A stretch of DNA of 64,000 bases from an uncultured Bacteroidales bacterium (GTDB lineage: Bacteria > Bacteroidota > Bacteroidia > Bacteroidales > JAAYJT01), in the NCBI GenBank assembly GCA_964550455.1, contig CAZJZG010000005.1, forward strand, positions 15,008 to 79,007, in the 5' to 3' direction. Position 1 is the stretch's first letter. Each line of letters starts with the position of its first letter. The notes under the pieces are model-generated. The model had not been told where the DNA came from, did not search any database, and saw only the letters and a list, made by a program, of their open reading frames with translations. Positions 1-64,000 of the stretch are shown here, one piece after another. The position numbers were made by a program, and so were the translations under genes.

Positions 1-2007
1 TAAAACTGTACGGTTAACATTGTAGTTCTTTATATAAGCCGTTTCAGTTTCCGGGTCAGTATATGAAAAGTGTTTAATGTTTTCGTCCACACGTCCGTGT
101 CCTCCAAATTCAGGATCATCAGAATTAAAAATTATCTTATAAGTTCCGGGTTCAGGAACCATGAATTTATAATCAGGGATTGAATTATTTACATGGAAGT
201 TGAAAACAAAGACCAGCCCGCCCTTTTCAAACACCATAGTTTTATTGTCTTCATCCATATTGAGTTGTCTTCCGTATCCGGCATGCAGCAGGTTGTACTT
301 CTTAACCAGTTCAAGCATCTTTTTATCAAAATACAGAAGATATTTATATTTCAGATTTGGATCATCTGCCAGCGACCATTGCCTGCGGGCATACCAGTAA
401 CTCCAGTTATTACCAGCGCGTGGAAAATCAACCCATTCAGGATGTCCGAACTCGTTGCCTATAAAATTCATATATGCCTGACCACCAAGAACAATTGTAA
501 CAAACCTTATCATTTTATGCAATGCAATCCCTCTGTCAATGACGGGATTATTATCATTTACCTGCATGTGATAATACATTTCCTTGTCCATAAGCCAGAA
601 CGCAATTGTTTTATCACCAACCAGAGCCTGATCATGCGATTCGCAATAGGAAACCGTATCAACATCAGGTTTGCGGTTATTCAGCACATTCCATATATCG
701 TTTACGCTCCAGTCTTCATCGCGTTTGGTTTTCAGAGTTTCAACCCAGAAATCCGGAATCCCCATGCCCAGTCGGTAATTAAAACCAATTCCACCTTCAG
801 GTATAGGTTGTGTAAGCCCCGGCATACCAGTTACATCTTCGGCAATTGTAACTGCATCGGGTTTGATGGTATGAATGAGGTCATTGGCAAGTTGCAAGTA
901 TGTAACAGCATCAAACTCAACACCATCAGTAAAGTATTTCCACTGGTCGAATGAGCCTATATTACCATGATGAAAATACATCATTGAGCCAACGCCGTCA
1001 AACCGGAATCCATCAAAATGGAATTCTTCAATCCAGAATTTCAGATTACTGAGAAGAAATCGTAACACTTCAGTTTTTCCGTAATCAAAAAGTTTTGAAT
1101 CCCATTGAGGATGATTCCCCCGTTCACCACCATGACTATATTGAAAATCGGTACCATCGAAAGCATTAATTCCTTCAAGAAAATTTTTAACAGTATGACT
1201 ATGCACCAGATCCATTATCACTGCTAACCCCATTTTATGAGCCGTTTTAATCAGATTTTTTAGATCTTCGGGTGTGCCAAAACGCGAGGATGGAGCAAAG
1301 AAATTAGAAACATGGTATCCAAACGAGCCATAATACGGATGTTCCATTACTGCCATAAGCTGAATGGCTGTATATCCTGCGGCTTTTATCCGTGGAAGAA
1401 TGTTTTTAGTGAATTCATTCCATGTTCCGATTGCAGTTTTTTCCTGAGCCATACCCGGATGGCATTCGTAAATAAGCAGGTTTTTAATTTTTGACAATGG
1501 CGAAGTATCACCTTTCCAGCTAAACTTGTCTTCAAGCCATAATTGACCTGAAAAATTGCTTGAACCTTCATCCTGTATTACTCTGCGGATATATGCCGGG
1601 ATACGCTCGTAACGTCCGTTTGCACCATCAACCAGGACTTTTACCCTGCCCTTATGTACGAATTTTGTTTTGTAAATAGCTTCTGAAAGGAATATCTCCC
1701 AGACTCCAAATTCATTCTTTTTCATAGGGTGAGACTGGTAGTCCCAATCGTTAAAATCGCCGATAAAATGCAGGGCAAAGGCTCCGGGAGCCCATTCGCG
1801 GTAAGTCCATCCCTTGCGTTCAGGGTCGTAATTAATACCAAAATAATTATATGCATCAGCAAACCGGACAAGGCTGCCAAAATCGTTTTCAATTTGTTTA
1901 ATACGCTGACGATAGCGCTCCAGGCGCATCCAGACACCCTCGGCTATGGGTTCGAGCCAGGGGTCTTTTTCAACCAATACAGGAATGGTGAAATGTTTTT
2001 CTCTCAT
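1..2007 (-). CDS. glgB: 1,4-alpha-glucan (glycogen) branching enzyme, GH13_8 eukaryote-like type; C-terminal end runs off the window edge
   Basis: Missing from the supplied ORF track because it stays open to position 1. My reverse-strand translation from the ATG at 2007 reads MREKHFTIPVLVEKDPWLEPIAEGVWMRLERYRQRIKQIENDFGSLVRFADAYNYFGINYDPERKGWTYREWAPGA. It continues through GH13 catalytic regions DLVHSH, GFRFDGVGSMMY, IAEDVTGMPGL and CESHDQALVGDKTIAFWLMD. The + strand ORF 193..954 is its antisense shadow. Confidence 0.85.
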   Translation of the reverse strand, partial: MREKHFTIPVLVEKDPWLEPIAEGVWMRLERYRQRIKQIENDFGSLVRFADAYNYFGINYDPERKGWTYREWAPGAFALHFIGDFNDWDYQSHPMKKNEFGVWEIFLSEAIYKTKFVHKGRVKVLVDGANGRYERIPAYIRRVIQDEGSSNFSGQLWLEDKFSWKGDTSPLSKIKNLLIYECHPGMAQEKTAIGTWNEFTKNILPRIKAAGYTAIQLMAVMEHPYYGSFGYHVSNFFAPSSRFGTPEDLKNLIKTAHKMGLAVIMDLVHSHTVKNFLEGINAFDGTDFQYSHGGERGNHPQWDSKLFDYGKTEVLRFLLSNLKFWIEEFHFDGFRFDGVGSMMYFHHGNIGSFDQWKYFTDGVEFDAVTYLQLANDLIHTIKPDAVTIAEDVTGMPGLTQPIPEGGIGFNYRLGMGIPDFWVETLKTKRDEDWSVNDIWNVLNNRKPDVDTVSYCESHDQALVGDKTIAFWLMDKEMYYHMQVNDNNPVIDRGIALHKMIRFVTIVLGGQAYMNFIGNEFGHPEWVDFPRAGNNWSYWYARRQWSLADDPNLKYKYLLYFDKKMLELVKKYNLLHAGYGRQLNMDEDNKTMVFEKGGLVFVFNFHVNNSIPDYKFMVPEPGTYKIIFNSDDPEFGGHGRVDENIKHFSYTDPETETAYIKNYNVNRTVL

Positions 2008-2129
2008 GTTTCAAGTGATTTTATATTTGGCAAATCTAAAGAAAATGATGGAATACTGATATGGTAAAATAAAATTTTGGAGGTGGACAGGCTAAAACTG
2101 AATTTGTGTAACAAAACATGAACCTGGCA

Positions 2130-3236
2130 TCAATTCAGGTATCTGAACATAAGCTGTGCAACTCTGGCTGACGCACCCGTACCTCCAAGCCTGGTTTCCA
2201 ATTCCTGATAATTGTCTTTTATCTTTTGAATTAGTTCCTGATTAGTGAGGATCTGATCAAGTTCAAATTTTAAATTACTGATGTTTAGTTGTTGTTGTAT
2301 GAGTTCTTTAACAACCGGGCGATACATTATGAGATTGACAAGTGATACATATTTTACATGCACAAGCCTTTTTGCTATCTCGAACGAGATCCGGTTCCCT
2401 TTGTAACAAACCACCTGCACCACCTTGAACAAAGCAGTTTCGAGGGTAGCAGTACCGGAGGTAACAAGAGCGGCAGTGGCAATATTAAGTAAGGGATAAG
2501 TTTGATTGAAAACCAGATCAACATCATATCCTTTTATGATATCTTTATAAAGCGATTCGGGCAACGAACCATAACCGGCAACAACGAATTTGTAATTAGG
2601 AAAGAAAGGAATTATTTTAACCATTACCGAAAGCATTTTTATTACTTCCTGTTTACGGCTGCCGGGTAATATTGCAATAACAGGCTTTCTGGCGTATTTT
2701 TCTTGTAATGATGAATCAGTTTGCTGCTTGAATGAGGAGATTTCATCAAGCAGGGGATGCCCTTGAAATTCAACATCAACTCCGTAGCGCTGATAGAATT
2801 CTTTTTCGAAAGGTAGTATGACAAACATACGATCCACCCATTTTTTGATCTGCGAAATGCGTGATCGTTTCCATGCCCATAACTGAGGTGAGATATAATA
2901 GAATACCCTGATTCCGATTTTTTTTACATATTTTGCAATTCGCAGATTAAAGCCCGGATAATCAATGAGTATCACTACGTCGGGGTTGAACTCCTTTATG
3001 TCTTTTTTACATTTATCCAGAAGTTTACTGATGGTTCGGATATTGGCCAAAACTTCAACAAAACCCATATATGCCATATGCCTGTTGTGAACTACCAGTT
3101 CAGCGCCTTGTTCCTGCATTCTGTCGCCACCCCAGGCCCTGAAAACAGCGTTACTATCTGTTTTTTTAAGCTCACGTATCAGGTTTGATCCATGCAGGTC
3201 GCCTGATGCTTCACCGGCTATCAGATAATACTTCAT
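2130..3236 (-). CDS. lpxB: lipid-A-disaccharide synthase
   Basis: 368 aa. The N-terminus MKYYLIAGEASGDLHGSNLIRELK is the characteristic LpxB (GT19) opening motif, and the length is typical. Confidence 0.9.
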   Translation of the reverse strand: MKYYLIAGEASGDLHGSNLIRELKKTDSNAVFRAWGGDRMQEQGAELVVHNRHMAYMGFVEVLANIRTISKLLDKCKKDIKEFNPDVVILIDYPGFNLRIAKYVKKIGIRVFYYISPQLWAWKRSRISQIKKWVDRMFVILPFEKEFYQRYGVDVEFQGHPLLDEISSFKQQTDSSLQEKYARKPVIAILPGSRKQEVIKMLSVMVKIIPFFPNYKFVVAGYGSLPESLYKDIIKGYDVDLVFNQTYPLLNIATAALVTSGTATLETALFKVVQVVCYKGNRISFEIAKRLVHVKYVSLVNLIMYRPVVKELIQQQLNISNLKFELDQILTNQELIQKIKDNYQELETRLGGTGASARVAQLMFRYLN

Positions 3237-3285
3237 AAACAGGGATATTGGGTTTTAATATAGGTTTGAAAATAGAGATATGGTT

Positions 3286-3576
3286 TTAATGGATGAAAAT
3301 AAAATATAAAATTGTCAGAACAAACATTGTGGCAAGTATTCCACGACCGGTTTTGTCGAATTTTAAACCTGCCATGTAGGTTCGGAAGGGAAAAAGGTTA
3401 ACAAAAATACTTATTACGACCAGTACCTGTTGTCGTAAAAATTTATTGCTGAACGCTTCGGGAAAAATTACTGACAGCAAATGCAAAATTGCGTATGTAA
3501 CCAGGCTAAGTGTAAGGGCAATTAATACCCCAAAAGCAAAATTGTCCTTTCTGAAAAAAAGCTTTATCCGTTCCAT
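3286..3576 (-). CDS. small hypothetical membrane protein
   Basis: 96 aa with hydrophobic segments FGVLIALTLSLVTYAILHLL, VLVVISIFVNLFPF and ILATMFVLTILYFIFI. It lies between surE and lpxB on the same strand. No family recognised. Confidence 0.5.
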   Translation of the reverse strand: MERIKLFFRKDNFAFGVLIALTLSLVTYAILHLLSVIFPEAFSNKFLRQQVLVVISIFVNLFPFRTYMAGLKFDKTGRGILATMFVLTILYFIFIH

Positions 3577-3602
3577 GGTCAGGTTTTATTAATTTTTAAA
3601 GA

Positions 3603-4385
3603 TCAGGATTCATGGCTGAAATCCCATTCAGCCAGCTTGTCTATTGCATGATGGGCGGTAAGGTCAATATGAATGGGTACAACAGCAATGTAATTGTTAT
3701 TCAAAGCCCATGTGTCGGTGTCCTCGTTATTATCAGAACCAACAAAATGACCTGCAAGCCAGTAATAATCGCGTTTATGGGGATCAATGCGCCTGTCAAA
3801 GTTTTCAATCCAGTTGCCCTTGCCTTGCCTCACAATTTTTACACCTTTTATTTCTGAAGGTTTAACATATGGAATATTGACATTCAGACAGGTATAAGGA
3901 GGTAAGCCGTTTTTTAATACATTTCGGGTAATAGTTTCAATATGTTTTTCGAACCCATCAAAATTAGCATTCAATGAGTAATTATCAAGTGAAAAGCCGA
4001 TTGCAGGAATGTTCTCCATAGCTGCATCCATGGCAGCAGCCATAGTGCCGGAGTAAAGAACGTTAACTGAAGCATTGTTCCCATGGTTAATTCCCGAAAC
4101 CACCAAATCGGGTTTTCGTCCAAGTACTACTTTAATTCCCATTTTTACACAGTCAACTGACGTACCGGTACAAGAGAATTCAAGATGACGGTTTTCGTTT
4201 TGGATCTGATGGAGCATAAGCGGAAAAGCCACAGTTACGGCATGGCTCATTCCCGATTGAGGTTTGTCAGGTGCTACAACGGTAACATCTCCAATACGGT
4301 GCATGATATCAATTAGTTTGCGAATACCCGGTGCTGTTATGCCATCATCGTTGGTTATAAGAATAGTAGGACGGTTTTTAGTCAT
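3603..4385 (-). CDS. surE: 5'/3'-nucleotidase SurE
   Basis: ORF 3603..4445. The internal ATG at 4385 gives MTKNRPTILITNDDGITAPGIRKL, the canonical SurE N-terminus (NDDG). GINHGNN and YSGTMAAAM motifs follow. Confidence 0.9.
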   Translation of the reverse strand: MTKNRPTILITNDDGITAPGIRKLIDIMHRIGDVTVVAPDKPQSGMSHAVTVAFPLMLHQIQNENRHLEFSCTGTSVDCVKMGIKVVLGRKPDLVVSGINHGNNASVNVLYSGTMAAAMDAAMENIPAIGFSLDNYSLNANFDGFEKHIETITRNVLKNGLPPYTCLNVNIPYVKPSEIKGVKIVRQGKGNWIENFDRRIDPHKRDYYWLAGHFVGSDNNEDTDTWALNNNYIAVVPIHIDLTAHHAIDKLAEWDFSHES

Positions 4386-4602
4386 GTTATAATGATTTTT
4401 ATTATGATTTGTTCTCAATAATGAATGATTCGTATCAAACTGCAAAAATACGTAAAATACAGGTAAATGAGCATTTTGTTGTTTTGTAACTATGTGGTTT
4501 TGTAGTAAAGCATGTTAAAGGCTGAAAATATATTAACTATGGCTGATTGATTTAATAATAATTGTTTTAAGTTTGCTGCCAGAGAACAAAACACCTGAAT
4601 TA

Positions 4603-6513
4603 ATGAAAACAATTCCTTCATTTTTTGAGCACTACTCAGAGCGTTATAAAAATAACGTAATGATGTGGGAAAAAACAGACGGCTCATACAACGGGCTTAC
4701 TTACAATGAGATGCGCAAACTCGTTTACCGGTTTGCCGGCGGATTGCTAAGCATGAAAATCAATGCCGGCGATCGTGTAGCATTGCTGTCAGAAGGCAGA
4801 AATTACTGGGCTATGAGCGAACTCGGCGTACTTTATTGCAAAGCCATTTGCGTTCCGTTATCAGTAAAACTCGATGAAATTTCGGAAGTGAAATTCCGGT
4901 TGACACATTCGGGGTGTCGTATGGTTATAATATCGGGACAACAGCGGGCGAAAATGTCTGAAATGCTAAAAAAGCTTGAAGATATTGAGAAAATAATACT
5001 TCTTGATCCTGTAGCAGACATGACTGAAAAGGAAATTTACGTTGAAGATGTACTTAAGCTGGGCGATGAGTGGCTTAAAAATAATCCCGATAAGCTTGAA
5101 GGAATCTGGAAATCAGTTCAGGAGAATGATCTTGCTAATATCAGCTATACTTCGGGTACTACTGCCGACCCCAAAGGTATAATGCTGACTCATAGGAATT
5201 ATACTGCCAACGTTGAGCAAGCCGACACTCTGATGCAAATACCTGAACATTACCGTACCTTGCTCATTCTGCCATGGGATCATTCGTTTGGTCACACTGC
5301 TGGTATTTATAGCTTTATTAAAAACGGAGCCAGCTTTGCATCGCTGAAATTAGGCAAAACAGCTATGGAGAGCCTGAAAAATATTCCTTTGAACATAAAA
5401 GAGATACAGCCTGATTTGCTTATGAGTGTACCGGTTCTGGCAAAGAATTTCAGAAACAATATTGAGAAAAATATAAAGGATAAGGGTAAATTGCTCAATG
5501 GTTTGTTCCGGTTCGCACTTAAAATTGCTTATATCTATAATCAGGAGGGTCATAATAAAGGAGCAGGGTTCAGAATATTGTTAAAACCTGTTTACTGGTT
5601 GTTTGATAAGATCATCTTTAAGAAAATACGTGAGGGTTTTGGAGGAAAGCTCAAATTTTTCATTGGTGGCGGAGCTTTGCTCGATATAGAGTTACAAAGG
5701 TTCTTTTATGCTATCGGAATGCCAATGCTGCAGGGTTATGGTTTATCAGAATCTTCACCTATCATTTCTGCCAATGCTTTGCACAGGCATAAGCTGGGTT
5801 CTTCAGGCTTTTTGGTTCAGAACCTTGAACTCAAGATATGTGACGACGATGGAAATTCATTGCCTGTAGGTGAGAAAGGTGAGATAGTTGTAAAAGGTGA
5901 GAATATCATGGCAGGTTATTGGAAAAACGAAAAAGCCACAGAACAGGCATTGCGTGATGGATGGCTTTATACGGGCGATCTGGGTTATATGGACAAGGAC
6001 GGATTCCTTTATGTGCTGGGTAGGTTTAAGAGCCTGCTGATAGGTAATGATGGCGAGAAATTCAGCCCTGAGGGAATAGAGGAAAGTTTGATGAACCATT
6101 CTTTATATATCGAGCAGCTTATGTTGCATAATAATCAGAACCCTTACACTGTAGCACTGATCTATCCGCGTAAGGATGCATTACGTAACTGGTTGAAACA
6201 TAAGCAACTGGATGTTAATAGTGAAGAAGGTCGTATAGCTATGATCAAGGCAATTAACTATGATTTAAATCAGTATCGTAAAGGAGGAAAGAACCAGGGA
6301 GAATTCCCTGAACGCTGGTTGCCAGCAGGATTTGCCATTCTCAGCGAAGGATTTACCGCTGAAAATCAATTGCTGAACAGCACCATGAAAGTGATACGGG
6401 GTCGTGTGACCGAACGTTATAAAAACCTGCTTGATATGCTCTATACCCCTGAGGGTAAAGATATAATGAACGAACATAATAAAGCTGTACTAAAACAGAT
6501 GTTTGAGAAATAA
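4603..6513 (+). CDS. long-chain fatty acid--CoA ligase (AMP-dependent synthetase/ligase family)
   Basis: ORF 4573..6513 opens with TTG; the first ATG is at 4603. AMP-binding signatures are ISYTSGTTADPKGIMLTH, GYGLSESSP and YTGDLGYMDKDGFLYVLGRFK. Confidence 0.85.
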   Translation: MKTIPSFFEHYSERYKNNVMMWEKTDGSYNGLTYNEMRKLVYRFAGGLLSMKINAGDRVALLSEGRNYWAMSELGVLYCKAICVPLSVKLDEISEVKFRLTHSGCRMVIISGQQRAKMSEMLKKLEDIEKIILLDPVADMTEKEIYVEDVLKLGDEWLKNNPDKLEGIWKSVQENDLANISYTSGTTADPKGIMLTHRNYTANVEQADTLMQIPEHYRTLLILPWDHSFGHTAGIYSFIKNGASFASLKLGKTAMESLKNIPLNIKEIQPDLLMSVPVLAKNFRNNIEKNIKDKGKLLNGLFRFALKIAYIYNQEGHNKGAGFRILLKPVYWLFDKIIFKKIREGFGGKLKFFIGGGALLDIELQRFFYAIGMPMLQGYGLSESSPIISANALHRHKLGSSGFLVQNLELKICDDDGNSLPVGEKGEIVVKGENIMAGYWKNEKATEQALRDGWLYTGDLGYMDKDGFLYVLGRFKSLLIGNDGEKFSPEGIEESLMNHSLYIEQLMLHNNQNPYTVALIYPRKDALRNWLKHKQLDVNSEEGRIAMIKAINYDLNQYRKGGKNQGEFPERWLPAGFAILSEGFTAENQLLNSTMKVIRGRVTERYKNLLDMLYTPEGKDIMNEHNKAVLKQMFEK

Positions 6514-6620
6514 GCTTTGATCCCGGAAAAATAAGCGAAGCTTCAGAACTTAGTAGGTGACTTAATATTGATCTGTGATGGTGATTAAGATAAAAATTGT
6601 GTTCTGCTCAATATTTTAGG

Positions 6621-7217
6621 TCAGATGATCTCACAGAACTTAAGTAATTCATTATAAACCCTTTGGATTGGTAATCCCATCACGTTTTGATATGAGCCGG
6701 TAATCTTTCCGATACAGGCATAACCTATCCATTCCTGAATAGCGTAAGCGCCTGCTTTATCGAAAGGTTTAAAGTGGTTGATATAATATTCAATTTCATC
6801 ATTGCGCAGCGAATTGAAAAATACTTCAGTACACTCGTGGAATGTATGATATTTCATGGATGATCGAAGACAAACTCCTGTAATTACTTCATGCCTTTTT
6901 CCTGAAAGTGTTTTTAATGTCTGGCGGGCTTCTCCCTCATCTTTTGGTTTGCCTACATTTTTCCCATCAACCCAGACTATTGTATCTGCTGTTATAAGAA
7001 CAGTTTTGTCATCAGTGAAAATATCGTCAAATGCCTGCGATTTGCGTTCACACAAAAAAACTGCAATTTCCTCTTTTTGCAGGTGAGACGGATAGTCTTC
7101 CCCGATATTTCTGGCTATAACCTCAAAGCTTAACCCCAGTTCACGAAGAAGAAGCTGACGGCGCGGGGAATTTGATCCAAGAATAATACGAAAAGAGTTG
7201 AGTTTTTGGATTAACAT
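6621..7217 (-). CDS. maf: Maf-like nucleoside triphosphate pyrophosphatase
   Basis: 198 aa. ILGSNSPRRQLLLRELGL near the N-terminus and DKAGAYAIQ near the C-terminus are Maf family hallmarks. Confidence 0.85.
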   Translation of the reverse strand: MLIQKLNSFRIILGSNSPRRQLLLRELGLSFEVIARNIGEDYPSHLQKEEIAVFLCERKSQAFDDIFTDDKTVLITADTIVWVDGKNVGKPKDEGEARQTLKTLSGKRHEVITGVCLRSSMKYHTFHECTEVFFNSLRNDEIEYYINHFKPFDKAGAYAIQEWIGYACIGKITGSYQNVMGLPIQRVYNELLKFCEII

Positions 7218-7294
7218 AGGTTCTTGAATATCAATTGTATAAATATTTGTATGTTGCCTTTGAGGTCTTTGTTATATGAAAAGTTGCGATATAT

Positions 7295-8329
7295 TTACTG
7301 CAAAAATATTATTTCCAGTTTAAAAAGCTGAATCCCAAGCAGTCCTGCCACCATAACTATTTTTGCAATGTTTCCGGCGAACCTGAAATCTTTGGTGGTT
7401 TTTGAACGCATGGTCAAAGTCATTAAATAGACAAATAAGCCCTGAACCGTTATCAGGTAATAAAAAAATAGGATTCTGAAATCATGCGTAAGCATTAAAT
7501 ATTGGGCAAATGCCAGTACTATGATTGAAAAAACTATCAAAGTAAAAATGATGTTTTTTGTGACTTTGATCCCCAGCGTCAAAGGCAGAGTCTGGCAGCC
7601 AGCGGCACTATCGCCGTCAATATCTTCAATGTCCTTGATTATCTCCCGGATCAACGTTACGACAAATGCAAAAACAGCATAAAACCAGACTGATACATTA
7701 ATAATAGTATTAATTGATTTTGCAGATACCAGAAATTCAGGATTCTGGGCTTTTGTTAAAAAAAAGTTAAACAGCCATACCAATAATACCGGCATTGCCG
7801 AAAGTAATGAAACCACAAGATTACCTATCAATACCATACGTTTATACTGCAATGAGTACATCCATAGTAATCCTGCAGTTACAGGAAAAATAAACCCAAG
7901 GCTCAGGGCTGAAACTCTGTGAGCAACATGAAAACCGGCTGCTACCCCTATTATATTTAAAATCCAGTATAAGTATAAACCCTGCTTTTTACTGATAAAC
8001 CTACCGATTATAACACGCTCAGGCTTATTGATAATATCAATTTCAACATCAAAATGATCGTTTATGATGTATCCCGCAGCAGTAATCAGAATGGTAGAAA
8101 TTATCAGAATGGCAAAATTTAACCCTGACATGGAAATGAATGGAATCCCGGCTATTTCAGTAAAAGGTATGATGAGAAAGTACTGAAGCAGCACCTGCGT
8201 CAGAATTATTATAAGCAGGTTCTTCCAGCGAACAAGACGAAATAGCGCTCCAAACAGTCTGATATTATCTTTTTCACCGGTGATATTTGCTTTTATTGTT
8301 CTGCGCACTTTATCAGATTTATTTCTCAA
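7295..8329 (-). CDS. UbiA-family integral membrane prenyltransferase
   Basis: 344 aa with many hydrophobic helices. It has the Asp-rich motif YIINDHFDVEIDIINKPERV (NDxxDxxxD) and a second acidic motif IKDIEDIDGD. Confidence 0.75.
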   Translation of the reverse strand: MRNKSDKVRRTIKANITGEKDNIRLFGALFRLVRWKNLLIIILTQVLLQYFLIIPFTEIAGIPFISMSGLNFAILIISTILITAAGYIINDHFDVEIDIINKPERVIIGRFISKKQGLYLYWILNIIGVAAGFHVAHRVSALSLGFIFPVTAGLLWMYSLQYKRMVLIGNLVVSLLSAMPVLLVWLFNFFLTKAQNPEFLVSAKSINTIINVSVWFYAVFAFVVTLIREIIKDIEDIDGDSAAGCQTLPLTLGIKVTKNIIFTLIVFSIIVLAFAQYLMLTHDFRILFFYYLITVQGLFVYLMTLTMRSKTTKDFRFAGNIAKIVMVAGLLGIQLFKLEIIFLQ

Positions 8330-8356
8330 TTGAATTGATTTTTAATGTATTGTGTT

Positions 8357-9292
8357 TCAGGGTTTTTTCTTTCTGTTTACAGTTATGAACCTGTAAATCC
8401 CAGCTACACCTGAGTTACGGTTATATTGCGAAAGTACAACTCCAAAAAGAACCAGAGCAATTCCTATTATTTTACGGGTATCAAAATATTCTTTAAACAA
8501 TATATATGAAGCAATGGCTGTAAAAACCGGAATGAGATTTGAAAAAATATTCGTTTTGCTGATACCAAGGTATTTTGTTGTAACGGTGTAAAAAATAAAA
8601 GCAAGAGATGATGCAAAAAAAGCCAGTAGAACCAGCGATACAATTAACCTTTGATCAGGAATTACAGTGATGAAAGTTTTGAAATCAAAAATCAGGAATA
8701 AGGGCAAAAAATATAATGCTCCTATGAAATTTTGTGTGGCAATTATGGTGAAAGCCGAATAGTGCGTTGTCAACCGTTTTAATACTACCGAATAGCTTAC
8801 CGCCGAAGCAATTGCAAATACTAGAAAAGCAATGCCGGCAGACGAAGCTGCCATACTCAGGTCGGGTTTGATAAGCATAAGCAGAATGCCGGCAAACGAA
8901 ACGAACATTCCCATAATATTCATCCTGCTCAGCCTTTCATTTAATAACAGTATGCCCGCAATGGGCGTAAAAAGTGGGATCGTGGCTATTATTACAGCGC
9001 TTATTGTTGGTGAGGTCAGTTTAAGTCCGAAATTCTCACCCAGAAAATAAAAGAATGGATTGAGCAATGATGAGAGCAGGAATAATTTATAATGCTCCCT
9101 TCGGATCTTGTCTTTTTTAATAAACAATTTTGCTATGACCCATAGTATAAATGATGATAATAGCAGACGTAGGAATATGGTTGCAATGGGGTCATAATAT
9201 TCAAATACAATAGTTGACCAAATGAAGGACATGCCCCAGAAAACCATTGATAGCACAGCCAGCAGATAAACGTAAACGGGTGTTTTATGCAT
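8357..9292 (-). CDS. EamA/DMT-family transporter
   Basis: ORF 8357..9454. The ATG at 9292 (MHKTPVYVYLLAVLSMVFWGMSFIW) begins at the first TM helix and removes the overlap with the divergent GT9 gene. About 10 TM-like segments fall in two similar halves. Confidence 0.7.
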   Translation of the reverse strand: MHKTPVYVYLLAVLSMVFWGMSFIWSTIVFEYYDPIATIFLRLLLSSFILWVIAKLFIKKDKIRREHYKLFLLSSLLNPFFYFLGENFGLKLTSPTISAVIIATIPLFTPIAGILLLNERLSRMNIMGMFVSFAGILLMLIKPDLSMAASSAGIAFLVFAIASAVSYSVVLKRLTTHYSAFTIIATQNFIGALYFLPLFLIFDFKTFITVIPDQRLIVSLVLLAFFASSLAFIFYTVTTKYLGISKTNIFSNLIPVFTAIASYILFKEYFDTRKIIGIALVLFGVVLSQYNRNSGVAGIYRFITVNRKKKP

Positions 9293-9385
9293 AGTTTTCA
9301 GAATTGGCGCAAAGGTAGGGATTTCATTAAAAGGTAAAAGCAGGGAGTTCGTGTATTCTGCTTTTAAGATTTTGAATTTATCAGT

Positions 9386-10432
9386 ATGGATAGAAATGTT
9401 AATTTTGCATGTCATCAAATAAGCTATAAGTTCGAAAAGATACTTGTCATACAAACAGCTTCAATAGGCGATGTAATCCTTGCAACGCCTGTTATTGAAC
9501 AGTTGCATCTTCGTTTTCCGGAAGCACGTATTGATTTTTTACTTAAAAAAGGCACTCACAGCCTTTTTGATGGTCATCCTTTTCTGAATGAGGTTATTGT
9601 ATGGGATAAGAGTAAAAATAAATATCTGAGCTTTTTCAGGATACTCAAAAAGATAAGGCAGAGTCGGTATAATCTGATTATCAATATTCATCGGTTTTTT
9701 ACCAGCGGTTTGATAGTGTTCTTATCAAAAGCAGAAACTACTGTAGGGTTTGATAAAAATCCATTTTCATGGTTTTATACCTATAAAGTAAAGCATGAAA
9801 TTGGTTCAAAAGAAAATTTCATGCATGAAACCATGCGTAATCTTCTGCTGATACGTGAACTTGCAGGACCAGGACAAATAAGACCCAGGTTATACCCCAC
9901 TGAAAGTGATCATGAAGCTGTGAGATCATACGGTGGTACTGAATTTATTACCATTTCCCCGGCTTCTATCTGGTTTACCAAGCAATTTCCAAAGGAACAG
10001 TGGATTAAGTTTATTAAAGCTGTTGATGACAATTACAGTATTTATCTGCTTGGCGGCAAGGATGACAGACAATTATGTGATGAGATCATTAATGAATCAG
10101 GGAAAACCAGAATCCAGAACCTGGCCGGAAAGCTTACTTTTCTCCAGTCGCTTGCGTTGATGAAAGGTGCAGCTATGAATTATGTGAATGATTCAGCACC
10201 CATGCATCTGGCTTCAGCTATAAATGCTCCGGTTACAGTGGTTTTCTGTTCCACGGTTCCGTATTTTGGTTTCGGACCTTTATCAGAAAAATCATTTATA
10301 GTTGAAACCGGGGAGAATCTTGCATGTCGTCCTTGTGGGCTTCATGGAAGAAAGGCTTGTCCGGAAAAACATTTTAAATGTGCTTTGACTATTGATAATG
10401 AACAACTTATACAAACTATAAAAGCTGAATAA
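9386..10432 (+). CDS. glycosyltransferase family 9 (LPS heptosyltransferase-like)
   Basis: 348 aa. ILVIQTASIGDVILATPVIEQL matches the GT9 N-terminal signature, and NDSAPMHLASA lies near the C-terminus. The exact start codon is uncertain. Confidence 0.75.
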   Translation: MDRNVNFACHQISYKFEKILVIQTASIGDVILATPVIEQLHLRFPEARIDFLLKKGTHSLFDGHPFLNEVIVWDKSKNKYLSFFRILKKIRQSRYNLIINIHRFFTSGLIVFLSKAETTVGFDKNPFSWFYTYKVKHEIGSKENFMHETMRNLLLIRELAGPGQIRPRLYPTESDHEAVRSYGGTEFITISPASIWFTKQFPKEQWIKFIKAVDDNYSIYLLGGKDDRQLCDEIINESGKTRIQNLAGKLTFLQSLALMKGAAMNYVNDSAPMHLASAINAPVTVVFCSTVPYFGFGPLSEKSFIVETGENLACRPCGLHGRKACPEKHFKCALTIDNEQLIQTIKAE

Positions 10433-10447
10433 ACAATCAAGACATCT

Positions 10448-11038
10448 ATGGGAACCAAATCATTACCACAAAATTTTCAACAGGAAGTTCAGCGTACATT
10501 TGAAGTATTGAGCAATGGTGGAGTAATTCTTTACCCCACTGATACCATTTGGGGAATAGGTTGCGATGCCACGAATTTTGCTGCGGTTCAGAAAGTGTAT
10601 AAAATTAAAAAACGAGTAGAAAGTAAAAGCATGATCATTTTGCTTGATGATGTTGAGAAGCTTTCTACCTATGTGAAGAATATACCTGAAACAACTGCTG
10701 ACCTGATTAATTCAGTTGACACGCCTTTGACCGTAATTTACTCAAATGCACAAAGACTTGCAAGTAATGTTATTGCAATGGATAATACGGTGGCTATCAG
10801 AATCGTAAAAGAACCATTTTGCAAAGCATTGATAGGTTTATTCGGAAAACCTATAGTTTCGACCAGTGCCAATATAAGCAATGATCCAATAGCAATCACT
10901 TTTAAAGAAATTTCGGGTGAAATTGTCAATAATGTTGATTATGTGGCAGATCTGTATAAGGACAGGGTCAGACAGATAAAACCTTCAACAATAATAAGAT
11001 TGTATGAAAATGGGGAGTATGTGGTTGTAAGAAAATGA
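10448..11038 (+). CDS. tsaC: L-threonylcarbamoyladenylate synthase (YrdC/Sua5 domain)
   Basis: 196 aa. ILYPTDTIWGIGCDATN and VSTSANISN are typical of the YrdC fold. Confidence 0.8.
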   Translation: MGTKSLPQNFQQEVQRTFEVLSNGGVILYPTDTIWGIGCDATNFAAVQKVYKIKKRVESKSMIILLDDVEKLSTYVKNIPETTADLINSVDTPLTVIYSNAQRLASNVIAMDNTVAIRIVKEPFCKALIGLFGKPIVSTSANISNDPIAITFKEISGEIVNNVDYVADLYKDRVRQIKPSTIIRLYENGEYVVVRK

Positions 11039-11418
11039 ATCTGTTATTTATCTGTGATATAAACAGTCGGCTTTTAAAACCATATAAACCTAAATAAAAT
11101 TAATAACTTTGTCCCATTGAATGACAATAAGGTAGAGCATCGGATAATTCATGGGATTTTGTGATTGATCTTACGGTCTTTAAAATCAAATCTTTATGAG
11201 ATTCTTGCTTGAGTTTACTTTTAAGGGAAATGGATTTTTGTCATGTGAAGTCTGTGGCACAGGTTTTGATGGTAATTATTTATAAAAACAATAAAATCTG
11301 CTATGACTGCGTTTTATGCAACTGTATTATTGCCGGATTTAAAATCTCTTTAATGAATTAGCTTTATAATTTTTTAAATTAAACTCACATATTCTAATCA
11401 CTAAACTTTTATTTTATT

Positions 11419-12279
11419 ATGAGAAAATTGAATGTAATTTTATTTCTTGCTCTTTTAGTTGGAGCTATTTCATTTACCGGTTGTCAAGATGATGACCCTA
11501 TTATCGGAAAACCCACAATTGATTTCAAAGGCGGAACTGGATACACCTATGGTGATGTTACTCTGAAATCATATGAGAACTTGCTTGTCGGTTTTAATGC
11601 TGCTTATGATGATCAGACTGATAACTTTTTAACCAGATTTATCTTAAAGGTAGGTGATGATGTATTGGTTGACTCAATATTTAACGCCAAAACTTTTTCG
11701 GCTGATTATTTAATCAGTTTTGAAGCGGTTGGTGAAACCACTCTTACCGGTAAAATTACTGATGCCGGTGGCTTTACTGATCAGGTTTCATTTAATATAA
11801 CTATTGAAGAAGGTGGTGTAAAAGTTAGAAAAACCGAAGAGTTCGTCCTTGGTAGTGTAAACGATCTGGGAGCCGGAAGTTTCTATTCTGCAGTTGAGGA
11901 TGTTATTTATTTTGCTCATAATGTGGTTGATAATGCTGATAAGGTTGATTTTATTTTCTTTAAAGGACCTATAAATCAGAATGCTCTTGCTGCACCAGAC
12001 GATGCTGATGTTAAAACAGTATATCCTAGCATTAATGATTGGGCAGTTCACAATAAAACCCGTTTCTATCTGACTGAGATGACTGCACAGCAATTTGATG
12101 CTTTGGAAGATTACCATATTTTCACTGAATTTACCGGGACTACTTCAAAAGCCAATCATTTGAAAAATGGTGATGTGGTTTATTTTAAAACAGATTCCGG
12201 TAAACAGGGATATGTTAAGGTAATTGACCTTTTTGCCCGTGGCGATGTTGCAAAGCTGCAGGTAATTATCGAAGAATAA
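11419..12279 (+). CDS. hypothetical lipoprotein, probably surface exposed
   Basis: 286 aa. A signal peptide ends in the lipobox ISFTGC and is followed by QDDDP. An acidic run straight after the lipidated Cys resembles the Bacteroidetes lipoprotein export signal. No domain recognised. Confidence 0.6.
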   Translation: MRKLNVILFLALLVGAISFTGCQDDDPIIGKPTIDFKGGTGYTYGDVTLKSYENLLVGFNAAYDDQTDNFLTRFILKVGDDVLVDSIFNAKTFSADYLISFEAVGETTLTGKITDAGGFTDQVSFNITIEEGGVKVRKTEEFVLGSVNDLGAGSFYSAVEDVIYFAHNVVDNADKVDFIFFKGPINQNALAAPDDADVKTVYPSINDWAVHNKTRFYLTEMTAQQFDALEDYHIFTEFTGTTSKANHLKNGDVVYFKTDSGKQGYVKVIDLFARGDVAKLQVIIEE

Positions 12280-12305
12280 TAATTGAATTATAAATGTAGT
12301 ATTGG

Positions 12306-12336
12306 CCGCTTTCGGTAAATTCCGGAAGCGGTTTTT
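12306..12336 (+). terminator. rho-independent terminator after the lipoprotein gene
   Basis: CCGCTTTCGG - TAAATT - CCGGAAGCGG hairpin (one mismatch) followed by TTTTT. Confidence 0.6.
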
Positions 12337-12405
12337 CTATTTCTTGAAGCTCATATCATTTGATTGTATTGGCTTATATTTGCATTTATTAAATTTCATA
12401 CAACT

Positions 12406-12891
12406 ATGAAAAGATTATTTGTTTTTCGGCATGCAAGATCTTCAGGGAAAGCTGCCGGTTTACATGATCATGAACGTCCTTTAATACCGGCAGGAAATAC
12501 TCAGATAAAAGAATTAGGTAGTAAGTTGTTAAGCTTAAGTGTGAAACCCGATATTATATTGTGCAGTACGGCTCTTCGTGCACGCCAAACAGCTCAGTTG
12601 CTGGCTGAAAGCCTTGATATACCGGCAGATATTATAGAAACAGATTCAGAGTTGTACTTGATTGATAGTAGCGAATTAAAATTCAAAATTGCACAATTGC
12701 CTGATAATATTCATACTGTGTTTGTAATTGGACATAATCCTGCAATGACTAATTTTGTAAATTATTTCTTAAACTCAAATATTGATAATCTGCCAGCAGC
12801 AGGTTTAATAGGAATTGAGTTTGATACCGAAGATTGGCAACAGTATACTAAGGTCAGGTACAACGTTATTTTGACATGTTTCCCGTTTTAA
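12406..12891 (+). CDS. sixA: histidine phosphatase family protein (SixA-like phosphohistidine phosphatase)
   Basis: ORF 12364..12891. A TATATTTG -7 box at 12375-12382 lies inside the long ORF, so the ATG at 12406 (MKRLFVFRHARSS) is preferred. RHA and IGHNP catalytic His motifs are present. Confidence 0.75.
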   Translation: MKRLFVFRHARSSGKAAGLHDHERPLIPAGNTQIKELGSKLLSLSVKPDIILCSTALRARQTAQLLAESLDIPADIIETDSELYLIDSSELKFKIAQLPDNIHTVFVIGHNPAMTNFVNYFLNSNIDNLPAAGLIGIEFDTEDWQQYTKVRYNVILTCFPF

Positions 12892-12992
12892 ATAGGGATT
12901 TAATCTTTATAAAGCTTTAAATAGTTTAAAAGCAGAGGTTCACAGGAATCTTATACAAGTGTTTATGTATTAAAGACGGAGGAGATATTTTT

Positions 12993-13286
12993 TTATTTAT
13001 TGTGCTCTTCTTTTAATTCATGAGCCTCAGATAAACTTTTAACGTGTCTGCTAAATCTGATATATACATAGATGCCAATTCCCAGAAAAACAAAAGAACC
13101 CGGGATAAGAATTATGCCAAGCCAATGAAGAAATTCTCCGGCAGGAAGAAATTTTATCAGTGATACACCGCTCGCCAACAACATAAAAGAAGTACGGATA
13201 TAGGCAAGAAGAGTTCTTTGGTTAGCCATATGCGTCCGATCGGCAGCCCAGTAATCCTTGGTTGGGGTAGTATTTGTTTTTGCCAT
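12993..13286 (-). CDS. DUF202 (YidH-like) small membrane protein
   Basis: 97 aa. ANQRTLLAYIRTSFMLLASGVSL plus further TM helices fits the DUF202 pattern. Confidence 0.6.
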   Translation of the reverse strand: MAKTNTTPTKDYWAADRTHMANQRTLLAYIRTSFMLLASGVSLIKFLPAGEFLHWLGIILIPGSFVFLGIGIYVYIRFSRHVKSLSEAHELKEEHNK

Positions 13287-13326
13287 AATAATTATCTTAA
13301 AACATTATCGTTTCTCTGATTAAAAT

Positions 13327-14046
13327 TTATTCTATCTTTTTTACCTTTCCGGCACCCGAAATATTACTGTGAACCTTTGGGTTGCCTGCATAACGGATAT
13401 TTCCTGCCCCTGAAATACTTGCATCAAGCTCATTTATTACATTGACTTTTGCTGAACCGGCTCCGCTGATCTCTATATCCATATTATTTACAATTAATTC
13501 TTCAGCAAATAGTTTTGAAGCTCCGGAAAGTTTAATGATGGCTTTATCAATATTACCTTTCATAGAACCCTTGCCTGCTCCACTCACTTTTAATTCTAGT
13601 TTATCTCCATAAAGCTCCATATTCAGATTGGCTGCTCCGCTCACTCCGATTGAAAGATCATCAATGTCAAGGGGCGCCTCTCCTGTGATTTTAACAGCTC
13701 CGCTGGCTTCTATATTATTTAGTTCTTTAATGGTAATATATGCTTTTAAAGTAGTGCTTTTTAAATTATAACCTGTTGTCTCGAGGTATAAAGTGCCACC
13801 ACTGACATGACTTTTAATATATTTCATAAGGTTGTCGTCAGCTTCTATCATAAGGCTTTCGTTATCGCCCTGACTTAAGAATATTTTAAAAGAGCCTGAA
13901 ATATCAATGGCTTTGAAAGAATTAACATGGCGGCTTTCTTTCACTACTTTACCACTTCCTATTATTATTTCATCGCAGCTGCTAAATAGAATCAGGCTGC
14001 TGATAATCAGAAATAAATGGATAAATAACTGATGTTTTGTTTTCAT
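13327..14046 (-). CDS. DUF2807/GIN-domain putative adhesin-head lipoprotein
   Basis: 239 aa. It has a signal peptide with LFSSC, then GSGKVVKESRHVNSFKAIDISGSFKIFLSQGD. Periodic SGAG/SGAA-containing beta-solenoid-like repeats follow. Confidence 0.6.
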   Translation of the reverse strand: MKTKHQLFIHLFLIISSLILFSSCDEIIIGSGKVVKESRHVNSFKAIDISGSFKIFLSQGDNESLMIEADDNLMKYIKSHVSGGTLYLETTGYNLKSTTLKAYITIKELNNIEASGAVKITGEAPLDIDDLSIGVSGAANLNMELYGDKLELKVSGAGKGSMKGNIDKAIIKLSGASKLFAEELIVNNMDIEISGAGSAKVNVINELDASISGAGNIRYAGNPKVHSNISGAGKVKKIE

Positions 14047-14133
14047 GATAACCGGATTAAAAGTAATATTTAAATATTATGACGCAATATATAGGATAAA
14101 AGTTACATATGATTATAATAGTTTGATCCTCAG

Positions 14134-15039
14134 TTAAATTGATGTTTTTATAAGTTTCATGATATCGTTTATTTCATTCGGATGGAACCATTTATATTCA
14201 GTATCTTTTTTGAACCATGTGAGCTGCCTTTTAGCATAGCGCCGGGTATTGGTTTTGATATCTTCAATAGCTTGTGACAGTGAAACTTTTCCATCGAGAT
14301 ATTCAAAAATTTCTTTGTAACCCACTGTTTTTAATGCATTAAAATGACGGTAGGGGATAAGGCTTCTGACTTCATCTACCATGCCATCGGCAATCATTTT
14401 ATCGGTTCTCAGGGCAATTCTGTCAAAAAGTTCTTTGCGTTCACGATTCAGAACAATTTTAAGTATCCTGAAAGACCTTTCCTGCGGTTTTCCTAATCTG
14501 AGTTGTGAGAAAGTTTTTCCTGTTATAATACACACCTCTATTGCTCTTAACAAGCGATTGGGATTGTTTACGTCAACCTTGCTAAAATACTCGGGATCAA
14601 GCTTTTTTACCTGTTCCTGTAAATATTCTAAACCATATTTTTTATATTCCTGCTGTAATTTTATACGAAGTTCAGGATCGCGGTCTGGTAATTCGTCAAA
14701 ACCGTGGCAAACAGCATCAATATAAAGTCCGCTGCCACCTGTCATAATGGCAAATTGTTTTTTTTGAAACAGGTTCTCAAGACATGCAAGAGCATCAGCT
14801 TCAAATCGGGACACATCATAGGGCTCGGTAACAGAAAGAAACCGGATAAAATGATGAGGTACTGAAGCTAATTCTTCTGCTGTAGGGGCAGCAGTACCTA
14901 TTTGCATTTCCTTATAAAACTGACGGGAATCGCATGAAATGATCTCAGTTTCAAGCTGCTTTGCCAGTTGTGTTGAAACGGTTGTTTTGCCAACGGCTGT
15001 GGCTCCGGTAATTACAATAAGTAATTTTGGTTCAGTCAA
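14134..15039 (-). CDS. miaA: tRNA dimethylallyltransferase
   Basis: 301 aa. It has the P-loop ITGATAVGKT, QFYKEMQIGTAAP, and a C-terminal RRYAKRQLTWFK motif. Confidence 0.9.
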   Translation of the reverse strand: MTEPKLLIVITGATAVGKTTVSTQLAKQLETEIISCDSRQFYKEMQIGTAAPTAEELASVPHHFIRFLSVTEPYDVSRFEADALACLENLFQKKQFAIMTGGSGLYIDAVCHGFDELPDRDPELRIKLQQEYKKYGLEYLQEQVKKLDPEYFSKVDVNNPNRLLRAIEVCIITGKTFSQLRLGKPQERSFRILKIVLNRERKELFDRIALRTDKMIADGMVDEVRSLIPYRHFNALKTVGYKEIFEYLDGKVSLSQAIEDIKTNTRRYAKRQLTWFKKDTEYKWFHPNEINDIMKLIKTSI

Positions 15040-15125
15040 AGGAAAGATTTGATATGTTTAAAATGTTTTATTAATGAAGGATGTAGTCGAAAAGAAGATG
15101 TTTTGGATCAAATCTTTCAGCTTTT

Positions 15126-15701
15126 TTACCATTCAGGTTCATTTATCAAATCAAAATCTTCGTTTTCTACTTCAAATGTATCATCCAGAATATCATCTTC
15201 TGATGTAAGAAGGTCTTCTTTAAGATCATCAATAACAAAATTCCTGTGTGAAGGTGTTCTGACAAAATCACCAACCGAGCGAACTACCAGCGGATATGTT
15301 TTACCTTCTTCGCTTTTAATAATCTTTATCAGTTCGATATAAAAAACAAAAGAATTCAGAAAATCGTATTCATAAATAAGACGTTGGTGCGGATCGTCAA
15401 TAGCATCCTTTATTTTTACATCCTTCATGACAGAAACCGGAATATGGGTTTTCATGTCTTTTGAATCCTCATCATCAGTTTCTTCAATTTCATCGTGACG
15501 CATATCAATTAGAGTTAACTCCTTTAGTCTGATCCATCTGCTGTCGCAAATATAAAAAGAGGCTAATTCATCATTTTTTAGATTGAACATATCAATGAAA
15601 GCCTGATGAAAGTCCTGAAAGGTCTGATTAGCAAGGATATCAATGTCTCTTACAAAATTATCCTGATCTTCATTTAAGATTCTGAAACGATAGGCGTGCA
15701 T
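15126..15701 (-). CDS. hypothetical acidic protein
   Basis: 191 aa with a very acidic C-terminus. The N-terminal YRFRILNEDQDNFVRDIDILANQTFQDFHQAFIDMF loosely resembles the pRiA4b ORF-3-like fold pattern. That resemblance is weak. Confidence 0.45.
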   Translation of the reverse strand: MHAYRFRILNEDQDNFVRDIDILANQTFQDFHQAFIDMFNLKNDELASFYICDSRWIRLKELTLIDMRHDEIEETDDEDSKDMKTHIPVSVMKDVKIKDAIDDPHQRLIYEYDFLNSFVFYIELIKIIKSEEGKTYPLVVRSVGDFVRTPSHRNFVIDDLKEDLLTSEDDILDDTFEVENEDFDLINEPEW

Positions 15702-15738
15702 GGTTATTACAGGTTTAAAACGACTGCAAAGATAAATA

Positions 15739-17163
15739 TTATTTTATCGGTTTGAGCCCTAATTTTTCACCTTCTTTAATCATCATCTCAAAAGCCTCTT
15801 CAAAGTTGTTGCTAATAACCCCGTCAAGTATAGCTTCGCGGATTGCAGTTTTAATAATTCCTACTTCCCTGCAGGGGGGCAAACCAAAAGTATCCATTAT
15901 AACCTCTCCCGAAACCGGAGGCTGCCAATTCCTTATTTTATCAGCTTCTTCCACTAATTTTAATTTCTGGCGTACTAATGCAAAATTGTTTAAAAAGCGT
16001 CTTACCTTATTGGGGTTTTTTGAGGTGATATCGGCTTCACTAAGCAACATGAGGTCATCAATATCGTCTCCAGCTTCAAAAAGTAAACGTCTTACCGCTG
16101 AATCAGTAACCTGTTCTTCAGTCAGAGCAATTGGTCTTAGGTGCATTAAAACCATTTTCTGAACGTACTTCATTTTTTCATTCAATGGAAGCCGTAGTTT
16201 TTTGAATATACCGGGTATCATTTTACTACCTACATAGTCGTGACCATGAAATGTCCAGCCATTTTCATGTGTGAACCGTTTGGTGGCAGGTTTACCTATG
16301 TCGTGAAGAAGAGCAGCCCAGCGCAGCCACAGATTATCGCTTTTTTCAGCCAGATTGTCCAGTACCTGAAGAGTGTGATAAAAATTGTCTTTATGTCCGA
16401 TACCTTCCATAAATTCAGCACCTTTCAGCGCAAGTAACTGTGGTAGTATCAATTCAAGCAGCCCACTGCTTTCAAGAAGTTTGAATCCTTTTGAAGGTGT
16501 TTTTGCAAGTATGATTTTATTAAGCTCTTCTGTTATTCTTTCACTGGAAACTATCTCAATTCGCTTGCTGTTCTTTATTATTGATAGCCAGGTATTTTGC
16601 TCGATTTCAAAATCCAGTTGGGTAGCAAATCTTATTCCCCTTAGCATGCGCAATGGATCATCGGAGAAGGTTGTGTCAGGATTTAAAGGGGTGCGGAGAA
16701 TTTTATTTTCAATATCATTAATTCCGCCAAAAGGGTCAATCAGATTACCATAATCATCTGTTTGAAGACTGAGTGCCAGAGCATTGACAGTAAAATCCCT
16801 TCGGTTCTGATCCTCCTGCAGGGTGCCCGGCTCTACATCGGGTTTGCGTGAAGTAAATTTATATGACTCTTTACGTGCACCTACAAATTCAATATTATAT
16901 TGCTGATATTGCAGCATGGCGGTTTTAAAGTTCCTGAACACAGTGACTTTTACTCCCGGACCAATTTTCTTTGCAACTTTTTGTGCTAGTTCAATTTCGT
17001 TCCCGGTTGTAACAATATCAATATCGGTACAAGGACGCTGCATAATGAGATCACGAACAAATCCGCCAATAACATACGCAGGATTACCAATTTCCGTGGC
17101 AGTCCCTGTAATTATATCAAAAATCGGATGAGTTAAATCTTCAGCGTAATTATTTTTATTCAT
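15739..17163 (-). CDS. tRNA nucleotidyltransferase (CCA-adding)/poly(A) polymerase family protein with HD domain
   Basis: ORF 15739..17181; the ATG at 17163 gives MNKNNYAEDL. It has the head-domain motif GGFVRDLIMQRPCTDIDIV, RDFTVNALA, and the HD motif LLHDIGKP. Confidence 0.85.
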   Translation of the reverse strand: MNKNNYAEDLTHPIFDIITGTATEIGNPAYVIGGFVRDLIMQRPCTDIDIVTTGNEIELAQKVAKKIGPGVKVTVFRNFKTAMLQYQQYNIEFVGARKESYKFTSRKPDVEPGTLQEDQNRRDFTVNALALSLQTDDYGNLIDPFGGINDIENKILRTPLNPDTTFSDDPLRMLRGIRFATQLDFEIEQNTWLSIIKNSKRIEIVSSERITEELNKIILAKTPSKGFKLLESSGLLELILPQLLALKGAEFMEGIGHKDNFYHTLQVLDNLAEKSDNLWLRWAALLHDIGKPATKRFTHENGWTFHGHDYVGSKMIPGIFKKLRLPLNEKMKYVQKMVLMHLRPIALTEEQVTDSAVRRLLFEAGDDIDDLMLLSEADITSKNPNKVRRFLNNFALVRQKLKLVEEADKIRNWQPPVSGEVIMDTFGLPPCREVGIIKTAIREAILDGVISNNFEEAFEMMIKEGEKLGLKPIK

Positions 17164-17340
17164 GCGGCAAAAGTAAGCCAAAAATCGTTTTATCTGTTCT
17201 GTCTGAACCGAATGATCTATATTCTGCTAATTGGAAAAGCGTTTTAACTGATCTGATTTTCACCAGTTTACGCCTGAATTTATTTTATGTGTCAGCTATC
17301 AGACCAAATTGTTCGGACTATCAAAAAATGATAAATGGGA

Positions 17341-18846
17341 TTATTTTACCACTCTGAATGTTTTATTCCAGCGTATCTTGCCATCAAACAAGGTTCTGTT
17401 TTGATCTAACGAAAGCCATACGAACACAGCCTTGCCAACTATATGGTCGTTTGGCACAAAGCCCCAGAATCTTGAGTCGGCTGAATTATGACGGTTGTCG
17501 CCCATAAGCCAGTAATAGTCAAGTTTAATGGTATATGTATCAGTTTCTTCACCATTAATAAAGATCCGGTTGTTTTTGACTTCCAGTGTGTTAAGTTCAT
17601 ATGCCGTGATTATCCTATCGTAAAGACACAGATTATCGGTGGTGAGTTTTATTTTGTCACCGGCTTTGGGAATGTATAAAGGTCCGAAATTATCGAGATT
17701 CCACACATATTTTTCGTTAAACGGGAATATGAAATCCTGACGATGTTTTTCAGGATAAACAATATTTTTTACTTCCACCACTTCACTGTTAGTTTCCAGT
17801 TCTTTAGCTGAAGCCTGAGTAAGCGTAAGATGATACTCACCGGGAGCTGACATCATTACATCTTCGGTTATATCGAGTTTGCTGAGCAAGCGGTTGCTCA
17901 ATCTTGCGCCATTAGTTCTTACATAATATTTTGATTGGGCCAAAGGCGGTAGTTCCTGTTTCTTACTATTTATGAAAACTTCCTGATTGATTATCTGTAA
18001 TGTATCGCCTGGAATTGCAATACAGCGTTTGATGTAATTTTCTCGCTTGTCAACCGGACGGGCAACTATATCGCCAAAAGTCATTTTATCATTCCAGACC
18101 CTTTGTCGTCCGTAATCCCTGATAAGTGCGTAATAACTCTGGTTCTGAACCTTTAATGCAACAGTGTCGCCATCGGGATAATTAAAAACGACAGCATCTC
18201 CGTGTTTTACCTTCGATAATCCCGGGAAACGATAATAGGGCAGCTTGATCCATTCAAGATATGATTTTCTGGTTTTGGAAAGTGGCATTGTATGATGCAC
18301 AAAAGGAAATGCAATAGGGGTATTTGGTATTTTGGGACCGTAACTTATCTTCGAAACAAAAAGAAAATCGCCTACCAGCAATGATTTCTCCATTGATGAT
18401 GTTGGAATGGTATAGGCTTCAAACCAAAACATACGGATAATAGTGGCAGCAATAACGGCAAACAGAATTGCATCAACCCATTCGCGCAGCGCTGATTTCT
18501 TGTATACTGGTAATTTCGAAGGGTGGACATAGGTTTTATCTTTCATTCCCAGCCAGGGCAGTACAACAACCGGTAATATCACTGCTGCAGCCTGCTGATG
18601 TAAGCCACGCATATTGTACGATTTTAGCAGTTCAACTATCATTAGCATGACCATAAAAGCATTTATGAATGGTATGAGCAGAAAAATATACCACCACATT
18701 GGCTTATCAATGATTTTGAGCCAGTAGTAATAATTCAGGAAAGGAATTACAGAATAATATCCTTTGTAACCGGCTTTTTCAAAAGTGTTCCAAAGAAGAA
18801 CAGGGAAAAAGGTAAAAGTTAGGATCAGGATTATCAGTGTGTTCAT
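17341..18846 (-). CDS. lepB: signal peptidase I (long Bacteroidetes form)
   Basis: 501 aa. Motifs present are SSMEKSLLVGDFLFVSK (catalytic Ser), KRCIAIPGDT (Lys box) and GDNRHNSADSRFWGFV. Confidence 0.9.
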   Translation of the reverse strand: MNTLIILILTFTFFPVLLWNTFEKAGYKGYYSVIPFLNYYYWLKIIDKPMWWYIFLLIPFINAFMVMLMIVELLKSYNMRGLHQQAAAVILPVVVLPWLGMKDKTYVHPSKLPVYKKSALREWVDAILFAVIAATIIRMFWFEAYTIPTSSMEKSLLVGDFLFVSKISYGPKIPNTPIAFPFVHHTMPLSKTRKSYLEWIKLPYYRFPGLSKVKHGDAVVFNYPDGDTVALKVQNQSYYALIRDYGRQRVWNDKMTFGDIVARPVDKRENYIKRCIAIPGDTLQIINQEVFINSKKQELPPLAQSKYYVRTNGARLSNRLLSKLDITEDVMMSAPGEYHLTLTQASAKELETNSEVVEVKNIVYPEKHRQDFIFPFNEKYVWNLDNFGPLYIPKAGDKIKLTTDNLCLYDRIITAYELNTLEVKNNRIFINGEETDTYTIKLDYYWLMGDNRHNSADSRFWGFVPNDHIVGKAVFVWLSLDQNRTLFDGKIRWNKTFRVVK

Positions 18847-18875
18847 ATCAGTAATATTTTAATCGTATGGTAATG

Positions 18876-19604
18876 TTAATTTTTATCATTGATCTCCAAA
18901 AGGTCTTTCATGCTGAATATTCCTTTTTTGTCAATAAGCCACTCGCCTGCCATAAGCGCACCCATTGCAAATCCTCTCCGGCTTTTTGCGCTGTGAGAGA
19001 TCTCAATTTTATCAAACGACGATTCATAAACAACAGTATGTATTCCGGGAATGTTGCCTTCGCGGATTGATGTTATTCCAATCTGGTCCGGATCAGGATT
19101 TTCAGCTTTCGACCAGGCTTTTTTATGTTCAATCTCCTCAACTATATCATCGGCAAGCCGGATGGCAGTGCCGCTGGGAGAATCGGCTTTCATGCTGTGG
19201 TGCGTTTCTTCAATTGATATTTCATATCCCGAAAATGGTCTCATCAGTCGTGCCAGCTTTTTATTAATCTCAAAGAAAATATTAACGCCTATACTGAAAT
19301 TAGGAGCATAAAAAAATGACTGTCCTTCTGAAATACAAACTTGCCTGACTTCTTCGTACTGAGCCAGCCATCCTGTAGTACCGCAAACAACCGGCAGATT
19401 CACATCAAAACATTTTAAGATATTGGTTGCTGCATTTTGCGGAATACTGAATTCAAAGGCAACATCAGCATCAGTAAGGTTCTTGCCCTGCAATTCCCAA
19501 TCATTGGGATTGTCAATCATTGCAACTATCTGATGATTCTTTTCGCGGGCAACTATCTCGATTTCTTTACCCATTTTGCCATATCCAATGATCGCTATAT
19601 TCAT
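18876..19604 (-). CDS. dapB: 4-hydroxy-tetrahydrodipicolinate reductase
   Basis: 242 aa. It has a Rossmann N-terminus MNIAIIGYGKMGKEI and EETHHSMKADSPSGTA, the DapB active-site motif E-x-HH-x-K-x-D-x-PSGTA. Confidence 0.9.
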   Translation of the reverse strand: MNIAIIGYGKMGKEIEIVAREKNHQIVAMIDNPNDWELQGKNLTDADVAFEFSIPQNAATNILKCFDVNLPVVCGTTGWLAQYEEVRQVCISEGQSFFYAPNFSIGVNIFFEINKKLARLMRPFSGYEISIEETHHSMKADSPSGTAIRLADDIVEEIEHKKAWSKAENPDPDQIGITSIREGNIPGIHTVVYESSFDKIEISHSAKSRRGFAMGALMAGEWLIDKKGIFSMKDLLEINDKN

Positions 19605-19653
19605 GTTTTGTAAAATTTTTCTTTCAGATTATTCCAATTAATTAGTCTGTAAA

Positions 19654-20211
19654 TTAAAACTTAAAAGTAAGGCCCAAACCTGTAACATGCCTGTTGGCTA
19701 TAGGATCGCGGAGCATAATGGGTTCAATATTCAGACTTAAATTATCGCTGACATCATAATTAAATAAATGAGCGTCAACTGCTGCATCAATAATATTGAG
19801 AATATAAAAAGCACCACCAACAATATAGCCTATCTCCAGATTGCGCCGGTAGTGGTTTTTGCCAAGCATTAATTGTTGCTGGGAATAACGATGTACGTAT
19901 TCATTATTTATCGGAACCGTATCCTTGTTTGCTACATATTGGTAGGCTTCAAGAAATTTACGGTATTCCAGAGTGTTTGTGCGGGTTATATAATAAATGG
20001 TTCCGAAACCGGCATAAATGATCGGCATTTTCCAGTATTTTTTATTGTATGCCTGACCAAGTCCGGGTAAAACTGCTGAGTATATTGAAGCCTTTTTGGG
20101 AGAATGAGAATCCTTATCTATGGTGGTTGTTTCTATTGCTGTCTGAGCTTGCAAAGGGTTTGTGATGCCTGCGGTTATCAGTACAAGTATCAGTATCTTC
20201 AATGATGTCAT
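19654..20211 (-). CDS. DUF5683 domain protein
   Basis: ORF 19654..20316; the ATG at 20211 gives the signal peptide MTSLKILILVLITAGITNPLQA. SAVLPGLGQAYNKKYWKMPIIY and its position downstream of parB are typical for DUF5683. Confidence 0.65.
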   Translation of the reverse strand: MTSLKILILVLITAGITNPLQAQTAIETTTIDKDSHSPKKASIYSAVLPGLGQAYNKKYWKMPIIYAGFGTIYYITRTNTLEYRKFLEAYQYVANKDTVPINNEYVHRYSQQQLMLGKNHYRRNLEIGYIVGGAFYILNIIDAAVDAHLFNYDVSDNLSLNIEPIMLRDPIANRHVTGLGLTFKF

Positions 20212-20328
20212 GGATTTGCACAGAAAATAACAGGAATAAGTCTTCCTGATCTTTATTCCCGTAAAACCAGATGCCGGTATTATTTCATGCATCTTCAGGG
20301 ACAGGTTCTGGCACATAAAACAGATAGA

Positions 20329-21216
20329 TTATTTATTGAGTAATCCGGCTATTCGTTCTAATTCCTGTTCGTCATTAAATTCAATAACGATCTGACCTTT
20401 GCCCTTATTATTCATTTTTATCTTAACAGGTGTGCTAAGACTCTGTAAAAGAATGTTTTTAAGATTTATTAACTTTTCAGGCTGAACCTGTTTTGATGGT
20501 TTTACCGGAATTGATGTTTTATCCGATAGCTTTCTTACAATTTCTTCAACCTGCCGCACTGATAACCCTTCAGCAAGGATTTTATTAAGAATGTCAATTT
20601 GAGTTTGTGGCTCGCTGATATTTATCATTGCCCGCGCATGCCCCATACTTATCTTATTGTCGCGCAATGCAATCTGTATTTCTACAGGAAGTTTCAGCAA
20701 GCGAATATGGTTTGCAACATTGCTGCGGCTTTTCCCGACTCTGTCGCTGAGTTGTTCCTGGGTAAGTTTACACTCTTCAATCAGGCGCTGAAAACTTATT
20801 GCAACTGCCAATGGATTCAGATCCTGACGCTGGATATTTTCTACCAGTGCGAGTTCAAGCATTTGCTGATCGTTTGCCACCCTGATATATGCCGGAACTT
20901 TTTCAAGACCCGCCATAATGGCGGCGCGAAGCCTGCGTTCTCCGGTAATGAGCTGATAGCGGTCGTAGCCAAGTTTTCTTACTGTTACCGGCTGTATAAT
21001 CCCCTGTTCAGCAATACTGTCAGCAAGTTCTTTTAAAGCTTCTTCTTCAAATATGTCGCGAGGCTGAAATGGATTGGCATCAATACGTTCAATATTAATC
21101 TCGGCAATTGCACCGGCTACAAAATCGCCTGATATGTCCTTTGACGTTATATCAGTTTCAGGACTGGAAAGTATGGCGCTTAATCCACGCCCAAGGACAC
21201 GTTTTTTAGAATTCAT
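20329..21216 (-). CDS. parB: chromosome partitioning protein ParB
   Basis: Motifs LGRGLSAIL, IQPVTVRK, GERRLRAA and an HTH region. The start is either 21216 (MNSKKRVLGRGL, an 11-nt overlap with parA) or 21243. Confidence 0.9.
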   Translation of the reverse strand: MNSKKRVLGRGLSAILSSPETDITSKDISGDFVAGAIAEINIERIDANPFQPRDIFEEEALKELADSIAEQGIIQPVTVRKLGYDRYQLITGERRLRAAIMAGLEKVPAYIRVANDQQMLELALVENIQRQDLNPLAVAISFQRLIEECKLTQEQLSDRVGKSRSNVANHIRLLKLPVEIQIALRDNKISMGHARAMINISEPQTQIDILNKILAEGLSVRQVEEIVRKLSDKTSIPVKPSKQVQPEKLINLKNILLQSLSTPVKIKMNNKGKGQIVIEFNDEQELERIAGLLNK

Positions 21217-22021
21217 CTTCGATATGGATTTTTTTATCGGCATTTTTTATCATTGTGAGATCATTCTTTTGAAGTATCTCTCTTGCCAGATTAAGGTAAT
21301 TGATGGCACCGGTACTGTTTACATCGTGCATCATTATGGATTCTCCAAAGCTTGGTGCTTCGCTCAAACGTATATTACGGTTTATGATAGTGTTAAAAAC
21401 CATTTGCTGGAAATGTGCTTTTACTTCTTCAACCACCTGGTTTGAAAGACGTAAGCGTGAGTCGTACATAGTGAGCAATATGCCTTCAATATCAAGCGAA
21501 GGATTCAGTCTTGACTGTACAATCTTAATTGTGTTAAGCAGTTTACCTAATCCTTCAAGAGCAAAATACTCGCACTGTACGGGAATGATCACTGAATCAG
21601 CGGCTGCTAAAGCGTTAACTGTTATTAAACCTAAGGAAGGACCACAGTCAATAATAATGAAATCGTAATCTTCACGAAGGTTATCAGTCAGCTTTTTCAT
21701 CATCTTCTCACGATTCGGAAGATTGATCATTTCAATTTCAGCACCTACCAGATCAATATGGGCAGGTACGAGATCAAGATTGGGAGTTTTAGTATTTAAA
21801 ATTATATTTTTAGGGTCAACCCCATCAATAATACATTCGTAAATACTGGTTTTGATATTTTTGGGATCAAATCCTACCCCTGAAGTTGAATTAGCCTGAG
21901 GATCAGCATCAATAAGCAGGGTTTTATATTCGAGTATTGCAAAACCTGCACCGAGATTAATGGCTGTTGTAGTTTTACCTACCCCGCCTTTTTGATTGGC
22001 TATGGTGATTACTTTTCCCAT
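21206..22021 (-). CDS. parA: chromosome partitioning ATPase ParA/Soj
   Basis: 271 aa with the deviant Walker A motif NQKGGVGKTTTAINL. Confidence 0.9.
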   Translation of the reverse strand: MGKVITIANQKGGVGKTTTAINLGAGFAILEYKTLLIDADPQANSTSGVGFDPKNIKTSIYECIIDGVDPKNIILNTKTPNLDLVPAHIDLVGAEIEMINLPNREKMMKKLTDNLREDYDFIIIDCGPSLGLITVNALAAADSVIIPVQCEYFALEGLGKLLNTIKIVQSRLNPSLDIEGILLTMYDSRLRLSNQVVEEVKAHFQQMVFNTIINRNIRLSEAPSFGESIMMHDVNSTGAINYLNLAREILQKNDLTMIKNADKKIHIEDEF

Positions 22022-22213
22022 CTTTACAGCAGGTTACTTTTTTTGTGTGAAACGTAAACAATTGAATGTCATCATGCTTTTTTCAGAAAAGCTTAGCGAC
22101 AAAAATACAATAATAATGTGAGCCTTGGGAAAAGGTTCTGTTTTTGTTAATAAGTTTTTGGGTTGTAGAACATTCAAATGCCTACTACGAAAGGATACTG
22201 AGGAATAATGAAA

Positions 22214-22573
22214 TTATTCTTCAGTTTTTCCTGTATCTTCGAAGTCAACTTCTGATTTTTTATCCTGATGCTGACCCTCTATATCTTCAGCAATTTCAGG
22301 TACTTTGCCTGTTTCAATAAACTCAATTACACCCTGTAGTCCTTCAATGAACTTACGAAAGTCTTCCTTGTAAAGAAAAATCTTATGTTTTTCATAGTAA
22401 AACTTACCCTGTTCATTACTGAACCGCCTTTTGCTTTCGGTTATAGTAAGATACTTTTCTTCGTTACGGGTTTCTTTTACATCAAAGAAATAAGTTCTTT
22501 TGCCGGCGCGAATTGCCAATGAAAATACTTCGTCTCTTCTTTCGCTACGTTCATTTACTTCCTTCTCTTCCAT
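22214..22573 (-). CDS. PUR-alpha-like DUF3276 nucleic-acid-binding protein
   Basis: 119 aa. VFSLAIRAGKRTYFFDVKETRNEEKYLTITESKR matches the DUF3276 pattern. Confidence 0.65.
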   Translation of the reverse strand: MEEKEVNERSERRDEVFSLAIRAGKRTYFFDVKETRNEEKYLTITESKRRFSNEQGKFYYEKHKIFLYKEDFRKFIEGLQGVIEFIETGKVPEIAEDIEGQHQDKKSEVDFEDTGKTEE

Positions 22574-22937
22574 TTTTCAACAATTTAGTTAACAAAATTC
22601 AAATCCAATCCGCAAAAATAAAAATATTATTGGTTTATAATCTTATTTAATATTTATTTATTCAATAAAAAATACTGAAATCTCATGTCAATTCTAAGAT
22701 ATTGTCTTTTTTCAGAACAATATATCAGACTGTTATAATGATCGTTAACAGATATGAAATTTAGCTTTCGTTGTTGGAATTAAACGCGAGTAAGTAAAAT
22801 TGACCGGTATGGATTTGGTTGGTATACAACACTAAAGTAGTATATTTGCAAATCTTTTTTGATTAAAATAGGTTGATTGTTTGATATTGGTTTGTTTTTT
22901 GATAATAAGAACAGGAATATAATTAATCGTGCAGATT

Positions 22938-23342
22938 ATGAATTTCAGCAGACTCCTTACAATATTTTTAGTTTTTTTCTTGTTTTCCGTACCTGTAATT
23001 ACTGCTCAGGACGAAGATTACGGGGCTAAGATCTCAAATCTTATTAATAAATCGAACACAAAAGAATTAGCCCAATATTTTAATTCTACAATTCAGTTAG
23101 TCCTTCCGGGTGATGAAGGTCGTTACAGTCGTGTTCAGGCTGAATTTATCATCAAGGATTTTTTCAACAATTATCCTCCTAAATCGTTTAATATCAATCA
23201 TCAGGGTTTATCGTCTGATGGTTCGGAATATTATATAGGAGATTATAAATCGGGCAAAAAAACTTTCAGGACTTACTTTCTTGTAAAAAAAATCAACGAT
23301 CAAAAACTTATACATCAGCTTCGTTTTGAGGAAGATAAATAA
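22938..23342 (+). CDS. DUF4783 domain protein (secreted)
   Basis: The ATG at 22938 gives MNFSRLLTIFLVFFLFSVPVITAQ. STIQLVLPGDEGRYSRVQAEFIIKDFFNNYPPKSF matches the DUF4783 pattern. A TATATTTG box sits at 22841-22848. Confidence 0.6.
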   Translation: MNFSRLLTIFLVFFLFSVPVITAQDEDYGAKISNLINKSNTKELAQYFNSTIQLVLPGDEGRYSRVQAEFIIKDFFNNYPPKSFNINHQGLSSDGSEYYIGDYKSGKKTFRTYFLVKKINDQKLIHQLRFEEDK

Positions 23343-23368
23343 GAAAACCTTTTCACATAATTATTGTC

Positions 23369-24340
23369 ATGAATTATTTTGTGCGGCTGTACAATAAATT
23401 TCTCGATAGTCCGCAAAGACGTTTATTGATTCGCTATCTGCGTAAAATAGTCATTCCGGGTTTTGACGGAATGCCATTTTATGATGTGATGAAGTTTTTT
23501 ATTACTGGTGCCATCAAAGGTTCGGTACCTGCCAGAGCATCGTCGGTTTCTTTCAGTTTCTTCATGGCTATGTTTCCTGCCATACTTGTTTTGTTTACTC
23601 TTATTCCTTACGTTCCTATAACAGGTTTTCAGGATTCGCTGATTGAACTGATGAAAGAACTGATCCCACAGCAAATATTTAGTACTGTTGAGGGTACATT
23701 GCTCGATATTGTGAATCGTCCGCGTGGTGGTCTGCTTTCAGTAGGATTCCTGCTCACACTTTATTTCTCCACCAATGGCGTGAACAGTATAATTGAAGCT
23801 TTTAACCAGACCTATCATACCATTGAAACCAGATCATTTTTAAGGCAACAACTGGTTTCCCTCATGCTTTTGTTCATTTTAGCAACTATTTTGATCCTTG
23901 CCATTGCGTTTATCACCATAGGTCCTATAGTTATAAACTGGTTGGATGCCAAAGGTTTCCTTAAAGGACGATTTACATACGAGATAATAGTGGCTACCAA
24001 ATGGCTGATTATTATTCTCATGTTTTTAATGATGTATTCCTTTCTTTATTACATGGCGCCGGCACGAAAAAAAGATTTCCGGTTTATCTCGGCAGGATCT
24101 ACTTTTGCATCGTTTAGCACTATTTTGACTAGCATTGGCTTTAATTTCTATGTAAATAATTTTAACCGCTACAATACTTTATATGGTTCAATAGGTACTT
24201 TACTTGTATTTCTGCTTTGGATTTATTTCAATTCAATTATTATACTGATTGGTTTTGAGTTAAATGCAAGCATTTCACAGGTGAAGCGTACCAGAAATTC
24301 CAATAATAGTGATAATAATGGTGTAAACCCGAAATCATAG
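23369..24340 (+). CDS. YihY/BrkB family membrane protein
   Basis: 323 aa, 6 TM-like helices. The SVSFSFFMAMFPAILV and YGSIGTLLVFLLWIYFNSIIILIGFELNA motifs are typical. Confidence 0.75.
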   Translation: MNYFVRLYNKFLDSPQRRLLIRYLRKIVIPGFDGMPFYDVMKFFITGAIKGSVPARASSVSFSFFMAMFPAILVLFTLIPYVPITGFQDSLIELMKELIPQQIFSTVEGTLLDIVNRPRGGLLSVGFLLTLYFSTNGVNSIIEAFNQTYHTIETRSFLRQQLVSLMLLFILATILILAIAFITIGPIVINWLDAKGFLKGRFTYEIIVATKWLIIILMFLMMYSFLYYMAPARKKDFRFISAGSTFASFSTILTSIGFNFYVNNFNRYNTLYGSIGTLLVFLLWIYFNSIIILIGFELNASISQVKRTRNSNNSDNNGVNPKS

Positions 24341-24393
24341 TCAATTGTATTGTGTAATTTCGCAATCTTTTTTAATCCCCTGATTTTAATATT

Positions 24394-25371
24394 ATGAAGC
24401 AAGGCAAAATAATCATAGCCGGTGCCGGCTCTATTGGCACAGCCCTTGGCAATGTACTTGCAGTCCGCTCTGATCTTGATATTAGACTATTGTCAATTGA
24501 AACAGATGTAGTTGAGTCTATTAATAATAATGGTGTTAACAGCAGATATTTTCCGGGTATTAAATTGCATCCCAGACTTAAAGCCATTGAGGAGAAAGCA
24601 AAAGTATCGGAAGCACAGGCTGTTTTCTTTGCTGTACCTTCAGTTGCTGTTAAAGAAGTAGCCGACGACCTCAAAAAATACCTGAATCCTGATGCCTTAC
24701 TTGTTAATCTGGCAAAAGGCTATGGAAATGGTTCAAAAACAGTTGCAGAGATCCTTAATTCATCTTTCTCAAATCCTGTAGCCAGTTTTAAAGGACCGGC
24801 ATTTGCCCGTGAACTGATAAATAATTCTCCGACCGGTTTTACCGTAGGAAGTAATAATGATGATGTCTTTGATTTTTTTAAGGAAATAATGCCGGGTACA
24901 ACCATTCACCTTGATTTTTCGGGCGACCTGCGTGGAGTGGAGCTTATTAGTATTTTAAAAAATATTTATGCCATTGCAATGGGTATAGTTGATGCCCATT
25001 TCGATTCGACTAACCTTCGTTTTATGGTGTTTACAAGAGCATTCAACGAGATACGGCTATTGATGAAAATCCTTGGCGGACAGGAAGAAACCATGTATCG
25101 TTATTGTGGGATAGGTGATTTCGGACTAACGGCTCTAAATGATCTTAGCCGGAACAGAACATTGGGTTTGTTGATAGGTAAAGGGTTCTTTACTGAATCA
25201 ATTTCAGATAAAGTGGTTCTGGAAGGTAAAATGGCAATACGTATTATTGGCAAAGAAATTACTGATAAAAATGAAAGTCTTGATAAAGTTCCGATATTCA
25301 GGGAGTTGCTGAAAATTTTCTCAGAACCTTATAATCTTACCCTATTTGTTAATAATATCCTTAAAGACTGA
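24394..25371 (+). CDS. gpsA: NAD(P)H-dependent glycerol-3-phosphate dehydrogenase
   Basis: 325 aa. It has a Rossmann N-terminus KIIIAGAGSIGTALGNVLA, NLAKG, and a C-terminal GpsA-like domain. Confidence 0.8.
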   Translation: MKQGKIIIAGAGSIGTALGNVLAVRSDLDIRLLSIETDVVESINNNGVNSRYFPGIKLHPRLKAIEEKAKVSEAQAVFFAVPSVAVKEVADDLKKYLNPDALLVNLAKGYGNGSKTVAEILNSSFSNPVASFKGPAFARELINNSPTGFTVGSNNDDVFDFFKEIMPGTTIHLDFSGDLRGVELISILKNIYAIAMGIVDAHFDSTNLRFMVFTRAFNEIRLLMKILGGQEETMYRYCGIGDFGLTALNDLSRNRTLGLLIGKGFFTESISDKVVLEGKMAIRIIGKEITDKNESLDKVPIFRELLKIFSEPYNLTLFVNNILKD

Positions 25372-25377
25372 TTTTTA

Positions 25378-26874
25378 TCATTTCTTATGAACAAGGAAGT
25401 TCCTGACTTTCATCAGGTATTTTACAATCAACTGGTTGGCTTCTTCCGAAATTTTAAAATAATAAACCAGAATTATAAAAATTGTACCAGTGAAAATACT
25501 GCGTATAAGAACATCCACATATACATTCATAATCTGGTTTATTGAAGCTGATATCAGCATTACAGCGAGAATAATGAAAGGAAGCCATAACTGTTTAAGA
25601 TGGAATGGCTGTATCCTGAAATGTATCTTTATGAAGATAATCCGGAGTATATTGAAAATTATAAGGCATATCATACTTGCAATAGCAGCGCCATTCATGC
25701 CAAAAAGGGGTATGAAGAAATAATTTGTGATTATAGCCAGAATCAGCAACCCAATGGTAAAGAAAAGATCGTATCTGTATTTGTTTGAGGTAAGGAGGAT
25801 AATGCCGTTAATCCCTGATGCCATGTCAAAAAGCCTGCCTATGCCAAGAAAGAGAAAAACATATTTACCGGCAGCATAATCAGCGGGCATAAAATAAAAC
25901 AGAGAATCAATATTCACCCAGATTAGTAAAAACAAGGCACCGCCAATAACCAGATTGCTTCCGGTAGTGCTTTTGTATAAATCTTCCATTTCGTTTAAAG
26001 CACGTTTTTTCCAGTAGTTTGCCACAACAGGCGTGGTAACTTTTATGATTGACCGGTATGGGATCAGTAAAATACTGGTAACAAAGATCATTGTAGTGTA
26101 AATACCGGCTGAATTTAAATCAATCATCTGCGCTACCATCAGCGAATCAATGCTTAACAGGATAAGATAGCTGAAGTTGTTAAGTACGGTAAATAATCCA
26201 TAAACCACTATGATTCTGATCAATCGCCGCCATAATGGTGAGAACGACAGTTTAAACTGCATCTGACCAATCAGCCATGTGTACAGAATGATCAGAACTG
26301 TGGGTAAACAGTTGGCTATGACATAAATAGCTACAAATTGCCGGAAATCAATCCATCCGAGAGCATAAACCGAGATGGAAATTGTTACAAACAGTCTTAA
26401 CCCAATTTCGTAAAGAAATGATGGGACGATGTTTTTATACAGGCTCCGCAGATAAGAGTCAAATATCTGATAATAAAGGGTTGCAAATGCCAGCGGGATA
26501 ATATAGAACGAATATTCAACAAGAAGGGGGCTGCTTTCAGAATAAAAATGCTGAAATGGCTTTTTTAATAGTAGAGCAATAAGGGTGCTTAAAATAAAAC
26601 CTGCAAAAGCAATTGCTGAAATTCCAAACAGAAAACCATGATGATGTTTCTCACGGTCATTAAAAAAAGGAAAAAACTTATAAATAATATTGGGCGAACC
26701 TATAGAAGCAAACTGAACATAAATGGTGGCAATGGTTATCAGCAGATTAGAAAGTCCTACCTGATCGGTTTCGAGGAAATTGGTGAACAGAAATATCTTG
26801 TTCACGTATCCTATTATAGCACCAACGTAGGCTATTATGGTGATTATTAAACTGTCGCGTTTTATAAAACTCAT
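25378..26874 (-). CDS. polysaccharide/oligosaccharide flippase (MOP superfamily, Wzx-like)
   Basis: 498 aa with about 12-14 TM helices. The architecture is typical of polysaccharide biosynthesis flippases. No sharper assignment is possible. Confidence 0.65.
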   Translation of the reverse strand: MSFIKRDSLIITIIAYVGAIIGYVNKIFLFTNFLETDQVGLSNLLITIATIYVQFASIGSPNIIYKFFPFFNDREKHHHGFLFGISAIAFAGFILSTLIALLLKKPFQHFYSESSPLLVEYSFYIIPLAFATLYYQIFDSYLRSLYKNIVPSFLYEIGLRLFVTISISVYALGWIDFRQFVAIYVIANCLPTVLIILYTWLIGQMQFKLSFSPLWRRLIRIIVVYGLFTVLNNFSYLILLSIDSLMVAQMIDLNSAGIYTTMIFVTSILLIPYRSIIKVTTPVVANYWKKRALNEMEDLYKSTTGSNLVIGGALFLLIWVNIDSLFYFMPADYAAGKYVFLFLGIGRLFDMASGINGIILLTSNKYRYDLFFTIGLLILAIITNYFFIPLFGMNGAAIASMICLIIFNILRIIFIKIHFRIQPFHLKQLWLPFIILAVMLISASINQIMNVYVDVLIRSIFTGTIFIILVYYFKISEEANQLIVKYLMKVRNFLVHKK

Positions 26875-27063
26875 TTGCTGAAAATAAAAGGCAAAGATAT
26901 TAAAAAGGCTATGGGATATACGAGCTTAGTAAAAGGTGTTTTAAACATTGCTCTGTTCAAAATAATGGGTTTCTGGCAGGCACTTATTCTGCAATCAGAA
27001 TAATCATTGCAAAGGATTTTCACGTTTTATGCGTTGTAAAGGCATCACTGTATTGATAAGGGG

Positions 27064-28344
27064 TTAATAATTGTATTTTTTATTCCATAGTGTCTGTAAT
27101 CTTTTCCTTAGCTCTTCTTCACGGGCATTATGCTGAGGGTCGTAAAATTTCATCCCTTCAAGTCCTTCAGGCAGATACTCCTGAGGATAAAAATTCATGT
27201 CGTAATCGTGCGAATATTTATAACCCTTACCGTAGCCAATTTCTTCCATAAGTTGTGTGGGCGCATTACGCAAATGCAGCGGAACAGCCGGATCGCCTGA
27301 TTTTTCAACTGCCTTCATAGCTTTGTTTAGAGCCATATACGAAGCATTGCTTTTGGGTGAACATGCAAGATAAATGGCAGTTTGCGACAGCATGAGACGA
27401 CACTCAGGGTAACCTGTTGAATGAACAGCCTGATAACAATTATTTGCAAGCAGAAGGGCATTGGGGTTTGCATTACCTATATCTTCCGAAGCAAGGATAA
27501 GCATGCGCCGGGCAATAAACGAAGGATCTTCGCCGGCTATTATCATACGGGCAAGCCAGTACACCGCTGCATTGGGGTCAGAACCACGTATTGATTTAAT
27601 GAAAGCTGATATAACATCGTAATGCATCTCACCGCCTTTGTCGTAAATAGCAAGGTTTTGCTGAATGACAAACTGAACCTTTTGATTATTGATGACAATA
27701 TTGCCTGCATCTTTGGGTTCTGACGCAACAATAAGGTCAATAGCATTTAAAAGTTTTCGGGCATCGCCACCCGAAATTCTTAGCAGCGCTTCATTTTCTT
27801 TGATTTCAATGACTTTTCCAGTGGTAATTCTTAAATGTTCAATGGCAAGTGTTGTCAGCTTCATCAGATTAGCCTTGTTCAGAGATTTAAGAATATAAAC
27901 CTGACATCGTGATATAAGCGGGGAAATGACTTCGAAAGACGGATTTTCAGTTGTGGCTCCTATAAGTGTTATAATTCCTTTTTCTACAGCTCCTAATAAT
28001 GAATCCTGCTGCGATTTGCTGAAACGATGGATCTCATCAATAAATAAAATAGCATTTCCATGATTTTCTTTAGCTGTGGAAATAACTTCCCTTATTTCTT
28101 TTACCCCCGAATTTATCGCACTAAGCGAGAAAAATGGTTTATTCAGTTGTTTTGAAATAATAAAAGCCAGAGTGGTTTTACCAACTCCGGGTGGACCCCA
28201 CAGTATCATTGAAGGAATAGTGCCCGAATCAATAGCTTTGCGGAGTATTGCTCCTGAGCCAACAAGATGCTCCTGACCTATAAATCCGTCCAGCGAATCA
28301 GGCCTTAGTTGCTCGGCAAGCGGAATGGTAGCTACGTTTTTCAT
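27064..28344 (-). CDS. rarA: replication-associated recombination protein A (AAA+ ATPase)
   Basis: The ATG at 28344 gives [15 protein letters not shown]. It has Walker [12 protein letters not shown], Walker [10 protein letters not shown], and a MgsA C-terminal domain with [26 protein letters not shown]. Confidence 0.9.
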
Positions 28345-28448
28345 ATTGCCTGCCAAATTACTACTTTTTATGAAAGTTGTAACAGCAGTGTTGAAAAAGA
28401 ATGTTTCTTTTCAAAGTTGATTATCTTCGCAAATAAAAATTAAAACCT

Positions 28449-31268
28449 ATGATAACAAGGAATTCTCGTCTGATAGTTTTTCTGATATTCTCATTGATTA
28501 TAAAAAACGCTTTAACCCAGGTAGTTACAACCATGCCGGAATTTCCAACTGCTGATCAGGATTCGGTTATTGTGATCTTTGATGCCACCAAAGGCGATGG
28601 CGGCCTGGCTAATGTACCACCTCCGATTTATGCTCACACAGGTGTAATTACTAATATGAGCACCAGTCCTACCGACTGGAAATATGTAATTGCCGACTGG
28701 TCAACCAATACTGACAAAGCCCTGATGACGCCACTCGGCAACAATCTGTATCAGCTTGTGTTAAAGCCAACTGTCCGTGGTTTTTATAATGTTCCGGAAA
28801 ATGAGACCATACTCAGGATTGCATTCGTATTCAGGAATTCTGATGGTTCAAGAACAGGGCGTGAAAGCGATGGAAGCGATATTTTCTATGATATATACCC
28901 TCCGGGTTTAAATGTGAATATACAGTCGCCTGTAAACGGAGCGATTTATGAGCAGGGGCAAACGGTGGATATACAAGCTGCTTCAAATATGGCTGACAGT
29001 ATGTTCCTTTATGTGAATTCGGAACTTGTGAACCTGGAAGCCGGAAATAATATCAGTTACGGTTTCATTACTTCTACTCCCGGGACTCAGTGGATAAAAG
29101 TGATTGCAAAAAATGAAGATGATGCTATTGCCGATTCGGTTTATTTCTTTGTAAGAGGAGAAGTGCCGGTGGCGCCGCTTCCTGCCGGAGTCGTTAATGG
29201 TATCAATTATATGGATGAAAATACAGTAACCCTTGTGCTGCATGATCCTCCTGCCCTAAAACAATATGCTTTTGTGATTGGTGATTTCAATAACTGGATG
29301 GTTCATGACGATTTTTATATGAACCGTACTCCTGACGGGCAACATTTCTGGCTCATGATCAGTGATTTGCAACCCGGACAGGAATATATCTATCAGTACT
29401 ATATTGATGGAGAATTGCGACTGGCAGATCCATATTGCGAAAAAGTAAGTGATCCGTGGAACGATAAATGGATATCCGGTTATATTTACCCCGATCTGAT
29501 CCCTTACCCGACAGGAAAAACAACAGGTATTGCCTCAGTTATACAGACAGGGCAAAGTCCTTACGAATGGGAAGTTCAACAGTTTACACCGCCACTAAAG
29601 GATAATCTGATTATTTACGAACTCCATATTCGTGATTTTCTGGCTGCCCGCGATGTAAAGGTTCTTACTGACACACTTGACTATCTTCATAATCTGGGTG
29701 TGAACGCTATTGAATTAATGCCCATTAACGAGTTTGAAGGAAATGATTCATGGGGTTATAATCCTTCGTTTTATTTTGCAACTGATAAGGCTTACGGCAG
29801 AAAACAGGATTATCAGAAATTCATTGATGAATGTCATAAGCGTGGCATTGCAGTTATTCTTGACATGGTTTTTAACCATTCTTACGGACAATCGCCGCTT
29901 GTTCAGATGTACTTCAACCCTCATGCCGGTCAGTATGGTCAGCCTTCGGCAAGCAATCCCTGGTATAACCAGATTTGTCCTCATGAGCCCTGGTGCTGGG
30001 GTTATGATTTTAACCACCTTAGTGTTCATACACAGAATTTTATTGATCGTGCTAATGCTTTCTGGCTTACCGAGTTTAAAGCCGATGGTTTCAGATTCGA
30101 TTTTACAAAAGGTTTTACAAATGTGCAGACCGGCGGACAGGGCTGGGATTATGATGCTGCGAGAATAAGTATTTTAAAGCGAATGGCTGATAAAATCCGG
30201 GAAGTCAATCCTGAGGCATACATTATTCTGGAACATTTCACTGATAATAATGAGGAAAAGGAACTTGCAGAATATGGTATGATGATATGGGGAAATATGC
30301 ATGGTTCGTACCGCGATGCGATCAGGGGCACAAATTCGTATTCAAATTTCAACAGGGTTTCTTATAAAGCCAGGAACTGGAGTGTTCCAAATTTAATAGG
30401 TTATATGGAAAGTCATGATGAAGAGCGTCAGATGTACGAAAACCTGCAAAACGGCAATAAAAACAATCCTGAACATAATATACGTACTTTGTCAGTAGCG
30501 CTTAAGCGCATGGAGCTTGCGGCTATGTTCTTTTACCCGGTACCAGGACCTAAAATGTTATGGCAGTTTGGTGAACTGGGCTATGATGTTAGTATCAACT
30601 ATAACGGCAGGGTTGGGGCTAAGCCCGTGAAATGGGAGTATTACAGCGATTATCGCAGAAAATACCTCTATGACCTTAGCTCAGAGCTTATCCGGCTTAA
30701 AAAAGAGGAGCCGGTATTCAGTACTACCGATTTTGTATTGAATTTATCAGGTTCAGGAAAAAGTATTCAATTAAACCATGGAAGTATGAATGTGGTTATT
30801 GTAGGTAATTTCTCGGTGCAACCCAATGAAGTTACTCCTGGGTTTCAGCATACCGGATGGTGGTATGATCATTTTAAAGGAGATTCAATAAATGTTTCGG
30901 ACATAAATATGAGCATTTCTATGGGACCTGGCGAATACTACATGTTTACCGATAAACTCCTTGCAACTCCTCAGATAGGAACAGGCATATCTGAACCAGG
31001 GAAACCTGGTAACATTCCTCAGATGCAGGTGCTTCTTGAAAGAGAGAATGGTAATTATCTTATTCTGGTGAAAAAGAATTCACCCGGGGTTATGACCATT
31101 CATTTACTTGATCTGTCGGGAAGAGTTATTAAACAAATTGCAGGTGGTGAATTTGGAACAGGTGTTCTTGAATTTAAGCTTCATGCTGACGGTATAATTC
31201 CGGGCATTTATATTGTCCAGATAAATTCAGCAGAAGGCTCACAAAGCAGAAAAGTGCTGATTGACTGA
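28449..31268 (+). CDS. secreted GH13 alpha-amylase-family enzyme with T9SS C-terminal sorting domain
   Basis: 939 aa with a signal peptide. GH13 regions are DMVFNHS, GFRFDFTKG, ILEHF and YMESHDEER. The C-terminal ~80 aa ending GIYIVQINSAEGSQSRKVLID fits the Por/T9SS CTD pattern. Confidence 0.8.
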   Translation: MITRNSRLIVFLIFSLIIKNALTQVVTTMPEFPTADQDSVIVIFDATKGDGGLANVPPPIYAHTGVITNMSTSPTDWKYVIADWSTNTDKALMTPLGNNLYQLVLKPTVRGFYNVPENETILRIAFVFRNSDGSRTGRESDGSDIFYDIYPPGLNVNIQSPVNGAIYEQGQTVDIQAASNMADSMFLYVNSELVNLEAGNNISYGFITSTPGTQWIKVIAKNEDDAIADSVYFFVRGEVPVAPLPAGVVNGINYMDENTVTLVLHDPPALKQYAFVIGDFNNWMVHDDFYMNRTPDGQHFWLMISDLQPGQEYIYQYYIDGELRLADPYCEKVSDPWNDKWISGYIYPDLIPYPTGKTTGIASVIQTGQSPYEWEVQQFTPPLKDNLIIYELHIRDFLAARDVKVLTDTLDYLHNLGVNAIELMPINEFEGNDSWGYNPSFYFATDKAYGRKQDYQKFIDECHKRGIAVILDMVFNHSYGQSPLVQMYFNPHAGQYGQPSASNPWYNQICPHEPWCWGYDFNHLSVHTQNFIDRANAFWLTEFKADGFRFDFTKGFTNVQTGGQGWDYDAARISILKRMADKIREVNPEAYIILEHFTDNNEEKELAEYGMMIWGNMHGSYRDAIRGTNSYSNFNRVSYKARNWSVPNLIGYMESHDEERQMYENLQNGNKNNPEHNIRTLSVALKRMELAAMFFYPVPGPKMLWQFGELGYDVSINYNGRVGAKPVKWEYYSDYRRKYLYDLSSELIRLKKEEPVFSTTDFVLNLSGSGKSIQLNHGSMNVVIVGNFSVQPNEVTPGFQHTGWWYDHFKGDSINVSDINMSISMGPGEYYMFTDKLLATPQIGTGISEPGKPGNIPQMQVLLERENGNYLILVKKNSPGVMTIHLLDLSGRVIKQIAGGEFGTGVLEFKLHADGIIPGIYIVQINSAEGSQSRKVLID

Positions 31269-31317
31269 TTTGTTTCAGCATCAGTCTCTTACTTACCTGC
31301 CGGGATCAATTTAAAAC

Positions 31318-32160
31318 CTACATTGAAAGAATAAGTTGCAGGGTGAGTACGGCATCAAGTATATTTATTATACCGTCACCGTTTACATCGGCGAAATCAA
31401 AACAGAATGGCTGCGGGTTTGCCCCCAGAATATTATTGACAATAATGATCACATCCAGCACATTTATAACTTCATCGCAGTTTGCATCACCTTTCGAAGT
31501 GCTTATATAGCACCTGTCGTAATTTTCATTGTGATAAACAAGCTCATCGTTCTGGAAAAAACATGAGAGATGACTTCCATCTGGTACATCATGGGTTTGT
31601 AATCTGGTAATTGAAGGAAACAATGGACCATGAATACTTCCGATACCTTCGATCCATATTTCTATTAAGCCCATATTTGAAGTAACAATGGTATCAAATA
31701 TGATTCTGCGGCGATATTCATTGTTTATCATAATGCTGTCAATAGTATTTACGACCATGGGATGAATATTGGTACAGCTCCATCTGTAGAAAGTAGCCGT
31801 GTCGCCCGGCTGAATATTGAAATTATAGAGGGTGTCTTCACGGGGTTGATCAGGACGAAGCAGCATCACCACATTATTTTCCTCCCTTAGATATCCACGT
31901 AATGTATTGCCCGGTGAATCAGGTATGAACACAGGACTATCAGTTGAATACAACTTACCGTAGGTATAACCGTTCATTAATTTTTCGCCGTGATACTGAT
32001 ACTGAAATGTAGCATATCCATATCCGAAATTTGGGAACGAACCGGTAGGGAATTCTAAGATTTCATGCCAGTTTGCATTGTTAGCGGGAAATGGGAAATT
32101 TGATTGTGCTGAAGTAATAAGAAAGATAAATGAAGCAAGGAAAGTAAGAACTGTTTTCAT
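31318..32160 (-). CDS. secreted hypothetical protein with C-terminal dockerin-like (EF-hand type) repeats
   Basis: 280 aa with a signal peptide. The C-terminus DANCDEVINVLDVIIIVNNILG ... DVNGDGIINILDAVLTLQLIL shows two Ca-binding dockerin-type I-like segments. Confidence 0.6.
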   Translation of the reverse strand: MKTVLTFLASFIFLITSAQSNFPFPANNANWHEILEFPTGSFPNFGYGYATFQYQYHGEKLMNGYTYGKLYSTDSPVFIPDSPGNTLRGYLREENNVVMLLRPDQPREDTLYNFNIQPGDTATFYRWSCTNIHPMVVNTIDSIMINNEYRRRIIFDTIVTSNMGLIEIWIEGIGSIHGPLFPSITRLQTHDVPDGSHLSCFFQNDELVYHNENYDRCYISTSKGDANCDEVINVLDVIIIVNNILGANPQPFCFDFADVNGDGIINILDAVLTLQLILSM

Positions 32161-32309
32161 TCTCGCGTGATTTTTGGATTAATTTTGCAAAATATTCCTA
32201 ATTGTAAAATCGTAAACAAAATAACTTCAAATTGGTTCAAAATATAAGACCCGGATAAATATGTAATATCCGTTCATGTTTTTTTTGAACTACTATCAAC
32301 TTTGACTAT

Positions 32310-33641
32310 TTGAAACAACTTCCATCATACAGACAAATCTGGCGGATCTCATATCCATTAATACTCAGTTTATTAGCTCAGAATGTTATAAATGTGACTG
32401 ATACTGCATTTATGGGCAGGGTGGGTGAAGTAGAGCTTGGAGCTACTGCCATTGCCGGCATTTTTTATGTTGTGCTCTACATGCTTGGATTTGGTTTTAG
32501 TATAGGTTCTCAGATTCTTATGGCAAGGCGTAATGGTGAGGGAAAACTGAAAGATATTGGGAATATTATGGACCACAGCATATATGTCATGCTAATAATT
32601 GGCATTTTCCTGTTCATCACTTTGCGGCTTTTCTCCGCCGATATGCTGCGCCCGTTTATTGCTTCTAACGATATCTTCAATGCTTCGGTTATTTATCTGC
32701 AATACAGGATGTATGGGATATTTTTTGCTTTCTTCAATGTGTTGTCAAGGGCTTTCTTTGTTGCAGTAACTAAAACCAGAATGCTTACCGTAAGCAGTAT
32801 CATAATGGCAAGCGTAAATGTGTTCCTTGATTATGTTTTGATATTCGGACATTGGGGCTTTCCTGAAATGGGAATTGGAGGTGCAGCACTGGCATCAGCT
32901 ATTGCTGAAGGAAGTTCGGCTTTGTTCTTCCTGATCTATTTTCTTGCCACGAACGACAGATTTAAGTATCAGTTATTCCGTTTCCCGCGGATAAACTTCT
33001 CAACGGTTCGGCAAATATTTGATATCTCATTATTTGTAATGCTGCAGCATTTTTTCTCTTTAGCCGTATGGTTTGTGTTTTTCATGATAATTGAAAAAAT
33101 GGGTGAGCGTTCGCTTGCAATCGCTAATATCATCCGAAGTCTTTATATGGTGCTTATGATACCTGTATGGGCGTTCAGCTCAACAACAAATACTCTGGTA
33201 AGCAATATAATAGGGGAGGGGTTAAGCGAAATGGTCATCCCTGTCATTCGTAAGGTTACCAGAATAACATTGTTCAGCGTATTTTTAATGATTATACCTT
33301 TGTTGATTATACCCGGATTGTTTATCAGGGTTTATACTCCTGATGCTTCACTTATAGCTGACAGTATCCCTTCGGTATTTGTGATCCTGGGTGCGACAGT
33401 CATTTTTGCCCTCATACAAAATATGTTCAGCGGTATTTCAGGAACCGGTAATACCCGCGATGCTTTGCTGATTGAGAGTTTAACACTGGTGGGTTATCTG
33501 GTTGTTGCATGGCTGATTGGTATAAAACTTCAGCAACCAATTACTTTTGTGTGGTTTTGTGAATATTTCTATTATATAGCTTTAGGACTGATCTCATATT
33601 ATTATATGAAGTCCAGGAGATGGGAACACAAAGTTATTTAA
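32310..33641 (+). CDS. MATE family efflux transporter
   Basis: 443 aa with a TTG start and 12 TM helices. The N-terminal IWRISYPLILSLLAQNVINVTDTAFMGRVG is typical of MATE. Confidence 0.8.
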   Translation: MKQLPSYRQIWRISYPLILSLLAQNVINVTDTAFMGRVGEVELGATAIAGIFYVVLYMLGFGFSIGSQILMARRNGEGKLKDIGNIMDHSIYVMLIIGIFLFITLRLFSADMLRPFIASNDIFNASVIYLQYRMYGIFFAFFNVLSRAFFVAVTKTRMLTVSSIIMASVNVFLDYVLIFGHWGFPEMGIGGAALASAIAEGSSALFFLIYFLATNDRFKYQLFRFPRINFSTVRQIFDISLFVMLQHFFSLAVWFVFFMIIEKMGERSLAIANIIRSLYMVLMIPVWAFSSTTNTLVSNIIGEGLSEMVIPVIRKVTRITLFSVFLMIIPLLIIPGLFIRVYTPDASLIADSIPSVFVILGATVIFALIQNMFSGISGTGNTRDALLIESLTLVGYLVVAWLIGIKLQQPITFVWFCEYFYYIALGLISYYYMKSRRWEHKVI

Positions 33642-33770
33642 AGGTTCGGGAAAGTATAAAAGCTTAATTATCAATGATTATGCTGATATTGCTTTTTAAT
33701 AAAATAAACAAGAAGCCGGAGTAAATCAGAAAAGGAATATTTTTGCTTTTGTAACTAACTGGTAACTATC

Positions 33771-35441
33771 ATGACTGAGGTCAATTCGCAGAATAAAGTC
33801 AGAACATTCAATACACAGTATTTTATGATTGGATCTATGGCTTTGTTAATGGTATCGTTGACCCTGTCGCCATATTTCATGAGTGTCGCACAATTCATGA
33901 TGGTGTTCTTCTGGTTGTGCGACATTGTAGATACAAGCTTTGATGTTCAGAATAAAAAAACGACTTCAGGTGTTCTGAAAAATGTTTTTGCTTTTATAGG
34001 TTCTTGTCTGGTTCGGATGTATAAAAACCTGACAATCCGAACAAAACAATTCATGTCAAATAAACCGGCTCTGATATTCACATCTGCATATTTCATGCAC
34101 ATTGCAGGAATGTTATGGACCGGCGATTTTCTTAACGGATTGGGTGACCTTCGCATAAAATTACCATTACTTATTCTGCCGCTGATTATCAGTACAATGA
34201 CCCCTTTGAACAAAAAACAGTTCCATTTTCTTTTAATCATATATATCAGTGCTGTATTTGTAAATACTCTTATAAGCACCTGGGTGTTATTTAAGACAAA
34301 TGTTGTTGATACAAGAGATATTTCGCTGTTTATATCCCATATACGTTTCAGCCTGAATATATGCCTTGCTGTTTTCATCCTGATTTATTTTGTTTTCAAA
34401 CCCGGAACCCTGTTCAATATTCCCAAAACAGTTTTAATTCTTCTTATTGCCTGGTTCGTTATTTTCCTGTTTATGCTTAAATCTTTGAGCGGGATTGTTG
34501 TTTTTATCGTTGTTGCTTTTATTCTTACTATTGTTAAGATACGTGAGATCAAACAAATACGGATTAAGCATGTATTGTTTTCTATTGTTTTTGTAATCCC
34601 TTTACTGATAATAGCCTATGTTTTTTCAGTTGTGAAAAACTATACTACTCCAGAACCTTTGCTTGCTGATACTCTTAGCACTCATACCGAAATGGGCAAT
34701 CCGTATCAGCATGATACTATGAGCCTTGGAATTGAAAACGGACGTTATATTGGCTTATATGTAAGCTGGGATGAACTTGAAGAAGCATGGAACAAGGTAA
34801 GTGAAATTGATTTTAATGGTTTGGACAAAAGAGGTAACAAAATCGCATACACCCTCATACGCTATCTTAATTCAAAGGATCTGAGGAAAGATGCTTCAGG
34901 CGTCAGGCAGCTTTCTGAAAAGGATATTGCAAATGTTGAAAATGGTGTTGCCAACATAATTTATCTAAACCGCTTTAATATAAAAAGCAAAATATTTGAT
35001 GCAGTAATGGGGTATCAGAGATTAAAACTGCATGATGATCCTAATTCAAATACTTTCACTCAAAGGATTGAACACTGGAGGGCTTCAATACATGTTATCA
35101 GGCAGCATCCTTTGTTTGGAGTGGGTACAGGCGATGTTGACCGTGCCATAAGAAATGCCTATGATGAATTAAATTCAAATCTTGAAAGCAGGTGGAGGAT
35201 GAACCCTCATAATCAGTATTTTACAATAGCAATTGGATTTGGATTGATAGGACTTGCATGGTATATTATTGCTTTGATTCTGCCGGTATTTATGTTAGAA
35301 AAACAAAATAATTATTTCCTGTGGATTCTTATTGCTATTGTGGGTATTTCCATGCTTTTCGACGATACTTTAAATACTCAGGCAGGAATTACATTTTTCA
35401 CCTGTTTCTATTTCTGTTTTGCTTATTTCAATGATTATTAA
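33771..35441 (+). CDS. O-antigen ligase family membrane protein
   Basis: 556 aa and polytopic. It has a periplasmic loop with RIEHWRASIHVIRQHPLFGVGTGD and PHNQYF (Wzy_C-like). Confidence 0.7.
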   Translation: MTEVNSQNKVRTFNTQYFMIGSMALLMVSLTLSPYFMSVAQFMMVFFWLCDIVDTSFDVQNKKTTSGVLKNVFAFIGSCLVRMYKNLTIRTKQFMSNKPALIFTSAYFMHIAGMLWTGDFLNGLGDLRIKLPLLILPLIISTMTPLNKKQFHFLLIIYISAVFVNTLISTWVLFKTNVVDTRDISLFISHIRFSLNICLAVFILIYFVFKPGTLFNIPKTVLILLIAWFVIFLFMLKSLSGIVVFIVVAFILTIVKIREIKQIRIKHVLFSIVFVIPLLIIAYVFSVVKNYTTPEPLLADTLSTHTEMGNPYQHDTMSLGIENGRYIGLYVSWDELEEAWNKVSEIDFNGLDKRGNKIAYTLIRYLNSKDLRKDASGVRQLSEKDIANVENGVANIIYLNRFNIKSKIFDAVMGYQRLKLHDDPNSNTFTQRIEHWRASIHVIRQHPLFGVGTGDVDRAIRNAYDELNSNLESRWRMNPHNQYFTIAIGFGLIGLAWYIIALILPVFMLEKQNNYFLWILIAIVGISMLFDDTLNTQAGITFFTCFYFCFAYFNDY

Positions 35442-35608
35442 CAAATATATACGTATCGAATATTTATCTGGTTATGAAAAAACAGAAAAAATCAGACTAT
35501 TGTTGATAAATTAATTAAGTGTACTTTTGTAATTTTTAGTGGGATTTAAAGAAAAAACCAATAGCTGAATAATAAACAGTGCCTTTTGGTATTGTGTAAT
35601 ACTCAACT

Positions 35609-36592
35609 ATGTCAAACGAAAATAAAAATATTGAGTGGTTTGTAATTGTGAACCCTAATGCCGGCAGACGCAAAGGTGAGAGAGACTGGCCTGAGATTGC
35701 CAGGCTCCTTGCTGCGGCTAATATACGTTACAAGAGTGTGTTTACACAACATCGTATTCATGCTATACGAATGGCAAGAAAATATGTTGAAATGGGCTAC
35801 CGGAATATTATTGTAGTTGGCGGCGATGGTACTATGAATGAGGTGGTTAATGGTATTTTTACCCAATCCAAAAGACCTTCCAACAGCATTACAGTTGGTC
35901 TTATCCCGGTAGGAACTGGCAACGATTGGTGCCGAATGTTTGGAATACCTTACGATTACAAAAGTGCTATTGATGTGATAACCGGAGACAAGACTTTTTT
36001 GCAGGATGTAGGCTGGGTTAAATTCCAGCAGGAAGGAAAGGAAAAAAACCGCTATTTTGTGAATATGGCAGGTATGGGTTATGATGCTTTAGTAGCTGAA
36101 AAAACAAATAAGCAAAAAGATCAGGGAAAAGGTGGTCCATTGTCTTATATGTTAAATATTTTTTCGAGCTTGTTTTCTTTTAAAGAAACCATGATCGAGA
36201 TATCAGTTGATGGTGAAGATGTTCTGAAAGCTCCTGTATTTACTATGAATGTTGGTATTTGTAAATTCAATGGCGGAGGTATGATGCAGCTTCCGAATGC
36301 AATACCCGATGATGGTATCCTTGATATAACAGTTATTAAAAAACTTAGTCGCTTCAAAGTAGTAAGCTCAGTTGCAAAATTATATGATGGCTCGTTCACG
36401 CGCATGCCTCAGGTAAAAACATTCAAAGGAAAATCAATTGTAATCAATTCAAAACCTGAGGTCTATATGGAGGCTGATGGTGAATCGTTAGGGCATAGCC
36501 CTTTTAAATTTGGCATTGTACCCAAAAGCCTTAAAGTAATTATTGGAAAGGAAATGCAGGTTACGGATACTTCCACTGATTCTCAGCCTTAA
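35609..36592 (+). CDS. diacylglycerol/lipid kinase family protein (YegS-like)
   Basis: 327 aa with the DAGK catalytic motif IIVVGGDGTMNEVVNG and PVGTGNDW. Confidence 0.8.
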   Translation: MSNENKNIEWFVIVNPNAGRRKGERDWPEIARLLAAANIRYKSVFTQHRIHAIRMARKYVEMGYRNIIVVGGDGTMNEVVNGIFTQSKRPSNSITVGLIPVGTGNDWCRMFGIPYDYKSAIDVITGDKTFLQDVGWVKFQQEGKEKNRYFVNMAGMGYDALVAEKTNKQKDQGKGGPLSYMLNIFSSLFSFKETMIEISVDGEDVLKAPVFTMNVGICKFNGGGMMQLPNAIPDDGILDITVIKKLSRFKVVSSVAKLYDGSFTRMPQVKTFKGKSIVINSKPEVYMEADGESLGHSPFKFGIVPKSLKVIIGKEMQVTDTSTDSQP

Positions 36593-38321
36593 GCAGGTCA
36601 ATAAGCTCATTGATTGCATCTTGCTCAGCAATATTTTTTTTCATCAGTGTCTGTCCTTTATACAGGGCAACTCGCCCGTTTCCTTGTCCTACATAGCCAT
36701 AATCAGCATCAGCCATTTCGCCCGGACCATTAACAATACAGCCCATTACTGCAATTTTCAACCCTTTCAGATGCGAAGTAGCCTGTTTTACCCTTTCAAG
36801 TGCAGTTTCAAGGTCATACTGCGTTCTGCCACAACCCGGACAAGCTATATATTCAGTTTGTGTAATACGGCTACGGGTAGCCTGCAATACTCCAAATGCA
36901 ATTCTGGCTAATGTCTGTTTGTCAATTTTATTATTTCTTAGATAGATACCATCGCATAAACCATCATTTAGCAAGGGAGCTAATCTTATGGCTGAACGAA
37001 TGGCAAATCTGTAAATATTATTGTCAGCTTCAGCAAAAGACAATAATACAGGCAGCCTGAAATTGTTTTTATCAATAAAATCAATTATTTTACGGGTCTT
37101 ATGTATTGATGACAAATTACTTAGCTCAAAAACCGGAATGATCTTACTTGTTTTAATTTCTGGAATTTTCAAGAAATCCATTATCGTAGAGGATAAAGGA
37201 TCGAGTAGTAAGTAGTTGATTCCCTGATTTTTGAAGTCGTAATCGGAATTTGTTGTAATTTTTCCTGCATTTCCTTCCGTAATGAGATCTTCGTTAATAG
37301 TGTGAACTTGTGAATCTCCCCAGATTACAACCGGTATATTTCCTCCACCAATATTTTCAATAGTTTTGCTGTGGCGGCGCCGGTAATCAATCAGCGAAGC
37401 GTCAGTAAAAACATCTGAGTTATAAACTATTACACCGTTACCGGTTCTTGGTTCTTCGAAAAATGATAATATTTCCCTGGCAACCGGAATTTCATTTTCG
37501 GGGGCTTCAGTAAGCGAAACTCTGATGGTATTGCCAATACCATCGGCAAGTAGAGTTCCTATACCTGCAGCCGATTTAATTCGTCCTTCAAGCCCATTTC
37601 CTGCCTCAGTAACACCAAGATGTATTGGATACTGCATCTGTTCTGCGAACATTTTTTGAACCAGAAGTCGTGTGGCTGCTACCATTACCCTTACATTGCT
37701 TGATTTCATTGAGAGTACAAGCTGATGAAATTCTGCATTATGACACATCCTCACAAATTCCATTGCCGATTCAGCCATGCCTGCAGGCGTATCACCGTAG
37801 CGCTGCATTATCCTCCCTGACAATGACCCGTGATTTACCCCAATACGTATGGCGGTGCCGTTTTGCCGGCAAATATCAAGCAGAGGTTTAAGTCGTTCGG
37901 AAATCCTAAGTAATTCCGTATTGTATTCATCATCAGAGTATTGGAGGTTTATCTGTCGTTTGTCAACGAAATTTCCGGGATTTATCCTTACTTTTTCTAC
38001 CAGTCCGGCAGCAGTTTCAGCAACTGAAGGACTAAAATGTACATCGGCTATCAGTGGGATATTGATACCGGCATCACGAAGTTCTTTTTTTATATTAGCA
38101 AGGTTCTTAGCTTCTTTATGGTTACGAGCAGTTATTCTGATTAGAGCACAACCGGCTTCAGTAAGCCTTTTACATTGCTCTGCAGTAGCCTTAGTGTCGG
38201 ATGTTGAAGTATTGGTCATTGACTGAACACTTACAGGTTCGCTACCTCCAATAACTACACTCCCGATCTTTACCGGTCGGGGATTCCATATAAGGGATGA
38301 ATTTTGATCAAATGAATTCAT
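36561..38321 (-). CDS. ispG: 4-hydroxy-3-methylbut-2-en-1-yl diphosphate synthase, long form with insert domain
   Basis: 586 aa. It has PVSVQSMTNT, RINPGNF, and the C-terminal 4Fe-4S ligand region ACPGCGRT ... MGCIVNGPGE. It converges with and overlaps the lipid kinase gene by 32 nt. Confidence 0.9.
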   Translation of the reverse strand: MNSFDQNSSLIWNPRPVKIGSVVIGGSEPVSVQSMTNTSTSDTKATAEQCKRLTEAGCALIRITARNHKEAKNLANIKKELRDAGINIPLIADVHFSPSVAETAAGLVEKVRINPGNFVDKRQINLQYSDDEYNTELLRISERLKPLLDICRQNGTAIRIGVNHGSLSGRIMQRYGDTPAGMAESAMEFVRMCHNAEFHQLVLSMKSSNVRVMVAATRLLVQKMFAEQMQYPIHLGVTEAGNGLEGRIKSAAGIGTLLADGIGNTIRVSLTEAPENEIPVAREILSFFEEPRTGNGVIVYNSDVFTDASLIDYRRRHSKTIENIGGGNIPVVIWGDSQVHTINEDLITEGNAGKITTNSDYDFKNQGINYLLLDPLSSTIMDFLKIPEIKTSKIIPVFELSNLSSIHKTRKIIDFIDKNNFRLPVLLSFAEADNNIYRFAIRSAIRLAPLLNDGLCDGIYLRNNKIDKQTLARIAFGVLQATRSRITQTEYIACPGCGRTQYDLETALERVKQATSHLKGLKIAVMGCIVNGPGEMADADYGYVGQGNGRVALYKGQTLMKKNIAEQDAINELIDLLKAENQWKYP

Positions 38322-38362
38322 TTATGGTGTTCTGAATTTTTCAGCAAAAATAAATCAACTGC

Positions 38363-40153
38363 TTATAACTGCGATAGAAATTCAACAAGTCCGGTGTCGG
38401 AATTTGTAAGATTCAATTTGCGCCTCAGGCGGGTACGGGCAACTTCAATACTTCTGATTGATTGTCCGGTAATTGATGCAATTTCCTTGGTGCTCATATT
38501 TAGACGTAAAAAAGCACAAAGTCTGCGGTCGTTTGTCGTAAGATCCGGATTTATAAGGTTGAGTTTATCGTAATATTCATTATGAACCTGCTGAAACCTT
38601 ACCTCAAACTCATTCCATACAGCAGTATTCCGGGTTTTCTTTAAACCCGATACAAAACCGAGAATAAGATGCTGATCTTCTTTGCGCAATGTTTTACTAA
38701 AGTTTTGAAGCTTTTGCGTAATTTCATTCACAAGCTCATTTTGTTGAATTTGATGCATTACATTGGTAGTCAGCTCTTTATTTCGTATTTCCAATTCCTG
38801 ACCAAGAGTGGTTTTTTCGAGTTCAAGGTTTTTTGATACCAGTTGCACATTCTTTTTTTCAAGTTTTAGTCTTTTCATTCTACCCCATAGCAGGAAATAT
38901 AAAAGGGTAAGAATTATAACTGTAAGAAACAATACAAGGCCTGCAATAAAATATCTTAGTTCTTTTCGTTTCTGATTCGCTTGCCTTATAAGGTCCTGCT
39001 GTTCAAACTGCGCTGTAAGCTCAATACGTGTTAATTCTTTCAGAGCCTCATCCTTGTTCATGATATCATTTAATTCCATTAGAAGAATATGATATTTTAA
39101 AGCCGAGTCGCTTTGATTCAGAAGCTGATAATTATTATAAATATCGTTGCATATTTCGGCTTTAAGTGAATTATTTCCAATCTCCTTGGCAATTGAAAAT
39201 GCTTTGTTCAGATATTCCCTGGCTTCTTGATTGTTGTTTAGAATTGTATGATATCGGGCTATCATTTTATACGAGGAAGCTTCGCCGGCACGATCTTTAT
39301 TCTTTAATCTTATTTTCAATGCTTCTTCCATAGGCGATAAAGCTTCTGTGGTCTTATTCATATCCAATAAAACCGAACTTAGATTATTGAACAGCATTGC
39401 AAAAATTTCACTTTCTTCTGAGGTTTTTTCTGCAAGTTCAATCCCTTTGTTGTAGTATTCAATGGCTTTGTTTACATCTTTTTCGCGCTGATAGATAATT
39501 CCGAGATTATTATAAATATGTATTGATTCTTTATCGAACGATTTTGAAGGGTCTGCTGATTCAGCCTGACGGAAGGATTCAAGAGCGCCGAGAAAATATT
39601 TTTCTGCCTGCTCAAATTGATTGAGCTTTATATTTATAGCTCCTAGATTTATCTGTGCGAACGCAATGGGGATTACATTTTCAATCCCATGCTGCAGCTC
39701 GATATATTTCTCAAAATAGTTTACTGCAATAGGGAATAGTCCTTGCGCAAACGAAACATTACCCAGGTTGAACAAAGCATAGGCAACAGATCTCTTGTTC
39801 CCTGTTTTTTCAGCAATTTCAAGGGCTTGCTGAGAGTATTGCAATGAGAGTGACAGATCACTTTTTTCGTGTATCCTTGATATTTCAACAAGTATGTTGA
39901 CTTTTGAAGTGTCGTGCCTTGTGGTTTCGAGCAGATGATATAGCGAATCCAGCCTGCTTTGATTGTTTGCTGCTGTGTGCGAACAAACCCAAATCAGAAT
40001 TGAAACAATAATGAATGTTTTATTTGAAATTCTTTTCAACAATAGCGTTTCTGATTTCAGCAAAAATACAAAAAGTTTATGCTGTTTGAACCATAAAACA
40101 GGCAATGTGAAAATGTATTCAAATAAAAAAGAATTTGTAATTTTATAGCGCAA
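38363..40153 (-). CDS. membrane-anchored TPR-repeat regulator with C-terminal LuxR-type HTH
   Basis: 596 aa. Multiple TPR-like repeats are followed by the TM helix YFIAGLVLFLTVIILTLLYFLLWG and a coiled coil. The C-terminal RRLCAFLRLNMSTKEIASITGQSIRSIEVARTRLRRKL is a LuxR/GerE HTH. The start is uncertain: TTG at 40153 or a downstream TTG near 40040. Confidence 0.7.
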   Translation of the reverse strand: MRYKITNSFLFEYIFTLPVLWFKQHKLFVFLLKSETLLLKRISNKTFIIVSILIWVCSHTAANNQSRLDSLYHLLETTRHDTSKVNILVEISRIHEKSDLSLSLQYSQQALEIAEKTGNKRSVAYALFNLGNVSFAQGLFPIAVNYFEKYIELQHGIENVIPIAFAQINLGAINIKLNQFEQAEKYFLGALESFRQAESADPSKSFDKESIHIYNNLGIIYQREKDVNKAIEYYNKGIELAEKTSEESEIFAMLFNNLSSVLLDMNKTTEALSPMEEALKIRLKNKDRAGEASSYKMIARYHTILNNNQEAREYLNKAFSIAKEIGNNSLKAEICNDIYNNYQLLNQSDSALKYHILLMELNDIMNKDEALKELTRIELTAQFEQQDLIRQANQKRKELRYFIAGLVLFLTVIILTLLYFLLWGRMKRLKLEKKNVQLVSKNLELEKTTLGQELEIRNKELTTNVMHQIQQNELVNEITQKLQNFSKTLRKEDQHLILGFVSGLKKTRNTAVWNEFEVRFQQVHNEYYDKLNLINPDLTTNDRRLCAFLRLNMSTKEIASITGQSIRSIEVARTRLRRKLNLTNSDTGLVEFLSQL

Positions 40154-40165
40154 AACAATTTTAAA

Positions 40166-40243
40166 TAAAAAAGGCGACTTGCGCCGCCTTGAATGTCTTC
40201 ACAACGGAAAAAATCCTTATTGTGAATTGCTTTAAATTGTGCT
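40166..40243 (-). ncRNA. tracrRNA: predicted tracrRNA (about 75 nt)
   Basis: The minus strand reads ACAAUUUAAAGCAAUUCACAA UAAGGAUUUUUUCCGUU GUGAAGACAUUCAA GGCGGCGCAAGUCGCC UUUUUU. The first 21 nt are complementary to nt 2-23 of the CRISPR repeat in GUUGUG orientation (14 bp + 1-nt bulge + 7 bp). A nexus-like AAGG..CCGUU, a small hairpin UGAA-GACA-UUCA, and a GNRA-capped terminator hairpin with U6 (40167-40188) follow. Confidence 0.8.
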
Positions 40244-40244
40244 G

Positions 40245-40252
40245 CAAATATA
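40245..40252 (-). promoter_or_regulatory. -7 promoter box TATATTTG for the tracrRNA
   Basis: Perfect TAnnTTTG (extended TATATTTGCA, as upstream of rplS) ending 4-5 nt before the first anti-repeat nucleotide. A TTTG lies 23 nt upstream, longer than the usual spacing. Confidence 0.6.
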
Positions 40253-40279
40253 AGTAATAATATTTTAATACTTTGCAAA

Positions 40280-43200
40280 ATGATAAAAAAAATTTTAGGA
40301 CTTGATCTTGGTACCAGTTCTATTGGCTGGGCTTTAATAGCTGAAAACAATGATACAGTGGATATTATTGGAATAGGAACCAGAATTATACCATTGAGTA
40401 CAGATGAAAAGGATGAGTTCTCAGCAGGGAACCAGATTTCAAAAAATCAAAAAAGAACTGCTAAACGAACACAGAGGAAAGGATACGATCGCTATCAGTT
40501 ACGAAGAAAGGCACTTGTGTCATTACTTAAATCACTTGATGTTTTACCGGAAGAAGATCTGATGAAACTTGATGCTTTGGAATTATGGAAAATAAGGGCT
40601 AACGCAGTAAACCAAAAAATAGAACTAAAGGAATTTGCAAGAGTTTTGCTTCATTTAAACCAGAAACGTGGATACAAGAGCAGTAGAAGTGATGCAAATC
40701 TTGGAAAGAAAGATACTGAATATGTTGCCGAAGTTAAAGGAAGACACCAATTAATTAAAGAGCAGGGTATTACTATAGGGCAGAAATTTTATTCTGAATT
40801 GATGAACAATAGCAATTACAGGATAAAACAGCAGGTGTTTCCAAGAGAGGCATATATTGAAGAATTTGATTTGATATGTGAAGAACAAAAAAAGCACTAT
40901 CCTGAAATAATAACTGATGAACTTGTTGAAAAACTCAAAAATAAAATTATTTATTATCAGCGTAAATTGAAATCCCAGAAGGGATTAATCAGTATTTGTG
41001 AGTTTGAAGGATTCTTTAAAACTAATAAAAAAGGCAAAGACGTATTTGTAGGACCAAGAGTTGCACCACGTAGTTCTCCGTTGTTTCAGGTTTGTAAAAT
41101 ATGGGAAACAATTAATATTCTGACATTGAAAAACAGAAGGGGAGAAAAATACGAGTTTACCTCTGATGATAAGCAGAAAATATTTGAATATCTTGACAAC
41201 AATGAGAAACTCACTGCTACTGAGCTATACAAAATTATAGGAATTAATAAAAACGATGGTTGGTATCATAACAAACAAATTGAAAGAGGTATTCAGGGTA
41301 ACTTGACTAAAGTTGAAATTCTGAAAGTTCTAAATACTAACAATGAGCATTTGAATTTTGAATTAAGAGTTGATGAAACAGATGAGGAAGCCTTTCTGAT
41401 TGATAAGAATACCGGAGAGATAAAAGAACAAAAGAGTAGAAAAACCATATGTTCAGATATAGAAAAACAGCCGCTTTACCAACTGTGGCATGTAATTTAT
41501 TCTATAAGCGATACAGATGAATGTGAAAATGCTTTGATTAAAAAATTTGGATTTGACTCCGAAACAGCGAAGCGCTTAACTGATATTGATTTCAGAAAAG
41601 GAGGTTTCGGAAACAAATCAAGCAAAGCAATGAGAAAAATACTTCCCTATCTTATTGAGGGCTACATGTATAGCGATGCATGTTCCTTTGCTGGTTATAA
41701 TCATTCCGGTAGCTTGACAACTGACGAGAATTTAAAAAGAGTTTTAATTGATAAGCTGGCTTTACTTCCTAAAAATAGTTTGCGTCAGCCGGTTGTTGAG
41801 AAAATCCTTAATCAAATGATAAATCTTGTTAATGCTATAATTGAAAAATATGGTAAGCCTGATGAGATAAGAATAGAACTTGCACGAGAATTAAAGCAGA
41901 GCAAGGAAGAGCGTAACGATACTTTTAAATTCATGAACAAACGGGAAAAAGAAAATGAAATAATAAGAAAAAGACTAACTGAAGAATATAATGTAAGGGC
42001 TACCAGGAATAATGTAATAAAATTCAGATTGTTTGAGGAAATTGAAAATGAAGATAGCAAAATAAACGCTATGTGTATTTACTGCGGTAAGCATTTTGGA
42101 ATAACTGATGCACTTTCTGGAGATAATGTAGATGTTGAACATATTATTCCAAAATCGTTGCTATTTGATGATTCCCAAAGCAATAAAACACTTTCTCACC
42201 GCCATTGCAATGAGGCAAAGGGCAACCGGACTGCCTATGATTATATGTCGTCAAAAGGAAAAGAAGAGTTTGACGAGTATCTACACCGGGTTGAAATGTT
42301 ATATAAAAACCGGATAATTGGGAAAACTAAACGTGATAAACTCCTGATGCCGCAAAATAAAATCCCTTTGGATTTTATTGAAAGACAGTTACGTGAAACA
42401 CAATATATTTCCAAAAAGGCAAGAGAGATACTTATGCAGGTTTGCCGCAATGTTTGGAGTACCAGTGGTAGTGTTACTGAATATCTGAGAACAATATGGG
42501 GGTGGAATGACGTATTGCATAATTTGCAATTCTCTTTACACAAAGAACATGGATTAACTGAAATAGTTGATTGGGAAAGTAACGGACAATTGCACACACG
42601 TGAAGTAATAAAAGGATGGAATAAACGCGAGGATCACAGACATCATGCCATTGATGCACTTGTAATTGCATGTACAAAGCAAGGATTTATACAGCGTATA
42701 AATAATCTTAGCAGTAAAGGAAATAGAGAAGAAATGTATGAACTGATTAGAGATATGCCTTTTGAATTAAGAGAAAACCTAAGCTTGCTTGAGAAATATC
42801 TGATAATGCAAAGACCATTCACTACAGCAGAGGTTGAAAATAAAGCTGCTGAAATCCTTATTTCGTTTAAACCTGGAAAGAAAGTTGCAACTACCGGCAA
42901 ACGAATAATTAAGAAAAATGGTAGAAAAAAAGTTGTGCAAACTGGTATTATAGTGCCCCGTGGTTCTTTAAGTGAGGAAAGTGTTTATGGCAGAATAAAA
43001 GCATTAAGTACTGATTTTAAGAGTGGTATGCTTGAAAAACATCCTGCAAAATTTTTGTTTAATAATCCTCATCTGATTTTTAAACCTTATATTAAAAATC
43101 TGGTTGAAGCACGCCTGGCTGAATATAATGATGATGTGAAAAAGGCACTTGCTTCATTAAAAAAGAAACCAATATTTCTTGATAAAGATAATAGCGTTGA

Positions 43201-43984
43201 GCTTACATATGCAACATGCTTTTCTGATGAATATGTTTTAAAATATCCGATTGAAAGTATTAAACCTGGAGACGTAAAATATATTGTTGATAAACAAGTT
43301 CAAAAACTTGTTAAGCAACGACTTGACCAATATGATGGTAAATCAAAAGAAGCATTTAAAGAGCCGTTGTGGTTTAATGAAGAAAAGCAAATTGCAATAA
43401 AAACTGTAAGATGTTTTACAGGTTTAAGCTCCACTGAACCAATTAAATATGATGAAGCAGGAAATCCCATAGGTTTTGTTCTACCCGGAAATAACCATCA
43501 TGTAGCGTTTTATATTAATAGTGAGGGAAAAATTGAAGAACATATATGCACTTTTTGGCATGCCGTTGATCGTAAGCGTTTTGGCTTACCTGTAATTATA
43601 AAAGATCCCAAAGTTGTTTGGGATAAAATTATTACTGATAATATTGAATTACCTGCTTCATTCATTGAAAAATTGCCTGCGGACGGATGGATCTTTATGG
43701 AAAGCATGCAGCAGAATGAAATGTTTGTGTTGGGATTGGATAAGGACATTGTAACAGAGGCTCTTAGACTAAATGATAAAAAAACTATTTGTAACAACTT
43801 ATACAGGATTCAGAAGCTTGCTAAGAGTAATTACATGTTTAGGCATCATTTGGAAACTTCTGTTAACGATTCAGAAGATAAAAAAATAACTAAGAAATAT
43901 ATAAATATTCAAAGTAAAGGGGCTTACATATCAAATAATCCCATAAAAATCACTATTGATTATTTAGGCGATATGTACCTGTAA
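40280..43984 (+). CDS. cas9: CRISPR-associated endonuclease Cas9, type II-C
   Basis: 1234 aa. Motifs: RuvC-I MIKKILGLDLGTSSIGWALI (Asp9); Arg-rich bridge helix KRTAKRTQRKGYDRYQLRRKAL; RuvC-II DEIRIELARELK. The HNH motif is DVEHIIPKS...NKTLSHRHCNEAKGNRTAYDY (His621, codon 42140-42142). RuvC-III is HRHHAIDALVIA (His788/His789/Asp792). Only cas1 and cas2 follow (no csn2, no cas4). Confidence 0.97.
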   Translation: MIKKILGLDLGTSSIGWALIAENNDTVDIIGIGTRIIPLSTDEKDEFSAGNQISKNQKRTAKRTQRKGYDRYQLRRKALVSLLKSLDVLPEEDLMKLDALELWKIRANAVNQKIELKEFARVLLHLNQKRGYKSSRSDANLGKKDTEYVAEVKGRHQLIKEQGITIGQKFYSELMNNSNYRIKQQVFPREAYIEEFDLICEEQKKHYPEIITDELVEKLKNKIIYYQRKLKSQKGLISICEFEGFFKTNKKGKDVFVGPRVAPRSSPLFQVCKIWETINILTLKNRRGEKYEFTSDDKQKIFEYLDNNEKLTATELYKIIGINKNDGWYHNKQIERGIQGNLTKVEILKVLNTNNEHLNFELRVDETDEEAFLIDKNTGEIKEQKSRKTICSDIEKQPLYQLWHVIYSISDTDECENALIKKFGFDSETAKRLTDIDFRKGGFGNKSSKAMRKILPYLIEGYMYSDACSFAGYNHSGSLTTDENLKRVLIDKLALLPKNSLRQPVVEKILNQMINLVNAIIEKYGKPDEIRIELARELKQSKEERNDTFKFMNKREKENEIIRKRLTEEYNVRATRNNVIKFRLFEEIENEDSKINAMCIYCGKHFGITDALSGDNVDVEHIIPKSLLFDDSQSNKTLSHRHCNEAKGNRTAYDYMSSKGKEEFDEYLHRVEMLYKNRIIGKTKRDKLLMPQNKIPLDFIERQLRETQYISKKAREILMQVCRNVWSTSGSVTEYLRTIWGWNDVLHNLQFSLHKEHGLTEIVDWESNGQLHTREVIKGWNKREDHRHHAIDALVIACTKQGFIQRINNLSSKGNREEMYELIRDMPFELRENLSLLEKYLIMQRPFTTAEVENKAAEILISFKPGKKVATTGKRIIKKNGRKKVVQTGIIVPRGSLSEESVYGRIKALSTDFKSGMLEKHPAKFLFNNPHLIFKPYIKNLVEARLAEYNDDVKKALASLKKKPIFLDKDNSVELTYATCFSDEYVLKYPIESIKPGDVKYIVDKQVQKLVKQRLDQYDGKSKEAFKEPLWFNEEKQIAIKTVRCFTGLSSTEPIKYDEAGNPIGFVLPGNNHHVAFYINSEGKIEEHICTFWHAVDRKRFGLPVIIKDPKVVWDKIITDNIELPASFIEKLPADGWIFMESMQQNEMFVLGLDKDIVTEALRLNDKKTICNNLYRIQKLAKSNYMFRHHLETSVNDSEDKKITKKYINIQSKGAYISNNPIKITIDYLGDMYL

Positions 43985-44019
43985 ATGTTGAGCAACTTGA
44001 TTTTTATTTGATATTAGCT

Positions 44020-44922
44020 ATGATAAAAAGAACACTTTATTTTGGAAATCCCTGCACCCTTAAGAAAAAGGACATGCAAATGTATGTTGATTTTTCAGAA
44101 AAAGAAAATAAAACACCTGCCGTCATTCCCATAGAAGATATTGGTATTGTGGTACTTGATAGTAATCAGATAGTTATCTCACACGCTTTGATTTCAGCTT
44201 TGATGGATAATAATTGTGCGCTCATTAGTTGTAATGATAAGCATTTGCCATATGGCTTAATGCTTCCAATGTTTTCTCATCATGCTTTTACACAGAAAAT
44301 GCATAATCAAATTAACTCCTCTTTGCCTTTGCGTAAAAATCTGTGGAAGCAGACTGTGATAGCTAAAATTTCAAATCAGGCTGCATTATTAAGAAAAAAC
44401 GGTAAAAACGATAATAAAATGCAATACTATATCAGGCAGGTAAAAAGCGGTGATCCTGAAAATATTGAAGGACGGGCAGCAGCTTATTACTGGGATAATC
44501 TGTTCAATCATTATTTCTCTTTTTACAGAAGCATTGAAGGTGGTTATCCAAATTCTTTCCTTAACTATGGATATGCTGTTTTACTTGCTGTTATTGCAAG
44601 ATCAATTGTTGCAAGCGGTATGATACCATCATTCGGCATACATCACCGCAATAAATACAACCCATGGTGTCTGGCGTCTGATATCATGGAACCATACCGT
44701 CCGTTTGTGGATAAAGTAATTCTCAATATCATGGAAGAGTTTCCTGACAAGGAAGAGCTTACACCTGAAATAAAAAGGCATATTCTTCAGATTCCTGCAA
44801 TGGATATTGTTATTGACCGAAATAACAGCCCTTTGATGATAGGTACACAGCGTACTACTGCATCTTTGGCTGATTGTTTTGAAGGAACTGCACGCCGCAT
44901 ATTATACCCTGAATTAACGTGA
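44020..44922 (+). CDS. cas1: CRISPR-associated endonuclease Cas1 (type II)
   Basis: The ORF track opens at TTG 44008. The ATG at 44020 gives MIKRTLYFGNPCTL, the usual type II Cas1 N-terminus. IEGRAAAYYW, NSFLNYGYAVL and GIHHRNKYNPWCLASDIMEPYRP are present. Confidence 0.95.
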   Translation: MIKRTLYFGNPCTLKKKDMQMYVDFSEKENKTPAVIPIEDIGIVVLDSNQIVISHALISALMDNNCALISCNDKHLPYGLMLPMFSHHAFTQKMHNQINSSLPLRKNLWKQTVIAKISNQAALLRKNGKNDNKMQYYIRQVKSGDPENIEGRAAAYYWDNLFNHYFSFYRSIEGGYPNSFLNYGYAVLLAVIARSIVASGMIPSFGIHHRNKYNPWCLASDIMEPYRPFVDKVILNIMEEFPDKEELTPEIKRHILQIPAMDIVIDRNNSPLMIGTQRTTASLADCFEGTARRILYPELT

Positions 44923-45266
44923 GTACAAAATATTTGAGCCGCTTAAATCAGTATAGAGTTTTGTGGGTTTTTGTGTTTTTTGATTTGCCAACTGCTACTA
45001 AGAAAGACAGGAAGAATTATGCGCAGTTCAGAAAAAATCTTCTGAAAAACGGATTTGCAATGCTTCAATATTCAATTTATATCAGGCATTGTAGTAGTCG
45101 TGAAAATGCCGATGTTCATATAAAACGTGTTAAATCTTTTTTAGCTCCGAAAGGAGAAATCATTATTTTTACATTAACTGATAAACAGTTTGGAATGATG
45201 GAATTTTTTCGTAGCAGTGAAATTTCATCCAGACCCAAAACTCCTCAGCAACTTGAATTGTTTTAA
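44919..45266 (+). CDS. cas2: CRISPR-associated endoribonuclease Cas2
   Basis: 115 aa. The GTG start overlaps the cas1 stop (GTGA at 44919-44922). YRVLWVFVFFDLPT ... FRKNLLKNGFAMLQYSIYIRHC fits the Cas2 ferredoxin-like pattern with the conserved Asp. Confidence 0.9.
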   Translation: MSTKYLSRLNQYRVLWVFVFFDLPTATKKDRKNYAQFRKNLLKNGFAMLQYSIYIRHCSSRENADVHIKRVKSFLAPKGEIIIFTLTDKQFGMMEFFRSSEISSRPKTPQQLELF

Positions 45267-45276
45267 TACAGGAAAT

Positions 45277-45314
45277 GAAAAAACCCTTTATAAATTATTC
45301 ATAAAGGGTTTTTT
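45277..45314. terminator. bidirectional rho-independent terminator between cas2 and the array
   Basis: GAAAAAA CCCTTTAT aaattattc ATAAAGGG TTTTTT: an 8-bp stem flanked by an A-tract and a T-tract, so it can terminate transcripts from either side. Confidence 0.75.
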
Positions 45315-45396
45315 CAAGTGATTTTTCTTTTCAGTCAGACTTCGCAATCATTTGAAATACAGCTCGTTAAGCCGTGTTATGATGTGCGAATCCGGT

Positions 45397-45404
45397 CAAA
45401 GATA
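45397..45404 (-). promoter_or_regulatory. repeat-internal -7 promoter box TATCTTTG (example in repeat 1; present in repeats 1-25)
   Basis: Nt 23-30 of the repeat in crRNA sense match the Bacteroidetes -7 consensus TAnnTTTG perfectly. A partial -33-like TTG sits at repeat nt 2-4. Function as a promoter is inferred, not shown. Confidence 0.45.
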
Positions 45405-47281
45405 CAATTTAAAAGCAATTCACAACTTATAATATCTTTGATCGTTACTGATGTAGGATGTGCGAATCCGGTCAAAGATACAATTTAAAAGCAATTCACA
45501 ACGGATGATGAAGATGAGATACAAGAAGAAATGATGTGCGAATCCGGTCAAAGATACAATTTAAAAGCAATTCACAACTAAATTTTTTGAGCTAAGTTTA
45601 AGCTGTCAGATGTGCGAATCCGGTCAAAGATACAATTTAAAAGCAATTCACAACTAGTTTTATTGATTAGCCTTTCAGGATGTAGATGTGCGAATCCGGT
45701 CAAAGATACAATTTAAAAGCAATTCACAACTACACGCTGGTTGAATCTTGTCCTGAATCAGATGTGCGAATCCGGTCAAAGATACAATTTAAAAGCAATT
45801 CACAACGATTACAAGATGTTCTGGCAATTACTTGGAGATGTGCGAATCCGGTCAAAGATACAATTTAAAAGCAATTCACAACATACTTCGGCAGCGCATG
45901 TTCCGGAAATTCGATGTGCGAATCCGGTCAAAGATACAATTTAAAAGCAATTCACAACATATGTTCCGGTTTCCTGTGCCTTGAAATAGATGTGCGAATC
46001 CGGTCAAAGATACAATTTAAAAGCAATTCACAACTGAACAGCACCCGATGCTTTGCGACCTACAGATGTGCGAATCCGGTCAAAGATACAATTTAAAAGC
46101 AATTCACAACGATTCCCTTATCAGCACCTTGTTTTAATTTGATGTGCGAATCCGGTCAAAGATACAATTTAAAAGCAATTCACAACGACGGTGCCGCTCC
46201 ATCGGCGTATGCGGCAGGATGTGCGAATCCGGTCAAAGATACAATTTAAAAGCAATTCACAACCTGCACGCTTCAGCACTACCTGCTCATCATGATGTGC
46301 GAATCCGGTCAAAGATACAATTTAAAAGCAATTCACAACGTATGTTTGATAATACCGAATACCTGTTTTGATGTGCGAATCCGGTCAAAGATACAATTTA
46401 AAAGCAATTCACAACGAAAAGCACTTATGACACCGCCGGCATAATGATGTGCGAATCCGGTCAAAGATACAATTTAAAAGCAATTCACAACTATCGAAGC
46501 ACAGGACAAGGAGTGTCTTAAGATGTGCGAATCCGGTCAAAGATACAATTTAAAAGCAATTCACAACAATCTCGTTTCAATTTTGAAACTTGCTGCAGAT
46601 GTGCGAATCCGGTCAAAGATACAATTTAAAAGCAATTCACAACAGGTTTTGAGTTTTAGCGTTTACGTATTTTGATGTGCGAATCCGGTCAAAGATACAA
46701 TTTAAAAGCAATTCACAACCCTTGCGCATCGCCTCTCAGTCGTACATCCGATGTGCGAATCCGGTCAAAGATACAATTTAAAAGCAATTCACAACACGCA
46801 ACCAGATGTTTATGACTCTTAACAGGATGTGCGAATCCGGTCAAAGATACAATTTAAAAGCAATTCACAACTTGGGGGTATTCACAGTATCAATGTTATG
46901 AGATGTGCGAATCCGGTCAAAGATACAATTTAAAAGCAATTCACAACGTATGTTTGATAATACCGAATACCTGTTTTGATGTGCGAATCCGGTCAAAGAT
47001 ACAATTTAAAAGCAATTCACAACCTTTGATAAGTTTTTAAAGCCAAGCCTTCCGATGTGCGAATCCGGTCAAAGATACAATTTAAAAGCAATTCACAACT
47101 TCTGTATCTAGTTTTGCAACTTTTTTCAAGATGTGCGAATCCGGTCAAAGATACAATTTAAAAGCAATTCACAACTTCTGTATCTAGTTTTGCAACTTTT
47201 TTCAAGATGTGCGAATCCGGTCAAAGATACAATTTAAAAGCAATTCACAACAGCCATATTCTTTTCCTCCTTTTTTTATTC

Positions 47282-47327
47282 GATGTGCGAATCCGGTCAA
47301 AGAGTCAATTTAAAAGCAATTCACAAC
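47282..47327 (-). repeat. degenerate terminal CRISPR repeat (cas-distal end)
   Basis: It differs from the consensus at 47304-47305 (+ strand AGAGTCAATT versus AGATACAATT). In crRNA sense TGTATCTTTG becomes TGACTCTTTG. Confidence 0.95.
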
Positions 47328-47361
47328 TGAGAAAGAACTGACAAAACTGAAGTTTTACAAT

Positions 47362-48201
47362 TTACTTTAACTGCCTGTGTAGTCTGTGTTTTTGATGGAA
47401 ATATTTAAGGAGCCAAATAGCAAGGTACAGAACTACAAAAACAAAGATGATGATGGCGCCAGAGGGCAGATCTGCTACATATGAAATGTAAAGCCCTGTT
47501 ATACTGCCCAGTATCCCGAAAATAACGGAATAAATGATAATGTGTTTGAAATTTCGGGTTAGCAGGTTGGCAGCCGATTGTGGTATTGTAAGGTATGAGA
47601 TCACAAGGATAATGCCTATAACCCTGATATTCAGTACTATGACTAAAGCCACGAGAGCAATTAATATGTAATTGAAGGTGTTTACCGGTAGTTTATGGCT
47701 TTGGGCGTATTCTTCATCGAACGAGATAAACAGAATGATGCGGTAGAACAAAATAAAGAACAGTATGAGTAATGAGCAAAGAATTATCATGAAATTAATA
47801 TCGGCATCGCTTACGGTAAGAATATTCCCGAAAAGGTAGGTCATAAGATTGGGAGCATATCCGGGGGTAAGGAAAATAAAAATGATACCCAGTGCCATCC
47901 CAAACGACCATATTATTCCAATGGCAGAATCTTCGCGGATTTCAGTCTTTTTTGAGATGAACTCAATACCCAGTGCCGATAGCAGTCCGAAAGCAGCACC
48001 TCCAAGCATTGGATTTATACCAAAAAAATACCCCATTCCAATCCCGCCAAAAGATGCATGAGTGATACCTCCGGCAATGAACACTTTGCGTCGTGCAACT
48101 ATATAAGTTCCGGCAATACCACATGATATACTTGCCAGTAAGGCAGCCAGCAAGGCTTTGCTGAAAAATGAATAGCTGATGAGTTCAAAAAGTTCAGCCA
48201 T
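47362..48201 (-). CDS. znuB: metal (Zn/Mn) ABC transporter permease
   Basis: ORF 47362..48282. The ATG at 48201 (MAELFELISYSFF) lies 1 nt after the upstream ATPase stop. It is polytopic, ZnuB/TroC-like, with GGITHASFGGIGMGYF. Confidence 0.8.
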   Translation of the reverse strand: MAELFELISYSFFSKALLAALLASISCGIAGTYIVARRKVFIAGGITHASFGGIGMGYFFGINPMLGGAAFGLLSALGIEFISKKTEIREDSAIGIIWSFGMALGIIFIFLTPGYAPNLMTYLFGNILTVSDADINFMIILCSLLILFFILFYRIILFISFDEEYAQSHKLPVNTFNYILIALVALVIVLNIRVIGIILVISYLTIPQSAANLLTRNFKHIIIYSVIFGILGSITGLYISYVADLPSGAIIIFVFVVLYLAIWLLKYFHQKHRLHRQLK

Positions 48202-48202
48202 A

Positions 48203-48958
48203 TTAGTGATTGTGTTTTTTAAGTACAGTATGAGGAATATCGCCGTGAGTAATAATCTGGATCGGGCAGCCGTAAGCAGCAAGCTGTTTCTCAGTGATAA
48301 TGTTTGACGGATGGTAATTCAAATATTTATTTACGCAGGCTATGGTTTTTACATAATATGAAATAGTGCCTATATCGTGGGTAACAACAATGATAGCCAT
48401 GGTTTTGTTAAGCTCCAGCAGAATATCATAAAGATCGGCTTCAAATTTACTGTCAACAAAAGTATTAGGTTCATCCAGAATAAGCAGGGAAGGGGATGTA
48501 ATGATAGCACGGCAGAGAAAAACCCTCTGCATCTGCCCGCCCGACAGTTCTCCGATCGGCCTTGAGTAAAGATTGCTGATGCCCATCCTGGTAAGCAGCT
48601 CAACGGCTTTATCCTTATCAGCCTGTGTATATCTCTTAAAAACAGCTTTATCAGAAACCAGCCCTGAAAGCACAACATCAATCACAGAAATCGGAAAACG
48701 CTTGTCGAAACGGCTTATCTGAGGTAAATATCCTATTTGGTTCTTTGTATCCCTGCCATTTGCCTTGTGCTTTATTATCTGACCTTTAACAGGTTTGAGC
48801 AAACCAACCATCAGCTTTACAAGAGTGGTTTTTCCTCCTCCATTCGGACCAATTATTCCAATAAAGTCATTTGAATTTATGGTGAGATTCACATCCTTAA
48901 GAACGATCTCTTCACCATAAGTAGCCGAAATGTCAATCAATTCAATGATTTTACCCAT
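48203..48958 (-). CDS. znuC: metal ABC transporter ATP-binding protein
   Basis: The ATG at 48958 gives MGKIIELIDISATYG. It has Walker A GPNGGGKTT, the ABC signature LSGGQMQRV and Walker B LLILDEP. Confidence 0.85.
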   Translation of the reverse strand: MGKIIELIDISATYGEEIVLKDVNLTINSNDFIGIIGPNGGGKTTLVKLMVGLLKPVKGQIIKHKANGRDTKNQIGYLPQISRFDKRFPISVIDVVLSGLVSDKAVFKRYTQADKDKAVELLTRMGISNLYSRPIGELSGGQMQRVFLCRAIITSPSLLILDEPNTFVDSKFEADLYDILLELNKTMAIIVVTHDIGTISYYVKTIACVNKYLNYHPSNIITEKQLAAYGCPIQIITHGDIPHTVLKKHNH

Positions 48959-49081
48959 AAAGATACCATATTTCTTTAAATGCAAAAGTAATTCTTTATT
49001 CCGTGTTCTGAAAGAAAATACAATTACCTGATCGTAATTTTTGCGGTATCAATGCTAAAGTCAGCTTTATAATCATCGTTT

Positions 49082-49981
49082 CTACGGGTTCAGTGCTTTC
49101 TGCATGGTATGAGAAATGGCATACATACCTGCAAGCCAGTCTTCTTCAAGAGGGTTGAGGATCTCGATTTTTCCGGATATTTCAGCAGCCACAACTTCAG
49201 CCGAAGCAGTATTGAACTGACTTTGAACTAATATGGTGTGAATATTCAGCTTTCGGGCAACATCAATTATATTTTTAATATGCGAACCGGTAGGCTCTTT
49301 GCCGTCTGATTCCAGTGCAATTTGCTCAAGTCCGTAGGTTCTTGCAAAATATGTAAAAGCCGGATGATATATCAGAAATGTTTTGATCGGGGAATGAGCA
49401 AGCAGCCCTTTAATATGATTGTCAAGTTTATCAATATCCTTTGTGAAATCTTCATAATTAGCCATATACATTTCCTTGTTGTCCGGGTCAAATTCCAGAA
49501 GTGTTTTCAGAATGGTATTGATTTGTATTCTTACTTCTGCCGGCGATAGCCAGTGGTGAGGGTCAATTCCGTGAAGGTGAACATGGTCGCCGTGATCAAT
49601 TACTTCCCCTACAATAAGGTCAATATCTTTACTCAGATCAACCGTCAGTGTTTCGGATCTTTTCTCTGATTTGTCAATAATATGATCTTCAAATATCAGA
49701 TTACCATTTACAAAGAAAATAACTGAATTGCTCAGATCCTTTATTTGTTTTGGAGTTGGTTCGTAAGTTTCGGGGCTTACTCCCGGAGGTGTAATGACCT
49801 GTATTTCAAAATTATCTCCTGCAATACGCTCAGCAAAATATTTATAGGGTAGTATACTTACTGATATTACCGGCTTTTCTTTAACAGAAACAGGAACACA
49901 GGCTACGGCTATTGCTGCCACTAATCCAAAGCTCAGGATTTTCTTTAATGAATTTCGGAAACTCTGTAATACTGATAGCAT
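49082..49981 (-). CDS. znuA: metal ABC transporter substrate-binding lipoprotein (ZnuA/TroA family)
   Basis: 299 aa with lipobox AVAC. It has the His-rich loop DHGDHVHLHGIDPHHW and FIYHPAFTYFA-like motifs of cluster A-I binding proteins. Confidence 0.8.
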   Translation of the reverse strand: MLSVLQSFRNSLKKILSFGLVAAIAVACVPVSVKEKPVISVSILPYKYFAERIAGDNFEIQVITPPGVSPETYEPTPKQIKDLSNSVIFFVNGNLIFEDHIIDKSEKRSETLTVDLSKDIDLIVGEVIDHGDHVHLHGIDPHHWLSPAEVRIQINTILKTLLEFDPDNKEMYMANYEDFTKDIDKLDNHIKGLLAHSPIKTFLIYHPAFTYFARTYGLEQIALESDGKEPTGSHIKNIIDVARKLNIHTILVQSQFNTASAEVVAAEISGKIEILNPLEEDWLAGMYAISHTMQKALNP

Positions 49982-50099
49982 AATTTCATTGATTAGTACA
50001 TATGATGAAATCGGACCATGTTGGTTTCAGAAAAATATGAATAACAGCAAGTGCCTGTTTTTATTGATGTAACAGGTTTATATGCTTTTAATTCCCGAA

Positions 50100-52124
50100 T
50101 TAGCTGTTCATTGATATCAGAAATTCCTCGTTCGACAAAGTAAATTTCATCTTATCCTTCAAAAATTCCATTGCTTCTATCGGGTTCATATCAGCCAGAT
50201 GGTTTCTGAGAACCCACAGACGCTGGAGGAATTCCTTTCTTACCAGCAATTCTTCTCTTCGTGTACTTGAAGCAACAATATCAATAGCAGGCCAGATACG
50301 CTTGTTAGCAAGTTTACGGTCGAGTTGCAATTCCATATTACCGGTTCCTTTAAATTCCTCAAAAATGACCTCATCCATCTTTGAACCTGTATCAATAAGC
50401 GCTGTTGCAAGTATAGTAAGTGAACCACCGTTTTCAATTTGTCTGGCTGCACCAAAGAATCGCTTTGGTTTCTGAAGGGCATTGGCTTCCACACCTCCTG
50501 AAAGCACTTTGCCGGATGCAGGAGACACTGTGTTGTAAGCACGTGCAAGACGTGTTATTGAATCAAGCAGTATCACAACATCATGACCGCATTCTACCAT
50601 TCTTTTAGCTTTTTCAAGAACTATATTGGCTATACGAACATGTTTTTCTGCCGGTTCATCAAAAGTTGAAGATATCACCTCTGCTTTTACATGGCGTGCC
50701 ATATCGGTTACTTCCTCAGGTCTTTCGTCAATAAGCAGAACTATCATATATACCTCAGGATGATTAGATGCTATGGCATTAGCTATTTCTTGCAGCAGAA
50801 TGGTCTTTCCGGTTTTGGGCTGGGCTACTATTAAACCACGCTGACCTTTACCAATGGGAGTGAACATGTCAATGATGCGGGTTGATATGCTTTCCTGAGC
50901 ATGACCGGTAATTTTGAATTTCTTTTCCGGAAACAAAGGCGTAAGGAAGTCAAAAGGAATACGATCGCGGATTTCGTCAACAGTACGTCCGTTTATTGCT
51001 TCAATTTTTACCAGCGGAAAGTATTTTTCACCATCGCGCGGAGGTCTGATGCTTCCACGGATAGTATCTCCGGTTTTAAGTCCGAAAAGTTTTATTTGCG
51101 ATTGCGATACATAAATATCATCCGGGGAGTTCAGATAATTATAATCCGATGAACGCAAAAAACCGTATCCGTCACTAATCACTTCAAGAACTCCTTCGCT
51201 TGTAACGATGCCTTCAAATTCAGCGAAGTTCTCGTCTCTTTCCCTACGTTTGTCGTGATAACGTTGTTTGTAATCCTTCTGTTGTTGCTCGCGGTAAGGA
51301 CGTTCGGTTTCAACAGGTGCTTCTGCCGGAGGCACAACTTTCTGATCCTGAACCTTTGTATCAGCAGGCTGAACAAGAACTTCTGCCGGATTATCCTGCT
51401 CAGGTATCTTCGGTATTTCAGGTGTGATGAAAAGATCGTCATTATCACCTTCAAGGATTTTAAGCTCTTCAATTACCGGATTAACCACTTCAGTAGCAGC
51501 ATCAGGTTTTGAGTAATGCACTGGTTTCTCCTGAACCTGTTTCTGGAATTCTTTTCGGGGGGGATGGCTGAAATGTTGCTTATTATCCTTATTTAATGCT
51601 TTCGGCTTTTGATTATCAAAGCTTTTGCTCTCAGTTTTTGCTACTTCAGATTCCTTACCTTGAGCTGCTGATTCTTTTGTTTTGTTCTCAACCGTTGGCT
51701 TTGTAATTCTCTTTCTTTTCCGTGGTTGTGCTGTAGATGCTTCTTTTGAACTCTCAGGAGTCTTATCAGCTTGTTTCTCAGAAGGTTTTGTTTCTGGTTT
51801 TGATGGTGCAGCCGGAGCCTGGGTTTGAGTTTTCGGCTTTTGAGCGCTTTTCTCCTCAGCAAGCTTTTCCTGGCTTTGTCTTTTTTCAGCCACAGCTTTA
51901 ACATCGCTGATTACAACGATTCTCTTTCGCTGATTCTTAGCGCGCTGCTCTTCTTTTTTTTCTTTTTTAAGGATATCGGGGGTGGGGTTTATTGCCTGAT
52001 GGTCCAGGATAGTATAGATGAGATCCTGTTTGTTGAGTTTGTCGTACTTAGGGATTTTAAGATCTTTGGCAATTTCTTTTAATTCAGCTACTAATTTGCT
52101 GTTTAGTTTAAGAATATCATACAT
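50100..52124 (-). CDS. rho: transcription termination factor Rho with long N-terminal low-complexity insertion
   Basis: 674 aa. It begins with the Rho_N motif [22 protein letters not shown], followed by a ~250 aa K/E/Q/P-rich insertion. Then come an OB/CSD region [15 protein letters not shown], Walker [16 protein letters not shown], and RecA-like C-terminal motifs. Confidence 0.95.
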
Positions 52125-52482
52125 ATTAAAAATGTGTTTGGAGAATTAACCATTAAGGTAATATCTAGCTTAACGGTTAAGCTGTCAGAAAATGTCTTTG
52201 ATTATAATTTTAAGGAAAAAATCAAGATTGAACCTGAAATGGTGGTGCAAAGATAAAAACATTTTTTGAATCACAAATATTTTGATGTCAAATGCAATTT
52301 TATTTTTTAGTAAGGTAATGGTTCAGATAAGTAAGGGTTGTTTTGTAAATTACTGAATACCAGGTGACTGTGATTGGGTTGGGAGCGTTTATAGCCCTTA
52401 ATGAGTAAATGACCGGTTTATGGGTTTCTGAAATGTGTCGGGATATATTATAAAGGAATAAGAATGATTGATTTTCTTATTT

Positions 52483-52779
52483 GGCTAATGCCGGTGGCAA
52501 TTGATTATTAAATCATTATGAATAGGAACGGGCTTCAGCCAGTTTTTAAAATAAAACTACCTCAAATCATGGGCTTTAGCCCAAATTAACAGATGTTAAA
52601 TACCTCGCATATAACAAACTAGTTAGACCTTTTTGGCTAAAGCCAGTTTGTTTTCTCCACTTCCATGCTCCCGCCGGTTAAAGCCGGCGGTAATTGATTA
52701 TTAAATCATTATGAATAGGAACGGGCTTTAGTCCGTTTTTAAAATGCAAATAACCCAAAGCATGGGCTTTAGCCCAAAT
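52483..52779. repeat. composite hairpin-rich interspersed repeat block, copy A
   Basis: Built from modules seen again at 61003-61277 in inverted orientation. These include GGCTAATGCCGGTGGCAATTGATTATTAAATCATTATGAATAGGAACGGGCTT(C/T)AG(C/T)C..TTTTTAAAAT and CATGGGCTTTAGCCCAAAT (each twice). TTGGCTAAAGCCAGTTTGTTTTCTCCACTT and CGCCGGTTAAAGCCGGCGG also occur. Confidence 0.85.
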
Positions 52780-52937
52780 CTGAAGCCAGAGTCAACTGAT
52801 TTTCATTTATATCCTGACTTCAATACACTTTTTGAACCACATGTTCCTGATCCAATGCATATTACAAATTCTGTATTGTTGGATCATGGAATGGCAATCA
52901 AAAAAACACTGCTAAAAAAAGATTTTTTGTCATTAAG

Positions 52938-52967
52938 TTTGCCATATTAAAAAAATGTGTAATTTTG
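52938..52967 (+). promoter_or_regulatory. Bacteroidetes-type promoter of rpmE2 (-33 TTTG, -7 TAATTTTG)
   Basis: TTTG at 52938-52941 and TAATTTTG at 52960-52967 are 18 nt apart, 30 nt upstream of the ATG at 52998. Confidence 0.6.
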
Positions 52968-52997
52968 CACCCTCAAAATCAGATAGTAATATTTATT

Positions 52998-53273
52998 ATG
53001 AAGAAAGACATTCATCCAAAGGAATACAGACTGGTTGTTTTTAAAGATATGTCAAACGATTACGCTTTTTTAAGCAGATCAACAGCTAACTCTAAAGAAA
53101 CTATTGTTTGGGAAGATGGTAAGGAATATCCTCTTGTTAAATTAGAGATTTCTCACACTTCTCATCCTTTTTATACTGGAAAGATGAAACTTGTTGACAC
53201 AGCCGGTCGTCTTGATAAATTCAAGGCAAGATATGAAAAACATCTGGAAAACCGGAACATGCAGAACAAGTAA
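52998..53273 (+). CDS. rpmE2: 50S ribosomal protein L31, type B (no Cys Zn-ribbon)
   Basis: The ORF track starts at 52965 inside the promoter. The ATG at 52998 gives [15 protein letters not shown], the canonical L31 N-terminus. The protein has no cysteines, and HPFYTGK is present. Confidence 0.9.
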
Positions 53274-53302
53274 AATCAAATGTTCTTAACTGTTTATAAA
53301 AA

Positions 53303-53328
53303 AGCCCTTCAAAAAGAGGGCTTTTTTT
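53303..53328 (+). terminator. rho-independent terminator after rpmE2
   Basis: AGCCCT - tcaaaaag - AGGGCT followed by TTTTTT. Confidence 0.7.
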
Positions 53329-53371
53329 GTACAACCTTTTGTATTTTTGGCGCATCAAAAACCATCTTTTT

Positions 53372-54562
53372 ATGAATTACATACTTTTTGACGACACAAG
53401 GCGTAGTAACCTGCTGCCAATGACTTTTACCAGACCTGTTGCAGATATCAGGGTCGGAATTCTGACACTAAGAGAAAAATGGGAAAAATATCTGGGAGTT
53501 AAAACCTCTTCTCTTACTGAAAAATATCTTGAGAAAAAATTCCCTATCGTTAAGGAATCGGACAACATTCTTATCAATGGTGCAGTTTTCCCAAACCAGG
53601 AGTTGATAAGTGAGATAAACAATCTTAAAGCTAATCAGGCTCTTATCAGAAACGAAACGGTTATAGCAATGCATGTAACTTACGAGGATCTGGAAGGTAG
53701 CGGATCAAAAAGTACAGAAAATACTGATGAGGTACTCACAAAAGCTACTGTTACCGAGATATGCAATCTCTGGGATATCTTTGCATTAAATGATCAGGCA
53801 ATAAAGGATGATTTTGCTCTGATAACCAAAGGAAGAAAATCGCAGGATGTTTCAAAGTTTACTCATCTGGTGAATCCTGAAAACATTTTTATTGAAAATG
53901 ATGCAAAGATAGGTTATGGCGTGATCCTGAATGCCAGCGATGGTCCTGTGTACATTGGCAATAAGGCTGAAGTCATGGAAGGCAGTATGATAAGGGGAAG
54001 TTTTGCTTTATGCGGACATTCAACTGTTAAGATGGGTGCCAAGATCTATGGAGGCACATCTGTAGGACCGCATTCAAAAGTTGGCGGCGAAGTGAGTAAC
54101 TCAGTTATTTTTGGCTATTCTAACAAAGCCCATGATGGTTATTTAGGTAATTCGGTATTGGGCGAATGGTGTAATCTGGGTGCAGATACCAATACTTCGA
54201 ACTTGAAAAACACATACGAGAATGTTCGATTGTGGAATTATCCCGAACAATCTTTTGTTGACACAGGCTTGCAGTTTTGTGGGCTTATTATGGGTGACCA
54301 CTCAAAATCAGGGATAAACACCATGTTTAATACCGGTACAGTCGTTGGAGTAAGCTCCAATATTTTTGGCGGGAATTTTCAGCGCAATTTCATCTCTTCT
54401 TTTGCCTGGGGAGGCTACACCGGTTTCACTACCTATAATATCAATAAAGCGATAAAGGTTGCCGAAGCTGTTTATAAGCGGCGTAATATTGAATTTTCCG
54501 ATATTGACAAGGATATTATGAAACATGTTTTCAATATTACTTTCAAGTATCGCAAACTTTAA
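53372..54562 (+). CDS. putative sugar nucleotidyltransferase with C-terminal left-handed beta-helix (GlmU-like)
   Basis: The ATG at 53372 gives MNYILFDDTRRSNLLPMTFTRPVADIRVGILTL. The C-terminal half is hexapeptide-repeat rich (IGYGVILNASDGPVYIGNKAEVMEGSMIRGS...VGGEVSNSVIFGYSNKAHDGYLGNSVLGEW). Confidence 0.65.
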   Translation: MNYILFDDTRRSNLLPMTFTRPVADIRVGILTLREKWEKYLGVKTSSLTEKYLEKKFPIVKESDNILINGAVFPNQELISEINNLKANQALIRNETVIAMHVTYEDLEGSGSKSTENTDEVLTKATVTEICNLWDIFALNDQAIKDDFALITKGRKSQDVSKFTHLVNPENIFIENDAKIGYGVILNASDGPVYIGNKAEVMEGSMIRGSFALCGHSTVKMGAKIYGGTSVGPHSKVGGEVSNSVIFGYSNKAHDGYLGNSVLGEWCNLGADTNTSNLKNTYENVRLWNYPEQSFVDTGLQFCGLIMGDHSKSGINTMFNTGTVVGVSSNIFGGNFQRNFISSFAWGGYTGFTTYNINKAIKVAEAVYKRRNIEFSDIDKDIMKHVFNITFKYRKL

Positions 54563-54683
54563 TTCTGCCATACTGTTGATATAAAAACTGACATTTACCG
54601 ACAAGAGGTCAGATTATTTGTTTATTTGGCTGTTTATGACATGAAAATATTTCCTGGCCGAATAATTGTAATAAGATTGTATT

Positions 54684-57146
54684 ATGTTTGATCCAAAGAT
54701 AAATCCGAAAATATCATTTATTTCAAAATTGGCTAATGAAGGAGCCGATTTTATCCCTCTGCTCTCAGCAGAGGATGAAGAACAGATGAGGGCAGAAGCT
54801 TTGCCCGAAACTCTACCAATACTGTCGTTACGGAATACCGTACTTTTTCCCGGAGTGGTAATTCCACTCACCGTAGGGCGCGATAAATCAATAAAACTGA
54901 TCAAGGATTTCTATCGCGGAAGCCGTATTATCGGAGTAGTTGCTCAGAAAGATGCAGCAATTGAAGACCCCGTTTTTGATGATCTGTATAAAATAGGTAC
55001 TGTGGCGTATATTATCAAGTTGCTGCAGATGCCCGACGGGAATACAACAGCCATAATCCAGGGACGTAAGCGTTTCAGAATGGAAGCTCTTGTTCAGGAA
55101 GAACCATACATCATTGCGCAGGTGGTTGCTCACGAATCAATGGAGAAATTAAAGATGAACAGGCAGACAAAAGCTCTGATATCATCGCTGAAAGACCTTT
55201 CAATCCAGATAATCAAGCAATCCCCCAATATCCCTTCAGATGCTGCTTTTGCCATTCGCAACATCGAAAGCCCTGTTTTTCTCGTTAATTTCATTTCTTC
55301 GAATCTGGATATTGAAGTGCTTGAGAAACAATCAATACTCGAATCACTTGATTTTGAAGATCGTGTGAGTTGGGTATTTGCAATGCTGAAGAGAGTATTT
55401 CAAGAACTTGAATTGAAAAATCAGATTGAAAGTAGGGTTAAAACCGAAATTGATAAACAACAGCGCGATTATTTACTACACCAACAGTTGAAAACCATTC
55501 AGGAAGAGCTTGGTGGCGCTCCTAATCAACAGGAGATTGCTGAATTGAAGAATAAGGCTGCAGCAAAGAAATGGCCAAAAAACGTTGCCGGGGCTTTTGA
55601 AAAGGAAATAGCCAAGCTTCAGCGTATGAACCCGGCTGCTATGGAATATTCCATGCAGATGAATTATATTGAAGTACTCGTTGATCTGCCATGGGATGAG
55701 TGTACAAAAGATAATTTTGATCTTAAACACGCACAGAAAGTTTTGGATCAGGATCATTACGGATTGGAAAAAGTCAAGGAACGTATTATTGAATATTTGG
55801 CAGTGTTGAAACTGAAAGGTGATATGAAGTCGCCGATAATTTGCCTTGTAGGACCTCCGGGAGTTGGTAAAACCTCATTAGGAAAGTCAGTTGCAAGAGC
55901 CGTTTCAAGAAAATATGTCAGAATGTCATTAGGCGGATTGCGCGATGAAGCAGAAATTCGAGGACACCGTAAAACATATATAGGAGCCATGCCGGGCAGG
56001 ATAATTCAAAGCCTTAAAAAGATTAAAAGCTCTAACCCGGTGTTTGTACTTGACGAAGTTGATAAAGTTATGGGATTGAATATAAACGGAGACCCCGCTG
56101 CAGCTCTTCTTGAAGTACTTGACCCCGAACAGAATCTGGCTTTTCATGATAACTATCTCGATATTGATTACGATTTGTCAAGGGTGATGTTCTTAGCCAC
56201 TGCTAACACCCTTAGCACAATACATCCAGCACTGCGCGACAGAATGGAGGTTATTGAGCTAAGTGGTTATCTGATGGAGGAAAAGGTTGAGATAGCTTTC
56301 AGGCATCTGATACCAAAACAGTTACGTGAGCATGGTTTGGGAAAAGACAAGCTGAAATTCACAAAACCCATAGTTCGTAAGATCATTGAAGATTACAGCA
56401 GGGAAGCAGGAGTAAGGAATCTGGAAAGGCTTATAGCCAAGATCATTCGGAACCGTGCTAAATATATCATTTCCAACGAGCCATACAATGTTCAGCTAAC
56501 CATTGATGATTTGCGTGAGATCCTTGGTCCTGAACAATATCACATTGAAAAAGACCTCATTAATAATAATGTAGGGGTTGCTACAGGTCTGGCATGGACT
56601 TCGGTTGGCGGGCAAATACTGTTTGTGGAAGTAAGCCTTAGCCGTGGCAAAGGTAATCTCACACTTACCGGAAGCCTAGGTGATGTAATGAAGGAGTCTG
56701 CCACTCTGGCTTATGAGTATCTTAAAGCTCATGCCTCACAACTTGGACTTGACGACAGAGCTTTTGAGAAATGGAATGTGCATATTCATATCCCCGAAGG
56801 TGCTACTCCAAAGGATGGTCCTTCAGCAGGTATCACAATATTCACTGCTCTGGCTTCTGCCTATACCCAGCGTTTGATAAAACCACGTATCGCAATGACG
56901 GGCGAGATAACCCTCAGAGGCAGGGTTTTACCGGTTGGAGGAATAAAAGAAAAAATCCTTGCGGCAAAACGTGCCAAAATAAATGATATAATCCTCCCGG
57001 GCGAGAACCGTAAGGATATTGCCGAAATACCATCAAGATATATTGAAGGACTGAATTTTCATTATGTTGACAATATGATTGACGTAATTGATTTTGCCCT
57101 TCTCGACCAACGAGCTGACAATCCTATTGATTTAAACAGGGATTAA
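54684..57146 (+). CDS. lon: ATP-dependent Lon protease
   Basis: 820 aa. It has a LON N-domain, Walker [14 protein letters not shown], Walker B VFVLDEVDK, protease Ser in PKDGPSAGIT, and Lys in GGIKEKILAAKRA. Confidence 0.95.
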   Translation: MFDPKINPKISFISKLANEGADFIPLLSAEDEEQMRAEALPETLPILSLRNTVLFPGVVIPLTVGRDKSIKLIKDFYRGSRIIGVVAQKDAAIEDPVFDDLYKIGTVAYIIKLLQMPDGNTTAIIQGRKRFRMEALVQEEPYIIAQVVAHESMEKLKMNRQTKALISSLKDLSIQIIKQSPNIPSDAAFAIRNIESPVFLVNFISSNLDIEVLEKQSILESLDFEDRVSWVFAMLKRVFQELELKNQIESRVKTEIDKQQRDYLLHQQLKTIQEELGGAPNQQEIAELKNKAAAKKWPKNVAGAFEKEIAKLQRMNPAAMEYSMQMNYIEVLVDLPWDECTKDNFDLKHAQKVLDQDHYGLEKVKERIIEYLAVLKLKGDMKSPIICLVGPPGVGKTSLGKSVARAVSRKYVRMSLGGLRDEAEIRGHRKTYIGAMPGRIIQSLKKIKSSNPVFVLDEVDKVMGLNINGDPAAALLEVLDPEQNLAFHDNYLDIDYDLSRVMFLATANTLSTIHPALRDRMEVIELSGYLMEEKVEIAFRHLIPKQLREHGLGKDKLKFTKPIVRKIIEDYSREAGVRNLERLIAKIIRNRAKYIISNEPYNVQLTIDDLREILGPEQYHIEKDLINNNVGVATGLAWTSVGGQILFVEVSLSRGKGNLTLTGSLGDVMKESATLAYEYLKAHASQLGLDDRAFEKWNVHIHIPEGATPKDGPSAGITIFTALASAYTQRLIKPRIAMTGEITLRGRVLPVGGIKEKILAAKRAKINDIILPGENRKDIAEIPSRYIEGLNFHYVDNMIDVIDFALLDQRADNPIDLNRD

Positions 57147-57167
57147 TGAAAAAAGCTCAGTCTTACT

Positions 57168-57746
57168 ATGAATAAAATTCTGATAATACTCGGTCATCCG
57201 GTAAAAGATACCTTTAGTGATAAATTAACTACAGCATACATTGAAGGAGCTTTAAGCTCAAAAGCTGAAATAAAGAGCCTGAAATTAAATCAGTTAAAGT
57301 TCGACATCAATTTCAGCAGTGGCTACAGAGGCAATCAGGAGCTTGAACCCGATCTGGTAATGGCTCAGGAATTGATAACATGGGCTGACCATCTGGTTTT
57401 CTTTTATCCAAACTGGTGGGCAACATTTCCTGCACTGCTAAAAGGTTTCATTGACAGGACTTTCCTGCCCGGTTTTGCGTTCAGATATACCGGAAAAGGA
57501 CGCGCACATGATAAACTGCTAATGGGAAAAACCGCCAGACTCTTTGTTACCATGGACAACTCGCCTTTTTATTATAGGTGGGTACTCGGCAGACCCGGAC
57601 ATCATGCCATGAAAAAAGCTTTTTTACAGTTTTGTGGGGTCAATCCGGTAAATATTTCAACAATTGGTCCGATCAAAGGCTCAAATGAAAAGAAAAGAGA
57701 AAAATGGCTTAAAAAGGTTAAACGACTGGGAGAGAGGCAGATATAA
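57168..57746 (+). CDS. NAD(P)H dehydrogenase (quinone)/flavodoxin-like fold family protein
   Basis: 192 aa. MNKILIILGHP..., FFYPNWWATFPALLKGFIDR is typical of the Flavodoxin_2 family. Confidence 0.75.
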   Translation: MNKILIILGHPVKDTFSDKLTTAYIEGALSSKAEIKSLKLNQLKFDINFSSGYRGNQELEPDLVMAQELITWADHLVFFYPNWWATFPALLKGFIDRTFLPGFAFRYTGKGRAHDKLLMGKTARLFVTMDNSPFYYRWVLGRPGHHAMKKAFLQFCGVNPVNISTIGPIKGSNEKKREKWLKKVKRLGERQI

Positions 57747-57805
57747 CGATTTTGAGACTTTTATGCTTTAAAAAAATAAAATTATTATTCAGATTTTTAA
57801 GGTGT

Positions 57806-57838
57806 TTTGTTTTTGAAAAGAAAATAGGCGTATATTTG
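57806..57838 (+). promoter_or_regulatory. Bacteroidetes-type promoter of rplS (-33 TTTG, -7 TATATTTG)
   Basis: TTTG at 57806-57809 and TATATTTG at 57831-57838 are 21 nt apart, about 40 nt upstream of the rplS ATG. Confidence 0.65.
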
Positions 57839-57879
57839 CACTCTTTTTTAAAGATCACCTATTTCTAATACTTACTGCA

Positions 57880-58233
57880 ATGAATACGAGAGAAATAATG
57901 AATTTTGTTGATACCATAGTACCCAGGAACGAACTTCCGGAATTTAAGGCTGGCGATACTATTACGGTACATTATAAGATCAGGGAAGGAGATAAAGAAC
58001 GTATCCAGCAATTTCAGGGCGTAGTTTTACAGCGTTCCGGCAGTGGAAGCACTGAAACATTTACCATCCGCAAGGTTTCAGGAAGCATTGGCGTTGAAAG
58101 GATTATTCCCGTTCATTCACCGTTTATTAGTAAGATCGAAGTTAATAAACGCGGTGTGGTTCGTAGGGCACGTATTTTTTATTTGCGAAAAATCAAAGGC
58201 AAGAAAGCCCGTATCAAAGAAAAAAAATATTAG
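57880..58233 (+). CDS. rplS: 50S ribosomal protein L19
   Basis: 117 aa. [33 protein letters not shown] and RRARIFYLR are classic L19 motifs. Confidence 0.95.
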
Positions 58234-58255
58234 TCTCCGGCTTAAAAAATATAAA

Positions 58256-58281
58256 AGCTCCAACTCAGGGGCTTTTTTTTT
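58256..58281 (+). terminator. rho-independent terminator after rplS
   Basis: AGCTCC - aactca - GGGGCT hairpin (one G-U pair) followed by a run of 9 T. Confidence 0.7.
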
Positions 58282-58344
58282 GACCGGCACTTTCACAAGT
58301 ACTACTGAACTGCGTATTTCCGTTTAGCATAATATAATTTTGGT

Positions 58345-58887
58345 ATGAACGAATCAGATAATATCTTCAGCCCTTCAGTCATTGAGTTGTTCACTGTACT
58401 CAACGAGTATTGCATTTTCATTGAAAAAGCTTCGGATTATACTAAGGACGATGTTCTTGAATATCTGAACCGGATATTGCCGCTTATGTATCTTAAAGGT
58501 ACGCTCGTACCTGCGGTTGAAGTGGAACACCCTGAAGCAAACGAACGTTATGTAACCGAAGAACAATGGCAGGATGTTTTCAATATGCTGAGAGCCAAAT
58601 TTGACAATGAGGATATATTTTATTTTATTGACCCCGGTTCGAACACTTTTGATGAAGAATGGGATATTTACAGCCTTTCAGAAGATCTTGCCGATATTTA
58701 TCAGGACAGTAAGGATTTTGTTTTGCTGTATAGTAAGAATTTACATGCTGCCCGCGAAAATGCTGTACATGAAATTGCAGCGCTTTTCAAATCTCACTGG
58801 GGACACAGAATAAGCCGCAGTCTCAGCCATATTCATTATGTTTTATACCGTTCATATATCGGATCTGACAACTCATACCTGGATTAA
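58345..58887 (+). CDS. conserved hypothetical protein, DUF5063-like
   Basis: 180 aa. VIELFTVLNEYCIFIEKASDYTKDDVLEYLNRILPLMYLKG resembles the DUF5063 N-terminal pattern known from Bacteroides. This assignment is from memory. Confidence 0.55.
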   Translation: MNESDNIFSPSVIELFTVLNEYCIFIEKASDYTKDDVLEYLNRILPLMYLKGTLVPAVEVEHPEANERYVTEEQWQDVFNMLRAKFDNEDIFYFIDPGSNTFDEEWDIYSLSEDLADIYQDSKDFVLLYSKNLHAARENAVHEIAALFKSHWGHRISRSLSHIHYVLYRSYIGSDNSYLD

Positions 58888-58976
58888 ATCCATAAAACAT
58901 TAAAAACAAAACCATTCTTTGGTTTGTTAATCCTCAAAATTCTTAATTTCGCAAACTAACTCAAAGTAAAAATATC

Positions 58977-60368
58977 ATGAATTACGATCTCATTGTTATT
59001 GGTAGTGGACCGGGTGGTTATGTAGCAGCTATCAGGGCTTCACAATTAGGATTAAAAACTGCTGTTGTTGAAAAATCAGAACTGGGCGGGGTATGCCTCA
59101 ACTGGGGTTGCATCCCTACCAAGGCATTGCTGAAAAGCGCACATGTGTTCAATTATATGAAAAGTGCCGGCGATTATGGTATCACTCTGAACCAGGAACC
59201 TGTTGCCGACCTTGAAGCCATTGTGAAAAGAAGCCGTGAAGTTTCGGCAGGTATGAGTAAGGGTATTCAGTACCTGTTCAAAAAGAATAAAATTGAACAT
59301 ATTGCTGGAACCGGTAAAGTTAAACCCGGTAAAACAGTGGAAGTCACTGCTGCTGATGGTTCGAAACAGGAATTCAATGCTGCTCACATCATTCTGGCTA
59401 CCGGTGCACGTAGTCGTGAAATAAAAGGACTTGAGCAGGATGGCAAAAAGGTAATAGGCTACCGTGAGGCTCTGACCCTTACAAAACAACCAAAGTTAAT
59501 GGTGGTAGTTGGTTCGGGCGCTATAGGAGCTGAACTTGCTTATTTTTATAACAGTATAGGCACCAAGATCACCCTCGTTGAGTTTATGCCCAATGTTTTA
59601 CCAATTGAAGATGAAGAAGTTTCGAAACAACTTGCCAGAAATTTCAAGAAAATGGGTATAAAGATAATGACTGATTCAACAGTGGAATCGGTGGATAAAA
59701 CCGGAGATGTCTGCAAGGTTCTGGTTAAAACCAAAAAGGGCAATGAAACGATTGAAGCCGACATTGTTCTTTCAGCAGTGGGGATTGTACCAAATATTGA
59801 AGGAATAGGACTTGAAGAAACAGGTATTGCTGTTGAAAAGGGAAAAATTAAAGTTGACCAGTACTATCGTACCAATGTTGAAGGTTATTACGCCATTGGC
59901 GATATTGTTCCGGGTCCTGCTCTGGCGCATCTGGCATCCCACGAAGGTATTGTCTGCGTTGAGGCTATTGCAGGTAAGAACCCTGAACCGGTTGATTATG
60001 GCAATGTTCCCGGTTGTACATATACCAATCCAGAGGTTGCTTCAGTGGGAATGACAGAGCAAAAAGCACGTGAAGCCGGTTATGAACTCAAAATAGGAAA
60101 GTTCCCTTACTCAGCTTCTGGCAAGGCAAGTGCTTCGGGTAATAAGGATGGCTTTGTAAAACTGATCTTCGATGTCAAATATGGTGAATTGCTGGGCGCT
60201 CACATGATTGGCGAAAATGTTACCGAAATGATCGCTGAACTGGTTATGGCACGCAAGTTAGAAACCACTGCCGAAGAGATAATCAAAGCGATCCATCCTC
60301 ATCCTACCATGTCAGAAGCAGTTATGGAAGCTGCTGCTGCTGCCTACGATGAAGTTATCCATTTGTAA
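58977..60368 (+). CDS. lpdA: dihydrolipoyl dehydrogenase
   Basis: 463 aa. It has FAD motif GSGPGGYVAAIRA, redox-active disulfide GGVCLNWGCIPTK, NAD motif VVGSGAIGAE, and the C-terminal HPHPTMSE. Confidence 0.95.
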   Translation: MNYDLIVIGSGPGGYVAAIRASQLGLKTAVVEKSELGGVCLNWGCIPTKALLKSAHVFNYMKSAGDYGITLNQEPVADLEAIVKRSREVSAGMSKGIQYLFKKNKIEHIAGTGKVKPGKTVEVTAADGSKQEFNAAHIILATGARSREIKGLEQDGKKVIGYREALTLTKQPKLMVVVGSGAIGAELAYFYNSIGTKITLVEFMPNVLPIEDEEVSKQLARNFKKMGIKIMTDSTVESVDKTGDVCKVLVKTKKGNETIEADIVLSAVGIVPNIEGIGLEETGIAVEKGKIKVDQYYRTNVEGYYAIGDIVPGPALAHLASHEGIVCVEAIAGKNPEPVDYGNVPGCTYTNPEVASVGMTEQKAREAGYELKIGKFPYSASGKASASGNKDGFVKLIFDVKYGELLGAHMIGENVTEMIAELVMARKLETTAEEIIKAIHPHPTMSEAVMEAAAAAYDEVIHL

Positions 60369-60445
60369 TTTGTAGCCGGGAAAATAGATCAGACTACCGG
60401 ATATACGCTTTTTAATGATCAGTGAATTTATTTTAAATCTAAGAA

Positions 60446-60988
60446 ATGGAAATTGTAAAAACTGAAATTCCTGATGTGCTGATCATTAAACCTGTTGTTT
60501 TCAGGGATGAACGCGGATATTTTTTTGAGTCATTTCATTCCGAACGCTATCGTGAAGCCGGAATTGACTTTGCTTTTGTTCAGGATAATGAATCTAAATC
60601 ACAAAAAGGAGTACTTCGTGGTTTGCATCTTCAGAAACCTCCCTTTGCTCAGGGAAAGCTTATCAGAGTGGTAAAGGGAGCAGTGCTGGATGTAGTGGTG
60701 GATGTAAGAAGAAACTCCCCTTATTATGGAAAATGGGTTTCAACTATCCTTACCGAAGAAAATAAATGGATGTTCTGGGTTCCTCCGGGCTTTGCCCATG
60801 GGTTCCTAACACTTGAAAACGACACGGTCTTTTTTTATAAATGTACTGCTTTTTATAATAAAGGATCAGAAATGGCTATCCGCTGGAACGACCCTCAGCT
60901 TGCAATAAATTGGGGTATAGAAGATCCGATATTGTCAGAAAAAGACAAAAACTCACCGTTTTTCAGTGAATTCATAAGCCCGTTTTAA
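60446..60988 (+). CDS. rfbC: dTDP-4-dehydrorhamnose 3,5-epimerase
   Basis: 180 aa. VFRDERGYFFESF, RGLHLQ and PPGFAHGF are cupin-type RmlC motifs. Confidence 0.9.
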   Translation: MEIVKTEIPDVLIIKPVVFRDERGYFFESFHSERYREAGIDFAFVQDNESKSQKGVLRGLHLQKPPFAQGKLIRVVKGAVLDVVVDVRRNSPYYGKWVSTILTEENKWMFWVPPGFAHGFLTLENDTVFFYKCTAFYNKGSEMAIRWNDPQLAINWGIEDPILSEKDKNSPFFSEFISPF

Positions 60989-61002
60989 TTCATAATAATG
61001 TG

Positions 61003-61277
61003 ATAATCAATTGCTGCCGGCATTAGTTTGGGCTAAAGCCCATGCTTTGGGTTAGTTGCATTTTAAAAACGGACTAAAGTCCGTTCCTATTCAAAATGAT
61101 TTAATAATCAATTGCCACCGGCTTTAGCCGGCGGGATATGTAAGTGGAGAAAACAAACTGGCTTTAGCCAAAATAGTTTAGAAATGCAGAATATTAACAG
61201 TCAATATATTTGGGCTAAAGCCCATGGTTTGAGGTAGTTTCATTTTATAAACGGACTAAAGTCCGTTCCTATTCATA
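61003..61277. repeat. composite hairpin-rich interspersed repeat block, copy B (inverted relative to copy A)
   Basis: This is the reverse complement of 52483-52779. By eye I count about 10 differences over the first ~148 nt and about 7 over the last ~70 nt; the central ~35-45 nt have diverged. It contains TTTGGGCTAAAGCCCATG (x2), AACGGACTAAAGTCCGTTCCTATTCA (x2), CCGGCTTTAGCCGG and TGGCTTTAGCCA hairpins. Confidence 0.85.
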
Positions 61278-61285
61278 GCATTTTC

Positions 61286-61499
61286 TCCCGAATCATTCGG
61301 GATCTCCCGAGTCATTCGGGATCCATTTGTTATTTCGCCCCTACAGGGCTTGGGGTTGGAGTTTCTCCTATTTTCTACAAACATATCATCCCGTAAGGGT
61401 CGTTGACCCTAAGGGATTTTGCACTTTGAAGGATTATTACCTCGGGCGCTGAGGCTCTCGAAGCGCCTGATTATTTCATCCCGTAAGTCCCTTCGGGAT
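61286..61499. repeat. cluster of short palindromic (hairpin) modules
   Basis: There is a tandem 19-nt period with TCCCGAATCATTCGGGA (61286-61302) and TCCCGAGTCATTCGGGA (61305-61321). ATCCCGTAAGGGTC-gtt-GACCCTAAGGGAT lies at 61388-61417 and GGCGCT-n11-AGCGCC at 61445-61467. ATCCCG-n10-CGGGAT lies at 61478-61499. TCATCCCGTAAG and GGGTTGGA each occur twice. Confidence 0.7.
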
Positions 61500-61609
61500 T
61501 TAGGGTTGGAAATTGTCCGGTTTTATACCAATTACATTAAGTTTTTGTTGTATTGCATATTCCGGTATCAGTTCCGATAGGTCAATGGCATATTTTAATA
61601 TTCAGTTTT

Positions 61610-62512
61610 TCAGCATTTTGAATCATATTCAGTTTCAATGATCTTTCTTTCTAACTGAATTGTAGTATGACTTATCCCAAACTTATTTTTAAGCTCTTTC
61701 TGAAGTTCCTGAATAAATTTATCTTTTTGGTCCTCAGGGGTAACAATATGCACTGTTAATGCCACCTGGGTTGTACTCAAAGCCCATACATGCAGATCGT
61801 GAATATTTTCAACCCCTTTCCTGTTCAGCAAATAATTTCTTATCTGCTCAATATCAATGTGTCTGGGCACGGCATCCAAAGCAAGGTTAATCGCATCAAC
61901 AAATAAACCCCATGTTCCCCACAGGATTACAAGAATAATTATAAAACTTGTTACCGGATCAATCCAAAGTTTTCCGGTAATGTTTATTAAAATGCCTGCT
62001 ACCACAACTCCAAGCGAAACACCGGCATCGGCAGCCATGTGCATAAAAGCGCCTTTGATATTTAGATCATGTTTTTGCCCCCCGATAAACAGCAAAGCTG
62101 TGAATGTGTTGATAACCACGCCAATAGCGGCAACTATAATAACTTGAGTTCCTCCTACAGGTTCGGGTTCAAGTAGTTTATAAACAGCATCACGTGCAAT
62201 AAAAGCTACTGCGCCAAAAAGCAGTAAAGCATTAAGTAATGAAACCAGTATAGTTGTTTTACGAAGTCCGTAAGTATATTTTCCCTTAGGTTTTAATGTT
62301 GACATCCATGCGGCTGCCCATGCAAAAGCCAATCCAAATACATCGCTGGCATTATGACCTGCATCAGCTAATAAAGCTGATGAATTGGCTATAAAACCAT
62401 AAATGACTTCTACAATAACGTATAAAATATTCAAGCTTATGCCAATGGCAAAAGCTTTACGATATTTCAGAGGATGAACATCGGTATGATCGTGCTTATG
62501 AGTATGAGCCAT
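61610..62512 (-). CDS. cation diffusion facilitator family transporter (CzcD-like)
   Basis: 300 aa. It has a His-rich N-terminus MAHTHKHDH, 6 TM helices with LLADAGHNASD and HMAADAGVS metal-site motifs, and a C-terminal cytoplasmic domain with HDLHVW. Confidence 0.85.
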   Translation of the reverse strand: MAHTHKHDHTDVHPLKYRKAFAIGISLNILYVIVEVIYGFIANSSALLADAGHNASDVFGLAFAWAAAWMSTLKPKGKYTYGLRKTTILVSLLNALLLFGAVAFIARDAVYKLLEPEPVGGTQVIIVAAIGVVINTFTALLFIGGQKHDLNIKGAFMHMAADAGVSLGVVVAGILINITGKLWIDPVTSFIIILVILWGTWGLFVDAINLALDAVPRHIDIEQIRNYLLNRKGVENIHDLHVWALSTTQVALTVHIVTPEDQKDKFIQELQKELKNKFGISHTTIQLERKIIETEYDSKC

Positions 62513-62823
62513 GCTTAATTATTTTGCGTATTCCAATATATCACATGTCTAATACCGATTGGAAAAATATAACAGACCAATTATCGCTCCACTCAATTGT
62601 TCTTAATGTTTTAACCACCGGCATTAGCGATTGTAATTTACAAAACAGCCTGGACTATTTTGTAAATACAATTCGTATAACCTGAATAATCCAAACATCA
62701 GGATAATAATTATATCATAACCCGAAACCTGCATTTGATAAAAAATATTTAAGCAAGCCCGGTATATGATAAAACATATTTCAAGCTGCTAAATGAAAAC
62801 TCAGGATCGTGATACTTATATTA

Positions 62824-63654
62824 TCACATTTTATCAATAAATGTTTTCATTTCCTGCTGAATTTCTTCTGCTTCTTTTCTTGCCTCATCAGCAAAGCCTT
62901 CATTATCAGAAGCATAAATAATGCTCCTTGAAGCATTAATTATTAAACCCACGTCAGAATTTAAACCATAACGGATCACTTCAGCCAGGCTTCCACCCTG
63001 AGCTCCAATACCCGGAACAAGTAAAAAATGGTCGGGAATTATCTTTCTGATCTCTGCAAGCATAGGTGCCTGAGTTGCTCCTACAACAAACATGGTATTA
63101 TCATTGCTTCCCCATGAAGCGGTGGTTCTTAAAACTTCTTCAAAGAGCTTTCTGTTATTTTCCAGTATCTGGAGCTGAAAATCCTCAGCCCCCTTGTTTG
63201 AGGTAAGTGCAAGTACAATAGCCCATTTCCCGGCATATTGCAAAAATGGTTTTACTGAGTCGGAACCCATATAGGGGGCAACCGTAATAGCATCAAATCC
63301 AAAACCTTTTTTATCATCGAGAAAAGCCTTTGCATATTGAAGTGATGTATTGCCAATATCTCCCCGCTTAGCATCGGCAATGGTAAAAATCTCAGGGTAA
63401 TTATTTCTGAGATAATCTATTGTCTTTGACAAACTTTGCCATCCTTTAATACCTTGACTTTCATAAAAAGCAAGGTTTGGTTTATATGCAATGCAAAGAT
63501 GGGAAGTAGCATCAATTATCTGTTTGTTAAACTCAAAAACCGGATCATCGGATTTGAGCAGATGTACAGGGATTTTTTCAATATCGCTATCTAATCCAAT
63601 ACACAGAAAAGACTGTTTACGTCTGATTTCGCTGATCAATTCATCTTTTGTCAT
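62824..63654 (-). CDS. pyrF: orotidine-5'-phosphate decarboxylase (type 2, long form)
   Basis: 276 aa. Motifs include [31 protein letters not shown] and [10 protein letters not shown]. Confidence 0.9.
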
Positions 63655-63731
63655 AAATATTATGGTTCCCTAAAAGTTAAGGTTTTAATTTTTAGACAGG
63701 TAATAGTCTGTTTCTTAATTTCAAACAAGTT

Positions 63732-64000
63732 TTAACCGTTAACGGCTTCTTTCATTTTTTCTGCATTTTCTGCAAGTTGCAGGGCATCAATCATATCCTG
63801 AATATCACCATCCATAAACGATGGCAGATTATAAACTGACAAACCTATTCTATGATCGGTTACCCGCCCCTGCGGATAATTATAAGTGCGTATTTTAGCC
63901 GAGCGGTCGCCTGTACTTACCATAGTTCGCCGTTTTGAGCTTATCTCATCAATATATTTCTGATGCTCCTTCTCAAAAATACGTGAACGTAGTACTGATA
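63732..64000 (-). CDS. prfA: peptide chain release factor 1, C-terminal part only (5' end beyond window)
   Basis: The frame stays open to the window edge. My translation is ...[58 protein letters not shown]. The GDRS[18 protein letters not shown] block is RF1-specific. Confidence 0.85.

What the first reader, a model, noticed from the sequence alone, without database searches (positions are those of the whole stretch)
40166..47327. Complete compact type II-C CRISPR-Cas9 module: divergent tracrRNA, cas9 (1234 aa), cas1, cas2, 26-repeat array
This is the only accessory island in the window. It is wedged between a TPR/LuxR regulator gene and a zinc-uptake operon, with no integrase or transposase nearby. 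Cas9 carries every catalytic motif: Asp9 in GLDLGTSSIGWA, IELAREL, His621 in DVEHIIPKS with the NKTLSHRHCNEAKGN asparagines, and HHAIDA. The absence of csn2 and cas4 places it in subtype II-C. Cas1 and Cas2 are intact and translationally coupled (GTGA overlap). Twenty-five of 26 repeats are identical, which suggests a functional and possibly recently active array. The guide-RNA pair needed to reconstitute the effector can be read directly off the sequence: the crRNA handle GUUGUGAAUUGCUUUUAAAUUGU plus the predicted ~75-nt tracrRNA. The class is known. Whether this ortholog is new cannot be decided without a database search.
Basis: partly seen in the sequence, partly recalled or inferred. Interest (0 to 1): 0.75.

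Follow-up and report, generated by a model that had tools for sequence, protein, structure and literature searches.

The report
Intact Bacteroidales type II-C CRISPR-Cas9 locus
This is a complete and apparently working CRISPR-Cas9 immune locus (Cas9, Cas1, Cas2, a tracrRNA gene and 25 spacers) in an uncultured Bacteroidales genome; it is a new, rather compact ortholog of a well-known kind of system, not a new kind of system.

Summary
The locus has cas9 (1234 aa), cas1 and cas2. A 26-repeat array follows: 46-nt repeats, 25 identical, 25 spacers, 23 unique. A divergent tracrRNA gene lies directly upstream of cas9. Profile searches name all three proteins as type II Cas proteins, every nuclease residue is conserved, and no fourth cas gene fits, so the subtype is II-C.

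The guide-RNA scaffold is the biochemically validated one of Gasiunas "clade X" (Bacteroidota, 45-50 nt repeats). This Cas9 is shorter than the characterised clade X enzymes (1234 vs 1345-1535 aa). It shares only 27-47% identity with the published N-terminal parts of their sequences. It belongs to a populous metagenomic subclade of about 1220-1250 aa with no solved close relative.

Each repeat carries, in crRNA sense, a Bacteroidota promoter (TTG-N18-TATCTTTG). This fits the known II-C pattern of repeat-embedded promoters firing toward the cas-proximal variable end.

The cas genes are under purifying selection (dN/dS 0.04-0.16), and the locus sits in the same place in a 94% relative.

No protospacer was found, so the PAM remains unknown.

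Verdict: a real, ordinary, probably functional locus and a new member of a known kind. Interest is low to moderate.

The parts
40165..40241 (-). tracrRNA gene, about 76 nt. It comprises the anti-repeat (40241-40219), the nexus AAUAAGG-AUUUUUU-CCG, a linker, a terminator hairpin (40190-40171) and a U-run (40170-40165).
   Evidence: Sequence reading. Terminator scan. A repeat-tracrRNA fusion folds into a 22-bp duplex with a 1-nt bulge plus a 3' hairpin, at -40.1 kcal/mol and z -6.5. The core is near-invariant in 30 related loci. The same core is used in validated sgRNAs of clade X Cas9s (PMC7606464 supplement).
40245..40252 (-). Bacteroidota -7 promoter box TATATTTG of the tracrRNA. It predicts a transcription start near 40241-40238.
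   Evidence: Sequence reading. It is the only perfect TAnnTTTG between 40100 and 40290. A TAnnTTTG box occurs upstream of the anti-repeat in 20 of 31 related loci. Consensus as given in PMC12632263.
40280..43984 (+). cas9, 1234 aa. RuvC-I D9, RuvC-II E533, HNH H621/N644, RuvC-III H789/D792, and a C-terminal WED/PI region from about residue 860 to 1234.
   Evidence: The C-terminal AF2 model (pLDDT 82.7) has 47 hits at E<=1 in the PDB, all of them Cas9 or Cas9d chains, with CbCas9 best.
44020..44922 (+). cas1, type II, 300 aa. An alternative TTG start lies at 44008.
   Evidence: Gene calls on identical contigs.
44919..45266 (+). cas2, 115 aa. Its GTG start overlaps the cas1 stop (GTGA).
45276..45316 (.). 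A 19-bp hairpin flanked by an A-run and a T-run. It is likely a bidirectional terminator that ends the cas operon and stops antisense read-through from the array.
   Evidence: and sequence. Function is inferred.
45267..45380 (.). Leader-side flank. This is the cas2-proximal, presumed variable end of the array.
   Evidence: The flank is nearly identical in the 94% relative, while the first spacers differ between samples of that relative. Polarity is inferred from the shared degenerate repeat at the other end.
45381..47327 (-). CRISPR array with 26 repeats of 46 nt and 25 spacers. The crRNA-sense repeat is GTTGTGAATTGCTTTTAAATTGTATCTTTGACCGGATTCGCACATC. Each repeat carries TTG (positions 2-4), 18 nt, then TATCTTTG (positions 23-30).
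   Evidence: The -7 box is present in 25 of 26 repeats on the minus strand. It is present in 18 of 41 distinct family repeats in the sense orientation and 0 of 41 in the antisense orientation.
47282..47327 (-). Terminal degenerate repeat at the old (trailer) end. Its two substitutions destroy the TA of the -7 box and repeat position 23.
   Evidence: The same GAGTC change is present in the terminal repeat of the 94% relative.

Best explanation
This is a resident, intact type II-C CRISPR-Cas9 adaptive-immunity locus. The host is an uncultured Bacteroidales bacterium; the nearest named relatives are Lentimicrobium and Lentimicrobiaceae.

Shown by sequence and profile evidence: Cas9, Cas1 and Cas2 are complete and under purifying selection. 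The tracrRNA gene lies divergently upstream of cas9 and pairs over 22 bp with the 5' part of each repeat.

Inferred mechanism:
1. Cas1-Cas2 insert new 30-nt spacers at the cas2-proximal end of the array.
2. crRNAs are made on the minus strand, antisense to the cas genes. Transcription starts from a Bacteroidota sigma-A promoter inside every repeat (-33 TTG, 18 nt, -7 TATCTTTG), at about repeat position 34-37. Each transcript therefore carries about 10 nt of repeat tail, one spacer and the next repeat, and runs toward the variable end.
3. The tracrRNA has its own TATATTTG box. It pairs with the repeat handle, and Cas9 binds the duplex, nexus and 3' hairpin. RNase III and/or trimming may shorten the RNAs.
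4. The complex cuts DNA that matches the spacer next to a still unknown 3' PAM, which is read by a divergent C-terminal PI domain.
For: Protein identity:
- TIGR01865 at 502 bits, TIGR03639 at 283 bits and TIGR01573 at 72 bits, plus PADLOC Cas9, Cas1_II and Cas2_II.
- E533, H621, N644, H789 and D792 are invariant, and D9 is at least 90% conserved, across 28 homologs.
- The best matches among solved structures are all Cas9s, led by type II-C enzymes: ThermoCas9, CbCas9, GeoCas9 and Nme. The C-terminal model's 47 hits at E<=1 are all Cas9 or Cas9d chains.

tracrRNA:
- Anti-repeat, nexus and terminator are present.
- In almost all of the 44 related loci tested, the best anti-repeat match lies on the minus strand, in most of them within about 150 nt upstream of cas9.
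- The tracrRNA core is near-invariant in 30 related loci.
- Repeat and anti-repeat co-vary: own-pair duplex energy averages -27.5 kcal/mol against -20.2 for cross pairs.
- The same scaffold is used in working sgRNAs of nine clade X Cas9s (PMC7606464 supplement).

Repeat promoter:
- A perfect TAnnTTTG box is in 25 of 26 repeats.
- It occurs in 18 of 41 distinct family repeats in sense, 0 of 41 in antisense, and a mean of 2.3 (maximum 7) in shuffles.
- In this window the motif occurs at 3.43 per kb in intergenic sequence and 0.93 per kb in coding sequence.
- Repeat-encoded promoters that fire toward the variable end are the published II-C pattern (PMC8092290, PMC10309648).

Function and residency:
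- dN/dS is 0.16 for cas9, 0.05 for cas1 and 0.04 for cas2 against the 94% relative.
- The identical Cas9 occurs in at least four other assemblies, and the 94% ortholog has the same ispG-TPR-cas-znu synteny.
- The degenerate terminal repeat is shared with the relative.
Against: No expression data, cleavage data or PAM are available.

No protospacer was found for any spacer in GenBank phages, in PLSDB plasmids, in 7 IMG/VR scans or in 2 metagenome scans. Recent activity is therefore unproven.

The -33 element is only TTG, with an 18-nt spacing (per Hoikkala et al. for Flavobacterium).

Only 18 of 41 family repeats keep a perfect -7 box. The others have near-matches, so the promoter reading is not universal.

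Related sequences inflate the motif statistics.

No perfect promoter box was found for cas9 itself.
Confidence: 0.88

Rival explanations
1. The locus is the same, but crRNAs come from one long pre-crRNA. That transcript would start beyond the trailer end (the znuB side) and be cut by RNase III with the tracrRNA, as in type II-A. On this reading the TATCTTTG in the repeat is conserved for another reason, such as Cas9 or Cas1-Cas2 recognition.
For: Twenty-three of 41 family repeats lack a perfect box. A paper on Riemerella II-C repeats reported finding no repeat promoter (PMC5006608). The 22-bp repeat:anti-repeat duplex is a plausible RNase III substrate.
Against: The box is strand-specific (18 vs 0) and sits at a fixed distance of 14-17 nt from the repeat's 3' end in 15 of the 18 repeats that carry it. 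The 3' half of the repeat is otherwise free to vary between loci. The tracrRNA gene uses the same kind of box. Phage sequence that matches the repeat reads as an ordinary TTTG-N18-TATCTTTG promoter. Published II-C systems use repeat promoters.
Confidence: 0.25
2. The locus is an inactive relic. The genes are intact by chance or only recently silenced, and the array is a fossil that no longer acquires spacers or interferes.
For: No spacer matches any sequence searched. Two spacers are duplicated. In the 94% relative the array appears reduced to one repeat plus a 292-nt insert plus the terminal repeat.
Against: dN/dS is 0.04-0.16 on all three genes. All catalytic residues are kept. Twenty-five repeats are identical. 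The tracrRNA, its promoter box and its terminator are intact. The first spacers differ between samples of the relative. Lack of protospacer hits is usual for uncultured hosts.
Confidence: 0.07
3. The array is read on the + strand from a leader promoter next to cas2, so the guides are the + strand spacers.
For: The array lies downstream of cas2 and an AT-rich flank lies between them. A sigma-70-like TTGATG-N18-TACAAT match is seen on the + strand at four repeats.
Against: A + strand crRNA would need a + strand anti-repeat transcript, and that transcript would run straight into cas9 with no nexus or terminator. The nexus and terminator exist only on the minus strand. The sigma-70 matches depend on spacer bases and number fewer than in shuffles (22 vs 30.5). 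E. coli-type promoters do not work in Bacteroides (PMC12632263). The GTTGTG...CAAC orientation is that of all validated clade X crRNAs.
Confidence: 0.02

Closest known systems
Gasiunas et al. 2020 'clade X' Cas9 orthologs: Cga (Chryseobacterium gallinarum), Cme1, Ffr, Ghy2, Phi, Psp, Cca1, Orh, Wvi (PMC7606464)
   Same: Bacteroidota-type repeats of 45-50 nt that begin GUUGUGA(A/U)UUGCUUU. The tracrRNA core is ...CACAAUAAGGAUUAUUCCGUUGUGAAAACAUU plus one terminator hairpin. The window differs at about 3 positions, and its 3' hairpin is almost that of Cga. All are type II Cas9s with in-vitro validated sgRNAs.
   Different: This Cas9 has 1234 aa, against 1345-1535 aa. Local identity to the roughly 400 N-terminal residues published for those proteins is 27-47%, and the longer proteins carry extra REC-lobe sequence. 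The repeat:anti-repeat duplex has a 1-nt bulge, whereas the paper says clade X duplexes are typically fully paired. The PAM is unknown, and clade X PAMs vary widely (BRRTTTW, NARNCCN, NNAAAR and others), so it cannot be transferred.
CbCas9 (Chryseobacterium; PDB 8iyq, 8wmm)
   Same: It is the best structural match for the C-terminal WED/PI region (Foldseek E about 6e-10) and among the best sequence matches in the PDB (E 5e-53). It is a Bacteroidota type II-C enzyme.
   Different: It has 1442 aa. Identity over the C-terminal region is only 14-15%. CbCas9 works with the accessory protein PcrIIC1, and no extra gene sits in this locus.
Neisseria meningitidis and Campylobacter jejuni type II-C systems (Zhang et al. 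2013, as cited in PMC8092290 and PMC5006608)
   Same: The system has three cas genes (cas9, cas1, cas2) and an array. Promoters are embedded in each repeat. [quoted passage not shown]
   Different: The promoter here is the Bacteroidota -33/-7 type (TTG-N18-TAnnTTTG). The repeat is 46 nt. The predicted start leaves about 10 nt of repeat 5' of the spacer. Cas9 sequence similarity is weak (PDB E about 1e-42).
Flavobacterium columnare and F. psychrophilum type II-C loci (PMC8092290, PMC10309648)
   Same: Bacteroidota II-C loci in which a repeat-encoded promoter and transcription toward the leader end were proposed and are weakly supported by RNA-seq. Most new spacers are 30 nt.
   Different: Those papers name only a -33 TTG in the repeat. 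Here a perfect -7 box is also present. Those loci carry other Cas9 orthologs, and F. columnare has parDE inside the locus.

Membership tests
Type II CRISPR-Cas (Cas9 effector) | A single large effector with a split RuvC (motifs I, II, III) and an inserted HNH domain, with catalytic residues present | tested here: met
   TIGR01865 at 502 bits, with Pfam RuvC_III and HNH_4. D9, E533, H621, N644, H789 and D792 are conserved in 28 homologs.
Type II CRISPR-Cas (Cas9 effector) | A C-terminal WED/PAM-interacting region of Cas9 fold | tested here: met
   The AF2 model of residues 860-1234 has pLDDT 82.7. Its 47 PDB hits at E<=1 are all Cas9 or Cas9d chains, with CbCas9 best at E 5.5e-10. The TM-score is low (0.38) because the region has several domains.
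Type II CRISPR-Cas (Cas9 effector) | A tracrRNA with an anti-repeat complementary to the repeat, a nexus and a terminator | tested here: met
   A 22-bp duplex with one bulge, the AAUAAGG-N-CCG nexus and a hairpin plus U-run. It is conserved and co-varies with the repeat in related loci. No Rfam family matches it.
Type II CRISPR-Cas (Cas9 effector) | Guide-dependent, PAM-dependent dsDNA cleavage | not testable with these tools
   This needs in-vitro or in-vivo assays. No protospacers were found from which to infer a PAM.
Subtype II-C | Only cas9, cas1 and cas2 are present, with no csn2 (II-A) and no cas4 (II-B) | tested here: met
   Gaps between tracrRNA, cas9, cas1, cas2 and the array are at most 114 nt. 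The flanking genes are TPR, ispG and znuBCA. Cas1 fits the NMENI/type II model.
Subtype II-C | Cas9 groups with II-C orthologs | tested here: met
   The best solved relatives are ThermoCas9, CbCas9, GeoCas9, Nme and Hpa, all II-C. No formal phylogeny was built.
Bacteroidota long-repeat Cas9 group (Gasiunas clade X) | Repeats of 45-50 nt and the shared tracrRNA core CACAAUAAGGAUUAUUCCGUUGUGAAAACAU | tested here: met
   The repeat is 46 nt. The window's core CACAAUAAGGAUUUUUUCCGUUGUGAAGACAU differs from the consensus at about 3 positions.
Bacteroidota long-repeat Cas9 group (Gasiunas clade X) | Cas9 protein clusters within the clade | tested here: inconclusive
   Local identity to the published N-terminal parts is only 27-47%, and the protein is 110-300 aa shorter. 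No tree was built, so it may be a sister subclade.
II-C repeat-embedded promoter mechanism | A host-type promoter inside each repeat, in crRNA sense, firing toward the variable end | tested here: inconclusive
   The motif evidence is strong: 25 of 26 repeats, 18 vs 0 by strand across the family, and enrichment in intergenic sequence. No transcript data exist.

The most novel reading that the evidence does not exclude
The 1234-aa protein would represent a large, biochemically untouched subclade of compact Bacteroidota Cas9s (about 1220-1250 aa; at least 120 clusters at 56-94% identity). This subclade keeps the validated clade X guide scaffold but has a shortened REC lobe. Its PI domain is only about 15% identical to any solved one, so it could read a new PAM. 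In addition, its 46-nt repeats may each be a complete -33/-7 Bacteroidota promoter. That would explain why this group's repeats are 10 nt longer than usual, and it would give one primary crRNA per repeat without a leader promoter.
Probability: 0.4. Interest if true: 0.4.

Novelty: new member of a known kind. Interest (0 to 1): 0.25.

Why it matters
For biology it adds little. Type II-C loci with this gene order, divergent tracrRNA and repeat-borne promoters are well described, and the guide scaffold has already been validated for relatives.

Its practical value is as a ready-to-test ortholog. The crRNA handle, tracrRNA and an sgRNA design can be read off the sequence. The protein is 110-300 aa shorter than the characterised Bacteroidota long-repeat Cas9s, and its PAM is unknown.

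The perfect -7 box inside the repeat offers a simple, testable reason for the 46-47-nt repeat length in this group. I found only the -33 TTG mentioned for this in the papers I could search.

Tried and rejected
1. Protospacer and PAM search. I ran the whole array by blastn against GenBank phages and PLSDB plasmids. I scanned seven spacer seeds against IMG/VR and two against JGI metagenomes. The only hits were three 20-mer matches that stop at 22-23 of 30 positions and lack any repeat. These are chance matches. No PAM could be derived.

2. Self-targeting. No spacer matches the rest of the window over more than 14 nt.

3. Phage-borne repeat mimic. Two microvirus-size records match about 30-38 nt of the repeat at E 0.6. 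On inspection, one reads as an ordinary TTTG-N18-TATCTTTG promoter. I therefore read the similarity as promoter-likeness or chance, not as an anti-CRISPR RNA. I did not pursue it further.

4. tracrRNA-internal helix. RNAalifold on the tracrRNA alone pairs UCACAAU with GUUGUGA. All of those pairs are invariant, so there is no covariation. In the fusion fold the anti-repeat pairs with the crRNA instead. I do not count this helix as a feature.

5. Rfam. No family matches the tracrRNA or anything else in the window.

6. Sigma-70 promoter scan. It found fewer sites than in shuffles (22 vs 30.5). This consensus is not informative for Bacteroidota.

7. Association of the TPR gene with cas9. None of 80 related loci has ispG, TPR or znuB next to cas9. 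The neighbour is incidental.

Full report
**Observation**

The long ORFs are cas9 (40280-43984, + strand, 1234 aa), cas1 (ending at 44922) and cas2 (44919-45266). Tandem Repeats Finder, the repeat finder and a direct count give an array at 45381-47327.
- It has 26 copies of a 46-nt repeat.
- Twenty-five copies are identical. The last copy (47282-47327) has two substitutions.
- There are 25 spacers, 24 of 30 nt and one of 31 nt. Twenty-three are unique.
- Spacer 13 equals spacer 21. Spacer 23 equals the adjacent spacer 24.

A sequence almost identical to the crRNA-sense repeat start (ATTGTGAATTGCTTTAAATTGTG) lies at 40219-40241 on the + strand. The complementary anti-repeat is therefore on the minus strand, divergent from cas9.

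**Proteins**

- Cas9 matches TIGR01865 at 502 bits (cutoff 100) and has Pfam RuvC_III and HNH_4.
- Cas1 matches the type II model TIGR03639 at 283 bits and PADLOC Cas1_II at 360 bits.
- Cas2 matches TIGR01573 and PADLOC Cas2_II.
- In an alignment with 27 homologs, E533, H621, N644, H789 and D792 are invariant and D9 is at least 90% conserved.
- cas1 most likely starts at ATG 44020 (MIKRTLYF), as called on identical contigs elsewhere, not at the longest-ORF TTG at 44008.
- There is no room for a fourth cas gene, so the subtype is II-C.

**Guide RNAs**

Read on the minus strand, the stretch upstream of cas9 is TATATTTG-CAG-CACAAUUUAAAGCAAUUCACAAU-AAGGAUUUUUUCCG-UUGUGAAGACAUUC-AAGGCGGCGCAAGUCGCCUU-UUUUUU. 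These segments are, in order:
1. a Bacteroidota -7 promoter box;
2. the anti-repeat;
3. a canonical AAUAAGG...CCG nexus;
4. a linker;
5. a terminator hairpin, found by the scan at 40190-40171.

A repeat-GAAA-tracrRNA fusion folds into a 22-bp duplex with one bulged U, a nexus-region stem and the 3' hairpin. Its energy is -40.1 kcal/mol, against -19 ± 3 for shuffles (z -6.5).

I fetched 80 loci encoding relatives (41-69% identity) from GTDB genomes and detected an array in 47 of them.
- Repeats are mostly 46-47 nt.
- Arrays are nearly always downstream of cas2, with the crRNA sense opposite to cas9.
- In almost all of the 44 loci tested, the best anti-repeat match lies on the minus strand, in most of them within about 150 nt upstream of cas9.
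- The tracrRNA core CACAAUAAGGAUUAUUCCGUUGUGAAAACAUU is near-invariant in 30 loci, while the terminator hairpin varies.
- Each repeat pairs better with its own anti-repeat than with those of other loci. Mean duplex energy is -27.5 against -20.2 kcal/mol, and the own partner ranks first in 15 of 32 cases.

**Link to validated systems**

The supplement of Gasiunas et al. 2020 (PMC7606464) lists nine "clade X" Cas9s: Cca1, Cga, Cme1, Ffr, Ghy2, Orh, Phi, Psp and Wvi.
- They have 45-50-nt repeats and the same tracrRNA core.
- Working sgRNAs and measured PAMs are given for each.
- The window's tracrRNA is almost that of Chryseobacterium gallinarum Cga.

The guide scaffold is therefore already validated for relatives. 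The proteins differ, however.
- The characterised ones have 1345-1535 aa.
- The published first 400 or so residues show 27-47% local identity to the window Cas9 and contain extra REC sequence.

By sequence, the closest solved structures are distant: ThermoCas9 at E 1e-55, CbCas9 at 5e-53, GeoCas9 at about 1e-52 and Nme at about 1e-42.

An AlphaFold model of residues 860-1234, built with 37 homologs, has a mean pLDDT of 82.7. All 47 of its PDB hits at E<=1 are Cas9 or Cas9d chains. The best is CbCas9 (E 5.5e-10, 14-15% identity), followed by Nme, Hpa and Geo. The region is thus a Cas9 WED/PI domain, but too divergent for PAM transfer.

The protein database holds at least 120 clusters of 1200-1320 aa at 56-94% identity. 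Where named, they come from Bacteroidales, Chitinophagales, Cytophagaceae and Ignavibacteria MAGs. This is a populous compact subclade. I found no paper on it in the searchable library. That is not proof that none exists.

**How the array is probably expressed**

In crRNA sense the repeat reads G-TTG-(18 nt)-TATCTTTG-ACCGGATTCGCACATC. TATCTTTG is a perfect match to the Bacteroidota -7 consensus TAnnTTTG (PMC12632263). TTG is the -33 element reported for Flavobacterium (PMC8092290).
- The box is present in 25 of 26 repeats on the minus strand. The degenerate terminal repeat has lost it.
- Across the family it is perfect in 18 of 41 distinct repeats in sense and in 0 of 41 in antisense. Shuffles give a mean of 2.3 and a maximum of 7. 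These repeats are related, so the numbers are indicative only.
- In 15 of those 18 repeats it sits 14-17 nt from the repeat's 3' end, although the 3' half of the repeat is otherwise free to vary.
- In this window the motif occurs at 3.43 per kb in intergenic DNA and 0.93 per kb in coding DNA, as expected if the host uses it.
- The host is an uncultured Bacteroidales bacterium. Its Lon protease is 71% identical to that of Lentimicrobium saccharophilum, and the closest Cas9 among the 80 best-matching GTDB loci returned is from a Lentimicrobiaceae MAG.

Repeat-embedded promoters that fire toward the variable end are the published type II-C pattern. This is reported for Neisseria and Campylobacter and proposed for Flavobacterium (PMC8092290, PMC10309648). 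That this happens here is inference from motifs.

**Polarity and residency**

- The identical Cas9 occurs in at least four other metagenome assemblies.
- A 94% ortholog occurs in several more.
- In every case the locus lies between the same ispG-TPR genes and the znuBCA-rho genes.
- None of the 80 more distant loci shares these flanks. The cassette has moved over long evolutionary time but is resident in this lineage.
- The terminal repeat on the znuB side carries the same GAGTC change in the 94% relative. That side is therefore the old end.
- The first spacer next to cas2 differs between samples of the relative, which fits a variable cas2-proximal end.
- A 19-bp hairpin with A- and T-runs at 45276-45316 could terminate both the cas operon and antisense transcripts leaving the array.

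Against the 94% relative, dN/dS is 0.16 for cas9, 0.05 for cas1 and 0.04 for cas2. All three genes are under purifying selection.

**What could not be shown**

No spacer has a credible target in GenBank phages, in PLSDB plasmids, in IMG/VR (7 seeds) or in JGI metagenomes (2 seeds). The three 20-mer hits stop at 22-23 of 30 matches. There is no self-target in the window. The PAM and any recent activity are therefore unknown. No perfect promoter box was found for cas9 itself.

**Verdict**

This is a normal, intact and probably functional type II-C CRISPR-Cas9 locus of the Bacteroidota long-repeat kind. It carries a new, compact Cas9 ortholog. It is a new member of a known kind, with modest practical interest (a smaller protein, a ready sgRNA design, an unknown PAM) and little conceptual surprise.

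Noticed in passing
Phage records MT838317.1 3879-3916 (L094 1497-1534) and PQ006225.1 3087-3117 (L095 3001-3031), matched against the window repeat 45381-47327: Two microvirus-size phage genomes match about 30-38 nt of the crRNA-sense repeat start at 89-92% identity (E 0.6 each). The second match is intergenic in a complete Microviridae genome. The first reads TTTG-N18-TATCTTTG, an ordinary Bacteroidota promoter. The likeness may therefore only reflect that the repeat is promoter-like. A phage-borne repeat mimic was not excluded.
   Followed up: partly
L085 10090-10473 (also L086), the 94%-identical Cas9 relative: Between one full repeat and the degenerate terminal repeat there are no normal spacers. 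Instead there is a 292-nt insert with a TATATTTG box and a 78-aa ORF (10179-10415) that has no Pfam hit and no significant PHROG hit (best E 0.059). It could be a real insertion into the array or a short-read assembly artefact.
   Followed up: partly
window 40280-45266 compared with 36561-38321 and 47362-48201: Synonymous divergence from the 94% relative is 2-5 times higher in the cas genes (dS 0.20-0.28) than in the flanking ispG (0.087) and znuB (0.052). This suggests that the cas cassette has been exchanged between strains or evolves faster than its surroundings.
   Followed up: no
window 46340-46369 and 46948-46977; 47100-47129 and 47176-47205: Two spacers are duplicated. One pair is non-adjacent (spacers 13 and 21) with different neighbours. 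The other pair is adjacent (23 and 24), which looks like a repeat-spacer unit duplication.
   Followed up: no
window 38363-40153 (-): The upstream 596-aa TPR protein has only a sub-threshold C-terminal GerE/LuxR or sigma-70 region 4 HTH hit (E about 9e-4). It is not next to cas9 in any of 80 related loci, so it is probably unrelated to the CRISPR locus.
   Followed up: yes
window 40255-40284 (+): cas9 has no perfect TAnnTTTG box upstream. The nearest candidate is TACTTTG, ending 4 nt before the ATG, which would imply a leaderless or near-leaderless mRNA. The cas9 promoter is unresolved and must overlap the tracrRNA gene.
   Followed up: no
window 22001-23000, 11001-13000 and 52125-53326: These are low-GC patches (0.30-0.34), and there is a stretch of about 600 nt with no ORF of 40 aa or more upstream of rho. 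Small ORFs at 22214-23342 and 11419-12891 gave no PADLOC hit, and no Rfam family matches anywhere in the window. They were not examined further, so the claim that this is the 'only accessory island in the window' stays untested.
   Followed up: partly

What the first reader, a model, noticed from the sequence alone, without database searches (positions are those of the whole stretch)
40166..40252. Predicted tracrRNA transcribed divergently from cas9, with its own TAnnTTTG promoter and a GNRA-capped terminator
The + strand at 40220-40240 (TTGTGAATTGCTTTAAATTGT) copies the first 23 nt of the repeat in crRNA sense, minus one T. The minus-strand transcript therefore carries the anti-repeat ACAAUUUAAAGCAAUUCACAA. 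It would pair with crRNA as 14 bp + a single-U bulge + 7 bp, plus a terminal G-U, which is the bulged duplex geometry typical of Cas9 guides. Downstream come UAAGG-AUUUUUU-CCGUU (compare the S. pyogenes nexus AAGGCUAGUCCGUU) and a small hairpin UGAA-GACA-UUCA. The terminator is GGCGGC-GCAA-GUCGCC + U6 (40167-40188). A perfect -7 box TATATTTG (40245-40252, minus strand) puts the start at about 40240-40243, the first anti-repeat nucleotide. The RNA would need no 5' trimming and is only ~75 nt. The cas9 ATG (40280) is ~37-40 nt from the inferred tracrRNA start on the opposite strand, so the two promoters must overlap.
Basis: partly seen in the sequence, partly recalled or inferred. Interest (0 to 1): 0.7.

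Follow-up and report, generated by a model that had tools for sequence, protein, structure and literature searches.

The report
tracrRNA gene beside a Bacteroidota cas9
This is very likely a genuine tracrRNA gene, the small RNA that pairs with CRISPR RNAs and loads them into Cas9, and it belongs to a Bacteroidota family already described and tested in vitro, so it is a correct but ordinary annotation.

Summary
The + strand at 40220-40240 copies repeat positions 2-23 (crRNA sense) minus one T. It is the only significant off-array repeat match in the window. The minus strand carries TATATTTG (40252-40245), the anti-repeat, UAAGG-loop-CCGUU, and an 8-bp GCAA-capped hairpin followed by U6.

The locus is type II-C: cas9, cas1, cas2, then 26 repeats of 46 nt. 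A profile built from relatives, with the window left out, finds only this site (E 8e-13). The same module occurs once in 74 of 80 related cas9 loci, usually upstream and divergent. Repeat and anti-repeat covary. The 3-bp nexus shows compensatory changes. Terminators keep their structure across 56 different sequences. A TAnnTTTG box sits at a fixed distance in 58 of 75 loci, and the window has the commonest spacing. That places the start at A40240, giving an RNA of about 71-74 nt.

The scaffold is known: Faure 2018 'branch4', and Gasiunas 2020 clade X (Cca1, Cga, Cme1, Orh), whose sgRNAs cut DNA in vitro.

Three sub-claims are not supported. The UGAA/UUCA hairpin is weak. The 1-nt bulge is not conserved. 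No cas9 promoter was found, so promoter overlap is unproven.

Expression in vivo is untested.

The parts
40245..40252 (-). Bacteroidota sigma-A -7 box TATATTTG of the tracrRNA gene
   Evidence: Read directly from the sequence. An exact TAnnTTTG lies 14-31 nt upstream of the nexus in 58 of 75 loci, and the commonest spacing (25 nt) is the one seen in the window. Background is 0.019 per 25 nt. The box position of -12 to -5 comes from PMC9723704.
40167..40240 (-). Predicted tracrRNA, about 71-74 nt. The start at A40240 is inferred and the 3' end lies in the U-run.
   Evidence: The leave-window-out profile hits 40232-40188(-) at E 8.4e-13, and the next hit in the window is E 0.061. The fold is -23.1 kcal/mol with z -5.1. 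Both ends are inferred, not mapped.
40219..40240 (-). Anti-repeat ACAAUUUAAAGCAAUUCACAAU, which pairs with repeat positions 1-23
   Evidence: Across 38 loci, 490 of 494 lower-stem cells pair, and positions 8, 10, 12 and 13 show compensatory changes.
40206..40218 (-). AA junction plus nexus stem-loop GGA-UUUUU-UCC
   Evidence: The three pairs form in 43 of 43 distinct sequences. Changes seen are G-C to A-U (1 sequence) and A-U to U-A (6 sequences), and a fourth pair appears in 9. The AA junction and GG stem base match the general type II rule in PMC6546382.
40189..40205 (-). Conserved nexus-terminator linker GUUGUGAAGACAUUCAA
Evidence: Nearly invariant in 75 loci. The window is the only one with G at 40197. 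The stretch can pair with the anti-repeat 3' half in the free RNA.
40167..40190 (-). Intrinsic terminator: 8-bp stem, GCAA tetraloop, U6
   Evidence: Found by the terminator scan. A hairpin followed by a T-run is present in 67 of 74 relatives, with 56 distinct hairpin sequences.
40280..43984 (+). cas9 (1234 aa)
   Evidence: TIGR01865 E 2.9e-150. It belongs to a Bacteroidota family of about 1230 aa. The N-terminus is 39% identical to the clade X Cga Cas9.
44008..44922 (+). Type II cas1. The start may lie later; sister contigs-282 aa.
   Evidence: TIGR03639 E 2e-84; gene calls in sister contigs.
44919..45266 (+). cas2
   Evidence: TIGR01573 E 4.4e-20.
45381..47328 (-). CRISPR array: 26 repeats of 46 nt and 25 spacers of 30-31 nt, with the crRNA sense on the minus strand
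   Evidence: The strand follows from complementarity to the anti-repeat and from the repeat-embedded TATCTTTG boxes on the minus strand.

Best explanation
The segment 40167-40252 on the minus strand is the tracrRNA gene of a type II-C CRISPR-Cas9 locus from a Bacteroidota genome.

How it is made: RNA polymerase with the Bacteroidota primary sigma factor recognises TATATTTG (40252-40245). It starts at or within a few nucleotides of A40240 and stops at the GCAA-capped hairpin and U-run (40190-40167). The product is about 71-74 nt.

How it works: the first 22 nt (the anti-repeat) pair with the first 23 nt of each repeat in crRNAs transcribed from the minus strand of the array. The duplex consists of a G-U wobble next to the spacer, 14 bp, a one-U bulge and 7 bp. 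Directly 3' of the duplex come an AA junction, a 3-bp nexus stem-loop (GGA/UCC), a conserved single-stranded linker (GUUGUGAAGACAUUCAA) and the terminator hairpin. Together these form the scaffold that Cas9 (40280-43984) binds.

What is shown here: the sequence features, their conservation and covariation in related loci, and identity of the core to published clade X tracrRNAs.

What is inferred: transcription, the exact ends, any RNase III processing, and Cas9 binding in this organism.
For: - Locus type: cas9, type II cas1 and cas2 are present, with no csn2 or cas4 model hit. The array has 46-nt repeats.
- Uniqueness: this is the only significant off-array repeat match in the window. It is also the only hit of a profile built without the window (E 8.4e-13).
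- Conservation: the profile hits once in 74 of 80 related cas9 loci. Of these, 67 are upstream of cas9 on the opposite strand.
- Covariation between repeat and anti-repeat: position 8 is A-U in 15 loci and U-A in 23, and 490 of 494 cells pair.
- Nexus: compensatory changes in the stem.
- Terminator: the hairpin plus T-run is kept across 56 distinct sequences.
- Promoter: a TAnnTTTG box at conserved spacing in 58 of 75 loci. With the box at -12 to -5, the start falls at 40240.
- Independence from the neighbour gene: that gene has no homolog next to any of the 80 loci, and it has its own TAnnTTTG box after the terminator.
- Published match: tracrRNAs of Cca1, Cga, Cme1 and Orh carry CACAAUAAGGAUUAUUCCGUUGUGAAAACAU, and their sgRNAs gave DNA cleavage in vitro. 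Faure 2018 describes the same conserved lower stem, AA junction, GG nexus and nexus-terminator junction.
Against: - There are no expression data for this organism or for the window.
- Rfam has no matching family, so the annotation rests on my own profile and on the literature.
- The window Cas9 is only about 39% identical, over its N-terminal region, to the nearest ortholog compared here that was tested with this scaffold. Function with this particular Cas9 is therefore inferred.
- The window deviates from the consensus in two ways: a 5-nt rather than 4-nt nexus loop, and A to G at 40197 in the linker.
- In F. columnare and F. psychrophilum the native tracrRNA was likewise unvalidated.
Confidence: 0.9

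Rival explanations
1. The tracrRNA is real but its ends differ from those predicted. It might start at another promoter and exist as a longer form, or be trimmed by RNase III inside the duplex, so that 'no 5' trimming' and '~75 nt' would be wrong.
For: The start is only inferred from the box position. 17 of 75 loci lack an exact box in the expected place. S. pyogenes tracrRNA has two promoters and is cut by RNase III (PMC6546382).
Against: The box-to-nexus spacing is tightly clustered at 24-27 nt or 18-20 nt, tracking anti-repeat length. No second minus-strand box lies between 40252 and 40936.
Confidence: 0.15
2. Besides guiding Cas9, the divergent and closely packed tracrRNA and cas9 start regions couple their expression, through promoter interference or tracrRNA-guided autoregulation of cas9.
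For: Only 27 nt separate the tracrRNA box from the cas9 ATG. In most relatives the module lies within about 30-60 nt of the ATG. No separate canonical cas9 promoter was found.
Against: Nothing is conserved on the + strand in the gap. Distances range from 29 to 465 nt, and in 6 loci the gene sits after cas9. No target-like match to the anti-repeat was looked for or seen near the ATG.
Confidence: 0.08
3. The segment is a decayed, untranscribed repeat remnant that only looks like an anti-repeat.
For: Anti-repeats are thought to derive from repeats. A stray 18-nt repeat copy does exist in L012 at -325.
Against: A remnant would not keep a promoter box, a nexus with compensatory changes, a conserved linker and a structurally conserved terminator across 74 loci.
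Confidence: 0.02
4. The segment is a 5' leader, attenuator or small RNA belonging to the downstream TPR-protein gene (38363-40153, minus strand).
For: It is on the same strand and lies immediately upstream of that gene.
Against: That gene has no homolog in the flanks of any of the 80 related loci. It has its own TATTTTTG box at 40068-40061, after the terminator. Its likely start is about 125 nt downstream of the terminator.
Confidence: 0.02

Closest known systems
Clade X ('Cca1-type') tracrRNAs/sgRNAs of Bacteroidota Cas9 orthologs (Cca1, Cga, Cme1, Orh) in Gasiunas et al. 2020, PMC7606464, Supplementary Data 2
   Same: The repeats are 45-50 nt and start GUUGUGAxUUGC. The core CACAAUAAGGAUUAUUCCGUUGUGAAAACAUU is the same. 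Cga has the same type of GNRA-capped terminator (AAGGCGGGGCAACUCGCCUUUUU). sgRNAs built on this scaffold gave DNA cleavage in vitro.
   Different: The window has one extra U in the nexus loop and G instead of A at 40197. It has a 1-nt bulge, whereas clade X duplexes are described as usually fully complementary. Its Cas9 is 1234 aa against 1399-1535 aa, is about 39% identical over the N-terminal region to Cga, and lacks a REC segment of about 150 aa. The published tracrRNA predictions did not define the start; those of Cga and Orh include the promoter box.
'branch4' type II-C tracrRNA alignment from Bacteroides species (Faure et al. 2018, PMC6546382, Fig. 4)
   Same: The lower stem is conserved, the junction is AA, the nexus stem starts with GG, and the nexus-terminator junction is unusually conserved.
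   Different: That paper's sequences could not be compared directly because the figure is not held. It does not discuss a promoter.
S. pyogenes tracrRNA (Rfam RF02348)
   Same: Same module order: anti-repeat, A-rich junction, short G-C nexus followed by CCGUU, then terminator. Compare AAGGCUAGUCCGUU with AAGGAUUUUUUCCGUU.
   Different: There is no Rfam hit even at E 10. The window RNA has one clear 3' hairpin where S. pyogenes has two, and a long 15-bp lower stem with a 1-nt bulge instead of a short lower stem and a larger bulge. The system is type II-C, with crRNAs probably made from promoters inside the repeats.
Type II-C loci of Flavobacterium (F. columnare, F. psychrophilum) and N. meningitidis
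   Same: The gene order is tracrRNA-cas9-cas1-cas2-array. The array is transcribed from repeat-embedded promoters towards the cas-proximal, variable end.
   Different: In the window the repeat promoter is a full TAnnTTTG box (TATCTTTG). That is neither the Neisseria-type box nor the bare TTG noted for F. columnare. The Flavobacterium tracrRNAs were reported as not experimentally validated.

Membership tests
tracrRNA (type II CRISPR-Cas) | An anti-repeat complementary to the repeat of the cognate array, oriented so that its 3' end pairs with the spacer-proximal end of the repeat | tested here: met
   22 of 23 positions match with a 1-nt bulge. The repeat and anti-repeat covary across 38 loci.
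tracrRNA (type II CRISPR-Cas) | Encoded within or next to a cas9-cas1-cas2 locus | tested here: met
   The predicted start is 40 nt from the cas9 ATG. The same placement is seen in 67 of 80 related loci.
tracrRNA (type II CRISPR-Cas) | A nexus stem-loop 1-3 nt after the duplex, with an A or AA junction and a stem that starts with G | tested here: met
   AA followed by GGA/UCC. All sequences pair, with compensatory changes. The rule is taken from PMC6546382.
tracrRNA (type II CRISPR-Cas) | A Rho-independent terminator at the 3' end | tested here: met
tracrRNA (type II CRISPR-Cas) | It is transcribed, binds Cas9 and is required for interference | not testable with these tools
   There are no RNA data for this source. 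The only indirect support is in vitro activity of the same scaffold with other Cas9 orthologs.
Clade X / Cca1-type tracrRNA scaffold | The conserved core CACAAUAAGGAUUAUUCCGUUGUGAAAACAUU between the anti-repeat and the terminator | tested here: met
   The window matches except for one inserted U and one A-to-G change. The leave-one-out profile gives E 8.4e-13.
Clade X / Cca1-type tracrRNA scaffold | Association with long (45-50 nt) repeats and a clade X Cas9 | tested here: inconclusive
   The 46-nt repeat meets the first condition. The Cas9 is a shorter relative, about 39% identical over the N-terminus to Cga. No phylogeny was built to place it inside or beside clade X.
Rfam tracrRNA RF02348 | A match to the covariance model at the gathering score | tested here: not met
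   No hit at the gathering threshold in the window, and none at E up to 10 in 40000-40400.
Bacteroidota sigma-A promoter | TAnnTTTG at -12 to -5 relative to a mapped transcription start | tested here: inconclusive
   The motif is present and conserved at a fixed spacing, but no start site has been mapped. A single motif is not significant in the window.

The most novel reading that the evidence does not exclude
The conserved linker GUUGUGA (40205-40199) is a copy of the first 7 nt of the CRISPR repeat. In the free tracrRNA it is predicted to pair with the lower-stem half of the anti-repeat (UCACAAU) and enclose the nexus. This would be a closed, self-masked conformer that leaves only the 5' 14 nt of the anti-repeat as a toehold and must be opened by crRNA or Cas9. 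If real, it would be a built-in conformational gate on guide assembly in this large Bacteroidota family. The helix can form in 41 of 43 distinct sequences but is almost invariant. One possible compensatory change was seen (L015), and a few sequences break it.
Probability: 0.12. Interest if true: 0.45.

Novelty: new member of a known kind. Interest (0 to 1): 0.2.

Why it matters
The result completes the annotation of a type II-C locus that looks intact. It defines the guide scaffold needed to test a fairly compact (1234 aa) relative of the clade X Cas9 enzymes.

The comparative data add one modest point that I did not find stated in the papers read. In this family the tracrRNA has its own TAnnTTTG box at a fixed distance from the nexus. 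That predicts a primary transcript starting at the first anti-repeat nucleotide. The published clade X tracrRNA predictions included the box within the RNA, and the Flavobacterium studies called tracrRNA transcription unresolved.

Nothing here changes how Cas9 systems are understood.

Tried and rejected
- Rfam, at gathering thresholds and at E up to 10: no tracrRNA family matches, so Rfam could not be used for membership.
- PDB sequence search: the nearest solved Cas9s are distant (E 1e-55 and weaker, partial coverage). No structure could show what the linker does. The CbCas9 paper was not found by the library search.
Rejected as a supported element.
- The intramolecular helix UCACAAU/GUUGUGA: invariant, so covariation cannot test it. 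Kept only as the novel reading.
- Sister contigs with 94% identical Cas9: the 126-nt region is identical, but neighbouring DNA is 97.5-99.5% identical, so this says nothing about selection.
- A cas9 promoter on the + strand: no exact box and nothing conserved. Only a near-match, TACTTTGC at 40269-40276, which would place the start inside the ATG.
- Full-text search for the core sequence: nothing relevant. It was found only in a supplement.
- Second anti-repeat candidates: 57196-57211 (16 nt, E 0.11) covers repeat positions 22-37, has no scaffold beside it, and is taken as chance.
- No covariance model was built, because the sequence profile already gave an unambiguous single hit.

Full report
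WHAT IS THERE

The window carries a compact CRISPR-Cas locus. ORF 40280-43984 matches Cas9 (TIGR01865, E 2.9e-150). ORF 44008-44922 matches type II Cas1 (TIGR03639, E 2e-84). ORF 44919-45266 matches Cas2. None of these ORFs matches a csn2 or cas4 model, and cas2 is followed directly by the array. This is the type II-C layout.

Downstream is an array of 25 identical 46-nt repeats plus one degenerate terminal repeat, at 45381-47328, with 30-31-nt spacers. On the + strand the repeat ends ...AAAGCAATTCACAAC. Its reverse complement, GTTGTGAATTGCTTTTAAATTGTATC..., is the crRNA sense.

CHECKING THE OBSERVATION

The + strand at 40220-40240 equals repeat positions 2-23 in crRNA sense, with one T of the T4 run missing.
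- It is the best off-array match to the repeat (E 0.007). The runner-up, at 57196-57211, scores E 0.11, covers repeat positions 22-37 and has no scaffold next to it.
- The 21-mer, allowing up to 3 mismatches, occurs once. About 0.02 occurrences are expected by chance.
- TATATTTG lies at 40252-40245 on the minus strand.
- The terminator scan independently reports the 8-bp hairpin with a GCAA loop and a T-run at 40190-40171.

One TAnnTTTG is not significant by itself: the window has 109 against about 85 expected, and 25 of those lie inside the repeats.

COMPARATIVE EVIDENCE

Cas9 belongs to a large family of about 1230 aa in Bacteroidota. An alignment of 14 members (A1) retrieved 80 loci from reference genomes, with Cas9 41-69% identical to the window's.
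- Most loci show cas9-cas1-cas2-array, with 46-47-nt repeats ending in ...GAAAGCAA(A/T)TCACAAC on the cas9 strand.
- In most of the 37 loci tested, the best off-array repeat match lies 40-130 nt upstream of the cas9 ATG, in the same orientation as in the window.
- The RNA downstream of that match is strikingly conserved...CACAA|UAAGGAUUAUUCCGUUGUGAAAACAUUYAAG, then a variable G+C hairpin and a U-run.
- A profile of this core hits exactly once in 75 of 81 sources. In 67 loci it is upstream of cas9 on the opposite strand. In 6 loci it lies between cas9 and cas1. In one locus it is inverted. Four of the six loci without a hit (L003, L030, L032, L071) have little or no sequence upstream of cas9.
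- A profile rebuilt without the window finds only 40232-40188(-) in the whole window, at E 8.4e-13. The next hit is E 0.061.

STRUCTURE TESTS

- Duplex: across 38 loci with both partners known, 490 of 494 lower-stem cells pair. Position 8 is A-U in 15 loci and U-A in 23. Positions 10, 12 and 13 also switch on both sides. G1-U is universal.
- Nexus: its three pairs form in all 43 distinct sequences. Changes are G-C to A-U once and A-U to U-A six times, and a fourth pair is gained in nine.
- Terminator: a hairpin of -7 kcal/mol or better followed by at least four T is present in 67 of 74 relatives, from 56 different hairpin sequences. The window's GGCGGC-GCAA-GUCGCC recurs in L005, L007 and L070.
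One A-U pair is broken in 13 of 43 sequences, and the hairpin cannot form in the cas9-cas1 subgroup. I do not count it as an element.

PROMOTER AND ENDS

An exact TAnnTTTG lies 14-31 nt upstream of the nexus in 58 of 75 loci, against 0.019 expected per 25 nt. The commonest spacing, 25 nt (15 loci), is the window's. In Flavobacterium psychrophilum the sigma-A box occupies -12 to -5 (PMC9723704). Applied here, position +1 is A40240, the first anti-repeat nucleotide. With a 3' end in the U-run at 40172-40167, the RNA is about 71-74 nt. Both ends are inferences.

INDEPENDENCE FROM THE NEIGHBOUR GENE

The TPR-protein ORF downstream on the same strand has no homolog beside any of the 80 loci. A separate TATTTTTG box at 40068-40061 follows the terminator. 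The first 68 codons of that ORF contain no Met, and sister contigs call it 38 codons shorter. Its probable start is therefore about 125 nt beyond the tracrRNA.

WHAT IS NOT SUPPORTED

- The bulge appears in about 8 of 38 loci. Gasiunas et al. describe clade X duplexes as typically fully complementary. It is a local feature, not a conserved geometry.
- No cas9 promoter can be named. There is no exact + strand box between 37361 and 45433. The 27-nt gap is not conserved among relatives. The near-match TACTTTGC (40269-40276) would start transcription inside the ATG. 'The promoters must overlap' remains a guess.

COMPARISON WITH WHAT IS KNOWN

- Faure et al. 2018 (PMC6546382) aligned type II-C tracrRNAs from Bacteroides species ('branch4'). 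They noted a conserved lower stem, an AA junction, a GG-based nexus and an unusually conserved nexus-terminator junction. That describes this RNA.
- Gasiunas et al. 2020 (PMC7606464, Supplementary Data 2) list tracrRNAs and sgRNAs for clade X orthologs: Cca1, Cga, Cme1 and Orh, 1399-1535 aa, with 45-50-nt repeats. All carry the identical core CACAAUAAGGAUUAUUCCGUUGUGAAAACAU. Cga has the same style of terminator. These sgRNAs supported DNA cleavage in vitro.
- The window's Cas9 is shorter and about 39% identical to Cga over the N-terminal region. Cga aligns twice to window residues 100-243, which indicates an extra REC segment of about 150 aa in the larger enzymes.
- The gene order tracrRNA-cas9-cas1-cas2-array, and transcription of the array from repeat promoters towards the cas-proximal end, are described for Flavobacterium. 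There the native tracrRNA was still unvalidated and its transcription called unresolved.
- Rfam has no matching family.

VERDICT

This is a genuine tracrRNA gene by every test available without RNA data, and a new member of a known family. The modest addition is the conserved, precisely spaced -7 box, which predicts a primary transcript that begins at the anti-repeat. [quoted passage not shown] Because both strands are invariant, the data cannot test it.

Noticed in passing
window 45397-47229 (minus strand, inside every repeat); degenerate repeat 47283-47328: Each of the 25 intact repeats carries TATCTTTG (TAnnTTTG) in crRNA sense, at repeat positions 23-30. With the box at -12 to -5, each crRNA would start at repeat position 35, as GAUUCGCACAUC followed by the spacer. 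The cas-distal degenerate repeat has lost the box (GATAC changed to GAGTC). The motif CAAAGATAC recurs in the repeats of many related loci.
   Followed up: partly
window 46340-46369 = 46948-46977; 47100-47129 = 47176-47205: Two spacers are each present twice. One pair is adjacent and the other is eight units apart. This suggests internal duplication or recombination within the array.
   Followed up: no
window 40199-40205 with 40219-40225 (minus strand): The tracrRNA linker GUUGUGA repeats the first 7 nt of the CRISPR repeat. It pairs with the anti-repeat 3' half in the predicted fold of the free RNA (-23.1 kcal/mol, z -5.1). The helix is conserved but shows no informative variation.
   Followed up: partly
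L013, L015, L026, L041, L061, L069 (about 3.8 kb after the cas9 start); L068:443-484: In six related loci the tracrRNA gene sits between cas9 and cas1. There it has a 4-bp nexus (GGUC/GACC), a shorter anti-repeat and its own TAnnTTTG box. In L068 it is upstream but on the cas9 strand.
   Followed up: partly
window 40253-40279 and 40269-40276: No canonical + strand promoter box precedes cas9 for 2.9 kb. The only near-match, TACTTTGC, is so close to the ATG that the mRNA would be leaderless or would start inside the start codon.
   Followed up: partly
window 40061-40068 (minus strand) and about 40039: The TPR/histidine-kinase-like gene downstream of the tracrRNA appears to have its own TATTTTTG box. 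It probably starts at a TTG about 38 codons inside the listed ORF, followed by a signal-peptide-like stretch (KRISNKTFIIVSILIWVCS).
   Followed up: partly
window Cas9 residues 100-243 (about 40577-41008): The larger clade X Cas9 Cga (1403 aa) aligns twice to this stretch. The 1400-1535-aa enzymes therefore seem to carry a duplicated or inserted REC segment of about 150 aa that the 1234-aa protein lacks.
   Followed up: no
L081-L084 against window 37280-46000: Syntenic sister contigs (Cas9 94% identical) show a mosaic of 97-100% identical DNA broken by blocks of 73-90% identity: 39600-39999, 41200-41599, 42200-42599 and 43800-44399. This pattern suggests recombination within cas9 and its neighbours. 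Their repeat differs by one base in the 3' part, outside the duplex.
   Followed up: no
L012:3676-3693: An isolated 18-nt perfect copy of the repeat start lies 325 nt upstream of cas9, next to tRNA-like sequence. It is additional to the true tracrRNA core, which sits at -53.
   Followed up: no
window 37119-37132: Fourteen nucleotides of spacer 3 (at 45579) match the ispG gene (E 0.004 in the spacer search). This is probably chance.
   Followed up: no

Follow-up and report, generated by a model that had tools for sequence, protein, structure and literature searches.

Organization of the CRISPR-Cas locus

The window, i.e. the whole 64-kb stretch of DNA that was analysed and to which all coordinates refer, contains three cas genes, a CRISPR array lying directly after them, and a tracrRNA gene upstream of cas9. 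These features are as follows:

40167-40252, minus strand: tracrRNA gene, comprising a promoter box, the anti-repeat and then a terminator hairpin
40245-40252, minus strand: tracrRNA promoter box TATATTTG
40220-40240, minus strand: anti-repeat, seen on the plus strand as a sequence that resembles repeat nt 2-23 apart from a one-base bulge
40280-43984, plus strand: cas9 (1234 aa), in which HNH and RuvC_III domains were found
44008-44922, plus strand: cas1
44919-45266, plus strand: cas2, with the array directly after it
45381-47327, minus strand (crRNA sense): type II-C CRISPR array with 26 repeats of 46 nt and 25 spacers

The operon consists of cas9, cas1 and cas2 alone. Both csn2 and cas4 are absent from it, and the locus was therefore classified as type II-C. 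A comparison with the Rfam families gave no match anywhere in the 64-kb window. All but one of the repeats (25/26) are identical and read GTTGTGAATTGCTTTTAAATTGTATCTTTGACCGGATTCGCACATC in the minus-strand sense. The spacers are 30 nt long in 24 cases and 31 nt long in one. Two spacers are duplicated: one pair is dispersed in the array (46948-46977 and 46340-46369), and the members of the other are arranged in tandem (47176-47205 and 47100-47129).

The plus strand at 40220-40240 reads like the repeat, and therefore the tracrRNA, together with the crRNAs that pair with it, is encoded on the minus strand. An earlier note on this DNA had also placed the crRNAs on the minus strand, running towards cas2. 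This orientation agrees with that of the anti-repeat, with the arrangement in related loci, and with metatranscriptomes that show the 47-nt array of Bacteroides fragilis to be read in the direction of the cas genes (PMC4911918). The related loci were drawn from a sample of 80 loci with related Cas9 in named genomes across Bacteroidota; arrays were found in 49 of them and, as in the window, 46 of these 49 are antisense to cas9. Standard predictors are reported to misjudge the direction of arrays in Bacteroidota (PMC4911918).

A candidate promoter box inside the repeats

Each of the 25 intact repeats contains, in the crRNA sense, a sequence that conforms to TAnnTTTG, the -7 element of promoters recognized by the Bacteroidota primary sigma factor (sigma-ABfr). 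The box, TATCTTTG, occupies repeat nt 23-30 on the minus strand in 25/26 repeats and recurs along the array:

47222-47229 (first copy) to 45397-45404 (last copy), minus strand: 25 box copies about 76 nt apart, identified by a motif scan and by conservation in relatives

That every intact repeat carries a perfect TAnnTTTG had been claimed in the earlier note, and the motif scan recovered the minus-strand box in 25/25 of them. The partial -33-like TTG mentioned there is likewise present, at repeat nt 2-4, that is 18 nt upstream of the box. In sigma-ABfr promoters the -33 element, TTTG or TTG, is expected about 19 nt upstream of the -7 element; at a distance of 18-19 nt, TTG is only weakly enriched (about twofold) in the promoters of this genome. 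The box begins halfway along the repeat, and the last 5-6 nt of the repeat mirror its first nucleotides and are probably the integrase site. A sigma-70 promoter scan was dropped as irrelevant to this phylum; it yielded fewer hits than were obtained in shuffled sequences.

TAnnTTTG boxes in the host genome

The use of this motif was examined upstream of ∼2000 long ORFs of the 2.96-Mb assembly. Within 21-40 nt before start codons there were 270 boxes on the sense strand, compared to ∼20 per bin inside genes. On the antisense strand, no peak of boxes was observed before the start codons of the same ∼2000 ORFs. This distribution clearly points to the use of TAnnTTTG as a promoter element in this genome. 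The individual boxes that the earlier note had listed at 57831, 52960, 22841 and 40245-40252 were all found, and they precede the genes for L19, L31 and a DUF4783 protein and the tracrRNA, respectively.

A context model was built from 514 boxes located close to start codons. It prefers an A/T tract at positions -9 to -4 and CA after the final G of the box. In the repeat the A/T tract is present, and the two positions after the G (+1/+2) read AC, where CA is preferred. The resulting context score of the repeat box, 0.87, corresponds to the 20th percentile of likely promoters and to the 91st percentile of boxes in coding regions. Judged by its context, the repeat box looks like a usable but not a strong promoter, which would suit an element that occurs in 25 copies.

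The tracrRNA gene and the extent of pairing

The anti-repeat matches the repeat at 21 of 22 nt with one bulge, and it pairs with repeat nt 2-23 only. In related loci, the anti-repeats match the repeat from nt 2 to nt ∼23-27 and no further. Of 31 loci, 22 have a perfect TAnnTTTG upstream of the anti-repeat on the strand of the tracrRNA, at a distance of 0-8 nt and mostly of 3-4 nt. Pairing ends at repeat nt ∼23-27 because the box from which the tracrRNA itself is transcribed is situated 2-6 nt ahead of the anti-repeat, so that the start of the tracrRNA coincides with the end of pairing. Since it stops there, this pairing fails to account for the repeat box. The boxes of the tracrRNA genes also show that TAnnTTTG is the type of promoter in use at these loci, and they provide a yardstick for the distance between box and transcription start.

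Conservation of the box in related arrays

By chance, TAnnTTTG is expected in ∼3% of composition-matched 46-nt sequences. The 25 copies in the array represent one evolutionary event, and therefore a test against chance has to be comparative. Among the 41 distinct 46/47-nt repeats of the related arrays, that of the window included, TAnnTTTG is present in 23 in the crRNA sense and in none (0/41) in the antisense direction. When the non-terminal part of the repeats was shuffled (2000 trials), the mean number of box-bearing repeats was 1.4 and the maximum was 6. Within the 3' part of the related repeats, TAnnTTTG is the commonest gapped motif of its shape.

The distance between the G of the box and the spacer is 16 nt in 16 repeats, with a few repeats at 7, 11, 14 or 17 nt. 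The ten bases that follow the box are nearly unconserved among related repeats, and the two free positions within it vary (TC, CC, CT, AC, TT). A comparison of four arrays from the same genus revealed variable columns at 0 of 8 positions of the box, 11 of 16 positions of the tail and 3 of 22 positions of the 5' part that pairs with the tracrRNA. Given 11 variable columns among the 24 of box and tail, the absence of any from the box has a hypergeometric probability of p ∼0.002. Cultured relatives with a 46/47-nt repeat that bears the box include Bacteroides fragilis 638R, Prevotella intermedia and Alkaliflexus imshenetskii. On the evidence of these comparisons, the box is conserved across Bacteroidota orders while its flanks diverge, which contradicts a chance match.

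The remaining 18 of the 41 repeats are without a perfect box. Many of these read GTTCTTTG or GATCTTTG, which reduces the core common to the repeats to TCTTTG, and this core could have a different function. The imperfect promoters of tracrRNA genes take the forms TAnnTTCG, TAnnTTTA and TTnnTTTG, and the same variants occur in several of the apparently box-less repeats, e.g. TATCTTCG in Chryseobacterium and TATCTTTA in two Bacteroidales. Since these variants are common to tracrRNA promoters and such repeats, the figure of 23/41 is probably an underestimate. TAnnTTCG was seen at the tracrRNA promoter position in two loci (L059 and L063) and in the array repeats of Chryseobacterium (L043, L049 and L051), and this sequence may represent a form of the -7 box that is tolerated. 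A search for external promoters within 300 nt of the arrays of the box-less relatives found none, and this comparison was uninformative.

Many related arrays open, at the cas-distal end, with a sharply truncated repeat, of which only the 3' 20-39 nt are kept (L010, L014, L016, L020, L024, L025, L043, L049, L058-L060, L072, L074 and L078). The idea that outer repeats keep their 3' half, with the box in it, through selection for a promoter was considered and rejected: the figure of 20 of 32 arrays with a partial repeat and the range of lengths kept (8-39 nt) are as would be obtained with random breakpoints at the old end of the array (61% expected).

The ends of the array

At the cas-distal end, the array borders on an operon of co-directional genes, and at its other end on the flank of cas2. 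The relevant features are:

47282-47327, minus strand: cas-distal first ('extra') repeat, full length, with the box altered to ACTCTTTG
47328-47361, minus strand: 34-nt interval from the stop codon of znuB to the first repeat, with neither box nor terminator
47362-48282, minus strand: ABC-3 permease gene, znuB-like (PF00950), the last gene of the co-directional operon
48203-48985, minus strand: ABC ATPase gene, co-directional with the crRNAs
49082-49981, minus strand: znuA, co-directional with the crRNAs
45267-45380, minus strand: cas2-proximal flank, a putative acquisition leader, ∼85% conserved in one close relative
45276-45316: strong bidirectional terminator hairpin (z = -6.1)

The cas-distal repeat differs from the others by the change TA>AC at nt 23-24 (47304-47305). 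It is the sole degenerate repeat of the array, and its two adjacent changes strike the TA of the box, with the tracrRNA-pairing part left intact. In most related arrays it is the 5' part of the outer repeat that has been lost instead.

The short gap before znuB had been described as devoid of a promoter box and as containing only a weak hairpin. This was confirmed for 47328-47361: the box is absent, and the AU hairpin is weak and not significant. The conclusion drawn from it, that there is no room for a classical leader promoter, proved to be a weak argument, as the acquisition leader of II-C systems sits on the cas2 side (PMC8092290, PMC12080349). Because the II-C leader is located transcription-downstream, next to cas2, its lack beside znuB is expected. 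The operon of znuA, the ABC ATPase and the permease (47362-49981) is a possible source of read-through transcription into the array.

In type II-C systems, new spacers join the array at its transcription-downstream end; in the present array the degenerate repeat is at the opposite, cas-distal end. Spacer polarity was sought by comparison with close relatives (Cas9 94% identical), but contig ends interrupt some of their arrays, and the others are collapsed to one repeat in the assemblies. Those with the same flanking genes have just one repeat, and the sequence in front of znuB is a different flank of 370 nt (L081/L082, repeat at 11090-11135; L098, repeat at 2010-2055). Such single-repeat arrays represent either assembly collapse or a genuinely empty array.

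A second CRISPR system in the same genome

Another contig of the assembly carries a type I-B system (C27:29358-48853) with Cas6, Cas7, Cas5, Cas3-like, Cas4 and Cas1 proteins and ∼150 repeats of 30 nt. The type I-B repeat, used as a single control from the same genome, has no TAnnTTTG box on either strand. Four of the 25 II-C spacers (47024-47053, 46796-46825, 46264-46293 and 45503-45532) overlap spacers of the type I-B array, with exact runs of 20, 17, 16 and 15 nt, compared to 0.4 pairs with runs of 12 or more for shuffled spacers. These overlaps indicate that the two CRISPR types sampled overlapping sites of the same targets. Hot spots common to both systems, or a coupling of acquisition between them, could be the source.

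Proposed mechanism of crRNA expression

We infer promoter activity, a start site and a route of processing from the sequence features of the repeat, from how well they are conserved and how strictly they keep to one strand and position, and from the use that the genome itself makes of the box. It is fairly likely that the promoters embedded in the repeats are functional. Each repeat would then be a small promoter of the Bacteroidota primary-sigma type, composed of (i) TTG at nt 2-4, (ii) an 18-nt spacer, and (iii) TATCTTTG at nt 23-30. The repeat as a whole would be built of three modules, with nt 1-23 serving in tracrRNA pairing, nt 23-30 as the promoter box and the last 5-6 nt as the probable integrase site.

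The start of transcription is predicted at about repeat nt 34-36, because in Bacteroides the centre of the box is at -7 (PMC7366714) and the distance from box to anti-repeat at tracrRNA genes is 3-4 nt. A primary transcript unit would thus comprise an 11-13-nt repeat tag, a 30-nt spacer and the next repeat. One such start is given as an example:

46608-46610, minus strand: predicted start at repeat nt 34-36 of the repeat 46598-46643, leaving an 11-13-nt 5' tag

The transcripts of all units would extend in the direction of cas2 as far as the bidirectional terminator (45276-45316). By analogy with type II systems elsewhere, their 3' ends would be set by the tracrRNA together with RNase III, for which the genome has a gene, and trimming would remove the 5' tag. 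The TA>AC change in the first repeat would silence the oldest unit, and the oldest spacer would then be expressed only via znuABC read-through. An extraneous crRNA from the znuB-proximal flank would likewise depend on read-through from the zinc-uptake operon.

A broader version of this model can be put forward only tentatively. It holds that the long, 46-48-nt repeats of Bacteroidota are needed to accommodate a full promoter of the phylum type (TTG, about 18-19 nt, TAnnTTTG and a start region) that extends past the tracrRNA-pairing module, that the units are autonomous and yield crRNAs with an 11-13-nt tag, and that the oldest unit has been switched off by TA>AC.

The array could also be expressed as one long pre-crRNA, through znuABC read-through or from an unrecognised upstream promoter, with the box playing a role at the DNA level, e.g. 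as an anchor for the Cas1-Cas2 integrase. We regard this as unlikely, though it is the main rival. Read-through is favoured by the co-directional znuA, ABC ATPase and znuB genes and by the lack of a terminator in the 34-nt gap, but the closest ORF upstream of the array is directed away from it in 13 of 32 related cases, and few of the flanks contain a box. A different function in DNA would fit the retention of the TCTTTG core in relatives lacking the TA, and an integrase anchor would fit the position of the box, which begins at the repeat midpoint. However, an anchor that acts as a ruler is difficult to reconcile with the shifts of the box within the repeat in some lineages (tails of 7, 11, 14 and 17 nt), and the motif is strictly strand-specific and equals the promoter consensus of the host.

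It is improbable that the box acts in RNA, where it would direct processing or bind a protein from a position in the pre-crRNA on the 3' side of the tracrRNA duplex. The box does lie immediately 3' of the duplex, but the repeat alone has no significant RNA structure (z = -0.75), and an RNA signal would have no reason to match a DNA promoter consensus on one strand only. Cleavage within the crRNA-tracrRNA duplex is established for type II systems, and such cleavage would remove this segment from the mature crRNA. It is hardly credible that the box is a chance match spread by repeat duplication. The frequency expected for a single 46-nt sequence, as given above, and the origin of the 25 copies in a single event would be compatible with this, but the conservation of the box across orders of Bacteroidota with diverged flanks, and its occurrence in 23 repeats in the sense and in none in the antisense direction, speak strongly against it.

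Comparison with known type II-C systems

The proposed repeat-embedded promoters have precedents. crRNA promoters located within the repeats are known from Neisseria meningitidis (Zhang et al. 2013) and Campylobacter jejuni (Dugar et al. 2013), as cited in PMC12080349 and PMC8092290. According to these two sources, promoters in the repeats drive transcription of II-C arrays in the direction of the leader, and recent work treats repeat promoters as a general property of type II-C systems (PMC12080349). The parallel with Neisseria and Campylobacter that had been drawn for the present array is supported at the level of sequence, with a different promoter type. It is less new than was implied, since II-C repeat promoters have been generalised and have been proposed for Flavobacterium as well.

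Like the systems of Neisseria and Campylobacter, the present locus has a minimal cas9-cas1-cas2 operon, and its array would be transcribed in the direction of the cas genes and a putative acquisition leader. A host primary-sigma element is found, in the crRNA sense, in every intact repeat, and the oldest ('extra') repeat is degenerate. The differences concern the type of promoter (predicted Bacteroidota -33/-7 here and extended -10 there), the location of the box (16 nt before the spacer here and at the 3' end of the repeat there) and the length of the repeat (46-47 nt in this clade and 36 nt there). In Neisseria, transcripts from repeat promoters start inside the spacer, whereas here the start is predicted within the repeat, so that the crRNA would carry a repeat-derived 5' tag.

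Within the same phylum, a repeat promoter was proposed for Flavobacterium columnare and F. psychrophilum from TTG alone (as the -33 element), in 36-nt repeats and with very few reads (PMC8092290, PMC10309648). In an F. psychrophilum array split by an IS, both halves are transcribed (PMC10309648). The present array resembles these II-C arrays in its predicted transcription towards the putative leader and in having at the repeat start the TTG that is invoked as a -33 element. It differs by the -7 TAnnTTTG repeat box, which is not mentioned in these papers (PMC8092290, PMC10309648). For the 47-nt repeats of Riemerella, no promoter was reported with a predictor trained on sigma-70 (PMC5006608). 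A Prevotella intermedia repeat printed in PMC5608340 carries TATCTTTG in the crRNA sense, followed by a 16-nt tail. In the literature on TAnnTTTG in connection with CRISPR and on start sites of Flavobacteriia arrays, we found no report of a -7 box in the repeats. We therefore rate the feature as a phylum-specific variant of the known II-C repeat-promoter mechanism.

Repeats of up to 48 nt were noted, without explanation, in the Bacteroidetes subcluster of Cas9 proteins (Chylinski et al. 2013, PMC3737331). The locus analysed here is similar to that subcluster with respect to its Cas9, which belongs to the same clade, its 46-nt repeat and its divergent tracrRNA gene upstream of cas9.

Implications

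If confirmed, repeat-embedded promoters of this type would explain the 46-48-nt repeats of the Bacteroidota Cas9 systems, a question that has been open since 2013. They would also show an adaptation of II-C repeats to the way in which the host phylum transcribes its genes. In practical terms, the box may be of use in determining the orientation of arrays and calling PAMs in Bacteroidota, in forecasting which spacers are expressed, and in the engineering of native arrays in gut Bacteroidales. The general picture of type II-C biology would remain unchanged.
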